From positions 1 through 64,000 of IMG/VR virus record IMGVR_UViG_3300009285_005282: a stretch of 64,000 nucleotides of DNA. One strand, given 5' to 3'. The DNA is from a virus. How positions within the stretch are numbered: the stretch's first letter is position 1; each line of letters starts with the position of its first letter. Shown here one piece after another: positions 1 through 64,000 of the stretch. Below the pieces are notes generated by a model, which saw only the letters and a program-made list of their open reading frames with translations, searched no databases and was not told the DNA's origin. The position numbers were made by a program, and so were the translations under genes.

Positions 1-1
1 G

Positions 2-166
2 GCGGAGACGGCGGAGGCGTGGGCGGCGGCGGCGGCGTGGGCGGAGGCTGTGGCGCCGTGGGCGGAGGCGGCGTGGGCGGAGGCTGTGGCGCTGGAGGAG
101 GAACAAGTCCGGCAGGCAGAAGATCTCCGCTCAGAGATCCCGGAATGGCCGGGCGAGGTGACGTGA
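2..166 (+). CDS. Ala/Trp-rich paralogue family protein, copy A (5'-truncated by window edge)
   Basis: Frame 2 reads ...AEAWAAAAAWAEAVA...LEEEQVRQAEDLRSEIPEWPGEVT*, the same C-terminus as copies B-E. Confidence 0.85.
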   Translation, partial: AETAEAWAAAAAWAEAVAPWAEAAWAEAVALEEEQVRQAEDLRSEIPEWPGEVT

Positions 167-729
167 TGAACGCGTTTGAATGGGGTCGCGCTCGTGGCTC
201 GTACCCCGAGGAGTTGAAATGGCGAAAATCGCTGGGTCCAGACGCTACCCAAGCCGACGCCTGGCGGCTGTGTCAGCACGGAGGTTGGATGATCTGGCAA
301 CTTCAGCAGGGATTGTCAGCCATTGAGCTTCAAACGGTGATGCCCATGGTATTGCGGGCTACAGACAGAACTGTCGAACGTGTAGTTCGTCGCGGATTGA
401 AGCTGGAGGTGACGCTGGCGGGCGGCTACCGACGATGGGCCAAGGATTGGTTGTCCGAAAAAGACAGAACGAGCTCGGCAGCGGAACACGCAGCGTATTT
501 GACAGCGGAGTGGGCGGCGGAGCAAGCGGAGATCGCCGGGTTGGCGAACGCGGCAACGAATGCAGCAGCGTGGTTGGCGAACGCGAGGATGGAGTGGGCA
601 ACGGAGAACGCGGCAAATGCGCTGAAGTCGGTGCTGATAGCAATGGTGTGGGCGGGAGAGGACAGGACTTTACAAGCGGGGGATCTCCGCATGGAAATCC
701 CGGTGTGGCCGGGCAAGGTGGCACGATGA
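166..729 (+). CDS. Ala/Trp-rich paralogue family protein, copy B
   Basis: MNAFEWG...WRKSLGPDATQADAWRLC...WQL N-terminus and DLRMEIPVWPGKV C-terminus; TGATG overlap with copy A; GAGGTG RBS. Confidence 0.85.
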   Translation: MNAFEWGRARGSYPEELKWRKSLGPDATQADAWRLCQHGGWMIWQLQQGLSAIELQTVMPMVLRATDRTVERVVRRGLKLEVTLAGGYRRWAKDWLSEKDRTSSAAEHAAYLTAEWAAEQAEIAGLANAATNAAAWLANARMEWATENAANALKSVLIAMVWAGEDRTLQAGDLRMEIPVWPGKVAR

Positions 730-1340
730 ACGCGTTTGAATGGGGCCTGGCCCACGGGTCGTGTCCTGAGGCGCTGGATTGGCGGAAGTCGTTGGGTCCA
801 GAAGCCACTCAGGCTGACGCTTGGCGGTTGTGTCCGCTGGTAGATTGGATGGTTTGGCAGCTTCGTCATGGGCTGTCGGTCGACGAGCTGCAAACGGTAA
901 TCCCCGCGCTACTGCGGGCTACCGACAAAAGCGTCGTGCACCGAATTCGCTGCACGTTGGCGTCGCTGGAGGGAAACGACGCACCGTGGACTGCCACCTG
1001 GCGACAGTGGGCAGAGCGCTGGCTGTCCGGGGAGAACCGGTCGGTGGTGTCAGCGTGGGAAATGGAGGAAATGATGTGGGGGACGGTGGGGGCGCGGGAG
1101 GCGTGGGAAGCGGCGTGGGCTGCGGCGTGGGCTGCGGAGGCGGAGGCGGCTGCACAGGATGCGGATGCGGGGGTGGCGGTGGCGAGGGCTGCGGGGGCAG
1201 CACGGGCAGCGGGAGCGGGGGCAGCACGGGCAGCGGGAGCGGGGGCTACACGGGCAGCACGGGCAGCGGGGGCGACGGTGGAGGCCGTCCAAGCGGAATA
1301 TCTCCGCGAGGAAATCCCGGAGTGGCCGGGGGAGGTGTAG
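726..1340 (+). CDS. Ala/Trp-rich paralogue family protein, copy C
   Basis: MNAFEWGLAHGSCPEALDWRKSLGP...EIPEWPGEV; ATGA overlap with copy B. Confidence 0.85.
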   Translation: MNAFEWGLAHGSCPEALDWRKSLGPEATQADAWRLCPLVDWMVWQLRHGLSVDELQTVIPALLRATDKSVVHRIRCTLASLEGNDAPWTATWRQWAERWLSGENRSVVSAWEMEEMMWGTVGAREAWEAAWAAAWAAEAEAAAQDADAGVAVARAAGAARAAGAGAARAAGAGATRAARAAGATVEAVQAEYLREEIPEWPGEV

Positions 1341-1344
1341 GTCA

Positions 1345-1974
1345 ATGACTTGTACCGGCAGGCTGTTTTCCACGTATGTGCAAGGGAAGCGTGACCTCTG
1401 CGGCGCTAATCTCTGTAGCGCGGACCTTCACGGCGTCAACCTCTGCCGTGCCAATCTCTTCTACGCCAATCTCCGCGGCGCTGACCTCTCTGATGTCAAC
1501 CTCTACGCTGCTGACCTCCGCCATGCTGATCTTTCCGGCGCCAATCTTCGCGGCGCCAATCTCCACCACGCCGACCTCCATAACGCCGACCTCAGTAACA
1601 CTGATTTCTCCAATGCTGATCTCGCTGGCACAGTTCTCGACCCCAACGCCCATGTTCCGCGCTGCTCCGCCTACGTAATTAGGGAGCTTGGGTTGGAGCT
1701 AGGGGTGGAGGATGGCCGCGATGTAGTGCGGGGGTGGAGAACGGCTAAAAGTCAGCATGTCAAGGGATATGAATACGTATGGGGGTGGTACAACGCCCCC
1801 GTGTTTTCGGTGGATACCCGCACCGCGTGCCACCCCGGACTGTACCTCGCAAGCAGGCGATGGCTAAGGGAAGAGTACCCTAACGTTGAGCTCGTGCGGT
1901 GTTGGTGCTACCGTGACGAAATGGTCGTTACATGGGAGAAGGCGCGGGCAAAGTGGCTGTGTATAACGGACTGA
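1345..1974 (+). CDS. Pentapeptide-repeat protein with conserved C-terminal domain (paralogue of 18131-18826)
   Basis: A[DN]Lxx repeats followed by VVRGWRTAKSQ...NAPVFSVDTRTACHPGLYLAS; GGAGG RBS. Confidence 0.9.
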   Translation: MTCTGRLFSTYVQGKRDLCGANLCSADLHGVNLCRANLFYANLRGADLSDVNLYAADLRHADLSGANLRGANLHHADLHNADLSNTDFSNADLAGTVLDPNAHVPRCSAYVIRELGLELGVEDGRDVVRGWRTAKSQHVKGYEYVWGWYNAPVFSVDTRTACHPGLYLASRRWLREEYPNVELVRCWCYRDEMVVTWEKARAKWLCITD

Positions 1975-1997
1975 AGACTTCTGTCGCGCATGTTGCG

Positions 1998-2135
1998 GCT
2001 GTTGTTCCCCTGTAGCCTGCAGGTGGGCAACGGCGATCCTGCTCGGGTGAGCAGGCCGGCGGTGGTTGGGTCGAGGCAGTGGGCCGCGGCGATACACACC
2101 TGTCGCCCGTCCGGGTTCGAGCCCCGGCGATCCGC
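1998..2135 (+). ncRNA. Structured intergenic RNA candidate ending in a tRNA T-arm-like hairpin
   Basis: Hairpins at 1998-2034, 2038-2055 and 2088-2107; CCGGG-TTCGAGC-CCCGG at 2111-2127; no full cloverleaf. Confidence 0.35.
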
Positions 2136-2149
2136 TGAGGAGGTGACTA

Positions 2150-2344
2150 GTGAACTCCGATTTTCGGGTTTACGCTGGGTGTTCGGGGTGCGGGAGCGCG
2201 CTCGAAATTGCCGTGCTTTCGACACAAGGACCGTTGCACGTAGTTCTGGAAGTCCGTCCGTGCCCGAGGTGTTTGGAGGCTGTCGAAGACAAGGCACGAG
2301 AAGAGGAAAGGGTGCTGTGCGAGGCTGAGGAGGTAGGTCGATGA
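2150..2344 (+). CDS. Small CxxC...CxxC zinc-binding protein (paralogue 1)
   Basis: CSGC...CPRC; GGAGG RBS; near-identical to 3759-3932. Confidence 0.8.
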   Translation: MNSDFRVYAGCSGCGSALEIAVLSTQGPLHVVLEVRPCPRCLEAVEDKAREEERVLCEAEEVGR

Positions 2345-2374
2345 CAGCAGCGGTGAAACTAGTATGCAGATGCT

Positions 2375-2818
2375 GTGAGTGGGGGGTGGATCGTGGGCAG
2401 CCGTAACAAAGAAACCCGCGGAGAGTGGCAGACGGCCCGCGAGCTTCGGGCGGCACTCGGCGGCAACGTGGTCGTGCGCCGCGGGGAGTGGTCTGGTGGG
2501 CTACGGGGCGAGCCGAACGTAGTGGTTGAGGAGCGCCCCTGGTGGATTGACGTGAAAACCTTTCCCTCGCGGAAGCCCTGGCTCGACCACGTCGCGGCGC
2601 TCCACCGGGCGGAGAAGGGCTGCGAGTTTTCGGAGGAACCATGGTGGATTTCCTGGGTGGTGGTACGTGAGAGCCGCCGTCCTCCGATGGTAGTAACCCG
2701 GCTTGGGGTGCTGAACTCGATCTATGCCGGCGAGATACTGCCACATTCGGGGGAGATGGTCGTCATCGCACCATGGGCCGCGGTGCTGACTCATCTGGAA
2801 CGGTGGGGAAGGAGGTAG
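2375..2818 (+). CDS. Holliday-junction-resolvase-like PD-(D/E)xK protein, apparently degenerate
   Basis: SRNKETRGE..AREL...VRRG...GG..GEPNVV...WWIDVK resembles SRxKGxRGE/PD/ExK, with PD changed to PN. Confidence 0.55.
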   Translation: MSGGWIVGSRNKETRGEWQTARELRAALGGNVVVRRGEWSGGLRGEPNVVVEERPWWIDVKTFPSRKPWLDHVAALHRAEKGCEFSEEPWWISWVVVRESRRPPMVVTRLGVLNSIYAGEILPHSGEMVVIAPWAAVLTHLERWGRR

Positions 2819-2907
2819 CGAGTTTACGCCATCACATTGTACGGAGGTGGTCAGGTCGAGGTGGTGGTTCAAGCCCCGGTGATCCGTTATAAGGAGGTGC
2901 TACACAA

Positions 2908-3231
2908 ATGCTTTGTCTAGCTTGCGGAGACTGCTGCGCTCGGTTCTCGCCGTTGACTGAAGACGAAACTATTGAATGTCCGCATCTGCGGCGAAAGGGG
3001 GACGTCGCCTACTGCGCGATCTACCCATGTCATCCCGCGGCGCGCGACATTCGGCCGAAGCAGTGTCGGGATCACGACTACCCCAGCTCCGTGTGTCCTG
3101 TAGGTCGAGACGTGCTGGGAATTCACGACGCCAATGCGTTGGCGGCGCGTGAGTGCGCGTTGACGGCGCTGCTCCCGGTAGGCAGTCGCAGGGACATCAG
3201 AGAGGGTGCTGAGGAGGTGCGTGGTGGGTAG
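2908..3231 (+). CDS. YkgJ-like CxxCxxCC metal-binding protein
   Basis: CLACGDCC...CPHL...CAIY...RPKQCRDH; TATAAGGAGG upstream. Confidence 0.8.
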   Translation: MLCLACGDCCARFSPLTEDETIECPHLRRKGDVAYCAIYPCHPAARDIRPKQCRDHDYPSSVCPVGRDVLGIHDANALAARECALTALLPVGSRRDIREGAEEVRGG

Positions 3232-3769
3232 ATACGAGAAAGTCGGAGGTGTGGTCATCGACCACCAAACCGGGTTGATCTGGCAGGAGGACGCGCACGG
3301 TCCTTTCTCCTGGGACGATGCAATGGCCTACCCAGAAACGCTCGGGGGTGGGTGGATAGTGCCGACCATCCACGAGTTGTTTTCGCTCGTGGATACTACC
3401 CGGCTCGCCCCGGCCAGTGGGTTCCCGGGGGTGCCGAGCGCGGTGTTCTGTTCGTCCACGCCTTGTTCCGGCACCATCTCCCGCGTGTGGTCCGTCCACT
3501 TCGCAAACGGCAAGCCTGGGCACACCGACAAGGCGGGCACGTACTACGTGCGGTGCGTGCGTGGAGGACCCATGCGGGAGAAACCAAGAGATCCGCGAGA
3601 AGATGCGATCTTCGGCGCGGAGTTTGTCCAGTCGATGAGGTTTTATCTGAACGAAGTTGGCCCAAATGAAGCGGCCTTTCTGGCAGCCGTCGCCGCCAGA
3701 AAGGCTGTGAGGGCATACCGGGAAGGGGTGAGCGACAGGTGGAAGCGGGAGGTAAGTGATGAACTCTGA
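3221..3769 (+). CDS. DUF1566/Lcl-C (C-type-lectin-like) domain protein with in-frame C-terminal extension
   Basis: VVIDHQTGLIWQ...WDDA...W.VPTIHELFSL...SST...VWSVHFANG...YYVRCVRGG; internal GGAGGA+ATG at 3572. Confidence 0.8.
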   Translation: MVGRYEKVGGVVIDHQTGLIWQEDAHGPFSWDDAMAYPETLGGGWIVPTIHELFSLVDTTRLAPASGFPGVPSAVFCSSTPCSGTISRVWSVHFANGKPGHTDKAGTYYVRCVRGGPMREKPRDPREDAIFGAEFVQSMRFYLNEVGPNEAAFLAAVAARKAVRAYREGVSDRWKREVSDEL

Positions 3770-3932
3770 CTTTCAGGTTTACGCTGAGTGTTCAGAATGT
3801 GGGAGTGCGCTCGAAATTGCCGTGCTCTCGACACAGGGACCGCTGCACGTAGTGTTGGAAATACGCCCGTGCCAGAAGTGCCTGGAGGCCGCTGAGGACA
3901 GGGCGCGAGAAGAGGAAGAGGCGGTAAGATGA
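3759..3932 (+). CDS. Small CxxC...CxxC zinc-binding protein (paralogue 2; not in ORF track)
   Basis: MNSDFQVYAECSECGSALEIAVLSTQGPLHVVLEIRPCQKCLEAAEDRAREEEEAVR; GGAGG RBS. Confidence 0.8.
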   Translation: MNSDFQVYAECSECGSALEIAVLSTQGPLHVVLEIRPCQKCLEAAEDRAREEEEAVR

Positions 3933-4117
3933 TTTTCAAAATACAGCCGAAGATAGTGTGTGTCTCGTGCGGTGGAGAAATCGAAATCGAGGCCCACGAT
4001 GTGGACAGAGTGTTTGATGGCCCAGTGGTGGTGATAATAAGGGTCAATCCCTGTCAAAAGTGCACCGACGCCGCTGTCGCCGCCGCCGTCGCCGCGGTTA
4101 CTGAGGGGAGCGACTAG
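3929..4117 (+). CDS. Small CxxC...CxxC protein (distant paralogue 3)
   Basis: CVSCGGEIEI...VNPCQKC; ATGA overlap. Confidence 0.7.
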   Translation: MIFKIQPKIVCVSCGGEIEIEAHDVDRVFDGPVVVIIRVNPCQKCTDAAVAAAVAAVTEGSD

Positions 4118-4602
4118 TGGCCCACCTACTGACGAAGTGCGGGGCCGGGCACGGGTATGGGGCCGGGTACGGGTCTGGATATGGGGACGGATATGGGTCT
4201 GGGCACGAAAACGGGGCCGGGCACGGAAACGGGAACGGGTTCGGGTTCGGGAACGGGTCTGGGTCCGGGCACGGGTTCGGGTCTGGGTGCGCGTACGGAA
4301 ACGGGCACGGGTTCGGACACGGGTTTGGGCATGGGGCCGGGTCCGGGGTCGGGTACAGGAACGCGGACGGGGAGGGAGCTGGGGCTCCGGTTGGTCGCGC
4401 TGACAGGTTCACAGTCGTCGTGTTCGCGCCCTGGCCCTACGTCCGTGTTGGCTGTGAGATCCACCAGATCGCATGGTGGCGCGAGCACTGGCGTGAGGTT
4501 GCAGGGGAGCACGACGTCGACATTGAAGAGTCGAAAGTGGCCGCCCTGCTCGACAGGGCCACTAAGATCTTGGCGAGCCCTGATAGGAGGGAAAATGGGT
4601 GA
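4117..4602 (+). CDS. Gly-X repeat protein with small C-terminal domain
   Basis: About 70 aa of (G-x)n followed by VRVGCEIHQIAWW. Confidence 0.75.
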   Translation: MAHLLTKCGAGHGYGAGYGSGYGDGYGSGHENGAGHGNGNGFGFGNGSGSGHGFGSGCAYGNGHGFGHGFGHGAGSGVGYRNADGEGAGAPVGRADRFTVVVFAPWPYVRVGCEIHQIAWWREHWREVAGEHDVDIEESKVAALLDRATKILASPDRRENG

Positions 4603-4927
4603 TATGGACGAGCGAGACAATGATGGACTACCAACCCCGTGGGCGCTGGCCTGCGCTGCACTCAGCGACCACGGCTGTGAGTGCGACGATGACGAGCCGG
4701 GGACGTGCCTCGGCTGCCGTTGCGAGGCCGCGATGAGAGCGGAGCGTGCGCGCGCGGAGAGAGCCGAGCGGGCGTTTAGAATGCTCCGCGCAGCGCTAGA
4801 GGACTTGGAGCGGCGGACTGGCGTTCTTCGGTGTGCCACAGACAGGGAGGAAACTAGGAATTCGAGACTGTCTGAAAACAGGGAAGATAGGCGAGGCGGG
4901 AAAGAAGGAGATCGAGATGGTAATTGA
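4595..4927 (+). CDS. Cys-rich/coiled-coil hypothetical protein
   Basis: GGAGG RBS; CECDDDEPGTCLGCRC followed by ERARAERAE. Confidence 0.65.
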   Translation: MGDMDERDNDGLPTPWALACAALSDHGCECDDDEPGTCLGCRCEAAMRAERARAERAERAFRMLRAALEDLERRTGVLRCATDREETRNSRLSENREDRRGGKEGDRDGN

Positions 4928-5501
4928 AGAGATCGAGCCGATACTTGGAGGAAAGGCGCTGGTGCTCAACGCTGACCGTAAAAAGGAGCTAGAGGACTTG
5001 GCTCGGCCGCTGATCGCGTGGCTCAACACCGCCTGTCATCCGCACGTTCGGGTGTTGATTGAGCCTACCAGGTTCACGCTGTTGGAGGACGTATACAGCG
5101 TCCCGATATACGATTACGAGGAAAGCCAGATGATCGAGCTGATGCCAGAGATCGACGACGACGACGACGATCTCGACTCGGACGGTTCCCCGCCTGGACG
5201 GGCAACGGTAGGAGGTATGACAGTTTGTTACGCCTCCGGGCGTCGGAGTTTGGGGGGACGAATGACCAGAAGACTAATGAAAGTGGATGTGGCTGATGGC
5301 CTCTTTTCTACGGAGAGGACGGTCTCTTTTCAGGGGTCGAAACGGCGCCATGTCCTGGTTGTAGATCAGCGCGTTCTTTCTCAGGATAGGCTACCCGTCT
5401 ACGTAATCAGCGAAGAGAACGGCGAGGCCCTCGTCTGTCTGCCGGCAGAGACTTTTGCAGGGGATTCCCGGGTGAGGGTCCCTGTAGCGTGTTTGGAGTA
5501 G
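4917..5501 (+). CDS. Hypothetical protein, possibly two or three fused small genes
   Basis: AAGGAG RBS; ARPLIAWLNTACHPHV module, poly-Asp linker, then a second module from the Met at 5262. Confidence 0.55.
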   Translation: MVIEEIEPILGGKALVLNADRKKELEDLARPLIAWLNTACHPHVRVLIEPTRFTLLEDVYSVPIYDYEESQMIELMPEIDDDDDDLDSDGSPPGRATVGGMTVCYASGRRSLGGRMTRRLMKVDVADGLFSTERTVSFQGSKRRHVLVVDQRVLSQDRLPVYVISEENGEALVCLPAETFAGDSRVRVPVACLE

Positions 5502-5548
5502 GGAAAGAATTTTATGCGTTGCCATGGCCGCGCTAGTGAAGGAGCAAA

Positions 5549-5806
5549 ATGAAAGTGCACTGTGAAGTCGAAGAGGTGGAGTTAGACAACGACTCCGGCC
5601 GCGAGGTGCCCGGGGTCAGGGTAACTTGCTCAAGGTGTGGGCACAGCACTGAGTCCTTTGGGACCGCGGAGCCATCCGTAAGACGGTGCTATGCGCTGCT
5701 TCGAGAGGAGTGTCCGAACGGGGAGCACAACTACTATTGCGAAGATCCCGATAACCCCGGTCCAAGTACGGGAACGTCTGCCCGGTCGCCAAGGTTGAAG
5801 GAGTAA
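5549..5806 (+). CDS. Zinc-finger hypothetical protein
   Basis: CSRCGH...RRC...EECP; AAGGAG RBS. Confidence 0.75.
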   Translation: MKVHCEVEEVELDNDSGREVPGVRVTCSRCGHSTESFGTAEPSVRRCYALLREECPNGEHNYYCEDPDNPGPSTGTSARSPRLKE

Positions 5807-5809
5807 GGG

Positions 5810-6217
5810 ATGACGCCGGGCCGTAGCTGCAGTTGTGTCTATGTTGACGTTGAGGGCACTGCCCGGCTGATCTCGGAAAAGGTCGTCCGGGCGCGAACCC
5901 AGCACGTCTGCGGCGAGTGCGGCGAGACCATCAAGCCGGGTCAGCGGTACGAACGTTTTCGAGGTGTGTACGACGACAAGCCCATGACACACCGAACGTG
6001 CGAGACCTGCCTCGACCTGCGCTCGACCTTGTTCTGCGGGGGGTGGACTTACGGCGGGGTCCGTGAGGACCTTCATGAGCACGTCGTCAACCTGTGTGGG
6101 GAAATTGACTCCTCGTGCCTGTTGGCGTTGACCCCGCGCGCTCGTGGCGTGGTGCTCGACATGATTGACACGTACTGGGAGAACGACGACTGGGAGAACG
6201 ACGACGAGGAGGTGTGA
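5810..6217 (+). CDS. Phage CxxC protein (ARxxHxCxEC type)
   Basis: VRARTQHVCGECGETIKPGQRYE...HRTCETC. Confidence 0.8.
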   Translation: MTPGRSCSCVYVDVEGTARLISEKVVRARTQHVCGECGETIKPGQRYERFRGVYDDKPMTHRTCETCLDLRSTLFCGGWTYGGVREDLHEHVVNLCGEIDSSCLLALTPRARGVVLDMIDTYWENDDWENDDEEV

Positions 6218-6537
6218 TGCTACAAGAGAGATTCATAGCGGGGGAGTCGGCCGTGGACCAGGAGATCCTGCGAGAGCTCGCTGAGTTGTTCGAGGCAGAC
6301 GACCCGAGGGAGCCTATGCGGAAGAGTTGGGACGTAGGCCCCTGGGGGCGGGACCGGGCGGTGGTCCGGCTTGAGGTGAAAACCGTGGAGGGGGTGCAGA
6401 AACGGGAGGTTCGGCTAGAGCTTCAGGGCTACCTCGGTACGTCGTTGGCGGCTGCCAGGGCTAACCACCGGATTCACCGGGAAGCCCTGGAGTTCACGGA
6501 GCGCGTGCTGACCCTGGTGGGTCAGCTGGGGATGTAG
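6214..6537 (+). CDS. Hypothetical protein
   Basis: GGAGG RBS; overlaps previous stop; last gene before the terminator. Confidence 0.7.
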   Translation: MMLQERFIAGESAVDQEILRELAELFEADDPREPMRKSWDVGPWGRDRAVVRLEVKTVEGVQKREVRLELQGYLGTSLAAARANHRIHREALEFTERVLTLVGQLGM

Positions 6538-6549
6538 AGTGCTGTACCT

Positions 6550-6584
6550 GTTGCCGCGGAAACGCGGCAACTCTTAGCTAGGTA
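6550..6584 (+). terminator. Hairpin + TTAGCTAGGTA element closing the + strand accessory cluster
   Basis: GTTGCCGCG-GAAA-CGCGGCAAC TCTTAGCTAGGTA; abuts the stop of the convergent gene at 6585. Confidence 0.75.
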
Positions 6585-9500
6585 TCAGCCGAGCTGCCCA
6601 CGGGACTGCCAAAGCTCGGTGACGTAGGCCATGACCGCGCTAGCCTTTTCGGAGCGGGTGTCGAGTCGTACCAGGGCGTCCTGGTTGCGCTGTCGGTCCT
6701 CCGAGGTTACTTGCGCTTCCTGCCCACCCTCCAACCGAGAAGACTCAGTGCTGATGCCGAGGATGCGCCGGACGGGGCGGCCCTCGCTATCGGGGGGCAG
6801 TAGGTTGCGCAGGTTGCGCCCGTTCTCCCCGTTGCCGAAGGCACGGGAGTGGAAGCCCTCAACGCCCTGCGTCTCCCCGGTTTCAGCGTTGATGGTCAAG
6901 TCCCGGGAGCCGAGCATGTCAGTCAGTGTCGCAACCGGGCGCCAGGTGTACGCACGGATGAACTCGTGGATGTCCGCGCCGGCTTGCTGTTTGATGGCGC
7001 TGTAGGAACGAACCAGCAGGTCGATGGCTCGCTCCACGCTGATGTGCATCTCCGCCTCTTGCACTGTTCTGCCGTCCACGCGGATAGGGTCTTGGTTGCC
7101 CTGTACTTGCTGATCCTGGGTAGGGGTGTACGGCGGTGTGCGGATTGCGTTCTCGTCAGACGTGTACGCTCCGGAGGCGGACACGCCTGGAGCGTCCCAG
7201 ACCGGGTTGAAGTCAGGTGTATCCCGTAGCGAAAGGTCACTTAGCCTCGCCTGTACGGCGCGCGCATCCGCAGATGCTGTCCTGGTGTCCCCCAGCCGCG
7301 TGTCGATTACGATTGGGTCGGTGATAGCTCCGATGCCAAAGAATTGCTGGTACACTCCGCCGATCTGGTCGTTGCGCCAGCAGTCCGCCATCCACGGCGG
7401 GCGTACAAAGTCCTCTAGTGGTACGTCAACCACCTCCTGTTGGTAGGACTCCACGTCTTCGGTAACTCGGTAGGCGCGAAACTCTACTTCTTCGGTGGTG
7501 CTGCCAATAAGGGTCACGACCTCGGGTCCGTACGCGTCGGCGCGCTGGCTGGTCCCCACGAGGACGGACATTGTGTACCCGCGTGGACCGCGGCTGTTGA
7601 AGGTGCCATACAGGCGATAGGAGCCCGAGCTTTGCTCCAGTGCTGTGACCTCGGTGATACGCCCGTGGTTAGGTCCCAGCTGTCCTACCAATGGTGGGTC
7701 AGAGGGGAGCGCGGCGACGGTGGTTGACACCGTGGTCGTTCCACCCTGACGGTTGGAGGTGCGTATGCGGTTGGCGCCGAGCAGCTCGTCGTTGTCCCGG
7801 TGGGTCCTTGCAGCGGCGAAAGTGTACGAGGTGCTGGCCGAGTCCTGGGTGACGCTGTGCTGTAACCCCATGACCAGCCCCACGTACTGGACGGGAACGG
7901 TGTGCTTCAGGATGTCCCAGGCGTCCAGGATGCCCCAGTCCTCGCTGAAGGTCAGCTCGTTGTCCGCGTCCCGTGTGACCCCGGGGTAGTTGCTCTGCGC
8001 CGCCTGCTCCAAAAATTCCTCCCCCCGCAGCCCTGATAGCGTCAGCTGCTCCGCGGTCATGGGCCTGTCCACCACTACTGCGGGAAAACCACAGACCGCC
8101 CAGGGGTTGAACTTACCGGAGACGGACATGGAACGGGAGCTCCAGCGGTTCTTGAAGAACTGGTGGTTGGCGGCGCGCATGACGTAGGGAACTCGCGCCC
8201 CACGGTAGTCGGTTTGCTGGCCGTTGACCGCTACCATGTTGACTTCGTTCATGCGCTCAAAGATGGGCACCGGCCCCGTGTAGAGCTCGTGCTCCATGAG
8301 CCGTTGCGCGTACGCCTCCCGGCGTAGCGTGGCCCCTTCAGTGGAGCTCTGCTGTCCTTGGCGTACCCGCGCGCCCAGCACCTCCACGTCCGGCGCGAAG
8401 TAGACGGAGTTAAGCAGCTCGTCGGGGCCGAATATCTCGTCCGACACCGTCAGGCGCATTCTGGAGACCTCGCGGAGGTACATGCGCTGCATCTCGATCT
8501 GGGAGTAGAGCTCAGGGAACAGTATGTTGCAGCGAGGCGGAGCGCACATGAAGATGTCCGGCCGGATGATCTGACTGTACAGCCGTTTGGACACGGTTGT
8601 CTCCGACTCTCGCTCCCGGCTGTCCCGCGACGTGTACGTTCCCCCGTCAAGCGCGGTTAGCGTATCGGTCAACGCCGTCCTTGCTTGCTGGAAATGGCTG
8701 CTGTTGCGTTGGAGTATGTTCGTATACCGTGCTCTAACGTCGGTGTGGTTCGCGCTCTCGAAACGGGCGATAGCTGCTCCCGCCGTGCGCAGCTCCGTTG
8801 CTGCGGTTTGTAGATTTGACAGCGCCGCGGTGAAATCGTACTGGCGGCTGTACGGCTCTAGGGCTGTACGGCTCGCTAAAATGTTTCGGGCCAGGCCCTC
8901 CATCGCCCCCGACAATCCACGGTTGCGTACTTGGCGTGTGGTGGTGCTGAAGTCGACGACGGCCTGCCGTTGCGTGGCAATGTCCCCGGATATCTGGTTG
9001 TACGCCGCGGTGCTCCTGAAGTTGTGGGTGCGTGACACCGCCTCCCGGCGGGTGGTGGAGTAAGAGTCCGGTGCTTGGTACCGCGCTACCGGGCAGGGTA
9101 CCGTGTTGTGGAAAATGAAGCCGTTCAGCAGGTTCAGGATTTCGCGGAAGGACGCGATCTGTCCCAGGCGGCCAGCCGAGTTGCGCGCCCAAACGTTGAA
9201 CGCACGCCGTGGAAAGAGTCGTTGGCTTGACGCGTCATCCTCTGCGGCGCCCAGCATGTCGATAAGGTGATAGCGAAGCTCGGCGATGGTGAAGAAGTCG
9301 TTCACCCCTCGAAAGCCGGCGCGGGTGTACACTCCACCAACACGTTCCAGCAGGTGCACCACCCCGCTTAGCAGACCGGTAAGCTCGGGGTGGGACACTG
9401 AGCGTCGGGTGATCACGTCTACCAGTGTGCTCTCCGGGCTCTGGAAGAAGGTGTCGAACAGCGTGGTGCCCGCGCCGACGAACTGCGCAGTGGTGTTGCC

Positions 9501-10229
9501 ATGCAGGCTGGAGACGTTGACCTGGTACTGGTAGCAGGTGTCCCAGTAGACGCTTAGGTCCAGGCAGCTCAGGATGATTGCTCGCTGCGACGCACTTTTC
9601 ATGAACTGGTAGCCGATGACCTCCCCACAAAAGAACAGCTTCCACTTGTTGTCCTCGACACTGTGGTCCTCAACCGGCCCGGTGCTCGCGCTGGACGTCC
9701 CCACCTCCCCAGGCCCCCCCACTCCCGCCCCCCATCCGGTGATCTGGCCGGTGGTTGTGGGGCCGGCGGCGTGGGTGTCCATGCACGCCGGCAACCCGGT
9801 CAGCTCCGCATCAACCGCGTCATCCTCCGGGAGGGACGTACCACCGGAGGGGGACCAACCGCCGGTGTCACCAGAGGCGCTGAAGTCGGGGGTGTCCCGT
9901 AGCGCGAGGTCGCTCATGCCATCGGTCGCGTCAAAACGTGGGGCCGGGCGTAGGGAGAGGTTGCTCAGGTCGGCTACCTCGTCGGCGGTGCCCACGCGTT
10001 CGCTGGACGATGTGGAGACCCGGATGGTGTCCCCTGGACCGTCGTAGAAGTCTAGGAAGAACAGATGCACCAGCGACCGGGGCAGGAACTGGTGTGCCTT
10101 GTCAGTGGCTGGGATCTGAATCTGGCACTGCGCCGGCGCATCCGGTTGGATGCTTACTGACGCCGAGACTACCGGGACCTCGATCCCCTCGATGAAGCAA
10201 CGGAGCTGTAGATGTTGTGCAACGGCCAT
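6585..10229 (-). CDS. Large virion protein, baseplate hub-like
   Basis: 1214-aa ORF; N-terminal LRCFIEGIEVPVVSASV...LPRSLVHLFF and later VSGKFNPWAVCGFP resemble hub/tail-tip beta architecture. Confidence 0.55.
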   Translation of the reverse strand: MAVAQHLQLRCFIEGIEVPVVSASVSIQPDAPAQCQIQIPATDKAHQFLPRSLVHLFFLDFYDGPGDTIRVSTSSSERVGTADEVADLSNLSLRPAPRFDATDGMSDLALRDTPDFSASGDTGGWSPSGGTSLPEDDAVDAELTGLPACMDTHAAGPTTTGQITGWGAGVGGPGEVGTSSASTGPVEDHSVEDNKWKLFFCGEVIGYQFMKSASQRAIILSCLDLSVYWDTCYQYQVNVSSLHGNTTAQFVGAGTTLFDTFFQSPESTLVDVITRRSVSHPELTGLLSGVVHLLERVGGVYTRAGFRGVNDFFTIAELRYHLIDMLGAAEDDASSQRLFPRRAFNVWARNSAGRLGQIASFREILNLLNGFIFHNTVPCPVARYQAPDSYSTTRREAVSRTHNFRSTAAYNQISGDIATQRQAVVDFSTTTRQVRNRGLSGAMEGLARNILASRTALEPYSRQYDFTAALSNLQTAATELRTAGAAIARFESANHTDVRARYTNILQRNSSHFQQARTALTDTLTALDGGTYTSRDSRERESETTVSKRLYSQIIRPDIFMCAPPRCNILFPELYSQIEMQRMYLREVSRMRLTVSDEIFGPDELLNSVYFAPDVEVLGARVRQGQQSSTEGATLRREAYAQRLMEHELYTGPVPIFERMNEVNMVAVNGQQTDYRGARVPYVMRAANHQFFKNRWSSRSMSVSGKFNPWAVCGFPAVVVDRPMTAEQLTLSGLRGEEFLEQAAQSNYPGVTRDADNELTFSEDWGILDAWDILKHTVPVQYVGLVMGLQHSVTQDSASTSYTFAAARTHRDNDELLGANRIRTSNRQGGTTTVSTTVAALPSDPPLVGQLGPNHGRITEVTALEQSSGSYRLYGTFNSRGPRGYTMSVLVGTSQRADAYGPEVVTLIGSTTEEVEFRAYRVTEDVESYQQEVVDVPLEDFVRPPWMADCWRNDQIGGVYQQFFGIGAITDPIVIDTRLGDTRTASADARAVQARLSDLSLRDTPDFNPVWDAPGVSASGAYTSDENAIRTPPYTPTQDQQVQGNQDPIRVDGRTVQEAEMHISVERAIDLLVRSYSAIKQQAGADIHEFIRAYTWRPVATLTDMLGSRDLTINAETGETQGVEGFHSRAFGNGENGRNLRNLLPPDSEGRPVRRILGISTESSRLEGGQEAQVTSEDRQRNQDALVRLDTRSEKASAVMAYVTELWQSRGQLG

Positions 10230-10253
10230 GCCCCTACCCTACCACAAGTGATG

Positions 10254-10288
10254 ACCAGCTAAGGAATTGCCGCAGGAGTTGCGGCTAG
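10254..10288 (-). repeat. Dispersed hairpin/TTAG element, copy 1
   Basis: CTAAGGAATTGCCGCAGGAGTTGCGGCTAG on +, identical to the cores of copies 2 and 5. Confidence 0.9.
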
Positions 10289-10396
10289 GGAGGGGTGGCG
10301 ACGTAGCGCGCCGTCGCTTGAGTCAGAGGGGCTTGCAGCGTGTAGCGCGGGTCGTCATTGTTGAGAATGTGGGGGCCGGTCTCGGTTCCGTTCGGG

Positions 10397-10744
10397 TCAC
10401 GTACTCGTCAGCGGATTCGGTCGTAGCTCTCCTTCCTGTTCGACGGTTACCCGCAAGGGGCCGTTCTTCCCCCGCAGACGTAGCTCAATACGAACGGTGC
10501 CGGCGGCGTGCATTACTTTTTCTAGCTGCTGCACAAGTACCTCCAACACCCGCGTGTCTGCCGTGACATCAACGTCGGAGTTGACGTTCTCGGTCGCCCA
10601 GCGGGCGTATCTGTCCACGGTGCACGGGAGTCGTTCCAGCTCACGACTCTCGATCCACGAGGCTACCCCGAGCGCCCAGCGCCCGATCAGTCCCAACAGC
10701 CAGTCCAACATGCGTTCCTCCACCAGGAATTGTTGCAGAAGCAC
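10397..10744 (-). CDS. Hypothetical protein
   Basis: Co-oriented ORF; possible start at MLDWLL after GGAGGA. Confidence 0.6.
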   Translation of the reverse strand: MLLQQFLVEERMLDWLLGLIGRWALGVASWIESRELERLPCTVDRYARWATENVNSDVDVTADTRVLEVLVQQLEKVMHAAGTVRIELRLRGKNGPLRVTVEQEGELRPNPLTST

Positions 10745-10795
10745 GTCAAGGGAGAAAGGTGGGGCGGCCGGCCGCTAGCGAAAACGGGTGTTTTG

Positions 10796-11395
10796 TCAGT
10801 TCACTTCGCCCGGCCACTCCGGGATCTCTGAGCGGAGATCTTTTGCCTGCCGGACCCGTTCCTCCTCTAGCGCCACAGCCTCCTCTGCCGCCGTCGCTGT
10901 TGACCGTATCGCGTTTACTGCTATCGCCCACTCTGCTGCCCTCGCCGCTCGCGCCGCGTCCGACGCCCACACTGCGGCCATCGTCGCCCACGTCGCTGAC
11001 CGCATCGCACTTCCTACTGTCTCCCACGCCGCTGCCTTTGTCGCTTGCGTCGCTATCGCTGCCTCCGCTGCTTGCGCTGACCGGTCGTCGCCGGTAAGCC
11101 ACCGTACGGCCCACTCCCACCAGTCAACGGCCCAGGGGGCGTCGTTCCCCTCCAGCGATTTCATCACGTGCCGGATGACGCGCTCGACGACTTTGTCGGT
11201 GGCCCGCAGCAGTGCGGGCATCACTGCTCGCAGTTCAGCGGCCGACAGCCCGTACCGGAGCTGCCAGCCCATCCAGTCGCCGCGCTGACAGAGCTTCCAG
11301 GCGTCGGCTTGGGTGGCGTCTGGACCGAGCGATTTTCGCCATTTCAACGCCTCAGGACACGAACTGTGGGCCAGGCCCCATTCGTAAGCGTTCAT
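10796..11395 (-). CDS. Ala/Trp-rich paralogue family protein, copy D
   Basis: MNAYEWGLAHSSCPEALKWRKSLGP...CQRGDWMGWQLR...RQAKDLRSEIPEWPGEVN. Confidence 0.88.
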   Translation of the reverse strand: MNAYEWGLAHSSCPEALKWRKSLGPDATQADAWKLCQRGDWMGWQLRYGLSAAELRAVMPALLRATDKVVERVIRHVMKSLEGNDAPWAVDWWEWAVRWLTGDDRSAQAAEAAIATQATKAAAWETVGSAMRSATWATMAAVWASDAARAARAAEWAIAVNAIRSTATAAEEAVALEEERVRQAKDLRSEIPEWPGEVN

Positions 11396-11483
11396 TGGAG
11401 CCTCCGGAGCAGCCGCCAGATCAGGCGGGCGAGCCGGGCTGTCAGTCGGTCCCACAGTGGGGGGCTTACGCATCCGGGGTGTG

Positions 11484-11750
11484 TCATCGCCAACTCTGTA
11501 TCCTACGGAGAAGGATGTCTAACTGGGATTCGGGGGGCGCGGCGTGCACCCCTGCCTCCAAGTAGTGGTGTAGGCAGCGTGGGCAGAGTGCCCACCATCC
11601 CCAGGCGTCGTACTCGTACCCCGGTGGGGGTACGTTGAACTCATACCCTGTCGGCTCTGCGCATACCGCGCAACTCTTATGTTGCCTGGCCGGTCGGCGC
11701 ATAGTGCACAGTTCTCTGGTCTCTCTGGTTCTTCCCTGTACGCTCAGCAT
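11484..11750 (-). CDS. CxxC...CxxC hypothetical protein
   Basis: CAVC...CPRC; AAGGAG RBS; TATAAG at 11791-11796. Confidence 0.7.
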   Translation of the reverse strand: MLSVQGRTRETRELCTMRRPARQHKSCAVCAEPTGYEFNVPPPGYEYDAWGWWALCPRCLHHYLEAGVHAAPPESQLDILLRRIQSWR

Positions 11751-11842
11751 CGTTTTCTCCTTCCCACTGTAACCCATACAGTGTGAATACCTTATAACGA
11801 AAACTACAGTTGTAGCTTTGAGAGAGGTTGCTGGCCGGTACG

Positions 11843-11884
11843 CCCAACTAATTCCCAACTAATTCCCAACTAATACCCAACTAA
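11843..11884. repeat. 4x 11-bp tandem repeat (CCCAACTAA core)
   Basis: Cores at 11843, 11854, 11865 and 11876; equals the tail of the dispersed element. Confidence 0.9.
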
Positions 11885-11889
11885 AAGCA

Positions 11890-11951
11890 GGTGCTCTACG
11901 TTCACCCGCAACTCACCAGATCGGCGAGCCGCGGGGTGAACATAGAGCACC
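11890..11951 (-). terminator. Long (~28 bp) imperfect hairpin
   Basis: GGTGCTCTATGTTCACCC..GGGTGAACGTAGAGCACC on -; mismatches are G-U on the - strand; followed by TGCTTTTAG. Confidence 0.7.
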
Positions 11952-12097
11952 GTGCCTTTATCTCAGTGCCCAGCCGCACCTCCATGCGGCCCGGACAGCT
12001 CGATAGGCGCGTGCCAGCCGGCCACGCGCCCCAAGGACGTACTCCAGCTCTCGGGCCAAGAGGCCCGGGGCGACCAGCTCCAGTCTCTCGACGGGGC

Positions 12098-13918
12098 TCA
12101 TGTGCCCCTCCCTTCTGCAGCGTGGACCCGCTGCACGTAAGCTCTCAGCACTCGGCAGAGGGCCGGGTGCGGATCAGTGTTCTCTGGGCCACGGTGCTGT
12201 CGCACCAGCCCGTTTCTCGACAACTCGGCGGTGGACCTGACCCCCTTTCGGGGGAGGCGCAGCGACAGGACGACCGACTGGCCGCCCTCCACCGCGCTGG
12301 CGTAGCCGCCGACGCAGTGAGACATCTCCCGCCCCTCCCGCGCCAGCTCCGCGGGGGTGGCCAGGTGTCTCATCACCCGGCGGTATGGGCGGGGCCACTG
12401 CCCTGGGAGTTGGGCGAGGACGCGGTGGTCCTTTCGCGCCTTCTCCTCCCAGTCGGTGGCGAGGCGCCGCGCCGCGGCCTCAAACGCCTCGTCGGGGCGG
12501 GTGGCCACCCCACGGACGAGGTCGGCGTCTTGGATCTCGTCCAGGCGGTCCATAAACCGCCAGACGATCTCTTCGCCCGCGGGGGCGTGGAGGACGCGCT
12601 CCCGCAGAAACGCGCCGTACCCGCCACGACGCTCTACGTCCGCGACCCAACGGACGAGGAGCACGGACCGGAGGCGCGGGAGGTCCTCCAGTCCGGCCAG
12701 CAGATCACGCTGGAGCCACTCCACCAGGTCGGTCCCGCCAGCGAGGAGCCAGCGATGGGCCTCGGCGGCGGACAGCTCGCTACCGCTGACCTGACGGGGG
12801 GACTCCCCGAGGGCCAGTCGGCGAGCCGTATCCAGGGGTACCGTGGGGTAAGCGGGACAGATCATCCCGATTACTCCCTGGACCTGCTGTCTCCCATCCC
12901 AGAGGGTCGTTTCGACCCCCTGGCTCTCGGCGACCTGGGCGGTCCGAGCGCCCTGGTATACCCAGCCGTTCTGGGCCGTCCTCAGGGACAGCGCCAGCCG
13001 GAGTCGCCCACTCCGGTCCTCTGCCAGTCCGCGGAGCAGCGGCCGGGCCGCCTCGACCGCGGGGGCCAGGTCCCGCGCGCGGATCAGCGGGGCGCGGACC
13101 CAGTGCCCGTCCGTCCACCCCCCCGTGTCCTCCCACCCCTTGGGTAGGTGGGAGAGCACTGCCGCCTGCCCCTCGGGGCAGAGCTCCCCGAGGAGGCGGA
13201 GAGCCCCGAGGTCGAGCCGCTCAGCTCGGCCCCCGCCGAGGCTTGCTCGGTTCGCTGCCCGGGCCGCCAACGTGAGTTGGCGTCGGCGTCGGCGGGAGAG
13301 GGACTCCCACCGTGGGAAAAGCACACCCGGGCGGGGGGCGTCCGGCCCGGTGTGCTCCCGCCAGTCCGACCCCCGGCGGACTCCCGCTCGTACCACCATG
13401 GCAGGCCACCCCGCCTGCCAGGCTCCCGCAACCCACTCCGGTTGCGGGTTGTGGCACGACCCGACCGCCGCGGGTCGGGTGGCCACTTGCGCCCAGTAGG
13501 CGAGGAAGTCCGTGAAGACTCTCGCCCACTGGGCCGGGGAGAACCGGTTCCAGCCGGCTGCGACCAGCCGGCCGTCCTCCGGCCACCCTTCCGCCGGGCC
13601 GACGTAGTCCTTCGGCGAGCACACGCCGAAGGTGTTTGGGTGGCGTCGCCGACACGCGGCGACGTAGAGCCCCGCTGTGTCATACCGCGGGGGGCCGGAG
13701 CGCTTGGCCGGCCGCGTGAGAGCCAGCGCGGCCCTCACGGTCCACTCGCCCTCGCGTGGCCCCCACGCCGCGAGCTCGATGTCGCGCTCGGTGGTGGTGG
13801 TGGTGGTGGTGGTGGTGGTGGTGGTGGTGTTGATGCTGGCGAGTCGGCGCGCTGCGCCGCGCCAGCCCTGCACCACCACTGCTGTTACGACCAATTCTGC
13901 TATTGTGGCCCGCAACAT
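12098..13918 (-). CDS. PcfJ-like domain protein
   Basis: C-terminal ELAREGREMSHCVGGY...SVVLSLR...STAEL...QHRGPEN; AAGGAGG RBS; TATAAG at 13970. Confidence 0.8.
   Translation of the reverse strand: MLRATIAELVVTAVVVQGWRGAARRLASINTTTTTTTTTTTTTERDIELAAWGPREGEWTVRAALALTRPAKRSGPPRYDTAGLYVAACRRRHPNTFGVCSPKDYVGPAEGWPEDGRLVAAGWNRFSPAQWARVFTDFLAYWAQVATRPAAVGSCHNPQPEWVAGAWQAGWPAMVVRAGVRRGSDWREHTGPDAPRPGVLFPRWESLSRRRRRQLTLAARAANRASLGGGRAERLDLGALRLLGELCPEGQAAVLSHLPKGWEDTGGWTDGHWVRAPLIRARDLAPAVEAARPLLRGLAEDRSGRLRLALSLRTAQNGWVYQGARTAQVAESQGVETTLWDGRQQVQGVIGMICPAYPTVPLDTARRLALGESPRQVSGSELSAAEAHRWLLAGGTDLVEWLQRDLLAGLEDLPRLRSVLLVRWVADVERRGGYGAFLRERVLHAPAGEEIVWRFMDRLDEIQDADLVRGVATRPDEAFEAAARRLATDWEEKARKDHRVLAQLPGQWPRPYRRVMRHLATPAELAREGREMSHCVGGYASAVEGGQSVVLSLRLPRKGVRSTAELSRNGLVRQHRGPENTDPHPALCRVLRAYVQRVHAAEGRGT
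13790..13828. repeat. (GGT)13 trinucleotide repeat encoding Thr13
   Basis: Perfect repeat read directly from the sequence. Confidence 0.95.
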
Positions 13919-14054
13919 CGGGCCTCCTTTCTGCCGGCGTGGCTGCCGGCTTGCTTGTGTCTCTGTTTTCTTATAACGCGGACTTCTACGCGTTCGGCTA
14001 AGTCATGGTGGGGCCACATTCTGCTGGGGTAGTGTCCTTACAACGCAGATTTTG

Positions 14055-14093
14055 TACTTGGCTAAAACGAGGACCAGCTCACGCTGGGTCCTC
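14055..14093 (-). terminator. Hairpin + TTTTAGCCAAGTA element
   Basis: GAGGACCCAGC-GTGA-GCTGGTCCTC followed by GTTTTAGCCAAGTA on -. Confidence 0.7.
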
Positions 14094-14170
14094 GCGGGAA
14101 TGTCGGAACGGAGCCGAACCGCCCAGTCATCCTCCTATGGTCTCCCGCCCCGGGGTGGCGGCCTACCGCC

Positions 14171-14416
14171 TCACGGCACCTCCTTTCTCGTTCGATCCTG
14201 GAACGGCTCCCGCCGCCAGGAGTTCAGGCCGGAGCAGCATCCTTTTCCGATGTCGAGGGCACGCGCTGTCCTGGAGCCTCTTTCCAGGACCAGTCGGCAC
14301 CAGTGCCGACTGTCCCTCCAGACGAGCCCTCCGCACGGTGCGTCAGTCCCGTACGTCACCGCGCCGTAGTAGCAGGGCACTTTGGCGCAGCAGAATCCGC
14401 AGCCGGTGCACTCCAT
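14171..14416 (-). CDS. CxxCxxCC (YkgJ-like) Cys-rich protein
   Basis: MECTGCGFCC...PC...WC...GKGCC. Confidence 0.75.
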   Translation of the reverse strand: MECTGCGFCCAKVPCYYGAVTYGTDAPCGGLVWRDSRHWCRLVLERGSRTARALDIGKGCCSGLNSWRREPFQDRTRKEVP

Positions 14417-14461
14417 GTTGGTAGCGTTCCTTTCTGTACCGAGACTTTGTGGAAACTGGTC

Positions 14462-14785
14462 CTACCGCAGACGACAGAGCAGGCCGACCTCCCACTCGTC
14501 GTCCCGGATGGCGAGCTCTCCCTTGAGGTGGGGGTCGTCCACTCGGAAGCGGAGCCGGACGACAGCTGCTTCGTCACCTGGCTTCATGGGGGAGGGGTCC
14601 CTGGAGATGGGGCAGTGTACCCCCGTCATCTCCAGGATCTTTAGTTGGTTGCCGGTGTACCCGACGCACGAGCGGAAGCGGTCGGCGTGCAGCCACGCGC
14701 TGAGCTCCCCCCACGTCAGCCGGTCGTAGGTGTACGTGCCGAACCCTCCGGCCGGGATCACGGCGCTGTTGACGACCCATCTCAT
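14462..14785 (-). CDS. DUF1874 / AcrIII-1 (YddF, STIV B116)-like protein, His-to-Tyr variant
   Basis: VVNSAVI...G.Y...LT..E...SCVGY...G...SR...MKPGDEAAVVRLRFR...LLCRL parallels the family pattern LNS..G.Y..S.IGH..NR..M..GDEA..L..R; GGAGG RBS; TATAAG at 14804. Confidence 0.7.
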   Translation of the reverse strand: MRWVVNSAVIPAGGFGTYTYDRLTWGELSAWLHADRFRSCVGYTGNQLKILEMTGVHCPISRDPSPMKPGDEAAVVRLRFRVDDPHLKGELAIRDDEWEVGLLCRLR

Positions 14786-14804
14786 GGTTTCCTCCGTGCT
14801 TTTC

Positions 14805-15980
14805 TTATAACGGCGGCGCGGCGCGCCATACCCGCTGTAGCTCGTCGGCGTAACTGGCAACTCCGCATGTGGACAGCCGGTACGCTAGCTCTTTCAGGTA
14901 GGCCCCGGTCAGCCCGTCTGTGCCCCCAAGCAGCTCTTGGTGAGTGCGCTCGTCCACGTGGACGTCGAATTTTGCGTAGTAGTAGCGCAGGATAGCGGAG
15001 CGGGTCGTTTCGTCGGGAGCGTGGAGCTGCACCACTTCGTCAACCCGTCCGGGGCGCATTCCTTCGATGTAGTAGCATCCAGGCTTCTCAGGTACTGCTG
15101 GGGTCATGTACGTGAGGATGATCGTACGTCCTGGAGCGTGTAGGAGCTCAAGAATGTCCAAGAGCTGCGCGCCCACGCCACGGTGTAGTTGTTGCACGTC
15201 ATCCAACAGCAAGATCGTTGGGTCGGCGAGGTTGACCAGTGCTGTGAGGTACTCGGTTGAGCACTGCTGCAACACCCGGCCTGAGATCCGTAGGATGTGC
15301 GCGGACGGCGCTAGATGCTGTGCTACCGCCTGCGCCAGAAGGGTCTTGCCGACGCCGGACGGCCCACGAATCAGTAGGGTGCGCCCGCTGGTGCTGCGAA
15401 GCCGTCTTGCCAACTCTGCGGCGTCATCGTTTGGTCCAGACACGTAGCACTCCGGTGGTGCTAGCGGGCCTATAGAAAGTTTCGTGTGGTCAGTCGGTGC
15501 CCCCGATTGGTCGTTTCCTTCCAACAAGTTCACCCTGAGCCACCTCCAGAATAGGGGCCGTGTGGCTTTTGGTAGCCGCGCAATATCCTGCGGTCGTGTG
15601 CAGAGCACGGCGTTGCGAGCGTACTGTACTACGCCGATTTCACATTGTGGAAGCCGATACACCAGTACCTTGGTGGAGTTGTCGTCGGTAGTCAGTGTGG
15701 TGTGCGGCACCGTTGAGTTGTTGAGCAGAGTGATTATCATGTCGCCCTCCACGCAGAAGTAGCGAAGCATGCCACATCGGGCTATCAGCGTGTCGGGGTC
15801 GTTAGTGGCGAGGGCCAGTTCACATACGCTGCCGGCGACCGCCCCCGCGGCCAGCACCTTGGTGATGACCCCTCCACCGCGGGCCGTTCGCAGCGTGTTC
15901 AGCACCTCCCGCGCGGTCGACAGCCCTCGGCGCCATAGCGGCAGGTACGCCTCCTTTAGCATGTATGCAGGGAGGTTCAT
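14805..15980 (-). CDS. AAA+ ATPase
   Basis: Walker A GPSGVGKT, Walker B ILLLDD, arginine finger MRPGRVD. Confidence 0.9.
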   Translation of the reverse strand: MNLPAYMLKEAYLPLWRRGLSTAREVLNTLRTARGGGVITKVLAAGAVAGSVCELALATNDPDTLIARCGMLRYFCVEGDMIITLLNNSTVPHTTLTTDDNSTKVLVYRLPQCEIGVVQYARNAVLCTRPQDIARLPKATRPLFWRWLRVNLLEGNDQSGAPTDHTKLSIGPLAPPECYVSGPNDDAAELARRLRSTSGRTLLIRGPSGVGKTLLAQAVAQHLAPSAHILRISGRVLQQCSTEYLTALVNLADPTILLLDDVQQLHRGVGAQLLDILELLHAPGRTIILTYMTPAVPEKPGCYYIEGMRPGRVDEVVQLHAPDETTRSAILRYYYAKFDVHVDERTHQELLGGTDGLTGAYLKELAYRLSTCGVASYADELQRVWRAAPPL

Positions 15981-16831
15981 AGGTCGAATGGCAGAGCATT
16001 GCACTGGAACCCCGCAGCTCCAGCGTGCCCGCCGCCTCTGTGGGCTTTTGCGATCGCCGCGCAGTCGAAGCCGCGGTCGCTGTAGAGCGACACCTCCCAC
16101 TTCCGAACGTCGCCTCTCCAGAGGAATGGGACCATGGCGACGCAGTCTGGGTGTGCGGCCCAGATCTCGTCGAAGCGTTCACTACCCTTGTAGGTGTTGA
16201 GCGCCAGCACTTGGTGTCCGTCCAGCGTCGTCTCGAAGGCGAAGGGGGTCAGTTCGGCGTACTGCTGACGTGCAAACCGCAAGACAACGTTTCCGTGTTC
16301 GATGAGCGTTTGCAGTACCACTGGGGATTCGCAGCTCCACAGGAGCTGTTGCCAGCACTCGTGGGCGACCCCAGGGTTCAGGGCGCGCATGCCGTACTGG
16401 AACTCCTTGATGCGCTCACTGTGGATGTCGTTCACCCACGCTCGGGTGTCCCACCGACCGAGCCATTGGACGGCGAGAGGTTGTTGGGCCGTTAGGTTGA
16501 AGTAGTCCCAACACAGCTCGCAGGCTGCTTGCCCGACCTTGCGCACTCCAGCTATGGTGCTCCCCGCCCACCTCTCCATGGCGGTCTTGTGGTGGTCGAT
16601 CCAGACTAGGTTCGGGACGGTGTCGATCAATCGTTGCATGTCCTGATCGGGAAAGGAGAGGTCTACCAGAAAGACCTTGTTCGCGGCGCCGATTCGATCC
16701 CACGGGATGGGGTCGCCGTGGGTCCACCCGAGAAGTTCCGTGTGAGGTTCGTAGCGCAGTTCGTAGTGCAGCACGATGGCAGCGCTACACACCCCGTCCA
16801 GGTCCGCTCGATGATAGATGCACAGGTTCAA
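15977..16831 (-). CDS. DHH/DHHA1 phosphoesterase (NrnB-like)
   Basis: YHRADLDG, VDLSF, WIDHHKTA, GGGHAGAAGF; TTG start after AAGGAGG. Confidence 0.92.
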   Translation of the reverse strand: MNLCIYHRADLDGVCSAAIVLHYELRYEPHTELLGWTHGDPIPWDRIGAANKVFLVDLSFPDQDMQRLIDTVPNLVWIDHHKTAMERWAGSTIAGVRKVGQAACELCWDYFNLTAQQPLAVQWLGRWDTRAWVNDIHSERIKEFQYGMRALNPGVAHECWQQLLWSCESPVVLQTLIEHGNVVLRFARQQYAELTPFAFETTLDGHQVLALNTYKGSERFDEIWAAHPDCVAMVPFLWRGDVRKWEVSLYSDRGFDCAAIAKAHRGGGHAGAAGFQCNALPFDL

Positions 16832-16903
16832 CGCGTCCTCCTTTGTTAGGTGCTTACCGCACCTTTTAGTAAACGACTGGTCACTTATACCATAGCGGCG
16901 TGA

Positions 16904-16936
16904 TACCTGGCTAAAAGGAAGGTAGCTGTAGCTACC
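16904..16936 (-). terminator. Hairpin + TTTTAGCCAGGTA element
   Basis: GGTAGC-TACA-GCTACC TTCCTTTTAGCCAGGTA on -, followed by TATAAG at 16884. Confidence 0.75.
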
Positions 16937-17173
16937 GACCCTCGACCTACTCCAACCGGTCTTTTTTGGAGTGCGCCCTGGCCTTGTGATTTGTGCTTTG
17001 GCGATCCGGCTCCAACCGGTCCACCTAGCACTCCTCATTCAGCGGGGCGTTGCCCTGCCGCTACCCGGGCGTGGGGTAGCGTGTCCCTCTACAGGGGACG
17101 TCGAACAGGGACTTTCTCTGTGGGGGCACAGCCTACGCTGTCGCGCCTCCCCCACTACGCCGGGGCCTCCTGG

Positions 17174-18031
17174 TTACCGAGGCCCGACGACCGCCCTCTG
17201 GACAAGCTGGAGCGCCTGCTCCAGCCCTACCTTCTCGCGGCTGGCGGTCTTGACAATGAAGCCGCCCGGGTGGGCAAAACTTACATCGTCTCGACCAGCC
17301 AGCCTGGAGAAGTCCAGGCGGCTGTCGTCGTCGTAGCGGTAGAGGGTCCAGCCCGGCCCTCGGTTGTCGTAGACAATCGAGAAGGCCGTGCCGGGAGCGA
17401 ACCTCTCCCGCCACGTCTCGGTCCCGGTGACGTCCTCGCTACGCAGAACGTAGCCAGGGACACCACCGGCCTCAACCATCAGGCACTCGTTGCAGAGGGC
17501 CTTCACCCGCTGCAGCTGCCCGATAGCCGAGTCCAGGAGGGACACCCCCAGGGAGGCCAGCAGCTGGCCCAGGACTTCATCGCCCTGGGCCTCCGTCTGC
17601 TGGCCAAACCCGTCGACCAGGACCTCCTGCACCGGCGACAGGAGCTGGAATACCACCTCGGGGGTGGTTCCCAGCTCTTTCGCCAGGGCGAAAGGCCCCT
17701 TGGAGTCGATAACCTTCAGCGTACGGAACCATTTCTGGTCCGTGAACGCCTCCAGTACCGACTCCCCCCGCCAGCTCATCCCTTCGACGAGAAGGCTCAG
17801 CGCACACGCTGGCTCCGCGTCTCGGGGAAGCTGGTGGTGGTCGAAGTTCGAGCGGGCGGGCTCATGCCTGCCACCCACGTCGAACACGACCACCCGGGGG
17901 TCGTCGAGCTCTTCCCGGGAGGGTTCCCGACGGAGGACGACGTCCACCTGCGCCTGTGCGAAAAGCACCGCGGCACAGAGGAAGTCGTCCAGGTGCGCGT
18001 CACCCGCGTGGGTGACGCCGATCCGCCTCAT
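17174..18031 (-). CDS. MYG1-family (UPF0160) metal-dependent hydrolase/exonuclease
   Basis: VTHAGDAHLDD, DVGG.H.P...FDHHQ, FAHPGGF; GGAGG RBS. Confidence 0.85.
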   Translation of the reverse strand: MRRIGVTHAGDAHLDDFLCAAVLFAQAQVDVVLRREPSREELDDPRVVVFDVGGRHEPARSNFDHHQLPRDAEPACALSLLVEGMSWRGESVLEAFTDQKWFRTLKVIDSKGPFALAKELGTTPEVVFQLLSPVQEVLVDGFGQQTEAQGDEVLGQLLASLGVSLLDSAIGQLQRVKALCNECLMVEAGGVPGYVLRSEDVTGTETWRERFAPGTAFSIVYDNRGPGWTLYRYDDDSRLDFSRLAGRDDVSFAHPGGFIVKTASREKVGLEQALQLVQRAVVGPR

Positions 18032-18130
18032 GGAACCTCCACTTAGACGAGGAGACCGCCGCGTCTCCCCACGTCTGCACCAATGCAGAGTCGGGAGTGG
18101 AGGTCGCAACGGTCTCCTTAGTCTTTATTC

Positions 18131-18826
18131 TTATACCACATACAGCCACTTCGCTCGCGCCTTCCGTCTTGCAACGACCATCTCATCGCGGTAGCACCAA
18201 CACCGCACGAGCTCGGTGTAGGAGTATGGCCTTTCCAGCCAGCGCCTGCTCGCGAGGTAAATCCCCGGGTGGCACGCGGTTGTGGTATCCACCGAAAACA
18301 CAGGGGCATTGTACCATCCCCACACGTACTCGTGCCCTTTGATGTACTGACTTTTGGCCGTTCTCCACCCCCTCACTACCTCACGTCCACCTTCTACATC
18401 CAGCTCCAACCCCAGCGTTGTGATCTCTTCGTCGGAGCAGTACGGTATTCTGGCTTTGGGGTCGAGTACGGTACAAGTGAGATTGGCGTGATGGAGAACA
18501 GTGCCACAGAGATCCGCGTTGTAGAGATCGGCGTAGCGAAGATCGGCGTAGCGAAGATCAGCGTAGCGAAGATCGGCGTAGCGAAGATCAGCGTAGCGAA
18601 GATCCACATAGCGGAGATCGGCGTAGCGGAGATCCGCATAGCAGAGATTGGCGTTATGGAGGTCGGCGTGGTGGAGACGGGCGTGGTGGAGATCGACGTG
18701 GCGGAGATTGGCGTGGTGGAGATCGGCGGTGGAAAGATCGACGTAGCGGAGATTACTGTTACTGAGGTTGGCGTGGTGGAAATCACGTTTTCCTGCCTGA
18801 TACCTGGGAAGTAGCATATCTATCAC
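18131..18826 (-). CDS. Pentapeptide-repeat protein (paralogue of 1345-1974)
   Basis: (ADLRY)n repeats; same C-terminal domain; AAGGAGG RBS. Confidence 0.9.
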   Translation of the reverse strand: MIDMLLPRYQAGKRDFHHANLSNSNLRYVDLSTADLHHANLRHVDLHHARLHHADLHNANLCYADLRYADLRYVDLRYADLRYADLRYADLRYADLRYADLYNADLCGTVLHHANLTCTVLDPKARIPYCSDEEITTLGLELDVEGGREVVRGWRTAKSQYIKGHEYVWGWYNAPVFSVDTTTACHPGIYLASRRWLERPYSYTELVRCWCYRDEMVVARRKARAKWLYVV

Positions 18827-18828
18827 GT

Positions 18829-18931
18829 AAACCTCCTTTGGTTGGTTATGGACTTATACCAGATATTGAGCACGTCGTACCCAACTAAGGAATTGCCGCA
18901 GGAGTTGCGGCTAGGTGGGCGGGGTAGCGGG
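18829..18931 (-). repeat. Hairpin/TTAG + TATAAG + RBS module, copy 2
   Basis: 18829-18899 matches 20111-20181 with 8 substitutions in 71 bp by manual alignment. Confidence 0.9.
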
Positions 18932-19102
18932 TTCGTCGTCGCGGGCATCCAGGCCGGCACGGATACCGGCCCGGAGCGCCTCTTGGCGGGTTTCCTCCAG
19001 CGTTCTTTCCGCGAGAGTTAACAGCGTCCAGGAGACCCGGGTCACGGCGACCGCCGTGGCCCAGCTCCCCATCAACCCGCCTACCAGGATCAACGTTAGC
19101 AT
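18911..19102 (-). CDS. Small membrane protein
   Basis: Hydrophobic N-terminus; GGAGG RBS; TAG stop lies inside the repeat element. Confidence 0.7.
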   Translation of the reverse strand: MLTLILVGGLMGSWATAVAVTRVSWTLLTLAERTLEETRQEALRAGIRAGLDARDDEPATPPT

Positions 19103-19151
19103 TGGAACCTCCAAGAGTCTTATCCCCTTATGGAGGTCCCTTCTTGCACTA

Positions 19152-19610
19152 TTAGGGGGCGGGACTCGGTGGCGTTCCCTCAGGCCCCCATCCCCAGCTC
19201 TTTTGGACTACGGCCGCGACGGTTTTCGCAAGCTCGTGGTCCGCAATGGACGGGTGTCCCGTCCACCAACCGCGCGTGTCCCGCACAGTGATTTGCCACG
19301 GCCCCTCCCCGTGGAGCCAGACCCCTAAGGGCAGCGTGGCGGTCTCGTTCAGGACCGTCGGGTCGACGACTGGGCTGAACTTGAGAAGCAGTGCCGTGCT
19401 GAGGTCAGTGATGACCGACTCCTGCGGTTCGAGCATTGCCGTGAACACTTCCATTTGGTGCTGCAGGGTCGACAGCACGGTGTACCAAAACGCCGCCTCC
19501 TTCGCGTGCGCGTGTGCAAGTGCGTCTCCCAGACGTGCGTGTAGCGTCTGGGAGACAACCACCCAGTCATCTTGCAAGGTTTTTTGCAGCTCAGTACCTC
19601 TTTCGTCCAT
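19152..19610 (-). CDS. Hypothetical protein
   Basis: MDERGTELQ...; TAATG overlap with upstream gene. Confidence 0.7.
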   Translation of the reverse strand: MDERGTELQKTLQDDWVVVSQTLHARLGDALAHAHAKEAAFWYTVLSTLQHQMEVFTAMLEPQESVITDLSTALLLKFSPVVDPTVLNETATLPLGVWLHGEGPWQITVRDTRGWWTGHPSIADHELAKTVAAVVQKSWGWGPEGTPPSPAP

Positions 19611-20032
19611 TACCGCACCCATACCGGCGAGTTGCCGGGAAAGTCGAGGCGAGTGTCCACCACCACCACCACCTCGTAGTTCCACCAACAGCCTTCCTCT
19701 TCCAGCCGGAGAACCTCCCGCTTCGCCGCCTCCCCGACGAACAGCCGGTCGGCGGACAGCATGAGGTAGTCCCGCGTTCCCTCGTTTACCCCATCGGAGA
19801 TCTTGACGTCCATCCCTTGCGCGAGCAGGTAGCAGGGGTAGACGAGCATGTTGAGCACGGTCAGCCACCCCTTCTTGGGGGCACCGTGCAGGGCGGTGTG
19901 CTGCAACCCCCATCCTTGCCACTTCCATGCGTGGAGCACGCATTGTAGCACCAGCTCCCACGTGCGGGAGAAGTCGTTGTCCCCGAAGTTTACGAGGAGC
20001 ACCAGCTCGGTCTCAGCTTTCGGTTCGGTCAT
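19610..20032 (-). CDS. Hypothetical protein
   Basis: MTEPKAE...VNFGDNDFS; co-oriented and tightly packed. Confidence 0.7.
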   Translation of the reverse strand: MTEPKAETELVLLVNFGDNDFSRTWELVLQCVLHAWKWQGWGLQHTALHGAPKKGWLTVLNMLVYPCYLLAQGMDVKISDGVNEGTRDYLMLSADRLFVGEAAKREVLRLEEEGCWWNYEVVVVVDTRLDFPGNSPVWVR

Positions 20033-20110
20033 TGGACCCTGCCTTCTCCTCCTCAAGTACCTTCATAAGTGACTCGTCGGTCCCGGGAATGTGCAACAGG
20101 TGTTTCAATG

Positions 20111-20216
20111 AAACCTCCTTTGGTTGGTTATGGCCTTATACCAGATATCGAGTGTGTCATACCCGGCTAAGGAATTGCCGCGAGAAAGAGCGCGGCTAGG
20201 TGGGTGGAGCGGCGGG
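20111..20216 (-). repeat. Hairpin/TTAG + TATAAG + RBS module, copy 3
   Basis: TACCCGGCTAAGGAATTGCCGCG-AGAAAGAG-CGCGGCTAG on +; stem kept while the loop differs. Confidence 0.9.
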
Positions 20217-20224
20217 TCTCGACA

Positions 20225-20488
20225 TTACTTGGCGCCGGGCTTGGGGACCAGGGCGCTGCTCGTTTCGGCACGCGCCGTTTCCAGCCCCAGCGCGGCCTCA
20301 GCCCGTCGGGCATCGGCACGCGCCGTTTCCAGGGCCACCGCCGCCGCTAGCGCGGCGGCCATGAGCGCGCCCAGCTGCTGCAGCGTCTGGAGCGCTGCCA
20401 GCCCCACTTCCCGGTCGGCTTCGACCCGCCGGAGACAGACGGCCTCCGACAGCTGGACACCCCAGTGCTTTTCCGCCTCTTCTGACAT
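20225..20488 (-). CDS. Ala-rich coiled-coil hypothetical protein
   Basis: AAGGAG RBS; TATAAG at 20510. Confidence 0.7.
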   Translation of the reverse strand: MSEEAEKHWGVQLSEAVCLRRVEADREVGLAALQTLQQLGALMAAALAAAVALETARADARRAEAALGLETARAETSSALVPKPGAK

Positions 20489-20635
20489 GGTAGAACTCCT
20501 TTCATTACCCTTATATCTGAACCGCCTGAGCTATTTGCAGTTTGTGATCCTCCGTTTGCGCCGTATAGGCTGGAATCGTGATATTCTCGTTGTCGGAGGT
20601 GCCCCCTGCCTATCCCCAGTCATCAGATCACGGCT

Positions 20636-23600
20636 ATGGCGATGCAGCAACAAGCGCTCTTCGCCAACGCTGCCAATTACGCTCTTTCCATTACCCCGCC
20701 AATGGGAGGGATGGCCCCTTACGGTCCGCGTTACACGGCGGGGGCACCTCCGACGATGGTCCCACCCCCGATGATGCCGACTTCAGGCATGGGGCAGTCC
20801 GGCGGGTTGGGCAGCATGGCCATGGGTGCCATGTTCAACACCCCCGGGGGTTACATGGCGCAGGGTATGGGAGAGCAGGTGGCGAGCTCGCTCATCGGGG
20901 GTGCGCAGTCCCTCACCGGCGGTGTTGCCGCCGCTGCGAGTACGATCACCGGAGTCGCTGGAATAGCCAGTCTGTTAGGCGGAGCTGCGCTACCTGTGGT
21001 CGGAGGAGCCGTTGGTGTGCTGGGGGGCCTGCCGGCAATGACCGTTGCTGGCGGTCTGGGTATGGGAGCCTGGGGGGTTGGTCAAGCAGCTACGGGTATG
21101 GACCAACGTCAACAGCTCGCCCGGGTGATGCGCTCGCGGTTTGGGGGCATGATGGGCGCGGGTGGCGGCAACGGCGGTGTCGGGTTCAGCGCCACGGACA
21201 TCGGGGGCATGTCCACCATGGTCCGGGAGATGGCCGGCTCCGACATGTTCACCTCGTTTGAAGAGCTCACGCGAGTGCTGGACCGGACCGGACAGGGAGG
21301 GCTGTATCGGGGTGTCCAGAACGCCCGGCAGTTCCGTGAACGGTTTCGTCAGACCGTCGACACGCTGCGCGAGATTGCCCAGACCATGCACACCTCGCTG
21401 GAGGGGGCGACACAATTCTTGGAGGGGCAGCGCGCCCAAGGTTTCTTCACGGGGAGGGAGATTACCTCTTCGATGATGCAGACGCGGCTACAGGCCGGAG
21501 CGTCAGGAATCTCGGCTGCGCAGATGCAGCAGATCGGTCTGCAGGGCACCCAGATGGGCCGCATGATGGGCATGCGTGGTCGGTCCGGCTCAGCGGCGAT
21601 GCGCGCCATGGCTACGTCGTTGGGGGTGCAAATGCAGACCGGGATGCTCAGCGACGAGATGGTCGCGGAGGCTACCGGCGGGGCTACTGGCGCTGAGGGG
21701 GCACAGATCCTGGCGGCGCAGCAGATGCAGGTCGCACAGCGCTTCTTCGGCGGGAGGCGCGCAGGACGGGTGGTGCTGGCGGGGCTGTGGGACCCGGAGA
21801 CCGGCGGCATCAACGAGGATCGGCTGCGCGAGGCGATGTCGGGCAACATGACCTTTCACCAAGCGCGGAGTCGGGGAAGGGAAAACGTTCGGCGGACTGG
21901 TGGGCGCAACAGCGAGTTCTTTCTGGACCAGAACCGCATCCTGGGCGAGCTCATGGAGACCGGGCAGGGGGTCAACCTGGAGATCGCCATGTTGGAGCAG
22001 CACTACGGTCATCGTGGGTGGACACTGGACGATCCTGCCATGCAGCGGGTCATGCAGCGTCACCTTGGGGTTGGTCGGGAAGAGGTGGACGTGCTTATCC
22101 AGCAGTACCGGAACGCCCCCCAGGCAGCGACGGAGCAGCGTCTCCGTATGAACCAGCAGCTCAACCAAGAAGCGCGGGTCCGCTCCCGTGAAGTGTCCGG
22201 TGTGGAGGGCTTCCGACGACGGTTCTCCAATATGTTGGAGCGCACCATCACCAACCCCTTGCGACAGGCGGGGGATGACCTGACCACGTCTATCGCGCGC
22301 ACCGTGGAGGAGACGGTCCGGGAGATCGAGGGGCGAGTAGAGTTCCAGGCAACCGAGGAGGGACGTCGGGCTTACAGCGCGCTGGCCAGAGGAGAGGGTA
22401 CGGAGGGGCAGAAAGCGAGTCTTCGCTCCGGTCAGCGCCTTCTGGCTGGGGCCACGGTACGAAGTATGTACCAATCGCGTGACCCGTCACTGCTTCGACG
22501 ATTTGGTTCCTGGTCCGGTTTTGGGGCGCAGTCCACCTCCGAGATGCTTACCGCGTCCGGGTTTGGAGCGCCGGGTATGACCGCCCAGGCGGCGCAGGAG
22601 CAACTCTCCCAGATCACCTCCGGGATTACGCGTGGGTACGCTACCACCCACACTGACTTGGGAATGAGTGAAAAGCAGTTTGGGGCCATGCAAGGACAGA
22701 TGGCAGACTTTATCACTTCACGACAACTGACCAACGTGCCCAGTACGTGGGATCGACTTCGCGGTCGAAGTAACGACCTGGCGGTAGCTCGGGAGCGGGT
22801 GCGGCAGCTGGATGAAGCTAACGTTGGTGGGATTTCGCGTGTTTGGGCCAAGCGTGGCGAGGCGGAGAAGATCGGCATGTTGGAGCGGTTCACCGGTGAG
22901 CGTTTCGCCGGTACCGGCTACGAGACCAACGTTGGGGGTGCCGGTCTCAGCCGAGAGGCTACCTTGCGGGGGTTGGAGCGTTTGCACGAGGAGCAGGCGG
23001 AAGGCATGCGCATTCTTGGTAATAGTTTCAATACTCGGAACGGCCGACCTCTTTCGTATGAGATGATGCGCGGTAACATCCATGGGCCGGGGCAGCTCCC
23101 GGACGAGGGTGCGAGCAACACCTTTGAATTTCAGTCGTTGTTCCGCGCCACCGGGGAGTCATCGGAGCTGACGCGGCATCTGCGCGCCGCGTTGGGGGGC
23201 ACGGGGGAAGACATTCGTCAAAACGACGCGCTTACTTCGTTGCGGCTGCTCGCCTCTAACGGGCGCGGCACGGGGGTATTTCAGGGTGTAGACCTGGACC
23301 GTAGCGCCCGCGGCGCCCTGAAGGGGCTGGTACACGGCAGTCCGCGGCAAAAGGACGTGGCTTTGGGCTTGCTTGACCGGCAGACCAGCATAGCGATGGC
23401 TACCGAATTGGTGCAGCGCGGGGAGATGTACACGGGGGTCTGGGAGCGAATCAACCGGAGCAGCGAGAGCTTCAAACAGGATGTGCAGCACAGCTCTCGC
23501 CACCTGCTGGACTCCTACCTGCGTAAGCGCAGTGCCGGCGACCCCGGTGGGGCTGCGGAGGCGGCGCTGTTTGCGCATCTCACCGACCCGGCCAACGCGA

Positions 23601-24229
23601 AGAACGCACAGGACCTGCAGACGCTTACAGTGGTGCTCGGGAGGGACACGAGTACCGGGGCTAAAGCGTTGACCGGGGGGTTGCAGGCTACCCAAGGTTA
23701 CATTGGCCGCTACAGCAGGTCGTCGGGGACTGGGCGCACCACCGAGATGCTGCGTGGGCAGCTGTCTGGGATGCTCGGCGAGGGGCAGAACGTCAACCAG
23801 ATTTTTCGTGGTCGTGAGATGCAGACCTGGGCACGCAAGTTGGAGTTGGGCAAAACCGACACCACGGCGCTCGTCGAGTTCATGCAGAAACGCGGCGCGG
23901 AGTTTACGCTTACGGCAGGCGAGGTGCAGCGGAACCTCGGGGAGTTCGCAGGCTTTGCTAAAGAGGGAATCGACGATAAGGAACTTCGGACGTTGGGGAC
24001 GCGGGTCGGGCGTGGCGTGCTTGACCGCGCCGAGGCAGGGGGTCGGTCCAAGGACACGTTGCTGACCGTGAACCAGCAGCAGCTCAATACGTTGAAGGAT
24101 CTGCTGAGGGCGACCATCGTCGTAGGGGAAAAGACCAGTGGAGTAAAGGATATGCTTGCACAGATGCGCGACGTCACCTTACCGGCCCCCCCGGGGGGCA
24201 CTAACGCGCAAGGTACGGGGACTGACTAA
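20636..24229 (+). CDS. Tape-measure-like long helical virion protein
   Basis: 1197 aa, Gly/Ala/Met/Gln-rich, no Cys seen, N-terminal hydrophobic Gly-rich segments; lies near tail genes. Confidence 0.65.
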   Translation: MAMQQQALFANAANYALSITPPMGGMAPYGPRYTAGAPPTMVPPPMMPTSGMGQSGGLGSMAMGAMFNTPGGYMAQGMGEQVASSLIGGAQSLTGGVAAAASTITGVAGIASLLGGAALPVVGGAVGVLGGLPAMTVAGGLGMGAWGVGQAATGMDQRQQLARVMRSRFGGMMGAGGGNGGVGFSATDIGGMSTMVREMAGSDMFTSFEELTRVLDRTGQGGLYRGVQNARQFRERFRQTVDTLREIAQTMHTSLEGATQFLEGQRAQGFFTGREITSSMMQTRLQAGASGISAAQMQQIGLQGTQMGRMMGMRGRSGSAAMRAMATSLGVQMQTGMLSDEMVAEATGGATGAEGAQILAAQQMQVAQRFFGGRRAGRVVLAGLWDPETGGINEDRLREAMSGNMTFHQARSRGRENVRRTGGRNSEFFLDQNRILGELMETGQGVNLEIAMLEQHYGHRGWTLDDPAMQRVMQRHLGVGREEVDVLIQQYRNAPQAATEQRLRMNQQLNQEARVRSREVSGVEGFRRRFSNMLERTITNPLRQAGDDLTTSIARTVEETVREIEGRVEFQATEEGRRAYSALARGEGTEGQKASLRSGQRLLAGATVRSMYQSRDPSLLRRFGSWSGFGAQSTSEMLTASGFGAPGMTAQAAQEQLSQITSGITRGYATTHTDLGMSEKQFGAMQGQMADFITSRQLTNVPSTWDRLRGRSNDLAVARERVRQLDEANVGGISRVWAKRGEAEKIGMLERFTGERFAGTGYETNVGGAGLSREATLRGLERLHEEQAEGMRILGNSFNTRNGRPLSYEMMRGNIHGPGQLPDEGASNTFEFQSLFRATGESSELTRHLRAALGGTGEDIRQNDALTSLRLLASNGRGTGVFQGVDLDRSARGALKGLVHGSPRQKDVALGLLDRQTSIAMATELVQRGEMYTGVWERINRSSESFKQDVQHSSRHLLDSYLRKRSAGDPGGAAEAALFAHLTDPANAKNAQDLQTLTVVLGRDTSTGAKALTGGLQATQGYIGRYSRSSGTGRTTEMLRGQLSGMLGEGQNVNQIFRGREMQTWARKLELGKTDTTALVEFMQKRGAEFTLTAGEVQRNLGEFAGFAKEGIDDKELRTLGTRVGRGVLDRAEAGGRSKDTLLTVNQQQLNTLKDLLRATIVVGEKTSGVKDMLAQMRDVTLPAPPGGTNAQGTGTD

Positions 24230-24504
24230 TGACAACTTACGGCGACGGCATCGGAAGAGTTTACAGCAGGCCAGTTCCCTCCACCGAGACGGGGGTGTAT
24301 CGGCGGGAGAAGGAGGTGGTCATCATGGTTGGAGGACGGCAGGTCACCTTGGTGGTCCGGGACACCGTCGTGCCCGAGGACCCCTACGTGAATTTGGTCC
24401 GTGCGGCGGCCTACCCCTACCAGGTTGGCGGTGGGCCGTTTCCGGTGCCTCCGGTGCCCCGCACCATCAAGGATGTACTGATCAAGCGGACGATCACGAT
24501 CTGA
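24229..24504 (+). CDS. Hypothetical virion-associated protein
   Basis: TAATG overlap with the tape-measure-like gene. Confidence 0.7.
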   Translation: MTTYGDGIGRVYSRPVPSTETGVYRREKEVVIMVGGRQVTLVVRDTVVPEDPYVNLVRAAAYPYQVGGGPFPVPPVPRTIKDVLIKRTITI

Positions 24505-24540
24505 TACTGAGCTAAGGACGGTGAGGAGAAGCCTCGACCG
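24505..24540 (-). terminator. Hairpin + CTTAGCTCAGTA element
   Basis: CGGTCGAGG-CTTCT-CCTCACCG TCCTTAGCTCAGTA on -; abuts the TGA ending at 24504. Confidence 0.65.
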
Positions 24541-24583
24541 CCCGACCGTAGTGCCGGCGGCGCCCACCACACCAGGACCGGCG

Positions 24584-25276
24584 TTACCCTACCTCCCCCG
24601 GCCACACCGGGATTTCGGTGCGGATATCGTCGGCCTGGCGTTGGCACTCCACCGCCGCCAGCGTCCGCGCCGTAGCCCACGCTGCTGCCCATGTCGCAGT
24701 TCCCACCGCCGCCTCTATCGCCTCCAGCGCCCAGAACACCGCCAGCGCGCTCACTGCCTCCGTCGCATTCGCCGTCCACACTGCTGTTCGCGCTGCCTCT
24801 GCCACTTCCGCTGCTGTCTCCTCCGCCGCATCCGCCTCTGCCGCTAGCGCCGTCTTCGCCGCATCCGCCGCGTCCGTCGCCCACACTTCCGCCCACGCTA
24901 CCCGTGCTGCCCTCCCCGCCTCTGCCGCTGCCTCTGCCGCCCGCGCCGCTGCCCAGGGCGTTCGGTCCTCTCCGGACAGCCAGCGCTCAGCCCACCGTCG
25001 CCAGTCGACGGCCCAGGGGGTGCTCGGCCTCCCAATGTCCAAAAGCGCGCGGCGGATTGCCCGCTCGGTGATTCGCTCGGTTGCTCGCAGCAGTGCGGGG
25101 AGTACGCCCGCCAGTAGATTCGGCGACAACCCGTGCCGGAGTTGCCAGACCAGCCAATCACCGCGTGGACAGAGCCGCCAGGCGTCGGGTTGGGCAGCAG
25201 CGGGACCAAGTGACTCCCGCCACTCCAGCGCGATAGGGCACGAGTGGTGGGCCAGGCCCCATTCGTAGGCGTTCAT
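24584..25276 (-). CDS. Ala/Trp-rich paralogue family protein, copy E (moron-like insert)
   Basis: MNAYEWGLAHHSCP...CPRGDWLVWQLR...RQADDIRTEIPVWPGEVG; TATAAG at 25341. Confidence 0.88.
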   Translation of the reverse strand: MNAYEWGLAHHSCPIALEWRESLGPAAAQPDAWRLCPRGDWLVWQLRHGLSPNLLAGVLPALLRATERITERAIRRALLDIGRPSTPWAVDWRRWAERWLSGEDRTPWAAARAAEAAAEAGRAARVAWAEVWATDAADAAKTALAAEADAAEETAAEVAEAARTAVWTANATEAVSALAVFWALEAIEAAVGTATWAAAWATARTLAAVECQRQADDIRTEIPVWPGEVG

Positions 25277-25389
25277 CGCATTACCTCCGCATGCACCATC
25301 TCTGTCGCACCGTGCGGTTATGATGGTACATTACGGTATCCTTATAACGTGGATCTACCAGTAGCCAGCGGCTGTGGTATGGTGTGCTC

Positions 25390-26628
25390 ATGGCAGTGTT
25401 CATTGAGGCACGTACCGAGCAGTTTCAACAGGATCGGGAGGAGTACGCGGAGCGGGTGCGCCAGCGGGAGGGAACGTACCCCGTTCGGCGTCCGTTGCGC
25501 GGTTACCAGCTCAAGGCGGATACCTACGCCACGATCCGTATCATGGGTCCAACGGGGTTCCTGCCGGTTATCGACGCTGCGGGAGACTGGCGTCGTGGGG
25601 GGACCGCGGGCACCACCCACTACACCAACTTCTTCGTGCAGCAGGTGGCGGAGGAGCGGCACGAGAAGCAGCAGGTGGTGGACACCTTCGGCGAGTCGTT
25701 CATCTTCTTTTTCGGAGAGGCCCCTCGGCTGCTGCAGGTGCAGGGGTTGTTGCTGAACACCGCCGACTTCAACTGGCGGGCAGAGTTTTGGCACAACTAC
25801 GACATCTACTTTCGCGGCACCAAGCTAGTTGAGCTCGGCGCGCGGCTCTACCTCATCTACGACGACCGTATCGTCGAGGGGTACATGATCAGCGCCCAGG
25901 CGACAGAGAACGAGGCGAGCTTGGCAGCCATTCCGTTCGGCTTCCAGCTGTTCGTGACCGGTCAGACCGAGCTTTCGTTGCTCGGTGACCCCGACTTCCC
26001 AGTCTCCGCGGGGAAGCTGTTCGAGCAGACCAGCAGCTACGACGCCGCGATGCGCGTCTGGCAGCAAAGTCGGGTGGCACAGCGGGCGTTGGTGACCCCG
26101 GCAGTTCAGGCCGCCGCTATGAACCCTCCGTTCGGTACCGGAAGGATGTTGAGCTCGCTGCTGCGGGGGCAGATCATCAACGCGGGCGACCCGTCCATCA
26201 CGGGGTTTGTGCAGCGGGCATCCGCGGCCATGGCGCCGTTTCTGGGTGGGGGGCTCAAGCGTACCAAGCCTCTACGGTCTACCTTGCGCGAGAACGTTGA
26301 CGAGATGATCGGGGGCACGCCGGAGCTGTCCGCCGAGGAGCTCGCGGCGCCGCTCGCGGCCAACGATCAGTGGCTGATGGCAGACCGAATGTTCGACCTC
26401 AGTCTGGGGGGCATGATGTCCACCTTCGACGGCTGCGCACGGGAGTTTGTGGACACGATGGGTAGGATCGGGCGCGCCGTAGACGAGATCCGGGAGGCGG
26501 GGGGTCACCGGTCCCGTTCGTCGTTCTCCCGCGGCGTGGCACTAGGGGACGCCGCTCCGCCACGTCCTCCTCTGGTGGCGCGTAACGTGCCGTTCGGGAT
26601 GTCCGTGCAGGACGGCCTGCTTCTCTGA
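25390..26628 (+). CDS. Putative tail tube/baseplate-associated structural protein
   Basis: Beta-rich NFFVQQVAEE..EKQQVVDTFGE..FFFGE.PR...G.LLN...F.FQLFV segment; follows the tape-measure-like gene. Confidence 0.55.
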   Translation: MAVFIEARTEQFQQDREEYAERVRQREGTYPVRRPLRGYQLKADTYATIRIMGPTGFLPVIDAAGDWRRGGTAGTTHYTNFFVQQVAEERHEKQQVVDTFGESFIFFFGEAPRLLQVQGLLLNTADFNWRAEFWHNYDIYFRGTKLVELGARLYLIYDDRIVEGYMISAQATENEASLAAIPFGFQLFVTGQTELSLLGDPDFPVSAGKLFEQTSSYDAAMRVWQQSRVAQRALVTPAVQAAAMNPPFGTGRMLSSLLRGQIINAGDPSITGFVQRASAAMAPFLGGGLKRTKPLRSTLRENVDEMIGGTPELSAEELAAPLAANDQWLMADRMFDLSLGGMMSTFDGCAREFVDTMGRIGRAVDEIREAGGHRSRSSFSRGVALGDAAPPRPPLVARNVPFGMSVQDGLLL

Positions 26629-26662
26629 TACCCAACTAAGGAATTGCCGCAGGAGTTGCGGC
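26629..26662 (-). repeat. Dispersed hairpin/TTAG element, copy 4
   Basis: TACCCAACTAAGGAATTGCCGCAGGAGTTGCGGC immediately after the TGA ending at 26628. Confidence 0.9.
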
Positions 26663-26683
26663 GAGGGGTGGGTGCTAGCGGGG

Positions 26684-26929
26684 TCATTTCACCCGGCATG
26701 ACTCGGAGCGGCCTGTATCAGGCTCCGAGAACGCTCCGGCCGCCCGAAGCGCTGCCTCGGCTTCGTCGCTGATGTCCCAGCCGTCGAGATCGCCGGGGCG
26801 GCGTTGAGCGACCATGCCGCGGAGCGGGTAGCTCCTCGGAGCATAGTCCAGACACTGGATGCCCGCCTTTCGGCAGGCTTCCCGGATCGCGGCGAAATTC
26901 CCTTCAATCCTTTTATCCACATCATTCAA
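26684..26929 (-). CDS. Hypothetical protein (moron-like)
   Basis: TATAAG at 26941 and GGAGG upstream; true start may be GTG at 26920. Confidence 0.6.
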   Translation of the reverse strand: MNDVDKRIEGNFAAIREACRKAGIQCLDYAPRSYPLRGMVAQRRPGDLDGWDISDEAEAALRAAGAFSEPDTGRSESCRVK

Positions 26930-26982
26930 CCTCCAGTATTCTTATAGCGTTGCCCGCTGCGGGTTTGCCCGTAGTGCGGGTG

Positions 26983-27010
26983 TTGACCTTACCAGCTAGT
27001 ATGGTAAGGT
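26983..27010 (+). promoter_or_regulatory. Sigma70-like promoter overlapped by an inverted repeat
   Basis: TTGACC-N16-TAAGGT; ACCTTACCA (26986-26994) / TGGTAAGGT (27002-27010). Confidence 0.55.
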
Positions 27011-27014
27011 ACGG

Positions 27015-27368
27015 GTGATGTCTACCGATCCTGTAGTGGCTGCCGCAAAGCAGCTTCAGCACGCTCGAACGAGGTTAGCTGGCGCACGGCGAGAGCTGGC
27101 GGCGGCACGGCAGCAGTACGCCGACGCGCAGAAACTGGTGCAGCAGCTCGCTCGGGGCGACGCTGCCGACGTGCGCACCCAACCGCACGTACTTCAAACG
27201 GTGCAGTTGGTACAACGCGGTATGACCTGCTCCACGCAGCTGGCTGCGGCACTGGGCATCTCCCCTCGAAGTGCCGCAGTGCGTCTCCATCGTGCGTGGA
27301 AGGCGGGACTGGTGGAGCGCACACGGCGCGGGCAGTACGCTGTTTTGGATGTGGACATACCCCGCTAA
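27015..27368 (+). CDS. Coiled-coil + winged HTH DNA-binding protein
   Basis: STQLAAALGISPRSAAVRLHRAWKAGLVERTRRGQY. Confidence 0.75.
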   Translation: MMSTDPVVAAAKQLQHARTRLAGARRELAAARQQYADAQKLVQQLARGDAADVRTQPHVLQTVQLVQRGMTCSTQLAAALGISPRSAAVRLHRAWKAGLVERTRRGQYAVLDVDIPR

Positions 27369-27394
27369 GGAATTGCCGCAGGAGTTGCGGCTAG
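27358..27394 (-). repeat. Dispersed hairpin/TTAG element, copy 5
   Basis: Supplies both the TAA stop of the + gene (27366-27368) and the TAG stop of the - gene (27391-27393). Confidence 0.9.
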
Positions 27395-27801
27395 TGGAGG
27401 GAATCGAAGTCGAAGTCGATGGTGTCGATGGTGTCGGTGTAGCTACGTATAACTTCCGCGCGGACATCTTCGAGCGACATTTCCACGTGGGGCAGCGCCC
27501 CACGCTCATACGCTGTACGGAGGGTTTTCCGTGTCTCAACGTCCTGGAGGATGGCGTTTCTTGCACGTTTGGCGTACGTCGCCGCCGCCGCCACCATACG
27601 GAGTTGCGCCTCCAGAACTTGGACTCGCATCGGCTGCAGTTCCCGGTGTGCCACCAGCTGCAGCTCCAGGGGAAGCGGTCGCCAGGCTGGCGGAACCAGT
27701 TGCCATACCTTAGACCGGCAATACGCCTTTGACCTCTGGGCGAGTGTCATGAAGGCTTTGGTGGCCAAGAACTCCCAGAATGACACGTCGGTGTTTTTCA
27801 T
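27391..27801 (-). CDS. Hypothetical protein
   Basis: ORF between element copies 5 and 6; start uncertain. Confidence 0.65.
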   Translation of the reverse strand: MKNTDVSFWEFLATKAFMTLAQRSKAYCRSKVWQLVPPAWRPLPLELQLVAHRELQPMRVQVLEAQLRMVAAAATYAKRARNAILQDVETRKTLRTAYERGALPHVEMSLEDVRAEVIRSYTDTIDTIDFDFDSLH

Positions 27802-27860
27802 CAATAATCTTATGCCGGATAGCAGCCTCGATTTGCGCGTTTGTATCCCAATTTCGGGCA

Positions 27861-27897
27861 TACCCCGCTAAGGAATTGCCGCAAGGGGTAGCGCGGC
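27861..27897 (-). repeat. Dispersed hairpin/TTAG element, copy 6
   Basis: TACCCCGCTAAGGAATTGCCGC...GCGGC. Confidence 0.85.
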
Positions 27898-27898
27898 G

Positions 27899-28138
27899 TC
27901 AGGTGGGCTTCGGGCAGAGGATGGACTGCAGGTGGGTAGCTGCTACGACGTGGCGTAGCCCGTCGTCGTACTGAATGACCGCGGACCCCCCGTCCTCCAT
28001 CCACCACTTGACGTGGTGAACGGAGTCGTCCCACTCCCGAACCCACCCTTCGGTGGATGTCGGTGTGCGCTCCGCGTTGTAAGGGCACCCCCCGCAGTCA
28101 CTTGGGGTGCCGTCGCACCAGGTCGGGCTAGTACACAT
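27899..28138 (-). CDS. Small Cys-containing hypothetical protein
   Basis: TATAAG at 28156 and GGAGG; WC...DCGGCPY. Confidence 0.7.
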   Translation of the reverse strand: MCTSPTWCDGTPSDCGGCPYNAERTPTSTEGWVREWDDSVHHVKWWMEDGGSAVIQYDDGLRHVVAATHLQSILCPKPT

Positions 28139-28222
28139 ACTGAACCTCCATGGTTCTTATAGCTAGCTCTGGCCCCTACTGTTGCTCATCCGGTAGAATG
28201 ACTCCAGCTGGACGGAGCCGAG

Positions 28223-31200
28223 ATGACCGAGAAGATCGGGGTTGGCAAGCAGGTTGGTGGTTTCACGCAACAGAGAAGCGGACGCCGTCCTTATCGGGTG
28301 GAGACGCTGCTCGCCAAAGAGCCTCCTCGAAACCTGGACGTGTTGGACCGAGAGCGGAAACTGGCCAAACGGCTGACCGAGGACGCTGGGGGGGAGTTCT
28401 CCAAGAAGGCTGAGATCACAACCCCGCTGCAGCCGCACCAACAGCGTGTGGTGGATCGGTTGCGGGGCCAATCTGGATTAGTGGTAGCACATGGGTTGGG
28501 TTCAGGCAAAACTCTGGCCAGCATAGCCGCTGCCGACGAGCTCGCTCCTGGAAGGGCGGTTGCTCTAGTACCTGCTGCCTTGCAGGAGAACTACCGCAAG
28601 GAGATGGACAAGCATGTAAAGGGGGGACATCCGGCTGAAGTGCGTAGCCTGCAGAACGCCGTGGTCAAGCAGGACATCCCCAACGCCGACCTGCTGATTC
28701 TGGATGAGGCGCATCGACTACGTAACCCCGCCAGTGCCGGCTACCAGCAGGTCCGAGACGCCAAGACCGGCAAGCGTCTGCTCCTGACTGCCTCGCCGGT
28801 GTACAACCAGCCAGAGGACATTGCTCCGCTGGTCAACCTAGCTGCCGGGGGGCGGGTACTGCCGCTGGGCAGCGACTTTCGCCGTGCCTACGTACGCCAA
28901 CCGGGGGACTCGCTGCTTACGGTGCTCAACCCGTTCGCCAGCACCGAGCCCAAGATCGTCCATCGTGGGGATCTGCAACGCCGACTCCAGCCGTGGGTGG
29001 ACTACCACGCCGACACCGACGAAGGGTATCCGACGCTTCGTTCGGAGATGGTAGAGGTCCCGATGTCTGAACGGCAGACCGCGCTTCACGACGCAGCGTG
29101 GGGCCAGGTGCCGTTCATGACCAAGCTCCGGCTGCGCAAGTCCCTCCCGCCCAACAAGCAGGAGTTGGCCGAGCTCAACCGTTTTCAGTCGCAGGCCCGG
29201 CAGATCTCCAGCTCGGAGGGCAAGTTCTCGGTCGATGGTGTTGCACCACCCTCCCCCAAGATTGTGGAAGCGGTCAATCGGCTTTCCTCCAAGTTGGAGT
29301 CAAATCCTCGCCATCGAGGGCTGGTGTACGCCAACTTCTTGGGTACGCTCAACGATTACTCCGGCGAGCTGCAGCGGCGCGGCATCCCTTACGGCGAGTT
29401 CCGGGGGGACATGCCCAAAAAGCTGCGGGACCAGGCGGTACGGGACTACAACGAGGGCAAGGTCCGCGCCCTGCTGGTCTCTGGCGCCGGTGGGGAGGGG
29501 CTGGATCTCAAAGGCACGCGGCAGGTCCAAGTGCTGGAGCCACACTGGAACGAGGAGAAGCTCAAACAGGTCATCGGTCGTGCTCGACGCTATCAGTCGC
29601 ACGCTGCCCTTCCTCCCGAGGAGCAGAACGTCGCGGTCGAGAACTACGCTGCTATGCCCCGCCGCGGACTGTTCGGCAAGATATTCAAAGGCCGTGCTGG
29701 CGTTGAGACGATGCTGTACAACGTCTCGGCGCAGAAGCAGCGGCTGAACGACCAGGTGTTGGCGCTGCTCCAAAAACAGAGTGCGGATGAGCGGTCGGCC
29801 TTTCTCCGTTCGCTTCGTCCTGGAGACGTGCTGCTCAGTGAGTTTCCCTCCAAAGAGACCCAGGAGGCTGCGGCACGGTACGTGCCCGGGGGTGTTCGGA
29901 CGGTGCTCCCAATGTTCGCGGGGTCCCCCGTGCACGCCGCCCTAGTGGTCGGGGGTGGGAAAGTCATTCATAGCACGGCCGCTGGGGTAAGCAGGGTTCC
30001 AGCCAACACGCTTGACGGAGAGCTGACTGTGATTCGTCCTAACGTGGCAACAACGCTTCGTCGCTTGGCGGTACGACGTGCCGTTGCCGCAGTCGGCACA
30101 CCGTACTCTGGCAGGAACGCCTTTCTGGGGTGGGTGAACCGTGGCGTGCCCGTGCCCGCGCAGTTGGTGACTCGGGACGCCGTCACCTGTTCGGGATTGG
30201 TAGCTGACGCTTACCGGGAGGCGTTGCCGAAGGGCACGACCACCGAGCTGGTCCTTCCATCACAGTTACTGAACGTGTTGCCGGGGGAGGTATCGAAGAC
30301 AGCGGCGGGGGGTCCCGGTGGCCGTCTGGCGGGACACGTCCGTGCCGGCCTTGACGCCGCGGCGCGCGGTGCAGAGTTCCTGGAGGCCGTGGAGCCCCAA
30401 AGTGAAGAACGGGTGAACGAAGAAGCCGACCGCGCGGTCGTGCGGCAACTCTACGCTGCTGCCGCTCCGTACGGTGTCAAGTTGCCTCGCTACCTGTACC
30501 ATGGAGCGCCGGAGGGACATGACGAGTTGGTGAACCGGGGTATCGGAATCCATTTGACCCCGATGCCCGCCCTGGCGTCTGCGTTTGTCATCCCCCGTGA
30601 GGATGTCGCACGGGGACGGAGCGGGAAAATACGTAATGCACAGCAGATCTGGTCGTTGCCCGCGCGGGAACTACGTAAGCCGCATTCTCACCATGTTATC
30701 TCCGTACTCCCCGGGCGGGGCGTTTCGCCGATTGTCCCGGGGGAGGCAGGCGCCGCGTCGGGGTATGTTCATAAGGTTGACACAAAAGGGTTGGAGGGGC
30801 AGTTCCACGTACACCCCGGAGAGCCCCGAGAGGTGGTGTTCGCGGGGCGTAGTTTACCCGTGAAGTCAAAGGTTCCTGTCAAGGTTACTTGGGAGACCGT
30901 ACAGGACCCAAGCATACGCGGCGGACCAGGGCGGAACACGTTTGCTAAATCACTGCTCAAGCAGTCCACGGAGCTACGCCCCCGCGCTGGCGAGCTGGCT
31001 CCAGGTATCCCGAAGGGGCGGGTGATCCGACCCATCCCCGGCGTTCCCGAGGAGGGACCGAATCCGGAGTGGATCGTGAGTCTGAGTAAGCACCCCGCGG
31101 CTATTCGTGGGGATCATCAGGACTTGCGGCTGGTCGATACCGGAGGGGCAGCGCACTCTTGGGCGCTTCCACTGCGGATGCCCGAGCCCGGGGAGAGCGC

Positions 31201-32608
31201 CTACGCTGCGCAGCAGGCCACGCACGGCCGGCGGTACGCTACACGCACCAAACCGTTCACCATCCCGCTCGGGGTCTACGGCGGTACGCGTCCTGGCGCA
31301 CAGGTGGAGCCGGTTTACGTGCAACCTGCGGAGGTGGTGAGCGCGTCGGACAGCCGGGTGCATTTTCTTCGGCATCATGGGCAGGAGACTGATGAGTTCG
31401 TGTTGCGTCGGCTGGGGCAGAGTGGAAAGACCCCGATGTGGGCGTTGCACAACGTAACCGCACGGAGAACACCGGACCTACCGGAGAGCAAGCCCGTGTA
31501 CCGCTCCCTTGCACCGGGGCAGGTGGACCCGGCGAACACCGACCAGGTCATGACCCCCAAGCTCGACGGCGCCCACGTCCTCGTCTCTTTTCCCAAGACT
31601 GGGAAGCCAATGCGGGTGTTCTCCTACCGCCCGACGGAGAGGAGGACCGGGCTGATCGAGCACACCTTCAAGTTCCCGGACTTCCAGAACGTGCGCACTC
31701 CCAAGGGGCTGGCGGGGACGGTACTCCGTGCGGAGACGTGGGCCACCGGTCCAGACGGACGTGCGCTTCCCGCGCCCGAGGTGGGCAGGTTGCTCAACTC
31801 CAGCGTTCCTCGCTCTCGTGTTCTGCAGGCGCAGGGGGCGCAGCTACGGCTGACCGGCATCGACGTCGTGAAGCACCGGGGACGGGACTACGGCGACGCC
31901 AGCTTTGCGGAGAAGCTGGAGGCGATCCGCGCGGTTGAGGGTGCGACTGGTGGGCGGGTGGGTGCCCCGGAGCTCGCCACGACGCCTGAGGAGAAGCAGG
32001 CGCTGTTGGAGGCAATCCGTAGCGGGGCGCATCCGCACACCCGAGAAGGCGTGGTGCTGCAGGAGATCGCGCGTCTGGCGCCACCAACCAAGGTCAAGTT
32101 TCGTGAGGACCAGGATGTCTACGTGCGGGGGATCTACAGCAAGCCTCGAACTCAGGAACTGGGGCAGGCTGCGGGGTTCACCTACTCTTTGGAGCCTGAC
32201 GGCCCTGTTGTCGGGCGGGTGGGTACGGGGCTGTCCCAGCAGCTGCGTGCGGAGCTGGCGCAGAACCCGGAGCGGTTCGTGGGGCGGGTTGCGAAGGTGG
32301 AGTCTGCGGGGAGGCACATGTCAAGCGCCGGAAAGGCTGGCGCGCTGACCGGCTCTCCGGCGTTCAAGGAGTGGCACATCGACAAGACACCCCCCGAGTT
32401 GTTGAAGAGCGGTCAGGAGGACGCGGACGCGCTGGGGTTGATCAACGCTGTCGGTGTTGGTCGGGCCGGGGTGGGGTTGACACCAGAGGAGCTGACGCAG
32501 ATCCGCAGCCTACTGAAAAGCTACGCTCCGCGAGCGGCACGGATGAATGTGTCCTCTGGCAAGCTCTTTGGTATAGTACAGCGTCAGGTGCCCGGAGGTG
32601 GCCAATGA
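28223..32608 (+). CDS. Multi-enzyme protein: SNF2-like helicase + permuted papain-like (YiiX/NlpC-P60) amidase + ADP-ribosyltransferase-like + LigD 3'-phosphoesterase + ATP-dependent DNA ligase
   Basis: HGLGSGKT, LILDEAH, LTASP, GGEGLDL, QVIGRARR; LRPGDVLL..HAAL..GTPY..TCSGLVADAY; YLYHG..IHLT..REVV; HPAAIRGDHQDLRL..SWALP; PKLDG..EGVVL..KVK..VGRVGTGLS. Confidence 0.88.
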   Translation: MTEKIGVGKQVGGFTQQRSGRRPYRVETLLAKEPPRNLDVLDRERKLAKRLTEDAGGEFSKKAEITTPLQPHQQRVVDRLRGQSGLVVAHGLGSGKTLASIAAADELAPGRAVALVPAALQENYRKEMDKHVKGGHPAEVRSLQNAVVKQDIPNADLLILDEAHRLRNPASAGYQQVRDAKTGKRLLLTASPVYNQPEDIAPLVNLAAGGRVLPLGSDFRRAYVRQPGDSLLTVLNPFASTEPKIVHRGDLQRRLQPWVDYHADTDEGYPTLRSEMVEVPMSERQTALHDAAWGQVPFMTKLRLRKSLPPNKQELAELNRFQSQARQISSSEGKFSVDGVAPPSPKIVEAVNRLSSKLESNPRHRGLVYANFLGTLNDYSGELQRRGIPYGEFRGDMPKKLRDQAVRDYNEGKVRALLVSGAGGEGLDLKGTRQVQVLEPHWNEEKLKQVIGRARRYQSHAALPPEEQNVAVENYAAMPRRGLFGKIFKGRAGVETMLYNVSAQKQRLNDQVLALLQKQSADERSAFLRSLRPGDVLLSEFPSKETQEAAARYVPGGVRTVLPMFAGSPVHAALVVGGGKVIHSTAAGVSRVPANTLDGELTVIRPNVATTLRRLAVRRAVAAVGTPYSGRNAFLGWVNRGVPVPAQLVTRDAVTCSGLVADAYREALPKGTTTELVLPSQLLNVLPGEVSKTAAGGPGGRLAGHVRAGLDAAARGAEFLEAVEPQSEERVNEEADRAVVRQLYAAAAPYGVKLPRYLYHGAPEGHDELVNRGIGIHLTPMPALASAFVIPREDVARGRSGKIRNAQQIWSLPARELRKPHSHHVISVLPGRGVSPIVPGEAGAASGYVHKVDTKGLEGQFHVHPGEPREVVFAGRSLPVKSKVPVKVTWETVQDPSIRGGPGRNTFAKSLLKQSTELRPRAGELAPGIPKGRVIRPIPGVPEEGPNPEWIVSLSKHPAAIRGDHQDLRLVDTGGAAHSWALPLRMPEPGESAYAAQQATHGRRYATRTKPFTIPLGVYGGTRPGAQVEPVYVQPAEVVSASDSRVHFLRHHGQETDEFVLRRLGQSGKTPMWALHNVTARRTPDLPESKPVYRSLAPGQVDPANTDQVMTPKLDGAHVLVSFPKTGKPMRVFSYRPTERRTGLIEHTFKFPDFQNVRTPKGLAGTVLRAETWATGPDGRALPAPEVGRLLNSSVPRSRVLQAQGAQLRLTGIDVVKHRGRDYGDASFAEKLEAIRAVEGATGGRVGAPELATTPEEKQALLEAIRSGAHPHTREGVVLQEIARLAPPTKVKFREDQDVYVRGIYSKPRTQELGQAAGFTYSLEPDGPVVGRVGTGLSQQLRAELAQNPERFVGRVAKVESAGRHMSSAGKAGALTGSPAFKEWHIDKTPPELLKSGQEDADALGLINAVGVGRAGVGLTPEELTQIRSLLKSYAPRAARMNVSSGKLFGIVQRQVPGGGQ

Positions 32609-33375
32609 ACAATATGGTGCTTCACGCGTTTCGGTCCGAATTGGGGAAGATCGCGGCCTCCAAGGTCCGAAAGATGCTACGAGCTGGTGAGCTGGGGACG
32701 GAGGAGCTGGCGCGGCTCTGGTATGAAGATGTGCCGCGTGACAGCTACCAGTCCGGTATGTGGCTGAGTCGCCGCAGAGTGCCCCGTCCGCTTCCGGTGG
32801 CGGAGCAACAGACCGCGTTAGGTTTTACCGGGGAGGGTCCGCTAGGTCGCGCCAGGCAGGTGGGGGCTATTCTGAATCCGGGTTCTGTCCGCTTAGACCG
32901 GGCACTGAGCCCGAAGGACACCCGCGCTCACGACCTAGAATTGAGGGATAAGGGGTGGGCGTACCTCAAGAATCACGGAGCACCCTTTAGCTTGCCCGAC
33001 AAGTTCGTACCGACACGTTCCGACCCGGTGCACGAGGCCAACCTGTGGCGTCAGGCGGCACACGAGCTAAAGTGGGACGCACGACGTGCAGCGGAGGCGG
33101 TGCATCAGCCGAAACCCCTCAAGGTGGGGCCGGTGTGGGAGCCGAAGAACGATCCTGAGTTCTTGCAGCGACAGGCGGCGGACAGGGCAGCTCGAATCGC
33201 GCACGTTCGGGAGGAGCTTCATACTCAAGCGGCTGTTCCCCCGAAGGGACTGAGCACTGCCGCCAAGGTTGGTATCGGCGCGGCTATTGGCGTGCCGGTC
33301 GTAGGTGGTGGGTCCCTCCTTGCGTACAAGTTGCACAAGGCGCGGCAGGCGCGAAAGGCTGAAGCAGCGCAGTGA
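32605..33375 (+). CDS. Hypothetical protein with N-terminal AFRSELGKIAA motif and C-terminal hydrophobic helix
   Basis: GGAGG RBS; ATGA overlap; KVGIGAAIGVPVVGGGSLLAYK. Confidence 0.8.
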   Translation: MNNMVLHAFRSELGKIAASKVRKMLRAGELGTEELARLWYEDVPRDSYQSGMWLSRRRVPRPLPVAEQQTALGFTGEGPLGRARQVGAILNPGSVRLDRALSPKDTRAHDLELRDKGWAYLKNHGAPFSLPDKFVPTRSDPVHEANLWRQAAHELKWDARRAAEAVHQPKPLKVGPVWEPKNDPEFLQRQAADRAARIAHVREELHTQAAVPPKGLSTAAKVGIGAAIGVPVVGGGSLLAYKLHKARQARKAEAAQ

Positions 33376-34130
33376 ACCCCGTCGAGACATTCCTGGACGC
33401 TGACGCTGCCGAGCTAGAGAAGTTGGCGACAGAGCGTTCTCAACGTGAGTTGGAGCTGTGGCATCGGTGGGACCAGGGCGGCCGTAAAGCGGAGGAGCTG
33501 GAACCGCTCATGCAGAGTCTGGCGCCGCTTATCCATCAACGTTCCAACATCTACGCCGGCAAGGTGAACATTCCGCCTCCAGCGGTTCACGCGGAATTCC
33601 AGATTCAGGCCATCAACGCCATCCGTAGTTTTGACCCCAACCGCGGGGTGCAGCTGAACACGCACGTCACCACGCAGATGCGTCGGGGACAGCGGTTCAT
33701 CACGACCTATCAAAACATCGGTCGGATTGCCGAGCCGCGCATCTACCGCATCACCGAATTCAATGCTGCCAAAGCGACGTTGGGGGACACCCTGCAGCGT
33801 GAGCCGTCTGCGCATGAGCTGGCAGACCACATGAAGTGGTCCGTGAGCCAGGTCTCCGCAATGGAGAGCGAGCTACGCCGGGAGGTTCCCTCCTCAATGC
33901 TCCAGGCCGGTACGGAAGAGCTCCGTCCTTCCAAGGAGGGGGAGCTGCTACGGCTGCTTCAGTACGATCTCTCCCCCCAGGAGAAGACCGTGTACGAGTA
34001 CCTGCTCGGTGAGAACGGCAAGCCCCAGCTCCCACCGGGGCAAATTGCGCAGCGGATGGGGCTCTCCCCATCCAAGGTGTCCCGGATCAAGGCGGACATC
34101 GCCGCTAAAGCGTCGAGGTACACACGATGA
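33372..34130 (+). CDS. Phage sigma70-family RNA polymerase sigma factor
   Basis: Region 2 AIRSFDPNRGVQLNTH, region 3 LQREPSAHELA, region 4 LSPQEKTV...IAQRMGLSPSKVSRIK. Confidence 0.88.
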   Translation: MNPVETFLDADAAELEKLATERSQRELELWHRWDQGGRKAEELEPLMQSLAPLIHQRSNIYAGKVNIPPPAVHAEFQIQAINAIRSFDPNRGVQLNTHVTTQMRRGQRFITTYQNIGRIAEPRIYRITEFNAAKATLGDTLQREPSAHELADHMKWSVSQVSAMESELRREVPSSMLQAGTEELRPSKEGELLRLLQYDLSPQEKTVYEYLLGENGKPQLPPGQIAQRMGLSPSKVSRIKADIAAKASRYTR

Positions 34131-34336
34131 CCAGAGACGAGCTGCTGGACGCGCTGGAGACAGCGGTGACAGAGTGGTCCGACCGGCGAACCCAGGAGCT
34201 GCAGGACGAAGTGGCGTTTCTCCGGTCGGTGTTCGACGGACGTACTGATGGTGGCCGACTGGCGGACTATGTTACACAGCGAGCGTCGGCGTTGGTGGTC
34301 GACTCCATCAACGACCTGCTGACAGGTGCGCAATGA
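34127..34336 (+). CDS. Hypothetical protein
   Basis: ATGA overlaps at both ends. Confidence 0.75.
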   Translation: MTRDELLDALETAVTEWSDRRTQELQDEVAFLRSVFDGRTDGGRLADYVTQRASALVVDSINDLLTGAQ

Positions 34337-34746
34337 CCCGTTACGACATCATGCTGAAGTTGGCGGAGGAGCAGGGGCTGCTAGGTTCTATCAGGCAGCT
34401 GGGCAGGGTGGATCGTTCAGACCTGAAGATGCTGAAGCATGAGGTCGGAAAGGTCGCGCCGGCTACCCAGGCCGAGGAGAAAGCCTACGAGCTGGCGGGG
34501 CGTCCGTGGACCAAGGGTCAGTACGTCCGTGCCGGTCTACAGGCTCTTGGGGCCGGGGCTACGGCACATGGGGTGGGCACGTTGATCGAGGGCGGGGACA
34601 AGGAACTCGGCAAGACCGTGTGGAGCGAGCTCAAGAAGCCGCGAAAGCTGGCACGCTCTATGGTGATGGGGGCAATCTTCGCCGCCGGTTTGCCGGCCGC
34701 ACGGCGGATTATGGATATTGAGGCGGCCAAGCGCGGAAAGTTTTAG
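34333..34746 (+). CDS. Hypothetical protein with N-terminal MLKLA motif and Gly/Ala hydrophobic segments
   Basis: ATGA overlap; operon context. Confidence 0.75.
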   Translation: MTRYDIMLKLAEEQGLLGSIRQLGRVDRSDLKMLKHEVGKVAPATQAEEKAYELAGRPWTKGQYVRAGLQALGAGATAHGVGTLIEGGDKELGKTVWSELKKPRKLARSMVMGAIFAAGLPAARRIMDIEAAKRGKF

Positions 34747-34757
34747 TGGAGGTAGCG

Positions 34758-35444
34758 ATGTCCCAAGCCCCCAATCGCTCTCAGATCGAACTGTTAGCCG
34801 GAGTGCAAAGAATTGAGGGGGATCTGGCGGAGTTGAAGCCTTTGGTGCGGAGTACCCACACCGAGGTCAAGGTGCTAGCAAACAGCCTCTCTTCGTTGGA
34901 ACGACGGGTGGACAGTCTGGAGCGGAGCCCCCACGGGTGCACCCAGGTGACCACCGTGCAGTCATTGGACCAGCGAGTCTACGACGTTGAAGGGCGGCTG
35001 GAGCAGGTAGACAAGAGCGACGCGGTTGGCAAGACGCTTGCTTCGGGGGTTGACCATCGAGTCAGCGTGCTGGAGGCGCAAAAGGACGAGGAGGACACCT
35101 CCGAACTAAACTTTCGCCGCAGCTCCTGGCTGGCCATGTTTGGCATTGCCTTGACCATCATTGGAATGGCCGGCACCGCGATCTGGTATCTGAGTGGCCA
35201 GGACGCGGCGGCGCGCCAAACAGCGGAGCGAACCCAGGAGAACTCCAACCGAATCACCGCGCTGGAGCGGGCAATCACAGCGAACAACGAAGAGGTTCTC
35301 CGCAGGCTCGATACGTTACGTGGCGAGCTCCGGGGGCGCCCCGTTGTTAATACCAGCCCCTCCTTCGACGAATGGTACGCGGGCCTGACCACGCGGGAGC
35401 GCGCGCAGGTTCGGAAGCTGCAGCCGGCGCTCAGGAGTGATTGA
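34758..35444 (+). CDS. Coiled-coil membrane protein (holin-like)
   Basis: Heptad repeats and one TM segment WLAMFGIALTIIGMAGTAIWYL; GGAGG RBS. Confidence 0.55.
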   Translation: MSQAPNRSQIELLAGVQRIEGDLAELKPLVRSTHTEVKVLANSLSSLERRVDSLERSPHGCTQVTTVQSLDQRVYDVEGRLEQVDKSDAVGKTLASGVDHRVSVLEAQKDEEDTSELNFRRSSWLAMFGIALTIIGMAGTAIWYLSGQDAAARQTAERTQENSNRITALERAITANNEEVLRRLDTLRGELRGRPVVNTSPSFDEWYAGLTTRERAQVRKLQPALRSD

Positions 35445-36381
35445 CATGCCCCATCGGCTCCACCTTACGGTTCCCGACCCCACTCCGTTGTTGGGGACGT
35501 TCAACAGCCTGCAGATCTGGCGTTCTGTCGACGGCGAAGAGGGGGAGTACACCCCGCTCAGCGCGGCCACGGTGCAGCCGGCGACCTTGACCGGGACGGA
35601 GGATGGGCCGTTTGACGTGGATGGTCTGACGTTTGAGCTCGCGGTGGACGGCAACACCCAGCTGGCAGAGCTGGACTCCCCCGACGGTTCGGTAGCGTCG
35701 GTTGTGGCCGCGGAGCTCGACACGCTGTTCATCGGGGCTTCGGTGAGCGTGTCCGGGGGGGTGCTGCGGATTGCCAGCGACAGCACTGGTTCCGCGTCTC
35801 GACTGACAGTTGGTGGGGGCACGGCTGTTACCGCGTTAGGGTTTGTCGAGAGCGACGACGCCTACGGTATGGAGCTGAACCTGCCGTTGGTGGGTGGAAC
35901 AACCGCCTACACCTTTGTGGACCTGAGTGGTGACCCAGCATACTACTACCGCTACCGTTACTTTCACAGCGGTACCGGCGCCGTCTCGGCGTTCAGCGCC
36001 CCGCTCCAGGCAGTTGCCGACCGCTTGTTGGATAGCTCAGATCTCATTCTGGCGACCCTGGACCTGTCCGATCTGGACGGTAACGCGCTGGCGGACGCGG
36101 ACGTGGCGATCTACCTACGGTATGTGCCCCCCCTGTTAGTGGGTAGCGTAGCCGTGCTCGGCAAGGAGCTCCTGTGGACGACGGACGAGGACGGGCATAT
36201 TGAGGAGTACCTACCTCGTGGGGCGGTGGTGGATGTGGCCATTCTGGGCACGAACATCGTGAGGCAGGTCACTGTACCCTCGACAGGCACGTCGTTCTCG
36301 CTCTTCGACGAGGTAGCCGCGGCTGACGACGTGTTCCAGATCCAGGTGCTGGACATCCCGGAGGCGGTGCGGCGGTCATGA
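35437..36381 (+). CDS. Virion structural protein (beta-rich, acidic)
   Basis: Operon context; ATLTGT..GPF...LRIASDSTGSASRL sheath/neck-like segment. Confidence 0.6.
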   Translation: MIDMPHRLHLTVPDPTPLLGTFNSLQIWRSVDGEEGEYTPLSAATVQPATLTGTEDGPFDVDGLTFELAVDGNTQLAELDSPDGSVASVVAAELDTLFIGASVSVSGGVLRIASDSTGSASRLTVGGGTAVTALGFVESDDAYGMELNLPLVGGTTAYTFVDLSGDPAYYYRYRYFHSGTGAVSAFSAPLQAVADRLLDSSDLILATLDLSDLDGNALADADVAIYLRYVPPLLVGSVAVLGKELLWTTDEDGHIEEYLPRGAVVDVAILGTNIVRQVTVPSTGTSFSLFDEVAAADDVFQIQVLDIPEAVRRS

Positions 36382-36653
36382 ACACTACCATCCCAGTTGC
36401 AGAGTTCTTTGCGGCAGCGCGTCAGATGGCTCGACGGTCCATGGTGACCGAGCTCCGCGCTATCGCCGTGGCGAGGGCGCAGGAGAGGGCGCTGCAGGAG
36501 CACCTAGCGACTGAGCGAGTGCGGCAAGTTGCCGCTATGCAGGTCAATGACATGCTGGCGCGGCGCGGGGTGGTGCTGCCAGGCACGATGACCACGCCTA
36601 TCTCGGCGCAGCTGGCGGCAGCTCAATCCGTGGAGGGCGGCTCATGGCGTTAG
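36378..36653 (+). CDS. Hypothetical protein
   Basis: ATGA overlap; helical composition. Confidence 0.7.
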   Translation: MNTTIPVAEFFAAARQMARRSMVTELRAIAVARAQERALQEHLATERVRQVAAMQVNDMLARRGVVLPGTMTTPISAQLAAAQSVEGGSWR

Positions 36654-37597
36654 AGACCGTGCGTGTCTACGCGGTGAACGAGCTCGATGACCCGTTGGTC
36701 GGCGTACTGGTACGCGCCTACGATGGTACGGGTACGCTGGTCGGGCAGAACACCACTGCCCTGGTCGGCGTGGAGGCTTACTGCGAGTTGTACCTGGACG
36801 GTGGGAACCCTCCGGTCGAGTACACCGTGCGGCTGAGCAAGACCGGGGTGGCGTTCGACGGGGCGCTCGGCGCCGACAACCGGACCCCGCAGACCGTCGC
36901 CATTTACAGTCCGCCAGCGTTGGCTCCGGTAACCGGGACCAACAACTTTCAGGTGCAGGGCCAGACCTTCTCCCGGCCGGCGGCGCTAGACCCGCGGCTG
37001 TGTCGCTGCTCAGGGGTCTTTCGGGACGCGTCGGGCAGACCACTGGAGGGTCTTTCCCTAGCGATCCACCCGACCTGTTTCAACGACGGGCAGGCGGATC
37101 TGACCCCGCTGATCGTGGATGACGACGCAGTGATGCTAGGTAGTGCCATCCTGCTCAAGACGGACGAGGACGGGTACGTTGTCTGCGACCTGTACCGCGG
37201 CGCGGATGTGGGAATCATGGTTGCGGGGTTCGAGCACTCCTGGCGGCGTGTTCGCGTTCCTGACGCCGCTTCGGTCAACGTGGTGCACCTGCTGTTCCCT
37301 GTGGTGCAGTCCGTCACCTACGACCCAGACCCGGTCTCGGTTGCCGCGGGAGCAGCAGTCGACGTGACCGCTACCGTCCTGGCGACCGACGGGCAGGTTT
37401 TGGATCTTGCTGACGGTGACCTCCTGTTCTCCTCAGATGATGAGGGGGTTGCGACCGTCTCGGTTGTGGATGGACGACTCAGGGTCACAGGCGTGGCCGC
37501 CGGGTCCGCGGAGGTGGTTGCGGTACGGGCTGACGAGACCATTGTGGTTGTGCCCACGCCTGTATACGCGTCGGTGGTGGTGACGGTGACCCCGTGA
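36644..37597 (+). CDS. Virion protein with C-terminal Ig-like (Big_2) domain
   Basis: FSSDDEGVATV...VTGVAAGSAEV...VTVT. Confidence 0.75.
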   Translation: MALETVRVYAVNELDDPLVGVLVRAYDGTGTLVGQNTTALVGVEAYCELYLDGGNPPVEYTVRLSKTGVAFDGALGADNRTPQTVAIYSPPALAPVTGTNNFQVQGQTFSRPAALDPRLCRCSGVFRDASGRPLEGLSLAIHPTCFNDGQADLTPLIVDDDAVMLGSAILLKTDEDGYVVCDLYRGADVGIMVAGFEHSWRRVRVPDAASVNVVHLLFPVVQSVTYDPDPVSVAAGAAVDVTATVLATDGQVLDLADGDLLFSSDDEGVATVSVVDGRLRVTGVAAGSAEVVAVRADETIVVVPTPVYASVVVTVTP

Positions 37598-37944
37598 TTG
37601 CGCCGCGCAGGGGGCTGGAGGAGCACTACTGGCGGATCAGCAAGGAGGCCGGGGCGTGCCGTGCGGTGTGCGCTGCGGTGTTGGAACGTACTTTGCGGGA
37701 CCTGTACACGTACCAGGACCAGCGCAACCCGAAGCGGAAGAAGGTGTATCAGGACGCTCTACGGTGGGTTACGGACGAACAGGTCCCGGAGACGGTGGTC
37801 ATGAGCTTTGGTTGGATCTGCCTTTCGCTGGATCTGCAGCCGGAGCAAATTCGGGCGCAGGTGCTGGAATTCCAGCAGGGTAATTTTCAGCACCTGTACG
37901 AGTTTTTGACGGAGCAGCGGTGTCCTACACGGAAGACGAGATAG
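37594..37944 (+). CDS. Conserved-type phage hypothetical protein
   Basis: AVL...D....A..W...SF.WIC..LDL.P..IR pattern. Confidence 0.7.
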   Translation: MIAPRRGLEEHYWRISKEAGACRAVCAAVLERTLRDLYTYQDQRNPKRKKVYQDALRWVTDEQVPETVVMSFGWICLSLDLQPEQIRAQVLEFQQGNFQHLYEFLTEQRCPTRKTR

Positions 37945-40910
37945 CCTCCGCCGTTGGCGAGCTGGTCCAGGGCACGTTGACCTTCCCCACCATTGCTGGG
38001 CAGAAGGACCGCGGCGCGGCTTACCGTGAGGTGCTGGAGCTGGTGGTGTCGGTCTTGCTCCAGGACCCAGACAGCGGTTTGCACTTCATTCTTCTTGGTC
38101 TGCGACGACTGGCGGCGCTGGTGACACAGGAGCTTACTGCGTGCTCTAGCTTGCAGGAGGCGCTCGACGATCTGGCAATGCCTAATCTGCCCGTGGAGTC
38201 AGTACAGGCGTTGCGCTCTGCCGCCGCGGGAGCGCAGGCGCTGCAGACCGCAGCTGCACGACGGGGCGGCGTGGCTGGTCCAGAGCTGGTTCGCTGCACT
38301 GTGGCGTTGGGGCGCGTTCGGGAGACGCTGGCCCGCTCGGTTCGGCAGTGCTACGTGCCCCGTGGGGCGGCCCAGAGTGTGACTGACCTGGTACGCCCCG
38401 CCGACGAAGCGCGCCCACAGGTACTGCGCTACCTGGCCGACGTGGAGGAGCTGCACGAAAAAGTGTTGGCGCGAGCCGACCAGCTTCTGGCAGCTCGTGC
38501 CGAGCTCACCGACGGTGGAGTGCAGCAGCTAGCTGCCTCCCGCCAGCTCTCCAGGGTTGCAACACAGCTCGACACCCTGCACTCGACGTTGGATGCGTTG
38601 AACTCCCACGAGCGGGTGTCCATGGCCCGTTCTTCCTTGTTGCAGGTGCTGGCTAGCACCAGCCTCCTGGAGTTGCTACAGCGAACCGGGGGCACAACCC
38701 GGCTTGAACAGATCGTGTCCCCCTCGCCAACGTACCGTGTTCGGGCTTACGGTTCCGGCTCGGCGCCGTCGGTGTCGGGAACGTTGTCCAGTCCCTACAC
38801 CCTGTACCCCGCCGGCCCGCACGTTGTTGGGTTTTCCTCCCTCAACGGGGTCGTCCACACCGTAGATGTGTTCTCCGGTGGGGTTTCGGAAGTTGCCGCC
38901 TCCAGTGTTGCCACCCTGCTAGGTGGAGGAGAGGGTGATTTCGCCATTGCCGGGGACTTGGCAACTCCCTACGTGCTGCTGTCCGCGGTGGAGAACTACG
39001 ACACCAACGTGAACGGCTACATGTTCTACCTGGCCGTAGATGGGGTGCTGTACGAAAAAGCTCTTCCATTTGGTGTCCTTACCGCGGCGCAGGTACAGAT
39101 TGCTCTGTCCGCGGCGCCGGGGTGGACGTGCCACTCCGGGGGCGTAGTGCCGCCCCCGGTAACGTTCGCCGTGGTGGGCGGCAAGGTACAGATCACCTAC
39201 GTGGGTTCCGGTGTTCCTACCAGCTACCGCGGGAGGTCCATGGAGGTTGGACGAGGGTTCCAGTACGCCTCCGATCTTTGGAACTGGACGGTGGACCCTG
39301 GTGCCGGACCCGTGGCGGCAGACCGGTCGGCGGGCTGGGACGCGAACGATAAGTTGTGGGTGCAGCCTAACGATTACCCAGGGAAGATCGAGGTGGCGCT
39401 TCCGGTTGGTGTCTGGCCTGACTACTACGTCACCGCCGGCAACGTGGCGGCAGCTATCGACGCAGCGGCTGTTGCGGCCGGGGAAGCGTTCACTGCGACA
39501 GCGGACGGGACCCGTGTGCGGGTGAGCTCTACGCTGTATGGCGAGGGCTCTATTGTCACCTTACGTTCTGGCGGGCTGTACGGCGCTGGTGCGCCCATGG
39601 CAGACCCCAAGCCGGGCACCGGCACCCCCAGCGAGCTGGCGTTGAGGACCTTGGGCTTCGTGGGGGATGAGGAGTCCCGTGGGGCGGACGTCCCCCTCTC
39701 TTCGGTAGTGACCCGTCTCAACGATGATTCCGCCTTCACGGCTGCCGCAACTGCAACCGCGGAAAAGGTTGTCTATCTGACCAGTCGGCTGGCGGTACGT
39801 TCGGCGGCCAGTGCGCTGCGTGTTCCGGTAGAGGCAGATCCGCTGGCTACCTGGCCTGCGTACGGGGAGCTGCGGGTTACCGTGGTCAACGGTGACAACT
39901 CGGGAGTCTACGCGCTCAGCGGGGCGCCGTCGTGGGCTGCGGGTCTTCTCACCTTACCGCTGACTCGACGGTTGCGGGACACTACCGCTGGCAGGTTGCA
40001 CGCCGTTCAGGTGTACCGGGAACGGCTGGTGCTGACTTCCAAAGACGCAACCCTGACCGGAGAGTTGGAGCTCGATGACCCTGTTGGGTCCTGTCGTGCG
40101 GTGCTCGGGCTCGACGCGGCGAAGCATGCGGGAACGGTGGGCTCACTGCTTTTCGAGCAGAATGACGTCGTGCATGGCTGGCTCGCCATGGACCTTCGCC
40201 GGCTGGGGTTCAAAGTCGCCGACCAGTTGCTCTCCAACGGCGCGGTGCAAACAACCATCTCGGCGCTCACCGACTTGGCGCAGGGAGTGGTCGCGGTGTC
40301 CCCTGGGGTGGTCCCGTCGTTCGGTCTTTCCTCGGCGGGGTTCGTGGTGCAGTCCGGAACCTATGCGGTGTACCTCGCCGGGGTTGCGGTGCTACAGTCG
40401 TGGATGTCCTCATTGGGGGGGTGGGTGGACCTGCGTTTGGTGTATCGCGCTTCAGAGCGGCTGTTGGCGGGCTCCCCCACTCGGGCACAGGTGGACCGGG
40501 TTTACACGTTGGTCGAGGAGCTAGTGACACTGCTGACCGTCTTGCAAATAGGGTTGGCCGCGGTGCAGTTGTCGAGCAACAGCGGCGCCGACCGGGCGCT
40601 GCGCACTTTGGAGTCGCATGGGTATACCCGTGCCCGAGATTTGTTGTTGGCTGGCAGGTTCGCGGAGCTGTTTGCATCGGACGCCGAGGGGGCCACGTAC
40701 AGTCGGGCGCTGCAGAAGACTGCGAACGAAGTGGCGGTGGAGCTGGTGAACAACACTACTGGGGCGCGAGCGCGGGTGGGCTCCTCTTTTGCCCGTGTCC
40801 GCACCTCGTGGTCTGACGTCGACCCGGCGTACACGTTCAACGACGTGGAGGACGAACTCCCGGAGTCACCAGTGCTGGACTATCCAACGACTGAGGATGG
40901 TGGAGCGTGA
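37920..40910 (+). CDS. Large virion/baseplate protein
   Basis: 996 aa; helical ends and beta-rich core; upstream of the gp25/J-like genes. Confidence 0.6.
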   Translation: MSYTEDEIASAVGELVQGTLTFPTIAGQKDRGAAYREVLELVVSVLLQDPDSGLHFILLGLRRLAALVTQELTACSSLQEALDDLAMPNLPVESVQALRSAAAGAQALQTAAARRGGVAGPELVRCTVALGRVRETLARSVRQCYVPRGAAQSVTDLVRPADEARPQVLRYLADVEELHEKVLARADQLLAARAELTDGGVQQLAASRQLSRVATQLDTLHSTLDALNSHERVSMARSSLLQVLASTSLLELLQRTGGTTRLEQIVSPSPTYRVRAYGSGSAPSVSGTLSSPYTLYPAGPHVVGFSSLNGVVHTVDVFSGGVSEVAASSVATLLGGGEGDFAIAGDLATPYVLLSAVENYDTNVNGYMFYLAVDGVLYEKALPFGVLTAAQVQIALSAAPGWTCHSGGVVPPPVTFAVVGGKVQITYVGSGVPTSYRGRSMEVGRGFQYASDLWNWTVDPGAGPVAADRSAGWDANDKLWVQPNDYPGKIEVALPVGVWPDYYVTAGNVAAAIDAAAVAAGEAFTATADGTRVRVSSTLYGEGSIVTLRSGGLYGAGAPMADPKPGTGTPSELALRTLGFVGDEESRGADVPLSSVVTRLNDDSAFTAAATATAEKVVYLTSRLAVRSAASALRVPVEADPLATWPAYGELRVTVVNGDNSGVYALSGAPSWAAGLLTLPLTRRLRDTTAGRLHAVQVYRERLVLTSKDATLTGELELDDPVGSCRAVLGLDAAKHAGTVGSLLFEQNDVVHGWLAMDLRRLGFKVADQLLSNGAVQTTISALTDLAQGVVAVSPGVVPSFGLSSAGFVVQSGTYAVYLAGVAVLQSWMSSLGGWVDLRLVYRASERLLAGSPTRAQVDRVYTLVEELVTLLTVLQIGLAAVQLSSNSGADRALRTLESHGYTRARDLLLAGRFAELFASDAEGATYSRALQKTANEVAVELVNNTTGARARVGSSFARVRTSWSDVDPAYTFNDVEDELPESPVLDYPTTEDGGA

Positions 40911-41215
40911 CCGAAGCGCGCGCAACGGACCAACTGCGGGAGGTACTGGCACGAGGGTTCGCGTTCGTTCGGAGTTGCGAGACCACCGAGGCTGTGTCCG
41001 CAGCGACCTTTGAGGAGCTTTTGGCGCGGAGTATCCAGGAGATCGAGGGGGACGCTCCGCTGCGCCCCGGTAAGCTCTCCCAGGTGCAGCGCTTACACGA
41101 CGAGGTTCTAGCCGCCATAGCCCAGGCGCGGGAGATGCCAGCCGAGACGTTCGACCTACGGGGTGCGGCCAGCACGCGTGAAGACGGAACTGGTCAGGAG
41201 GGGCTTGATGGTTGA
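40907..41215 (+). CDS. Hypothetical protein
   Basis: GTGA overlap; GGAG RBS. Confidence 0.7.
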   Translation: MTEARATDQLREVLARGFAFVRSCETTEAVSAATFEELLARSIQEIEGDAPLRPGKLSQVQRLHDEVLAAIAQAREMPAETFDLRGAASTREDGTGQEGLDG

Positions 41216-41861
41216 CCTGCAGGTCATCGAGATCCGAGACCTGTTGCGTGTAAGCTCGGTGGAGCACGTGCCCGGCCTAGCCGTGCCCACCGTGCAGTTG
41301 ACCGGTGAGGACTTTCTGCACGTGCAGGACGTATTCCTCAACGAGACCCAATGCCCGGACGTGGTGGTGCTCTCAGCGACTTCGCTGTTGGCGCAGCTGC
41401 CCGAGTCCGTAGTGGACCGGCAGATCGTTTCGGTGGTGGTCTCCAGCACCCGGCTGACACGAACCGCGCGCAGCACCATCGCTTTCCGGGTCGCCGACAG
41501 CCCTGGGACCGTAGACGGGCTGACCCGGCTGATCCAGACCTTTGTGAAGCTCGTGCTTACCACGCCAGGAACCGATATCTTCTCACGTAAGGTTGGTGGT
41601 GGGCTGCTCGGGGTAGTCGGGAAGCAGACTGCGGACTCCACGGCGCAGATGCTCTCCGCGGACTTCAGCCTGGCGGTTACACGAGCACGGCAGCAGCTCA
41701 TGACGTTGCAGGCGGCCAACCCGAAGCTGAGCCTGTCGGAGCGGCTAGCTTACGCCACCGTAGTTGGGATTCACTACGACCCCTCCGACTTGTCGATGGT
41801 GGGTCGGGTCGCGCTTGGCAACCAAACTGGGCGGGGGTCGGTTGTCGGAATGGGGCTGTAG
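41208..41861 (+). CDS. Baseplate wedge gp25-like protein with N-terminal Ig/IPT-like domain
   Basis: VDGLTRLIQTFVKLVLTTPGTDIF...GGGL...ERL; directly precedes the J-like gene. Confidence 0.7.
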   Translation: MVDLQVIEIRDLLRVSSVEHVPGLAVPTVQLTGEDFLHVQDVFLNETQCPDVVVLSATSLLAQLPESVVDRQIVSVVVSSTRLTRTARSTIAFRVADSPGTVDGLTRLIQTFVKLVLTTPGTDIFSRKVGGGLLGVVGKQTADSTAQMLSADFSLAVTRARQQLMTLQAANPKLSLSERLAYATVVGIHYDPSDLSMVGRVALGNQTGRGSVVGMGL

Positions 41862-41863
41862 CC

Positions 41864-44800
41864 ATGATGACCGGTGACGACTGGCGATTGTTCGTTCAGG
41901 AGCGCCTTCGCGCGCTGGACCCGACCCTCAGCTTGGAGGATGGTTCGGCGGCAGCGCTGCAGGTGGTGGAGCCTCTGGTAGCACGTCTCTCTCCCAGTCT
42001 GTTTGAGACGTCGGTGGAGACGTTCATTCGTACTCGGTTGCAGCAAGAGCACCCTCAGCTCTACGCTGACGAAGGCTCGGCCCTGGCGGATCTGTTCGCC
42101 AAGCCCATGCTCACGCTGCTGGAGCCTATCCGTCGTGAGGGGCGCACCCTGCGACCGCAGCAGTACTTGCAGGACCCTTCACGGTTGAGTGCGGCAGAAG
42201 CAGACGCGCTGCTGGCCAATTTCTTTCTGACCCGCAACGCAGGGACCTACTCCAAGGTGGTGGTTCGTGCCTTCTTCCGCAACGCGCTCTCAGTGACCGT
42301 TGGCGGGAGCAACATCGCCTACACTGCTAACGGCCTGCGCTTCCTGCCGGTCCGTATCCAGAGCGTCACTGCGGAGTCCATGCTGCTCAACCTGCATAGC
42401 AGTGGGCTATACTACTTCGACATCGAGTACCAGGCCGAGCGTCCGGGGGCGCTGTACAACGTTGCGGCCTCCCAGGTCATCGGCATCACCGGTCTCTCAT
42501 CGGCGGTACGCGTCACCAACTTCACTGCCAGCCCGGGTGTGGACGATGAGAGCACCACTGCCCTTGTTTCACGTGGCGAAAGCAGCTTGGGAGAGCGTTC
42601 GGCGAACACGCTGTCCGGGCTGGTGGCGGTGCTGCGGCTCAACTATCCGTCACTTCGTGTGCTGCAGACCATCGGCTTCAACGACGCCGAGATGCACCGG
42701 GATGTGCTCAAAGGTGGTGGGCGTGGCCCCGTGCTGGCGTCGGGTGTGGATGGTGCGACCGTTGACGACGGCGATGGGGACTGGTTCACCCCTTACTTCG
42801 ACTCGGCCACGGGGGTGTTCACAACTGTCCTCGGTCCGGTGGGAACCGATCTATCGGACTACGTGCTGGAGGTGTGGTACAGCGGGGCTCCCCACGAGTT
42901 CGTCTTGGGACAGGTGGAGGGTGCTACCCAGGTGCGCATCTCCACGGATTACGACGGCGCTACGGCGCTGCCGGACACGCTGGCCGGTTCCTTCTGGACC
43001 GTCCGTCGCGGAAACGCGTTGACCCTCTCCGACATCCCGGGAGGTGTCCTGTTTCCAGACGTGGTTGGCGGCGCGGAGGTAACGGTTCCGGCGGACGAGG
43101 TGCACGTTGGGGGGTGCGCAGACATTTACATCCGTGGCGGGGATGTCACGCGGGCGTTGCTGAACCTGAGCCTCGTGTCCGATGAGGACGTGCTGGCTCG
43201 GAGGGAGGATCTGCGGACCCTTGGCGGGAGTGACACGGTGCTGCTGAACGACCTGACCGCTGATGAATGGTCCTCCATTACCGAAGGCAGGAGCTCGGTC
43301 TACATCGAAGAGGGTGCGGACTCCGGGGGTTACCGGGTGGTCGAGAAGCTGGCCGGTCCGGGGTACTCAGTGCGCCTGAGCTCCGCCATGGCCGCCCCGG
43401 GGGTAGCAACGAACCTCTCGTATCTGGTCGTGGACGACATCGACATCAACCTGGTCGCGCCCCGCGAGCTGCGGTGCTCCGCGTCTGACTTGCGGACGGT
43501 GGCGGGGCTGGCGGATGTTCAAACGGTCAGCGGCTCAACCAACTTCCTGGACGTTGGTGTGGTTGACACCGACCATGTGCGTATCCTATCCGGCGACGAC
43601 GCCGGGGAGTACACCATTGCTCCCGGCGGGGTGGCGGCGCTGACCATCACGCTGGATACGCTCATGACCGTTACCGAATCGCCGCTGGCATTTGAGATCT
43701 ACCGGAAGCTGGATGGAATCGAGCTACCGTTGTTGCGGGTCTGCGCGGTAGAGTTGTTGGACGGCAACCTCAACCCCACCGGCGCCTACGTTCCCTACCG
43801 GCACCCGGTGGATGTTCGGTCGAGCAGCTTCCAGAATCCGGGGCGGGAGCCCAAAGCTGGCACTGACGTGGTCTCTACATCCGGCACCTACCTGGCCGCG
43901 GTCGCTGGGTCGGACGTGGTAACGGCGGTGGACGAGATTGGGAACGCGTTGGGGTCATTCGACTGGTACGCCGTCGGACTTCGTATTGGTGATCTGGTCA
44001 ACGTCGAGACCGGCGACGACATGGGCTTTTACACCGTGGTGGACGTTGGCGGCGCACCCGGAAGCAGTTTGGGCAACGCCTACGACTTACAACTAGACCG
44101 TCTGCTACGTTGGACCGTGCCCACGATGGAGTTCGTGGCGGGTCCCCCCTCCTACGGGTCGTTCCGTCTTTACTTCACCGACCCGGTGACCTTTGAGGCG
44201 ACCTACGCAGAAACCGAAGTCTGCGTGGTCGTTGGGAGCGCCACCCGAGTCTTTCGGCCGGACCCTGACATTTGGCACGAGTACGCTCCTTCTACGACCA
44301 CGCAGTTCACCTCACCGCTGACACCTGGAGCGAGCGAGGTCATACCGTACACCCCTGATGGAGGGACCAACCTGGACTTGCGGGTGTACGAGACTCTCGC
44401 GGGAGACCGCGCGGAGATCACCTACGCGCCGCTGGTTGGTTCGGTGGACTTGGCGGCTGGTGGCCCGTACAACTTGGACGGGCAGACATTGCTGATTGAC
44501 GTTGGGGACGGGGATGAGCGTGTTACCTTCTCCGGCACCGCGCTCGACTACGGGGTCATCGTCTCCCAAATCAACTCTCAGCTCAGCGCGGCTGTAGCCG
44601 CAGCATTCAACAATCCGGCCACGGGCGAGTACTACCTGATGCTGCGCGCCGACCGGTCCATCACGCTGCGGGACAACAGCGCTGCCGCTGCGGATGCCAC
44701 GGCGACACTGTTTGGGGCGCAGGACACTTGGAACCCCTGGCTGCCCGCAGCGCCCTTCGCGGGGTCCAGTGTGGACAACGACTCACCGGAGAAGGGTATC

Positions 44801-45667
44801 TATTTAGTTTCCGTGCTTGCGGCGTACCCCACCGGTGACGCGACGTTGACTCAGCTGGACGGCACCCCCTGGATCATCGACCCCCTGGCGGGCTGGTCCG
44901 GGTCGGTGACCAAGGAGCTCGGGCACTATCTACATCTGAGCCGCCAAGGTCTTCAACGTGTCAGCTCTACGGCCATGGAGGAGCAGGGTACGGACGAGCA
45001 CGGGCTGTACTACTTCGACCTGGAGTGCATCTCGCAAGGGCACGGCACGCCGTGGAATATCGCTGACGAGCTGTCGGGGACAGCGAGCGGCTACTACTCC
45101 GAGGGGTGGGACGTCACCACCGACGACGCGGACACCTCGTACTCCACCGTAGAGGTACCACGGCTGCACCTCAGTCCGCGGGTGCTGCTTGCTGGTGTGG
45201 AGGACGACCCTGCGGAAAAGGAGGAGCTGGTAGGCAGGAGCATCCAGATCGCTTACGAGCGTGACCCGTTGGTCGAGCAGATCCAGGACTTTCTCCGTGA
45301 GCCTCGGTATCGGGTTCTGGTGTCGAACCCGCTGGTCCGCTCGTTGCTGCCGACGTTCGTGCGCACCTACATCGAATACCGCGGCGGCGGAACCGTGGAG
45401 ACGGTGCGGACGCTACTGACCGCGCACATCACCGCGGTACTTCCCAGCAACATGCTGGAGGTGGACGCGCTGGCGGCGCTGATCCGTTCCACCGGTCCCA
45501 CCAAGGTCACCTACCCGGTCACTTTGGTGGGGTTGGCACATCAACGGGACCGCACCATCGTGACCCAGCGGTCGGTAGACCAACTCTCCACCGACCGGCT
45601 TTCGGCGTTGATCCCCGACACCGCCTGGGACGGGACCAGCCTTATCGCCCTTTTGCGGACGGTGTGA
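41864..45667 (+). CDS. Baseplate J/gp6-like wedge protein (long, with insertions)
   Basis: GSALADLF..P, DALLANFFLTR..G, A..PG..YNV...I.GI, V.N...PG.DDEST. Confidence 0.75.
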   Translation: MMTGDDWRLFVQERLRALDPTLSLEDGSAAALQVVEPLVARLSPSLFETSVETFIRTRLQQEHPQLYADEGSALADLFAKPMLTLLEPIRREGRTLRPQQYLQDPSRLSAAEADALLANFFLTRNAGTYSKVVVRAFFRNALSVTVGGSNIAYTANGLRFLPVRIQSVTAESMLLNLHSSGLYYFDIEYQAERPGALYNVAASQVIGITGLSSAVRVTNFTASPGVDDESTTALVSRGESSLGERSANTLSGLVAVLRLNYPSLRVLQTIGFNDAEMHRDVLKGGGRGPVLASGVDGATVDDGDGDWFTPYFDSATGVFTTVLGPVGTDLSDYVLEVWYSGAPHEFVLGQVEGATQVRISTDYDGATALPDTLAGSFWTVRRGNALTLSDIPGGVLFPDVVGGAEVTVPADEVHVGGCADIYIRGGDVTRALLNLSLVSDEDVLARREDLRTLGGSDTVLLNDLTADEWSSITEGRSSVYIEEGADSGGYRVVEKLAGPGYSVRLSSAMAAPGVATNLSYLVVDDIDINLVAPRELRCSASDLRTVAGLADVQTVSGSTNFLDVGVVDTDHVRILSGDDAGEYTIAPGGVAALTITLDTLMTVTESPLAFEIYRKLDGIELPLLRVCAVELLDGNLNPTGAYVPYRHPVDVRSSSFQNPGREPKAGTDVVSTSGTYLAAVAGSDVVTAVDEIGNALGSFDWYAVGLRIGDLVNVETGDDMGFYTVVDVGGAPGSSLGNAYDLQLDRLLRWTVPTMEFVAGPPSYGSFRLYFTDPVTFEATYAETEVCVVVGSATRVFRPDPDIWHEYAPSTTTQFTSPLTPGASEVIPYTPDGGTNLDLRVYETLAGDRAEITYAPLVGSVDLAAGGPYNLDGQTLLIDVGDGDERVTFSGTALDYGVIVSQINSQLSAAVAAAFNNPATGEYYLMLRADRSITLRDNSAAAADATATLFGAQDTWNPWLPAAPFAGSSVDNDSPEKGIYLVSVLAAYPTGDATLTQLDGTPWIIDPLAGWSGSVTKELGHYLHLSRQGLQRVSSTAMEEQGTDEHGLYYFDLECISQGHGTPWNIADELSGTASGYYSEGWDVTTDDADTSYSTVEVPRLHLSPRVLLAGVEDDPAEKEELVGRSIQIAYERDPLVEQIQDFLREPRYRVLVSNPLVRSLLPTFVRTYIEYRGGGTVETVRTLLTAHITAVLPSNMLEVDALAALIRSTGPTKVTYPVTLVGLAHQRDRTIVTQRSVDQLSTDRLSALIPDTAWDGTSLIALLRTV

Positions 45668-45941
45668 CATGGACTGGACGGTTCCCAACTTCGACAACCA
45701 GGCCCGCCCGGGAATCGAACAGGCAGCGGCACTCTGGGCAGCGGCTGAGATAGACCGGCAGCAGCCTACCGGCGTGCAGAGTGCGCTGTACGTCGAGCTC
45801 CTTGAGAGTCCGTCCACCACACTGTGGACAGGTAACCCCGGCGAGGAACTCTTGCTCCTGCTGCACCAACGGGGTAAGGATATCCCGCTGGTCCCGCAGC
45901 AACTCGGCGCGTTCTTTGGCATCCATCTGAACGAATCGCAT
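45642..45941 (-). CDS. Zinc-ribbon protein antisense to the structural operon
   Basis: CPQCGG...CPEC; GGGAG RBS. Confidence 0.65.
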   Translation of the reverse strand: MRFVQMDAKERAELLRDQRDILTPLVQQEQEFLAGVTCPQCGGRTLKELDVQRTLHAGRLLPVYLSRCPECRCLFDSRAGLVVEVGNRPVHVTPSAKGR

Positions 45942-45986
45942 GTCCGTCTCCCGCAATGTAGTATACTGCGGGCGTAGGAGGTCGTC

Positions 45987-47171
45987 TTGCCCTACCCAGC
46001 TACCGATTGGCCAGCGTCATTGGACGCCCCGGTGGTGCGCGCGGACGGCGTGCACACCGTGGCCGGAGACAACTTCAACTACCAAGACGTCCAGCTGCGC
46101 CGGTTACAGCAATGGCTCGGTGCTACCGCTGACTTGATCGGAAGCGGTGTTACCGGCGCTGGCCCTGGGGGGTTGGTGAGCCCGGTCGTTGACGGGCCGG
46201 GCGTCAACGCCATCACGCTGGCAGCCCGGAACGGCTTCGGCGTTGGCAACGTGCTCTCGGTGGGGGACGATGACGATGTAGCGTACGTCGAAAAGTTGCG
46301 GTTGGATTACGCCGGGCGGCTTTGGCTGGCGGGCGGTCTACAGCTCCAAGCCACCCAGGCGGTGACCGAGATCCTCGACGAAGACACGATGGTCTCGGAC
46401 AGTGACGCCGCGCTAGCCACCCAGCAGTCTATCAAGGCGTACTCGGACACGCTGTTCGCGCTCGCGGTGTTGCTTGCTGGAAGAGCAGGTGGGCAGCTTG
46501 TGCACGGGGGTGTGGCGGCGGGTGAGAACCTGACATTGGAGAGCACCGCGCACGCCACCAAGGGGGACGTCGCTCTCTCGGCGGGTGAGCGTTTGGTGCT
46601 TGGGGACTCTGCCGCCCGACCCCCGGTCAACCTAACAGCACGAGCAGCGGAGCCTACCACCCCCGCTGCTTCGGACATCTACCTTGACGATGGCACGAAC
46701 ACCGCTAGTGGTTTACCGGGGCTGCGTCGGTGGTCTGGGGCGGCATGGGCCGACCTGGACACGGGCGTCGAGCGGCACGTTACCGGCGCCATCAACGAAA
46801 CCGTTGCCTTTGGCGCTCCGGAGGCCCCGCTGGGGGACTTCGTGTACAACGTTTCCAAGCGGGGGGCGCTGCCGGTGGTGTTTCAGGCTGTAGTCACTTC
46901 GACTGCGGTGGGGGCCAACACCTGCTTGATACGGCTGTACGATGTCGGTCCTGCTGCTGGTCCCCCTGCCGTTCCAGTGTTGATGGCCACGTTGACCTCG
47001 AACGCTGCTGGGGGTGAGGGTCCGGTGCTGAAACAGAGTGCTGACCTATCTGGCACGCTGACGGCTGGTTCCCGGCTGTACCGCGTTACCGCGGAGGTTA
47101 CAGTTGGAGGAGCAGGCCCACCGCCTGACGAAATTTACGTAGGTAAGGCCGAAATTTACATTGGGAGTTAG
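45987..47171 (+). CDS. Tail fibre-associated structural protein
   Basis: PYPATDWPASLD N-terminus; ILDEDTMVSDSDAALATQQSIKAY and GRAGGQ..GG..AGENLTLEST fibre-like segments; AGGAGG RBS. Confidence 0.7.
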   Translation: MPYPATDWPASLDAPVVRADGVHTVAGDNFNYQDVQLRRLQQWLGATADLIGSGVTGAGPGGLVSPVVDGPGVNAITLAARNGFGVGNVLSVGDDDDVAYVEKLRLDYAGRLWLAGGLQLQATQAVTEILDEDTMVSDSDAALATQQSIKAYSDTLFALAVLLAGRAGGQLVHGGVAAGENLTLESTAHATKGDVALSAGERLVLGDSAARPPVNLTARAAEPTTPAASDIYLDDGTNTASGLPGLRRWSGAAWADLDTGVERHVTGAINETVAFGAPEAPLGDFVYNVSKRGALPVVFQAVVTSTAVGANTCLIRLYDVGPAAGPPAVPVLMATLTSNAAGGEGPVLKQSADLSGTLTAGSRLYRVTAEVTVGGAGPPPDEIYVGKAEIYIGS

Positions 47172-47180
47172 GAGCGCACA

Positions 47181-48167
47181 ATGGCCTGGCACGATAACGT
47201 CAATCTTGGCGCGTATTCGAGCGGTAACGACCCGGTGTTTCAGCTCAAGGACTTTTTGAAAAACGTCCTGGGCTGGACGATACCCTGGTCGAACAACCAG
47301 ACGCTGACCAACTCCTGGACGAACGTTGACAACATTGCCTCCTCAGCGGATCTGAACGGGCAGTATCGAGGCTTTGTTGCCCGCTCGCCAGACGGGTTGC
47401 GCGCATACCTTGTCGTCCGTGGGTCGCAAAGTTACTCCTGGAAGTGCTTGTTCAACCGGGATGAAACTGGAAACCCGCTGACGTCCGTGGGTGGCAACGA
47501 GCCTACCTCCGCCACCGCGAAAGGTGCAACGAACGGAACCGGGACCGCAGCAGCGAATGTGTTCCCCACCAGTGGTTCCTGGTATACGCACATCACGGGG
47601 TCTGACGCCGAGGACCCTGCCGGGGTCGGGGTTTATCCATTTTGGGCGGTGTCTCGCGTGGTCGGGACCGGCGTGGCGGCACACGCTTTTATCTACGACT
47701 CGCTGATGGACGGCACTCGGTCGGCTGCGGATCAGTCCCCGGAGTTTATGCTGTTCACGGGGTTGGAGCTGTTCGCGACATACGGCGCGTATCTCGCTTA
47801 TGGTGCGTACGCCACCGCTCCTCTCGTTGGATGGATGCTGTATAACCAGACCGGAGCCGAGTGGGGGACGCTTTACTCTAGGGGTCTCGTAGACATTTAT
47901 TATACAACGGAAGGAGCACCAATTTCAGAACCGGATAATCCCATGGACGTGGCTGCTGGGATACCGATCTGCGATCTGAATCTGTTCAAGGTTGTTCGGA
48001 GGTCCGGTGTGGCTGTTGGTCCCAAAGGATACGCCTCCAACATACGGTGGAACCCAACTAGAGCACGAGGGTTCCCCTACGTTTACACAGTTGGAGCTGA
48101 CAGTTGGCTACTGGTCGATGATCTTGTGCTGAAGCACTGGCCCACCGGGGTGGTGCCGGCTCTGTAG
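47181..48167 (+). CDS. Virion structural protein (tail-associated)
   Basis: AGGAG RBS; aromatic- and Gly-rich; operon context. Confidence 0.65.
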   Translation: MAWHDNVNLGAYSSGNDPVFQLKDFLKNVLGWTIPWSNNQTLTNSWTNVDNIASSADLNGQYRGFVARSPDGLRAYLVVRGSQSYSWKCLFNRDETGNPLTSVGGNEPTSATAKGATNGTGTAAANVFPTSGSWYTHITGSDAEDPAGVGVYPFWAVSRVVGTGVAAHAFIYDSLMDGTRSAADQSPEFMLFTGLELFATYGAYLAYGAYATAPLVGWMLYNQTGAEWGTLYSRGLVDIYYTTEGAPISEPDNPMDVAAGIPICDLNLFKVVRRSGVAVGPKGYASNIRWNPTRARGFPYVYTVGADSWLLVDDLVLKHWPTGVVPAL

Positions 48168-48176
48168 GAGTGTTCG

Positions 48177-48443
48177 ATGCCGACCTACGCAGCTCGAACG
48201 AACCCAACGACGCTGAACGACCGAGCAGTGCCCGTTGGTACCGCACCGGCGCGCGGTGGACCCTCCTCTGGTGGAGGCGCGCCCACCGTGTACTATCGGA
48301 ACCAGGCTTGGGACGACGTGAAGGTAGGGTACGTTCCTTGGGTCACCGTCGGTGGCTACGACCTCACCGGTGCAAGCTACCCGGGTCCTGGCGCTTGGGG
48401 GGTCAACACCAGTTTTTACATGGGTAGGGGGTTTTACAGCTAA
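48177..48443 (+). CDS. Small virion protein
   Basis: AGGAG RBS; TAATG overlap with the next gene. Confidence 0.65.
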   Translation: MPTYAARTNPTTLNDRAVPVGTAPARGGPSSGGGAPTVYYRNQAWDDVKVGYVPWVTVGGYDLTGASYPGPGAWGVNTSFYMGRGFYS

Positions 48444-51400
48444 TGGCTGTGTACGGGACATTCATGTACGGGGGGGCGCTGTACGGCACCACCCCGCTGC
48501 CCTACTCTGGCGTCTGGGACATCTTTGACTTCTGCGAGCCTACCGACGCCGCCATGCTGCTCCTGCTCGGCTACTCCGGCGTTCGCCCGGCCAGGTTTGG
48601 CGGGGTCTACTCGTGGTTCAACGGTGCGAACGACTACGTCATGGCCAGCGCCGACGGGGCCGACTCCGGCCTGCGCGTGGACGTGCCCGTTCCATCCGGA
48701 ACCTTCAGTTTGCAGTTCACCATCCTGCCCACCGACCTGCCGGACGACTTCGCGGACGTGGAGCACGCCCGGGTGCAGGTCGGGGTGTTCAACGCGCAAG
48801 GATCGTGTTGTGTACTGTTTCTGTCCGAGCACGGCGGGATCGCCATCTCGGACGGTACGGGCTCCCCAACCGTACTTACGGATTCAGCAGACATTTTCTC
48901 GGCGGGCACCGACTACTACACCTTTCGCCTGACCGTCAACGAGCTGACCGACGTTGTGCACCTTTACGTCACCCGCAAGGACGTGTTGGCCGCAACCGGT
49001 GTTTCGGAGCTGCGCTACACCTTCGCGCCGTTTCCTACACCGGCAGCCGAGGTGGACAACGTCCGCATCGAAATATTGGGGTCGGTCGCCGACCCGGTTG
49101 AGATCGGGCTGGACTGTCTCAAGCTCTCTTCGTCGGAGGTCATCACCGACCGGTGCCCGGTTGCGGTTATCGCCGCTGACCGGGCACACCCCCTCACGCG
49201 CTACGCCTGGTTTGACGGGCGGGCAAGCTACGACCCCGACGTTCCTCCAGCGGAGCTGGTCTATTGCTGGACGGTGACGGACGCGCCGATGGCGTCGGCG
49301 CTCTGGACCACTGTGGAGGGGTCGTCTCCGGCTGATGCGAGCGGCTACACGAACATTCTGACCGGAGCGGTGGACGCGTTCTCCGAAGTGTCCGAGGGGG
49401 ACCTGCTTTTTGGAGAGCTTGGCGGTTCCACCGTGATGCGCGTCGCCACCGACGGAAGCTGGCTGGCGCTGGAGAACGACGTGCTCGCCGCGAGTACTAC
49501 CGCCTCCTGGAAGATGCTTCGTCAAGCCCTTTGGGGTGGTGAGCGCTTGACCGGTACGGTCATGACCGACGTGCTGGCGCGTTTGGACGTGCCGCCCGGC
49601 GGACCCGTCTTGGGGGACACCTACCTGGTCGTCGCCACCGCGGTTGGGGTCTGGGTGGGTCATGAAGGTGAGCTCGCCACCTGGGACGGACTGGCGTGGA
49701 CCTTTGCCGCCCCCGCTGCCCGTCAGATGGTGTTCGTGCTGGCTGAGTTGGAGGCGTACCGCACCACCGGTCCGGCGCCTGCCTATTGGTATCCCGACGA
49801 CCCGGAGCCGTGGGAGCTCGACTGTTGGGAGGGACGTACCACAGCGGTGGGCGTAGCATTGGGGGATACGGTCGGGCTTTACACCGTCCAGCTGGTGGTC
49901 AACGACGGGTTCTACAACAGCACACCGGCCTACGCGCTGCTCAACCTGTATGAGAACACCGTTCCCCTCGGGCTCGTACCCGATCTGAGCTTCATTTGGA
50001 ACTACCTGTCGGACTTTTGGGGTCTGGTAGAGGGCAAGGAGTTCGCCGAGACCTTCTGGTCGGCGGCAGCGCAACTGCTGACCGACGAGCTCATGCGCCT
50101 GTGGCAGGATGACTACGCCAAGAGCTTGGTGGACATCCAGCGTAGCTTTCAACGGAGGTGGCTGGACTACCCATTGCGGTACGAAGAGCCCAGCTACGTC
50201 GACCTGCCCGCTACTATTACGACTGGGTACGCCGCGTCGGGGTACGCCGCGACTCCGGTGCCGGTATCGGTGCCCGGCGATCTGCCCGTAGACGCCCCAC
50301 GGGTTTACGTCATGGACCCCGGCACGCTGCCTGCTGGGTCCGTATCTGGGCTTTTGTTGGTGCTGGACGGAATTGGCTACCGTATCAGCCAGGCGGCTAC
50401 CGACCAGGTCATAGTCCAGGACGCCCTTCCCACTACCCCCTCCAGCGCGTGGCTCATTGACGCGGCGGTGACCTCGCGTTCGTCAGACTTCGGGTTGCTG
50501 GGAGTGACCGCGGGGGACACAGCGGTGTTCGAGGTGCAGCTCGCCACCGGGGAGACCGTGGAGGTTGGCTGCCACGTTTGGGGCGTTCACGGGACGCAGT
50601 TGTCGTTCGACGCTACGGGGTTAGCCGCCTACTTGGCGGACGACAGCTACCAGGTCCTGTTCAAAGGGGTGCTGCGCCGTTCGGTCATCCCGCTCGACGA
50701 CCTGGTGCTGGACCTGCCGCGGCTGCAAGAGGTCATCAACTACCGAGCGGTGTCGGGTGCTCCCGCACCCCTGGAGTCCGGTCACGACTTTCGGCTCGAA
50801 CCCTTCACGACGTTTGATGGGGTGGAGGTCAACAGCGTCCAGCTCCTCAACAGCTACTTCATTGAGCAGGCGCGGGGCTGGACGGGGTACACGGACGCGT
50901 TCAACCACGAGTTCCTCTATGACACCGCGGTCGACTTCGAGGTGCTGTTTGGTGTGGGCGCGGACCTTACCGGCTACGTGCTGGAGCTGGATGGGGTTCG
51001 TTATCGTCTGCGGCAAGTTGTAGGCGCAAACCAGATCGAGCTCTACTCTTCCGCGCTGGCGTTGTCCCAAACCGGGCTGGCGTGGCACATGAGGTCGGTA
51101 GAGGTGGTCCCCGACCAGCTGTGGGCGGAGGTCACCTACCTGGACAACGGCGACAAGATCGAAGCGTTTGGGCGTCTGGCCGGGTTCACGCTGGATGACT
51201 GGCGGAGCCGGACGGACGAGCTGGACTATCGTTCCGCAGTCCAGGGGCTCTGGTACTACTTGTGGCATGGACGGACGCTGGAGAACACCCGCAGCGCCAG
51301 CCAGGTCATCCTGGGCCTGCCATTTGCCGAGGTGGCGGGGGTGGTTGCTGACGTCAAGAGCCCGTTCGACTCCACGCGTTCTCGGGTGTTGGTGCAAGAC

Positions 51401-52981
51401 CGCGACAACCTCACCACCTACCGAACCTACTACTACCCCACGGCGGTCGGGCTCGCCATCAACCCGGAGACTGACGCCCCGTACACGCTCGGGGACGCTG
51501 TGGAGCAGTTCGCGGCCCTTTCCGGTGGGGTGGTGGTCACTGACTACGTGGAGGACCCGACGTGGATCGCGCCCTACGTGGGTTCCGGCGACCTGCACGA
51601 GCCACAGAAGGTGCATACCTGGGGGGTGTTGGTCGACTCCGCGGTCTTCTCGCTGGTCAACCTGCTGTTCCTTATCGACTACCTGCGCCGGTACAAGCCG
51701 CAGCACACCGACCCGTTCTTCGCGGTCATCAAGTCACTGCACGACGACATCGACGTCGGTGACCCGTGCATGGTCGGTCCGGTGGTCCCCTTCGGGTACA
51801 CCTACCCGGACACTTGGGAGCCCTACAACTACCCGGTGGATTGGGCCAGTTCGCCACATGAGGTGCCCCGTGCACCGGTAACTTTCCACTCGCCGGTCAC
51901 GGTTCCTCCGGTGCCTTTGGTGTCCGACACCTACGGCGGACTGCGCCTTGCGGACGTGCCTGGGCGCGTTCCGGATGGTTCGACCTGGGTTCGTCTGGAC
52001 GGGACCACCCACTCCCCGACCCGTGCGGATGGTACCTTTGCGCTCAATGACATCGACGGTAGTGGGCACACAACACACATCGTTGGGGACTCGCTACTCG
52101 CGGTGAACGAGTTGTCCGACGGCGACATGGAGAACGGGATCAACCCCGGCGCTCTCCTCAGCCCGTGGCAGATGGTCGACGTCGGGGGGATGGGTCTGCC
52201 GATCGCCGCGGTAAAGTCGGCGTTGCAGAACCACACCCCTGGGGGTGCCGACAGCATGTACGTCATCTCCACCGGGACGCACACCGGGGTGGAGCAGGAA
52301 ATCGCCGTCGGGGACGAGGGGTGGCAGATCGGCGTCCGGCTGTGGGTGTATCTGGTAAGCGGGCAAGTGTACGTGCGGCTGTTGGACCAAGACGCCGGGC
52401 AGACGGTACTGGCCGAGTGGCGTCACGCGGTACTTCCCAACCAGTGGGTGCAGGTCACCCTGCACGCGTGGGAGCTCTCCGCGGCAGCTGGTAACGTTCC
52501 CACCCTGCAGATCCTTACTGGACCGGGCGGCGGGGAGTTCTACGTAGATGACGCGGCGGTGTACCACAAGCAGATGCCTTGGTCGCAGTGGGGGCTGAAC
52601 CGCTCTGTGGTTGGGCGTACCGGGGGCTACACCTTGGGCGGGCTGCCCGACGACGTACCTGAGATCACCGTGGCGGTACCCGTGGTTGGCGTGCCCACGC
52701 TCAACTCGGGGTTCGTGCTCAACGCTGCCAACTCTCCAGACGTCCAGCGACTGGCAGGTCCGGCCCCGGGACCCTTACCCCCGGCGGACTGGACCGTGCC
52801 GGGGGTGTCCACTACCCCCTGGTACGGCCCCTATGGCCTCCCGGTGGACGAGTGGAAAGCGGCAACCGGCTACGGCGTTCCTTACGGTGCTGCGCCGGAG
52901 CCGACATCGAGCTGGTTGGTAGGTGTGCCTTTGCCTGCTGGGTGGTACACTCGCATCGTGGGTCGGAGAACGCTGCAATGA
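48443..52981 (+). CDS. Large baseplate/tail protein with PKD-like, DUF2793-like and carbohydrate-binding-like modules
   Basis: FDGRASYDPD..Y.W...GLYTVQLVVNDG; PPGGPVLGDTYLV..A.G.W.GHEG..A.W; NELSDGDME...FYVDDA. Confidence 0.7.
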   Translation: MAVYGTFMYGGALYGTTPLPYSGVWDIFDFCEPTDAAMLLLLGYSGVRPARFGGVYSWFNGANDYVMASADGADSGLRVDVPVPSGTFSLQFTILPTDLPDDFADVEHARVQVGVFNAQGSCCVLFLSEHGGIAISDGTGSPTVLTDSADIFSAGTDYYTFRLTVNELTDVVHLYVTRKDVLAATGVSELRYTFAPFPTPAAEVDNVRIEILGSVADPVEIGLDCLKLSSSEVITDRCPVAVIAADRAHPLTRYAWFDGRASYDPDVPPAELVYCWTVTDAPMASALWTTVEGSSPADASGYTNILTGAVDAFSEVSEGDLLFGELGGSTVMRVATDGSWLALENDVLAASTTASWKMLRQALWGGERLTGTVMTDVLARLDVPPGGPVLGDTYLVVATAVGVWVGHEGELATWDGLAWTFAAPAARQMVFVLAELEAYRTTGPAPAYWYPDDPEPWELDCWEGRTTAVGVALGDTVGLYTVQLVVNDGFYNSTPAYALLNLYENTVPLGLVPDLSFIWNYLSDFWGLVEGKEFAETFWSAAAQLLTDELMRLWQDDYAKSLVDIQRSFQRRWLDYPLRYEEPSYVDLPATITTGYAASGYAATPVPVSVPGDLPVDAPRVYVMDPGTLPAGSVSGLLLVLDGIGYRISQAATDQVIVQDALPTTPSSAWLIDAAVTSRSSDFGLLGVTAGDTAVFEVQLATGETVEVGCHVWGVHGTQLSFDATGLAAYLADDSYQVLFKGVLRRSVIPLDDLVLDLPRLQEVINYRAVSGAPAPLESGHDFRLEPFTTFDGVEVNSVQLLNSYFIEQARGWTGYTDAFNHEFLYDTAVDFEVLFGVGADLTGYVLELDGVRYRLRQVVGANQIELYSSALALSQTGLAWHMRSVEVVPDQLWAEVTYLDNGDKIEAFGRLAGFTLDDWRSRTDELDYRSAVQGLWYYLWHGRTLENTRSASQVILGLPFAEVAGVVADVKSPFDSTRSRVLVQDRDNLTTYRTYYYPTAVGLAINPETDAPYTLGDAVEQFAALSGGVVVTDYVEDPTWIAPYVGSGDLHEPQKVHTWGVLVDSAVFSLVNLLFLIDYLRRYKPQHTDPFFAVIKSLHDDIDVGDPCMVGPVVPFGYTYPDTWEPYNYPVDWASSPHEVPRAPVTFHSPVTVPPVPLVSDTYGGLRLADVPGRVPDGSTWVRLDGTTHSPTRADGTFALNDIDGSGHTTHIVGDSLLAVNELSDGDMENGINPGALLSPWQMVDVGGMGLPIAAVKSALQNHTPGGADSMYVISTGTHTGVEQEIAVGDEGWQIGVRLWVYLVSGQVYVRLLDQDAGQTVLAEWRHAVLPNQWVQVTLHAWELSAAAGNVPTLQILTGPGGGEFYVDDAAVYHKQMPWSQWGLNRSVVGRTGGYTLGGLPDDVPEITVAVPVVGVPTLNSGFVLNAANSPDVQRLAGPAPGPLPPADWTVPGVSTTPWYGPYGLPVDEWKAATGYGVPYGAAPEPTSSWLVGVPLPAGWYTRIVGRRTLQ

Positions 52982-53700
52982 GGTTCAAGGACACGGTACA
53001 CGTCAACCCCTCGCTGCCCCCCGGTAAGCCGCGGCTGCTGCCGGAAGGGCCGTTTGGGGAATCCAACGTTCGCATCCGCCTCATCGACCCCAGCACGGGG
53101 AGGGTGGTAGAGGAGCGGAACGGTCACAACATCTTCGTCAACTACGGACGGGACTGGATCGCGCACCTGGTTGGCTACGACGTTGGGCACACCACGTTTC
53201 GGGATGACCGGCTGCGCTACATGGCGTTTGGCATTGGTGGTACCCGTCAACGTGTGCCGTCAGCGACCATTCGCGCTGCGCACGCTGAGTGGGCGGGCTT
53301 TGCCGACGACTGGGCCATCCCGCCGCCCGGTGTTGGGACGGCAGACGCGGTGCAGACCGACGAGGACCCCACGGTAACCGCGCTGGAGTGGCCGGTGGAG
53401 TGCATCGCCGGCAGCTACTACGATCCCATCTCGACCCCTGCGACCTTCCCGACCACCGGGGTCATTCGGTTCACTTCGGTGCTGGGAATCAACGAGGTGA
53501 GCTTCGGGGCGTTCGCCAGCGTCCCTATTTCGGAGATCGGTCTCTTCACCTCGGGCATCGTGGGGGCGCTGGGGACCCCCCCGGTGGTGCATGGTGCACT
53601 GCCGAGTGAGAAGTTCATGGTGGCGTACCACACATTCGACGAGCTCTCCAAGACCGCCGCGTTCGTGATGCAGGCGGATTGGGAGTTGAGGTTCTCGTAG
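52978..53700 (+). CDS. Baseplate/tail-fibre attachment protein
   Basis: HNIFVNYGR..IAHL, YMAFGIGG, ISEIGLF, AYHTFD.LSKT..F...WELRF. Confidence 0.7.
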   Translation: MRFKDTVHVNPSLPPGKPRLLPEGPFGESNVRIRLIDPSTGRVVEERNGHNIFVNYGRDWIAHLVGYDVGHTTFRDDRLRYMAFGIGGTRQRVPSATIRAAHAEWAGFADDWAIPPPGVGTADAVQTDEDPTVTALEWPVECIAGSYYDPISTPATFPTTGVIRFTSVLGINEVSFGAFASVPISEIGLFTSGIVGALGTPPVVHGALPSEKFMVAYHTFDELSKTAAFVMQADWELRFS

Positions 53701-53709
53701 GAGAAAACG

Positions 53710-55929
53710 ATGAGTTACGTTCCAGCAGCAACGTTGAAGGGCGCGTGCAACGCGCTTGTGGCGGATACCCCCGGTGGTGGAGTCGGCTCCCGTTTCATGG
53801 CCTTTGGGGAGCAGGCGGACGACGACCGGTTCAACCGGGGGGTCTACGCCATCGCGCTCAACTGTGACCTGCTTTACGGGACACGTGGATGGGACGCGGT
53901 GGTTGGACCTGCTGGGGATACCGACTGTGACTACGCCGGGGACGACGCCCTGAGCACCGCCCTAGCCGCGTTAGGGGACAACTGCCGCATTTTCATCAAG
54001 AGTGGGCTCTACACCCCATCTGGGGCGATAGACATCACCCAGAACCAGGTGACCATCGTTGGGGATGCCGGGGACCCGTCGGGTGTCGGAGGTGTCCGCT
54101 TCGACTGCACCGCGGGCAACCTGACCTTCTCAGGGACCCGTATCGCGGCTCAGAACTTCTACGTTGACCTTGGTGGCAGCAGCTTTGAATGGTCAGGGGC
54201 GGACGGTGTCGGACAGCGGGTGACCCTGACCGGCGGCGCAGCGGTCATAGCGTCTGGGGCGCGGGTGTTGCTCGCCGACTTTTCTGTGACCGGCGCTGTG
54301 GCAATCACCGGGACCGGCGTTGCCTGGGGGCGGTCGGAGGTAGTCGGTGACGTCGTCGTAGCCGCACAGCAAAGTGCTTTGTGTGAAATGACCATTACGG
54401 GCAGTATTCAGCTTAGCGCCTGTAGCTCCGTGCAGCTGTCCCGACTGACGGTTACCTCCTCCGCCAATGTTCCAGCGTTACTGCTGAACGGCTCCAACGT
54501 AAGGGTGTGCATCGACGCCTGTCACTTCGTCGGGAGTGGAGCGAGCCCCGCAAACCCGGGCGATGGCGCCGCGTTATCAGTGACTGGTGACAACGAAGTG
54601 GCCTTCCGTAGCTGCCACTTTGAGAGTACGCACTGCGGTATTTGGGCTCCAACGGGTAGTCTGGGACGGTTGCAATTCGCTAACTGCCTCGTGGTGCAAA
54701 CAGCAGGATTGCTGCTTGCAGCACAGCAGGAGTTTGTGCACTTCAACCTGGACGGCGGTGGGGACGGCGTGCTCTTGAGCAACTTCCAGATCGCGGCACA
54801 GGGGGATTGGGTGGTGGGGGCGGGCCTCTCCTGGGTGAACTTTGCCACCAACGTTCACGGGGACAACGTGGTGCTGGACTTCTCTGGCAATTCGGCGCCG
54901 ACTCCCGACGACGCGGCGTTGGTGGTGGTCGGGGACAACGCGCTGTTGGTGGGCGAAGACTGCCCGGTGGAGCTCCATCGGGTGCTGGTCCGTCCGCACA
55001 TCGCCATGGCGGGTACCGGGGGAGCGTTGGGGCTCGTCGAGGTTGGCGGGGTGGCTGTTATTGACGGGCTTCGTGTCGTCGGCATCGGCGGAACGTGGCT
55101 GCACCCGGTGTTGTACTTGGAGGGGCTGGCACCCTACCGTGCGGTGGTTCGTAAGGTCACTGTCGACGCCGCCAACTGGGTCGGGTGCGGTTATGGCAAC
55201 CCTCCCACGGCGGACACAGCGGTTCTGGCCACGGCAGCCCACCACGCAGAGTTGGCCGGTGTCGTACTCACCGACCCCGGACTGGTGGGTGGTGGAGCCA
55301 ACAGCTACAACGCGCTCATTTTGGTCGGCTCAGCGGGTTTTGAGGACGTGGTCATACGCGATTGCCGCATTGTGCTCAACACCGCGAATCGTTTCTTGCG
55401 CGTTATCTCAACACCGATCGGCGCTCCAATCGACGGTTACGATCTGAGGATTCTGGACAACGACATCTATCTCGGAAGCCACCCTTCCGGGGTTGCGCAG
55501 TCGGTGGTGTACATTCTCGGCAAGACCGTACTTGCAATCGTTACGCCTTTTGGCGGGGTCAAGTACGGAGTTATTCGCGGGAATCACTTCAAAGTCAACA
55601 AGATCGGCACTTTTGGCGGTTCGATGGAGATATGTGTGGTGCTGGACACGTTCACCTACCTCTGGGACGTTTGCGGCAACACGTTTGAGGCAGAGCTGGA
55701 TGACAGTTCTGGCGCGTATCACCTCGCACGTTTTGCCGAGACCGACAGCGTTGGTGGTACGCAGCCCGGCGGTGGCGTGACCTTTTCTGGTAACCGCCTA
55801 ATAAATTTAGCGACGGGGCACCTCCCGGGGCCAGGACATCTCCCGAGCATTGTGTTTGGTGGTGCGGTGACCGGACCTGCCGGGTGGGACCCAGCGCTTG
55901 GTGACTACGCTCAAGCGTACTTTGTGTAG
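53710..55929 (+). CDS. Tail spike / parallel beta-helix receptor-binding protein
   Basis: ALAAL....IFIKSGLY cap followed by repeated I.DC.F / I.GN.F beta-helix rungs. Confidence 0.75.
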   Translation: MSYVPAATLKGACNALVADTPGGGVGSRFMAFGEQADDDRFNRGVYAIALNCDLLYGTRGWDAVVGPAGDTDCDYAGDDALSTALAALGDNCRIFIKSGLYTPSGAIDITQNQVTIVGDAGDPSGVGGVRFDCTAGNLTFSGTRIAAQNFYVDLGGSSFEWSGADGVGQRVTLTGGAAVIASGARVLLADFSVTGAVAITGTGVAWGRSEVVGDVVVAAQQSALCEMTITGSIQLSACSSVQLSRLTVTSSANVPALLLNGSNVRVCIDACHFVGSGASPANPGDGAALSVTGDNEVAFRSCHFESTHCGIWAPTGSLGRLQFANCLVVQTAGLLLAAQQEFVHFNLDGGGDGVLLSNFQIAAQGDWVVGAGLSWVNFATNVHGDNVVLDFSGNSAPTPDDAALVVVGDNALLVGEDCPVELHRVLVRPHIAMAGTGGALGLVEVGGVAVIDGLRVVGIGGTWLHPVLYLEGLAPYRAVVRKVTVDAANWVGCGYGNPPTADTAVLATAAHHAELAGVVLTDPGLVGGGANSYNALILVGSAGFEDVVIRDCRIVLNTANRFLRVISTPIGAPIDGYDLRILDNDIYLGSHPSGVAQSVVYILGKTVLAIVTPFGGVKYGVIRGNHFKVNKIGTFGGSMEICVVLDTFTYLWDVCGNTFEAELDDSSGAYHLARFAETDSVGGTQPGGGVTFSGNRLINLATGHLPGPGHLPSIVFGGAVTGPAGWDPALGDYAQAYFV

Positions 55930-55939
55930 GAGGAGAGCG

Positions 55940-56332
55940 ATGAACGAACTTGGAGCGGTGTTTACAGCCTGGCCGATCATCCTGATTGGCGTAGCGGTCT
56001 ACCTGTGCATGTACCTGTTCCTGTGGTGCGGCGCGTGGCTGTGGGCGCGGGACAAGCTATGGCTCCGCAAGATGCTCAAGACGCTCAACGTCATCGCGCC
56101 GTGGCTGCCCTGGCTGTTTGGTGGTCTGTTGGGTGCGCTACCGTTCTGGCCGCGGCCGGAGCTGGTAATGCTGCTGCCAACCCAGTACCAGGGTTGGGGC
56201 ATGGTCCTGCTGGGAGTCTTCTCCGGTGCGCTGTATGAGCGCATCTGGAAGGGGTTTCGGCAGCATCTGGACGCGCAGGGCATTGACCTGGACATTGACC
56301 TGCCGCCGAGCCGCCAGGGTAGTCGAAGGTAG
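55940..56332 (+). CDS. Membrane protein, putative holin
   Basis: Three hydrophobic segments; AGGAGG RBS. Confidence 0.6.
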   Translation: MNELGAVFTAWPIILIGVAVYLCMYLFLWCGAWLWARDKLWLRKMLKTLNVIAPWLPWLFGGLLGALPFWPRPELVMLLPTQYQGWGMVLLGVFSGALYERIWKGFRQHLDAQGIDLDIDLPPSRQGSRR

Positions 56333-56391
56333 CCGCCCGGTGGGGGAGTGAGCGCGGTGCGTGAGTAGCAGGCGCACCTAAGGAGGAAGTG

Positions 56392-56955
56392 ATGAGTGAA
56401 CTGGCCGAGAAGGTGCTGCTCGCGCGGCGCAGTGGTAACGGTGCTCCCGTGGAGCTTACACGGAGGCCGCCTTTCGACGACTATACCAACGACGATTGGG
56501 AGAGGCAGGAGTACGCGCGGCAGACCAGGGGTTTGGAGGCTCCTGCTGGAATGCGTCTTGGTACCTACGACGAATGGGAGGGTCCTGAAGGAGTCGGAAG
56601 TCAGTATTGGACCCCCCGCGGGACCGCCGTCAGTGTGCTACCGCTGGACCCGCACGAGCGGCGGGCGGAGTATCTGCGTGCCACACGCGGCCATCCGACG
56701 GCGCTTGGCGTCGCAATGGGTGTGGGTGGTGGGCTCGTGGGATCGGTCTTTGGCCCACGGGCGGCGGCGACTGGCGCGCTTATCGGGGCCGGAGTTGGGC
56801 TCGGCGGTGGCTACCTGGTGCGACATCGGGTAGGACGGGGTATCCACCAATGTGCGCTAGAGGAGCAAGCGCAACGCGAATCCACGCCATCGGTGAAGAC
56901 CGCGTGCTGGCGGGGGTTCACCACCGAGTTGCTACGGATGTCGAGGCCCGCGTGA
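56392..56955 (+). CDS. Glycine-zipper protein with C-terminal VKTA..GFTTELLRM motif
   Basis: GVGGGLVGSVFG...GALIGAGVGLGGG; AGGAGG RBS. Confidence 0.7.
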   Translation: MSELAEKVLLARRSGNGAPVELTRRPPFDDYTNDDWERQEYARQTRGLEAPAGMRLGTYDEWEGPEGVGSQYWTPRGTAVSVLPLDPHERRAEYLRATRGHPTALGVAMGVGGGLVGSVFGPRAAATGALIGAGVGLGGGYLVRHRVGRGIHQCALEEQAQRESTPSVKTACWRGFTTELLRMSRPA

Positions 56956-57278
56956 CCTGGTGGGGGCGCTGGAAGTCGTGGTGGGCGGCCAACTGGAAGT
57001 GGGTGGTGTTCCCTGTCGGGGTAGCCTCAGCTATCATAGGGGTCGTAGCGGCCGTACTCCGGCCGAGACCGGTGTCGAGACCACCTGAGCCGGAGAGGGT
57101 CCGGTCGGTGTTGGAGCAGCTCCGCACCGCCGACGCCGAACGGCGCAGCAAGGTTGAGGAGCTGGAACGGGAGCACGCTGAACAGTTGCGAACCATGTCT
57201 GAGGAACAGCTGGTGCAGTTGGAGCAGCTCCAGGATAAGTCATTGGAAGAGGTTGTTGAGTGGTTCAACAACCTGTAG
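56952..57278 (+). CDS. Membrane-anchored coiled-coil protein (spanin-like)
   Basis: N-terminal TM followed by a charged coiled coil; GTGA overlap. Confidence 0.55.
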   Translation: MTWWGRWKSWWAANWKWVVFPVGVASAIIGVVAAVLRPRPVSRPPEPERVRSVLEQLRTADAERRSKVEELEREHAEQLRTMSEEQLVQLEQLQDKSLEEVVEWFNNL

Positions 57279-57328
57279 CCCGCCGCCCAGTACGGGTGCG
57301 CGCTGGATCGAGATGAGAGGAGAGAACC

Positions 57329-59941
57329 ATGGGCGACACGTTTTTTGTCCCGTATGAGCGAGCGAAGATCGCTCACCTGATTCAGGGCGGCGGCAAGGGC
57401 GGCGAGATCCGTGACTTGCGTGAGGACCTGGAGCGCGCTTTCGGCCGGGTGGGCTCGGCGTTCGACGCGCTCAACGAGAAGGCGCCGGTGCGCCTTTGCA
57501 CAGCGGCGGCGCTCAACCTCTACACCGTGGCCGGGTCGGGTGACGGGAAAACCCTGACGCAGAGCGTCGCCGCGGTCGAGAACATCGACGGGGTGGCCCC
57601 GGTAGTTGGAAACCGTGTCCTTGTCAACAACGCCGGGACCGCGACCGCTGCCGACCGCGGCATCTACACTGTCACGACCGTAGGCACGGTGGCTGTCCGG
57701 CAGGTACTGACTCGGGCAACCGACGCCGACGATAATGCGGACGTGACCTCGGGCATGGGTGTACGGGTGCTGGCGGGATCGACGCTGGCGGGTCACCACT
57801 TCTACCTCTCGACCGCCAACCCCATCGTGGTGGACACCGACGGTCTCTCCTTCACCGAGGATGACCCGGGGTTTCACGCCTCGCGGCACATCTTCGGCGG
57901 CCTGGATGTGGTAGACGGCGACCGACTGGTCATCACCTGGACCCCCACTACCTTCACCAGGACGCTGGACATTGGCGGGCTCGCTGGCGACCTGACCGCG
58001 CTAACCGCGCATCTCAACGGCATCGACCTCTACGCGGCCGGGTTGACCTCCAGCATCGCGCTGATCAACGCCACTTTGGCCGCACGGGATCGCAAGGAGA
58101 GCGCCCGGCTCTGCACCGCGGCAGCGCTCGGCCTCTATACCGCCTCCGGTGGTCCGGGTCTCGGGCGTACGCTGACTCAGAACGGTGCGGGGGTGCAAGA
58201 GGACATCGACGGCACTGCGGTAGTGGTTGGGGATCGTATCCTCGTCAATGACACAGGTACCGCGACCGCTGCCGACCGCGGTATCTACACCGTGGACACG
58301 GTGGGCGCCCCCGGGGTGCCCCAGGTGCTGGTCAGGGCTACCGACGCCGACGACGATGTAGAGGTCACTTCGGGCATGTTCCTTCGGGTCACTGAAGGCG
58401 CGACCTTGGCGGATACGGTGTGGCACCTGACCACCAACGATCCTATCGTGGTGGACACCGACGGTCTTTCCTTCTCCAGTCTGCCCAACGCGCACGCTGC
58501 CACCCACACGGTCGGAAGCACCGACGTCGTGGATGGTGACGAGGTGGACATCACCTGGACCCCCACTACCTTCACCCGTACCGTAGACGTCGGGGGGCTG
58601 GCCTCGGGGCTAACCTCGCTGACCGCACATCTCAATGGCATCGACCTCTACGCCGGCAGTCTGGCCTCCAGCATTGCGCTGATCAACGCGACCCTGGCAG
58701 CGCGGGATCGTAAGGAGAGCGCGCGGCTTTGCACCGCGGCGGCGCTCAACGCCTACACCGCTTCTGGCGGCCCGGGGCTTGGGCACACCCTGACTCAGGA
58801 CGGTGCTGGGGCGCAGGAGGACATCGACGGCACCGCGGTGGTCGCCGGTGACCGTATTCTGGTCAATGACACGGGCACCGTGACCGCCACCGACCGTGGT
58901 ATCTACACCGTGACTGTAGCGGGCGCCTTCGGGATACCCCAGGTGTTGGTCCGGGCTACCGACGCCGATGACGACGTAGAGGTTACCGCAGGCATGTTCC
59001 TCCGGGTCACCGAGGGAGCGACCTTGGCGGACACGGTGTGGTGCCTGACTACCGACGACCCTATCGTGGTGGACACCACCCCCCTCTCCTTCTCCAACCT
59101 GCCCAACGCGCACGCGGGTACCCACACGGTTGGGAGCACTGACGTCGTGGACGGCGACGAGGTGGAGATCACCTGGACTCCGGCCAACTCTACCCCCACG
59201 GTGGACCTTGGTGGGTTGGCCTCAGGGGTGACCTCACTAACGGCGCACCTCAATGGAGTCGACCTGCAGCTCGGGTTGCAGGCAGCGGATATCCTGACCA
59301 ACGCTGCGGGTATCGCCGCGCTCAACGCGCACTCCGCCTTCCCGGAGATTTGGGGTGTCCGGCCAGACGTGGCTCCCACCTTGGCGGTGGACGGCAGCGC
59401 GAACTTCAGGCTGATCGGCGCTGCGTTCCTGCAGGGGCAGAGCTTCTCCCATTTGGCTATCGGTGGCCTCGACATCATCGCCGAGGAACCGGGGGTAGGC
59501 GGGGACAGTATCTCGGTCGAGGTGGTGGACACCGGAATAGGTGGTCTGGCGATCACCTACGTAGGCGGAACTTTGTCCATCGACCAGGGCGGCTCCGGTT
59601 CCAATGAGGACGCGGTTGCCGTCGCAATCAACGTCGGCGCAGCGCTGTGGACGGGGGTGTTGCGCGCCAACAGTCTCGGTGGCGGCGCAGTCCCGGTCAC
59701 GGCGCTCACCCCCCTGGCTGGTGGTCTGGGTACGGGGCTGTCCGTTTACTGCGGTGGCGTGCTTGGGGCTCCGACCGGAGAGGCCGGCGGTCTGGCGCTC
59801 TCTACCGCCTCCTACACCGATACGCTGCTGCTGGTCAACCCAGCGAGCATGGCTGGAGACCTGGCTGCCAACGACACCGCAACGATCCGGGTGGTCAGCA
59901 ACGACATGACCTCCCTTCCCGTCACCGTGCTGCTGGCGTAG
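57329..59941 (+). CDS. Tail fibre/virion protein with three ~206-aa tandem repeats
   Basis: RLCTAAAL...IDG..VVG[DN]R.LVN...RGIYTV...RATDAD...VT.GM..RV x3; repeats 2 and 3 are 618 bp apart. Confidence 0.8.
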   Translation: MGDTFFVPYERAKIAHLIQGGGKGGEIRDLREDLERAFGRVGSAFDALNEKAPVRLCTAAALNLYTVAGSGDGKTLTQSVAAVENIDGVAPVVGNRVLVNNAGTATAADRGIYTVTTVGTVAVRQVLTRATDADDNADVTSGMGVRVLAGSTLAGHHFYLSTANPIVVDTDGLSFTEDDPGFHASRHIFGGLDVVDGDRLVITWTPTTFTRTLDIGGLAGDLTALTAHLNGIDLYAAGLTSSIALINATLAARDRKESARLCTAAALGLYTASGGPGLGRTLTQNGAGVQEDIDGTAVVVGDRILVNDTGTATAADRGIYTVDTVGAPGVPQVLVRATDADDDVEVTSGMFLRVTEGATLADTVWHLTTNDPIVVDTDGLSFSSLPNAHAATHTVGSTDVVDGDEVDITWTPTTFTRTVDVGGLASGLTSLTAHLNGIDLYAGSLASSIALINATLAARDRKESARLCTAAALNAYTASGGPGLGHTLTQDGAGAQEDIDGTAVVAGDRILVNDTGTVTATDRGIYTVTVAGAFGIPQVLVRATDADDDVEVTAGMFLRVTEGATLADTVWCLTTDDPIVVDTTPLSFSNLPNAHAGTHTVGSTDVVDGDEVEITWTPANSTPTVDLGGLASGVTSLTAHLNGVDLQLGLQAADILTNAAGIAALNAHSAFPEIWGVRPDVAPTLAVDGSANFRLIGAAFLQGQSFSHLAIGGLDIIAEEPGVGGDSISVEVVDTGIGGLAITYVGGTLSIDQGGSGSNEDAVAVAINVGAALWTGVLRANSLGGGAVPVTALTPLAGGLGTGLSVYCGGVLGAPTGEAGGLALSTASYTDTLLLVNPASMAGDLAANDTATIRVVSNDMTSLPVTVLLA

Positions 59942-60463
59942 ATGATGCGCGTCCTCCTTGCCGTACTGGCGCTGCTCTACCCCGGCCATGTTTGGGCGGA
60001 GTCCTGCACACCGCAGGACTACACCTCCACCACTGCACCGAATTTCGAGTGCCCCAGCCCCGAGGAGGAGGCGCTCACCCCTAACCTCTCCCCACCTCCA
60101 GCCATCCCTGTTCACACCGGTGAATGCTCCCCTGCTCCGTGGGACGGGGCGCTGGTCCACCGGGACCGTTTGGTGCTGTTGGGGCTGAAGCTCCAAGCTG
60201 TGCGTCGACTACGCTGGTCGGATACTCTGCGGTTCCGTGCGTTGTACACGGTCGAGCTCAACCACGCTCGCAGGGAGGAGGAGCTGGTCACCCGAGCGCT
60301 GGAGGAACAGGTGGTGACGTACCGTGAGCGCGCCTTGCAGGCGGAACAGCGTACAGGGAACGCGACGGCGTGGTACCGCTCCTGGTGGTTTGGCTTTGTG
60401 CTGGGTGTGGTCTCCGCTGGTGGGTTGGTGGCACTCGCCGCCTACGTCGTCACTGCGCTCTGA
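59942..60463 (+). CDS. Signal-peptide + coiled coil + C-terminal TM protein (lysis/spanin-like)
   Basis: N-terminal signal-like helix; APWDGALV; WWFGFVLGVVSAGGLVALAAYVV. Confidence 0.55.
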   Translation: MMRVLLAVLALLYPGHVWAESCTPQDYTSTTAPNFECPSPEEEALTPNLSPPPAIPVHTGECSPAPWDGALVHRDRLVLLGLKLQAVRRLRWSDTLRFRALYTVELNHARREEELVTRALEEQVVTYRERALQAEQRTGNATAWYRSWWFGFVLGVVSAGGLVALAAYVVTAL

Positions 60464-60497
60464 CTAAGCGCCCCAACCGGCGCTCAACGTCGGGCTC

Positions 60498-60545
60498 ATC
60501 CTCAACTAAAAAGGTGCTGCCAGGGGGATTACCCCCGGCAGCACC
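60498..60545 (-). terminator. Rho-independent terminator with TTAG tail between convergent units
   Basis: GGTGCTGCCGGGGG-TAAT-CCCCCTGGCAGCACC TTTTTAGTTGAGGAT on -. Confidence 0.8.
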
Positions 60546-60657
60546 GTAGCACGTCCGGCAAAGCTCTACCACCCGGCAGGGGAGTTCCAGGCACCGCCGC
60601 GGCAGGAGCGGCGGGGGCATTAGTCCCCCGCAAGCTGCTGGACACGCTCTGTCCTCC

Positions 60658-60846
60658 TTATACCAATTCCGGGGTCTCCCACGTCCCCATTTCGCTGTCC
60701 TCGACGTCGTCCCAGTTGCTGTCGTCGTTGGACTCCACCGTGTCTAGGAACTGAAGAAATGCTTCGGAGCACTCCTCCGCGGTCTCGCCAGAGAGGCGCT
60801 TGTACCGATGCACGCTCCGGCTCTGAACGAACATCACGGACACCAT
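60658..60846 (-). CDS. Small acidic hypothetical protein
   Basis: GAGGA RBS before MVSVMF. Confidence 0.6.
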   Translation of the reverse strand: MVSVMFVQSRSVHRYKRLSGETAEECSEAFLQFLDTVESNDDSNWDDVEDSEMGTWETPELV

Positions 60847-61024
60847 GTTGTCCTCAGAAGCGCGCAACCTCTTTACTGCTGAGTTGCAGCACGTACAGGT
60901 TGTGCTCAGGGTTGACGCTTACCGGAAGTCCAGCTGACCGGCAGTGCTGAACGAGCTCCGCGTTCGTAGCGGGAAGCTCGATGGTGAGGTACTGCCCGCT
61001 GTCCCGCAACGGAGCCGGTGTTGC

Positions 61025-61720
61025 TCACTTTGGGCTATCGGCAAGCCCGACCTTCCGCAGGATGGCGGCGAACCCCGCCAGTGGCTTGTCGAGCCCGCGT
61101 GCAAACGCCAACGCCCCCGCGTTGACCGCCAGGTCGACCAGCGACTGGAGTTGGTCGTTTACGGTGAGCAGCACGTTACCCTGGGCGACCTGCGTTTGTT
61201 CTAGGCGGTCCAGCCGCTGGTTGATGTCCTCCAGCAATTTGGTCACAAGGACCAATCCGCCGGGGTCGGGGGTTGGGTCCGGGGTGAGCGGCGTGTGCCG
61301 GGGTTCATCGGCGGGTAGAATATGGTCGAGCCCCAACCTCCGAAGCGCCTCCTCTGGGTCCTCTTCTGCGCTCTCCTCTAGGTCCTCTTCTGGGTCCACG
61401 GTCCCGGGAAGTTCCTTCTGCACGGGGGTCTGCGTCTGCGTCTTACGAGCAGCGCGTTTCTTGGCAGGCGCAGGGGTTGTCGCTGCGGGAGCCGGCGTTG
61501 GCGGTGCGTCCGGGGGGTTCTGTACGGGGGTAGTAGCCGGTGCTGACGCGTGGTCTTCGTCCCACTTCGACAGCAGTAGGGCGATGAGCTGGTCCTTGCC
61601 CCCGTCACGCAGGGCCTGTTGCCACACCTCCGTGGGTAGCTGCGCCTTGGCGGCGCGCCATCGTAGAGCGCGCTCGCTGGTCTCCACGAGCTCCTCTCTG
61701 TACGCTGTTCTCTCATCCAT
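61025..61720 (-). CDS. Hypothetical protein with Pro/Thr-rich linker
   Basis: AGGAG RBS; overlaps the upstream gene. Confidence 0.75.
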   Translation of the reverse strand: MDERTAYREELVETSERALRWRAAKAQLPTEVWQQALRDGGKDQLIALLLSKWDEDHASAPATTPVQNPPDAPPTPAPAATTPAPAKKRAARKTQTQTPVQKELPGTVDPEEDLEESAEEDPEEALRRLGLDHILPADEPRHTPLTPDPTPDPGGLVLVTKLLEDINQRLDRLEQTQVAQGNVLLTVNDQLQSLVDLAVNAGALAFARGLDKPLAGFAAILRKVGLADSPK

Positions 61721-62114
61721 GCTCTCTCTCCTGTTCTATACGGCGTCGATTCAGCTCATAAATTATGAGCACCTCGACGTCGTGTTTTGCGAAATACTGC
61801 GGGTTACCCGCGTCGATCATCTGGTCACGTAGCTTCTTTTGGAACTTTGTCACGAAGTCGTACAGGCGGTTGCGTAACTCGTCGATAGGGTTATGGACCT
61901 GAACAGACTCCCCCTGTAACCGGCGCAGCAGTAGCTCCTGTAGGGTAGCGGTGTCCTGGCCTCTCCAAGCGCGAACGTCCAGCAGGCGCAATAGCTCTAC
62001 CAATTCGGAGTCGTTTAGCCACGGGATAGCCTCAATGTCAAAACGCACTCTTCCTCGCCGGATGAGCCGTTCGTGGTTTAGCTTTGGCCAGGCCCATTTA
62101 GTGTGCCGTCCCAT
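61713..62114 (-). CDS. Hypothetical protein
   Basis: Co-oriented and tightly packed. Confidence 0.7.
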   Translation of the reverse strand: MGRHTKWAWPKLNHERLIRRGRVRFDIEAIPWLNDSELVELLRLLDVRAWRGQDTATLQELLLRRLQGESVQVHNPIDELRNRLYDFVTKFQKKLRDQMIDAGNPQYFAKHDVEVLIIYELNRRRIEQEREHG

Positions 62115-62116
62115 CG

Positions 62117-62524
62117 TCAGCACCACTGGGGCAGGGGTTCGATGTCGAACTCTACCCGGGGGTGCGCGGCGTCCATGTACTTCAAGAGCTGAAGGTTCAT
62201 GATGCAGCTGTCGTCGATCCCCAACGCGTCCATGACCGCGTCTATGAGTAGCTTTTGGCGGTTTGCCACGTCTAGCTTGAGAAAACGGCGGCCCGCCCCG
62301 CTCCGTTTCCAGTTCAGCTGTTCCATACGGTCAAAGTAGATCATGATGATGACCCGATACGGAACATCCTGACAAAACGGGATTGAAGAACGTATGGCCT
62401 GTTCCGCGACCGCCGCACGGACAAGGTTGACGTACCGTTCCGCCTCACTGGTTTTGACCCGGCGGCGCTTCACGGTGAAGTAGACGTGGTTGTCCGACGG
62501 GGGTAGAGGCAGAGTGACTCGCAT
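62117..62524 (-). CDS. rusA: RusA-family Holliday junction resolvase
   Basis: LPLPPSDN; KLDVANRQKLLIDAV...IDDSCI (DxxNxxKxxxD...DD). Confidence 0.85.
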   Translation of the reverse strand: MRVTLPLPPSDNHVYFTVKRRRVKTSEAERYVNLVRAAVAEQAIRSSIPFCQDVPYRVIIMIYFDRMEQLNWKRSGAGRRFLKLDVANRQKLLIDAVMDALGIDDSCIMNLQLLKYMDAAHPRVEFDIEPLPQWC

Positions 62525-62525
62525 G

Positions 62526-63080
62526 CTATATCCTCACTGGACGTCGGCGGTTGCCAACGTTGTGCTCACGTAGGGAATCAGTGAGCTCTGCCTCCCGCAG
62601 CCCAACATAGCGCGAAGCTGGTTTTCTGAGTGCCTCAAGCCCGTCCCAGTGCGCCTGGAGCTTCGTAACCACGAGTTCGCACTCCAGGAGCTGCGCGGAT
62701 AGCTCTATAACCCGCGGGTCAATGTTTACCTTGTCCTCCTTTTGGTTAGCGGCGCAAGTAAGCCGCTCCTTGATGCTCGACCGTAGTACCTTCATCCGGT
62801 ACATCAGTCCGGACTGTTGCATTTTAGCGTCGGCCAGCACGCCACCAACGTAGGCCATCCACGCTCCAGCAGCCCCCTGTACGTCCATCAGCGCGTCGTT
62901 GGGCATACTGCTCAGACTCTGGGTGAGTATCGGGCTGGCGAGTGTTGGGGCGGTCATGTCTGGGATTCCTAACCGTCTAAGCGCTGTCTGCGCCGCCACT
63001 TCGGCCTGGGTGAACCGGTCGTCCACGTCGTCCCATTCGGTGAGCAACAGGTTGAAGTTGGGCACTGTTGCACGGGTCAC
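62526..63080 (-). CDS. Coiled-coil protein, possible recombination mediator
   Basis: Helical; lies between the Cas4-like nuclease and RusA; AAGGAGG RBS. Confidence 0.6.
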   Translation of the reverse strand: MTRATVPNFNLLLTEWDDVDDRFTQAEVAAQTALRRLGIPDMTAPTLASPILTQSLSSMPNDALMDVQGAAGAWMAYVGGVLADAKMQQSGLMYRMKVLRSSIKERLTCAANQKEDKVNIDPRVIELSAQLLECELVVTKLQAHWDGLEALRKPASRYVGLREAELTDSLREHNVGNRRRPVRI

Positions 63081-63871
63081 GAGTCCTCCTTTCCGGCGAG
63101 TTTGCGGGGCTGGCATACGGCGTTGTAGCGACACCAGTGGCAGCTTCTCCCGATCCGGCGGGGGGGAATCTGGTACTGGTCCATCTGCGCTTGTATCCGC
63201 TCCAGCCGTTGTTGGATTGGCGTCCACACCCCGTAGTCGAACGGGACGTAGAGCGCCCGCATGTTGCTGTTGTCCTTGTTGAAGTACAGGATGCACCCCA
63301 TCGGCACATCCAGTGCCTTTAGGTACCCGTGGAGCTGTTTTACGTAGCTGCTTCCAGGGGTATTCCCCAGCTTGTTGAAGGTGGTGGAGTTGCAGCTTTT
63401 GTAATCCAGCACCATCCGAAACCGCAGTTGTTGCCCACCAATAGCGACAACAGCTGCGAGAAGACCGTCAGCGTGCCCGGTCATTTCCAACGCGTCGTGC
63501 CGTACGCGCACCTCCGCGTGGTAGTCGTGCCCCTCCAGGCGCGCCCAGGTTCCCATGTAGTATTGCAGCAGTTCGTGTATTACGGTGCCAGTGTCGAAAA
63601 TACGGCGCTGCTCTACACGCTCCTTCCGTTCTTCCTTCTCCCCTACCAGTTGAAACGCCAGAAAGGCGTCGCAGGGGTTGCTGTACTCCGACGGGTGGAA
63701 CGCCCCCTTTTGGCGGTGTGCCCCCCACTGGAACGTAGACGTCCACGGCTCGGGCTGCCGAATCAGCCGTGCAACGTGATCCTCCAGCACCTGAACCAGA
63801 GGCCAGGACGTGAGCAGCTTGGCCGCAGTTGGACTTCGTTCCAGGTCCTCGATGTGCTCCAGCGTCAACAT
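63077..63871 (-). CDS. Cas4/RecB-like PD-(D/E)xK exonuclease
   Basis: FHPS...PC, GTVIHE, GHADG, LDYKS, QLHGY, CHWCRYNAVC. Confidence 0.88.
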   Translation of the reverse strand: MLTLEHIEDLERSPTAAKLLTSWPLVQVLEDHVARLIRQPEPWTSTFQWGAHRQKGAFHPSEYSNPCDAFLAFQLVGEKEERKERVEQRRIFDTGTVIHELLQYYMGTWARLEGHDYHAEVRVRHDALEMTGHADGLLAAVVAIGGQQLRFRMVLDYKSCNSTTFNKLGNTPGSSYVKQLHGYLKALDVPMGCILYFNKDNSNMRALYVPFDYGVWTPIQQRLERIQAQMDQYQIPPRRIGRSCHWCRYNAVCQPRKLAGKEDS

Positions 63872-63999
63872 TGCTCCTCCGGTTGGAGATGCTCCAAAGC
63901 AGTGTTCCAAGCCAACACCGCGACCTTGGTGCCGTCCCCAAGGGTAATCCGTAGTACCGCTTCCCGGCCCGTCGCCGCCGCCTGGTGTAGGGCCTTTCT
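63865..63999 (-). CDS. 3' end of a gene truncated by the window edge
   Basis: ...RKALHQAATGREAVLRITLGDGTKVAVLAWNTALEHLQPEEQC*. Confidence 0.55.
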   Translation of the reverse strand, partial: RKALHQAAATGREAVLRITLGDGTKVAVLAWNTALEHLQPEEQC

Positions 64000-64000
64000 G

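Follow-up and report, generated by a model that had tools for sequence, protein, structure and literature searches.

The substitution of Tyr for the catalytic His in P0001, a 107-aa protein encoded on the minus strand at positions 14462–14785 of the 64,000-nt stretch of viral DNA analyzed here (the window), is a trait of a large conserved clade and not of an individual variant. AcrIII-1 is the reference type III anti-CRISPR protein, and its His has been described as absolutely conserved; the clade of P0001, made up of hundreds of sequence clusters and carried by phages and prophages across many phyla of bacteria and archaea, has Tyr together with a co-varying Lys. Neither a description of this Tyr-type DUF1874 clade nor an activity, binding, or in vivo test of any of its members was found in the open full-text literature. 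Within that scope, a Tyr-type clade of the known DUF1874/AcrIII-1 fold is apparently undescribed. Its existence leaves two possibilities: the fold may support a second way of cutting cyclic oligoadenylates, or viruses may repeatedly have converted a nuclease into a sponge. Either outcome would alter the counting of viral counter-defense genes, because HMM-based surveys label such genes as ring nucleases without a check of the active site. The Tyr/Lys and His types also provide a compact natural pair for dissecting ring-nuclease chemistry.

A preliminary description, drawn from the letters of the DNA, had placed a 107-aa open reading frame at these positions, and the frame proved to be real. 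It runs on the minus strand from an ATG at 14785 to a stop codon at 14464–14462, which is included in the coordinates, and comprises 107 codons. The longest mechanically called ORF in the same frame begins with a TTG at 14860. The ATG was favored over this TTG because the Shine-Dalgarno sequence GGAGG, read from the sequence at 14791–14795 on the minus strand, lies 5 nt upstream of it, and because the same Met is the start in the alignment of the six closest homologs of P0001. The identities of these six homologs to P0001 were 40–56% by BLASTP and 39–58% in the alignment. The GC3 of the frame was 0.84, which is typical of the coding frames in this sequence, whose G+C content is 62–67%.

General annotation resources gave little for this product. 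No NCBIfam model matched P0001 at E ≤ 10, and the sole NCBIfam match at E ≤ 0.01 among 93 clade members was one acylphosphatase model in one member. In PHROGs, only phrog_5063 (unknown function) was obtained for P0001, with an E-value of 0.017. A tblastn search with P0001 yielded only Acidianus rod-shaped virus 1 (24% identity), and megablast of window positions 6000–26000 against cultured phages gave no match. The Tyr-type member P0007 had no match in cultured phages among 50,697 records, so that the clade is easy to miss.

The family assignment was examined at the levels of sequence, profile, and structure. The single Pfam match of P0001 was PF08960.15 (STIV_B116-like, previously named DUF1874), with an E-value of 5e-5 and a score of 23.8 bits, just below the 26-bit cut-off; the protein's database entry also carries PF08960.17 as a precomputed domain. 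The same family was matched by 91 of the 93 clade members at E ≤ 1e-3, the best at 3.1e-20. A search of the PDB with the single P0001 sequence retrieved only AFV3-109 (E 0.02). With a clade profile built from 93 relatives, the PDB matches were AFV3-109 (3.5e-19), Csx1-Crn2 (5e-12), STIV B116 (9e-8), and the AcrIII-1 protein SIRV1 gp29 (1.5e-6 for 2x4i and 3e-5 for 6scf). The AlphaFold2 model of P0001, built on the 93-relative alignment, had a mean pLDDT of 93.6. In a Foldseek search of the PDB with this model, all 16 matches with E ≤ 0.001 were DUF1874 structures (AcrIII-1, Crn2, B116, and AFV3-109), with TM scores of 0.72–0.81, and they included the AcrIII-1:cA4 complex 6scf. The best match outside DUF1874 had an E-value of 0.25. 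As judged from the predicted structure, P0001 has the DUF1874/AcrIII-1 fold.

Membership in DUF1874, as claimed in the preliminary description, was therefore upheld, since Pfam, profile, model, and Foldseek agree that the likeness described there is real. The resemblance to the "YddF/B116 pattern" was confirmed by profile and fold; the name YddF belongs, in NCBI naming, to the His-type branch. The interpretation given there, a DUF1874 protein with Tyr for His that would act with altered chemistry or specificity or as a sponge, stood with respect to the family, the fold, and the substitution, on the basis of Pfam, Foldseek, and the profile alignments, and the two functions proposed are still the leading candidates. 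Three features went beyond that description: the conserved clade, its co-varying Lys in the lid loop, and a clade member with His whose sister has Tyr.

P0001 was compared with the solved AcrIII-1 proteins SIRV1 gp29 (2X4I/6SCF), STIV B116 (2J85), and AFV3-109 (2J6B). The folds are alike (Foldseek TM 0.72–0.78, probability 1.00), as are the Pfam family region, the size (109–122 aa for the solved proteins), and the viral location; a homodimer is predicted for P0001. P0001 keeps Arg62 and Arg81, the equivalents of R66 and R85, and the NS(A) and G-x-x-x-T motifs are retained. The differences are that the general-acid His47 is Tyr in P0001 and that P0001 is no more than 12–20% identical to these proteins in sequence.

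The homodimer of P0001 predicted from the model reached an ipSAE of 0.71 against 0.00 for the best control, a value that may reflect memory of DUF1874 dimers already solved. Among proteins of solved structure, 20 of 30 homo-pairs and 1 of 23 single chains attained that mark. Contacts agreed at 100% between runs, the partner pLDDT was at least 83, and the predicted interface was formed by residues 7–22, 77–80, 99, 101, and 103. Because dimers of DUF1874 proteins are already solved, this result indicates likeness to them, and P0001 is predicted to form a homodimer.

The position of the substituted residue was then defined by alignment. Gly42-Tyr43 of P0001 fell on the Gly-His of AFV3-109, B116, and Csx1-Crn2 in all printed alignments, and in the mutant 8y7g (H495A) Tyr43 was paired with the introduced Ala. 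The match of clade profile positions 20–83 to residues 25–88 of the 2x4i chain was ungapped, and P0001 has a two-residue insertion ahead of this stretch; residue n of P0001 therefore corresponds to residue n+4 of gp29. By this match, Y43 equals H47, position 46 equals T50, R62 equals R66, R77 equals Q81, and R81 equals R85. The Tyr43 codon, TAC, is located at 14657–14659 on the minus strand, and the residue that it encodes takes the alignment position of the catalytic His, which is H47 in SIRV1 gp29 and H495 in Csx1-Crn2. The general-acid His of the AcrIII-1/Crn2 ring nucleases is accordingly absent from P0001, with Tyr43 in its place. The motif had been read in the preliminary description as GY at the family GH, and both this reading and the downstream arginines noted with it (S61-R62 and L78-R79-F80-R81 in the translation) were verified.

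In AcrIII-1, the side chains in contact with cA4 are listed in the accessible text of the original report as N8, S11, N13, S49, T50, R66, Q81, and R85 (10.1101/778746). At these positions, P0001 keeps R62 and R81, has R77 at Q81, and has Asn at T50 and Gly at position 45 (S49). The equivalence of Asn6 to N8 of gp29 is taken solely from the LNS motif as aligned with AFV3-109 and with Csx1-Crn2, since it falls outside the aligned range of 2x4i. Lys88, whose codon AAG is located at 14522–14524 on the minus strand in a lid loop, co-varies with Tyr43 across the family; its counterpart in gp29 is E88 or L92, the loop lengths being different.

To estimate the size of the clade, 1.84 billion cluster representatives were searched with the profile. 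An E-value of 1e-3 or better was obtained for 920 representatives, and 320 clusters at 50% identity reached E ≤ 1e-10. Residues were tallied in 155 sequences aligned to the profile and drawn from the best 150 of the 920 and seven BLASTP sequences. Position 43 was occupied by Tyr in 149 of them, by His and Phe in two each, and by Leu in one, the last sequence having a gap. Among these best-scoring relatives, Lys88 was found in 130/155 with the first profile and in 145/155 with a broader profile, and R62, R81, and T46 were found in 148/155, 147/155, and 133/155, respectively. Position 46 has Thr as the consensus, and Asn, as in P0001, occurred in 14/155. Residues conserved at 85% or more in the set were N6, S7, A8, G16, Y18, Y20, S39, G42, T46, G55, R62, G70, D71, V75, R77, L78, R81, and E99. 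This pattern suggests that the site of the changed residue is under very strong selection for two ionizable residues, Tyr43 and Lys88.

The Tyr-type proteins were compared with a His set consisting of 63 relatives of a Tepidimonas protein. All 63 had His at position 43, and column 88 was Leu, Val, or a gap, with Lys in 0/63. The lid loop likewise differs, reading R-L-P-E-G in the His set and R-V-x-D-P-x-x-K-G, with the near-invariant Lys, in the Tyr set. When both sets were pooled, 141 sequences had Tyr with Lys, 64 had His with Leu, Val, or a gap, and 1 had His with Lys. His-type proteins of type III CRISPR loci, the Crn2/YddF proteins (Marinitoga Csx1-Crn2, 8Y6Z/8Y7F/8Y7G, and those of Tepidimonas, Tepidicella, and Vibrio aerogenes), are whole-length homologs with 34–38% identity to Tyr-type members. 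N6, S39, G42, T46, R62, D71, R77, R81, and E99 are common to the two types.

A FastTree phylogeny was calculated from 207 of 218 sequences, 11 having been dropped for fewer than 80 filled columns, with columns 43 and 88 masked. In the tree, which has few columns for many rows and leaves most deep forks unresolved, 55 His rows formed one group (support 96), and P0001 fell in an all-Tyr group of 43 (support 98); only two Tyr/His changes are needed. P0030, which has His and keeps Lys88, was the sister of P0061, which has Tyr (76% identity, support 99). On this sequence evidence, Tyr and His appear to interchange at position 43 between close sisters.

The two types also differ in genomic location. 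In a scan of prokaryotes, with each species represented by one genome, 24 loci were obtained, and their translations contained G-Y in 21, G-H in 2 (Tepidimonas sediminis and Tepidicella xavieri), and G-N in 1. The Cas10 palm domain was searched for in 23 of the 24 genomes, a 651-bp contig (L012) being left out. A Cas10 palm match was found on the same contig only for the two G-H genes, at a distance of about 6 kb, and none of the 20 Tyr-type genes, many of them on short contigs, shared a contig with such a match. A G-H homolog on a plasmid of Vibrio aerogenes is located inside an annotated type III-B locus beside cas1, cas2, and cas10/cmr2. All three His-type relatives examined lie about 3–6 kb from cas10, and NCBI names such Cas10-adjacent proteins, for example that of Tepidimonas, "YddF family".

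These comparisons bear on whether P0001 is simply a Csx16 or Crn2 ring nuclease, with the Tyr making no difference. Csx16 is a confirmed cA4 ring nuclease according to the accessible text of two reports (10.1101/2024.09.24.614671; PMC12409355), and the available part of another describes it as partly similar to DUF1874 (PMC8284326). The PADLOC model PDLC01147, named "Csx16", matched P0001 at an E-value of 5.5e-7 (28.3 bits) and 89 of the 93 clade members. The two Cas10-adjacent YddF proteins of the His type, however, received 127.6 bits from this model, 20 Tyr-type proteins 41.7–69.6 bits, and the G-N gene 23.0 bits; the model also gave matches in a B. subtilis control. PF09652 (Cas_VVA1548), which we take to be the Csx16 family, had no match on the P0001 contig or on the His-type genes. 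The association of Csx16 with type III CRISPR-cas was not seen for P0001, which has a phage location and whose Tyr-type relatives share a contig with a Cas10 palm match in 0/20 cases, as counted above. Since the PADLOC model prefers the His-type YddF proteins, PF09652 is silent, and NCBIfam has no matching model, the identification of P0001 as Csx16 was rejected; with the Tyr clade also separate from the His clade on the tree, an ordinary ring nuclease of either kind is very improbable.

As for the function of P0001, we tentatively propose that it may be a homodimeric protein of the AcrIII-1 fold, carried by a large, high-GC phage, that binds cyclic oligoadenylate as a counter-defense and cleaves it with the Tyr/Lys pair, a reading that we regard as possible, short of probable. 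The dimer would most likely bind cyclic oligoadenylate (cA4 or a close relative) at its interface through the retained constellation of Asn6, Arg62, Arg77, and Arg81, and Lys88 would sit in the lid loop closing over the ligand. The signal bound in this way would be removed from the infected cell, which would counteract type III CRISPR or another defense based on cyclic oligoadenylate signaling. Cleavage would give linear products with 2′,3′-cyclic phosphates, the Tyr/Lys pair taking the role of His, and is slightly favored over sequestration. Cutting is favored because of the apparently strong selection for two ionizable residues at the site, because of the Tyr/His interchange between the sisters P0030 and P0061, and because other metal-independent RNA-cleaving enzymes that make 2′,3′-cyclic phosphates, namely Cas6 and the tRNA-splicing endonuclease, use Tyr and Lys.

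A residue other than His at this position could equally mean a binder that does not cut. P0001 would then be a natural sponge, binding cA4 or another cyclic oligonucleotide tightly and sequestering it stoichiometrically, with Tyr43 and Lys88 adding affinity. The general-acid His is absent, the binding arginines are kept, and the extra Lys in the lid loop would favor phosphate binding. Phage sponges of cyclic nucleotides, such as Tad1, Tad2, and Acb2, are an established and abundant counter-defense class. P0001 may resemble these three proteins in mode, as a small phage protein removing a defense signal; their folds are unrelated to that of P0001, and none of the searches run gave a match to them in sequence or structure. 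In the accessible text of the AcrIII-1 study, H47 is termed absolutely conserved, and the H47A variant is more than 2500-fold less active and still binds cA4, well enough for crystallization with it (10.1101/778746). A sponge role has also been raised, in the available part of the Csx16 study, for the ring-nuclease-like protein Csx15 (10.1101/2024.09.24.614671). It is the binding of cA4 by the nearly inactive H47A variant and the abundance of phage sponges that suggest this reading. However, a near-invariant ionizable pair at the position of the scissile phosphate is less needed by a binder, and the occurrence of Tyr and His at that site in a pair of sisters is more readily explained if both residues serve one function. 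We consider a sponge without cleavage slightly less likely and retain cleavage by the Tyr/Lys pair as the preferred reading.

The window comes from one contig of 119,736 bp, a virus record with an estimated completeness of 68%. The identical P0001 protein is recorded for four contigs, of which the longest measures 155,710 bp. The contig encodes a DNA polymerase A, a DnaB-like helicase, a RecA-like protein, an intein-bearing terminase-like protein, and a 2912-aa fused RNA polymerase beta-beta′ with an intein. Array-like repeats were not found on the contig by a simple scan, and the P0001 gene is located in a viral or mobile element and not in a CRISPR locus. Around 21 cellular Tyr-type loci and on 17 viral contigs, integrases, a primase-polymerase A fusion, terminase, Dam methylase, SNF2 helicase, and YqaJ recombinase recurred. 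As these recurring neighbors are phage and mobile-element genes, the Tyr clade is mostly phage- and prophage-borne.

The location of Tyr-type genes among replication and recombination genes would also fit a fold re-used for a job unrelated to cyclic nucleotides, such as DNA binding, binding of a host or phage protein, or ligand sensing in fusion with regulators. The DUF1874 protein SIRV2 gp37 is stated, in the accessible text of its report, also to bind and inhibit a host lysine methyltransferase (10.1101/2023.01.10.523387), and the homolog in ARV1 is annotated as "DNA binding protein" in one record. Fused forms exist in the clade: 7 of 33 extensions have a common unknown domain of about 95 aa, and Pfam, applied to ten fused forms, named a domain in only one, a ribbon-helix-helix domain. 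The lack of Cas10 on the contigs of Tyr-type genes points in the same direction, but absence from CRISPR loci is also what is expected for a viral counter-defense gene. Moreover, the polar residues most strongly conserved in the clade fall on the positions through which AcrIII-1 contacts cA4, and at one locus (L024) the Tyr-type gene has a CRISPR-like array and a Card1 CARF nuclease in its vicinity. Re-use of the fold for such an unrelated job is unlikely, and binding of cyclic oligoadenylate by P0001 remains the preferred reading.

The Tyr-type gene belongs to a co-directional string on the minus strand, in the order pentapeptide-repeat protein (18826–18131), MYG1-like protein (17174–18109), DHH/DHHA1-family phosphoesterase (15977–17038), AAA+ ATPase (14805–15980), Tyr-type protein, Cys-rich 81-aa ORF (14171–14416), and PcfJ-like protein (12098–13918). 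The MYG1-like protein (UPF0160, DHH superfamily) matched PF03690 with an E-value of 3.5e-10 in its N-terminal 63 residues only. The DHH/DHHA1 assignment rests on scores slightly below the cut-offs (27.2 against 28.1 bits for DHH and 23.0 against 25.9 bits for DHHA1), and this protein had no PDB sequence match at E ≤ 0.01. The AAA+ ATPase contains a Cdc48/VCP-like module at residues 229–415 of the longest ORF, supported by Pfam and PDB matches; its likely ATG at 15980 overlaps the stop codon of the DHH gene as ATGA, and its own stop codon is 19 nt ahead of the Tyr-type gene. The 81-aa ORF begins 45 nt downstream of the Tyr-type gene, has a GC3 of 0.79, and gave no family match. The PcfJ-like protein (PF14284, E 3.3e-10) contains a run of 13 Thr. 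Counts of promoter-like and terminator-like sequences in 11500–20500 were no more than shuffled sequence gives.

In a more far-reaching reading, the Tyr/Lys clade would represent a second, independent catalytic solution in the AcrIII-1 fold. A Lys-activated Tyr would be the catalytic residue, possibly with changed substrates (cA3, cA6, or CBASS-type signals, in addition to cA4 or in its place). In this phage, the protein might start a degradation pathway whose linear products are finished by the DHH/DHHA1 and MYG1-like phosphoesterases of the same string. A DHH-DHHA1 nuclease degrading cyclic oligoadenylate is mentioned for Sulfolobus in the available part of one article (PMC8284326). This extended reading is improbable.

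An all-against-all BLAST of ORFs from 42 loci revealed no widely common neighbor of Tyr-type genes. The neighbors that recurred were an integrase in 5 loci, a PcfJ-like protein in 4 (the window included), and a Dam-like methylase in 4. The AAA+ and DHH neighbors in the window shared no cluster with any other of the 42 loci, and among the window's neighbors only the PcfJ-like protein recurs beside Tyr-type genes elsewhere, with relatives on three further viral contigs (L052, L059, and L061), where the distance to the Tyr-type gene is at most about 2 kb. The DUF1874 RNA motif, described in the accessible text of its report as an attC-like repeat between integron-like cassettes (PMC5737381), was also considered and found to be irrelevant to the P0001 locus.

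In L024, a CRISPR-like array of 21 repeats and a Card1 CARF nuclease are found at 4–8 kb from the Tyr-type gene, with transposase genes in between. This element, like the window phage, carries a fused RNA polymerase; the two polymerases are only 23–31% identical, which indicates that the L024 element and the window phage are not close kin.

The Tyr-type DUF1874 gene (14462-14785, minus strand) lies within a string of minus-strand genes headed by a gene for a pentapeptide-repeat protein (18131-18826; Pfam E-value of 3.6e-29), a class of proteins capable of DNA mimicry. Directly upstream of the AAA+ ATPase gene and the Tyr-type gene, two genes for DHH-superfamily phosphoesterases are arranged in tandem (15977-18109, minus strand): a MYG1-like gene (17174-18109) and a DHH/DHHA1 phosphoesterase gene (15977-17038), the stop codon of which overlaps the start codon of the AAA+ gene in an ATGA motif. 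This pair may encode a putative phage nanoRNase or cyclic-nucleotide phosphodiesterase.

On the downstream side, also on the minus strand, an ORF encoding an 81-aa Cys-rich protein with 12 Cys residues (14171-14416), for which a search for a family match yielded none, was located 45 nt from the Tyr-type gene. The string also contains a gene for a PcfJ-like protein of 606 aa (12098-13918, minus strand), which carries a run of 13 threonine residues close to its N-terminus. Three other viral contigs (L052, L059, and L061) encode relatives of this PcfJ-like protein, each no more than about 2 kb away from a Tyr-type gene.

Two MAG contigs, L024 (1-19452) and L021 (1-6052), shared a triad consisting of the genes for a JAB-like protein, a Tyr-type DUF1874 protein, and a 2138-aa fused RNA polymerase beta-beta', with identities of 66-82% between the two contigs. 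In L024, the triad is accompanied by a CRISPR-like array of 21 repeats, a ThiF-like gene, transposase genes, and genes encoding the CARF nuclease Card1 and a sigma-54-type AAA+ protein. In an Acidobacteria MAG, the reading frame of the Tyr-type gene (L009, 663-986) was interrupted by an in-frame TAG three codons ahead of the G-Y motif; this gene could be a pseudogene or subject to recoding, or the TAG could stem from an error in sequencing.

Among 33 extended Tyr-type forms, seven (P0053, P0059, P0063, P0072, P0083, P0140, and P0154) shared a domain of about 95 aa, located N-terminally in five and C-terminally in two; scanning of three of these carriers (P0059, P0063, and P0154) gave no Pfam match for it. 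In another such form, P0031, the Tyr-type domain was joined to a ribbon-helix-helix domain.

The PADLOC model PDLC01147, labeled 'Csx16', gave its top scores with His-type YddF/DUF1874 proteins encoded next to cas10 and also produced hits in B. subtilis, and these His-type genes did not match Pfam Cas_VVA1548. This label may lead to Crn2/AcrIII-1-like genes being recorded as Csx16.

Outside the window, the contig of the phage encodes a 2912-aa fused RNA polymerase beta-beta' (contig 82024-90762, corresponding to 24-8759 of stretch L002, plus strand), which contained a LAGLIDADG intein and showed a weak peptidase M23 match. Inteins were also present in a terminase-like gene (L002, 15727-18822) and a further gene (stretch L003, 4911-8033).
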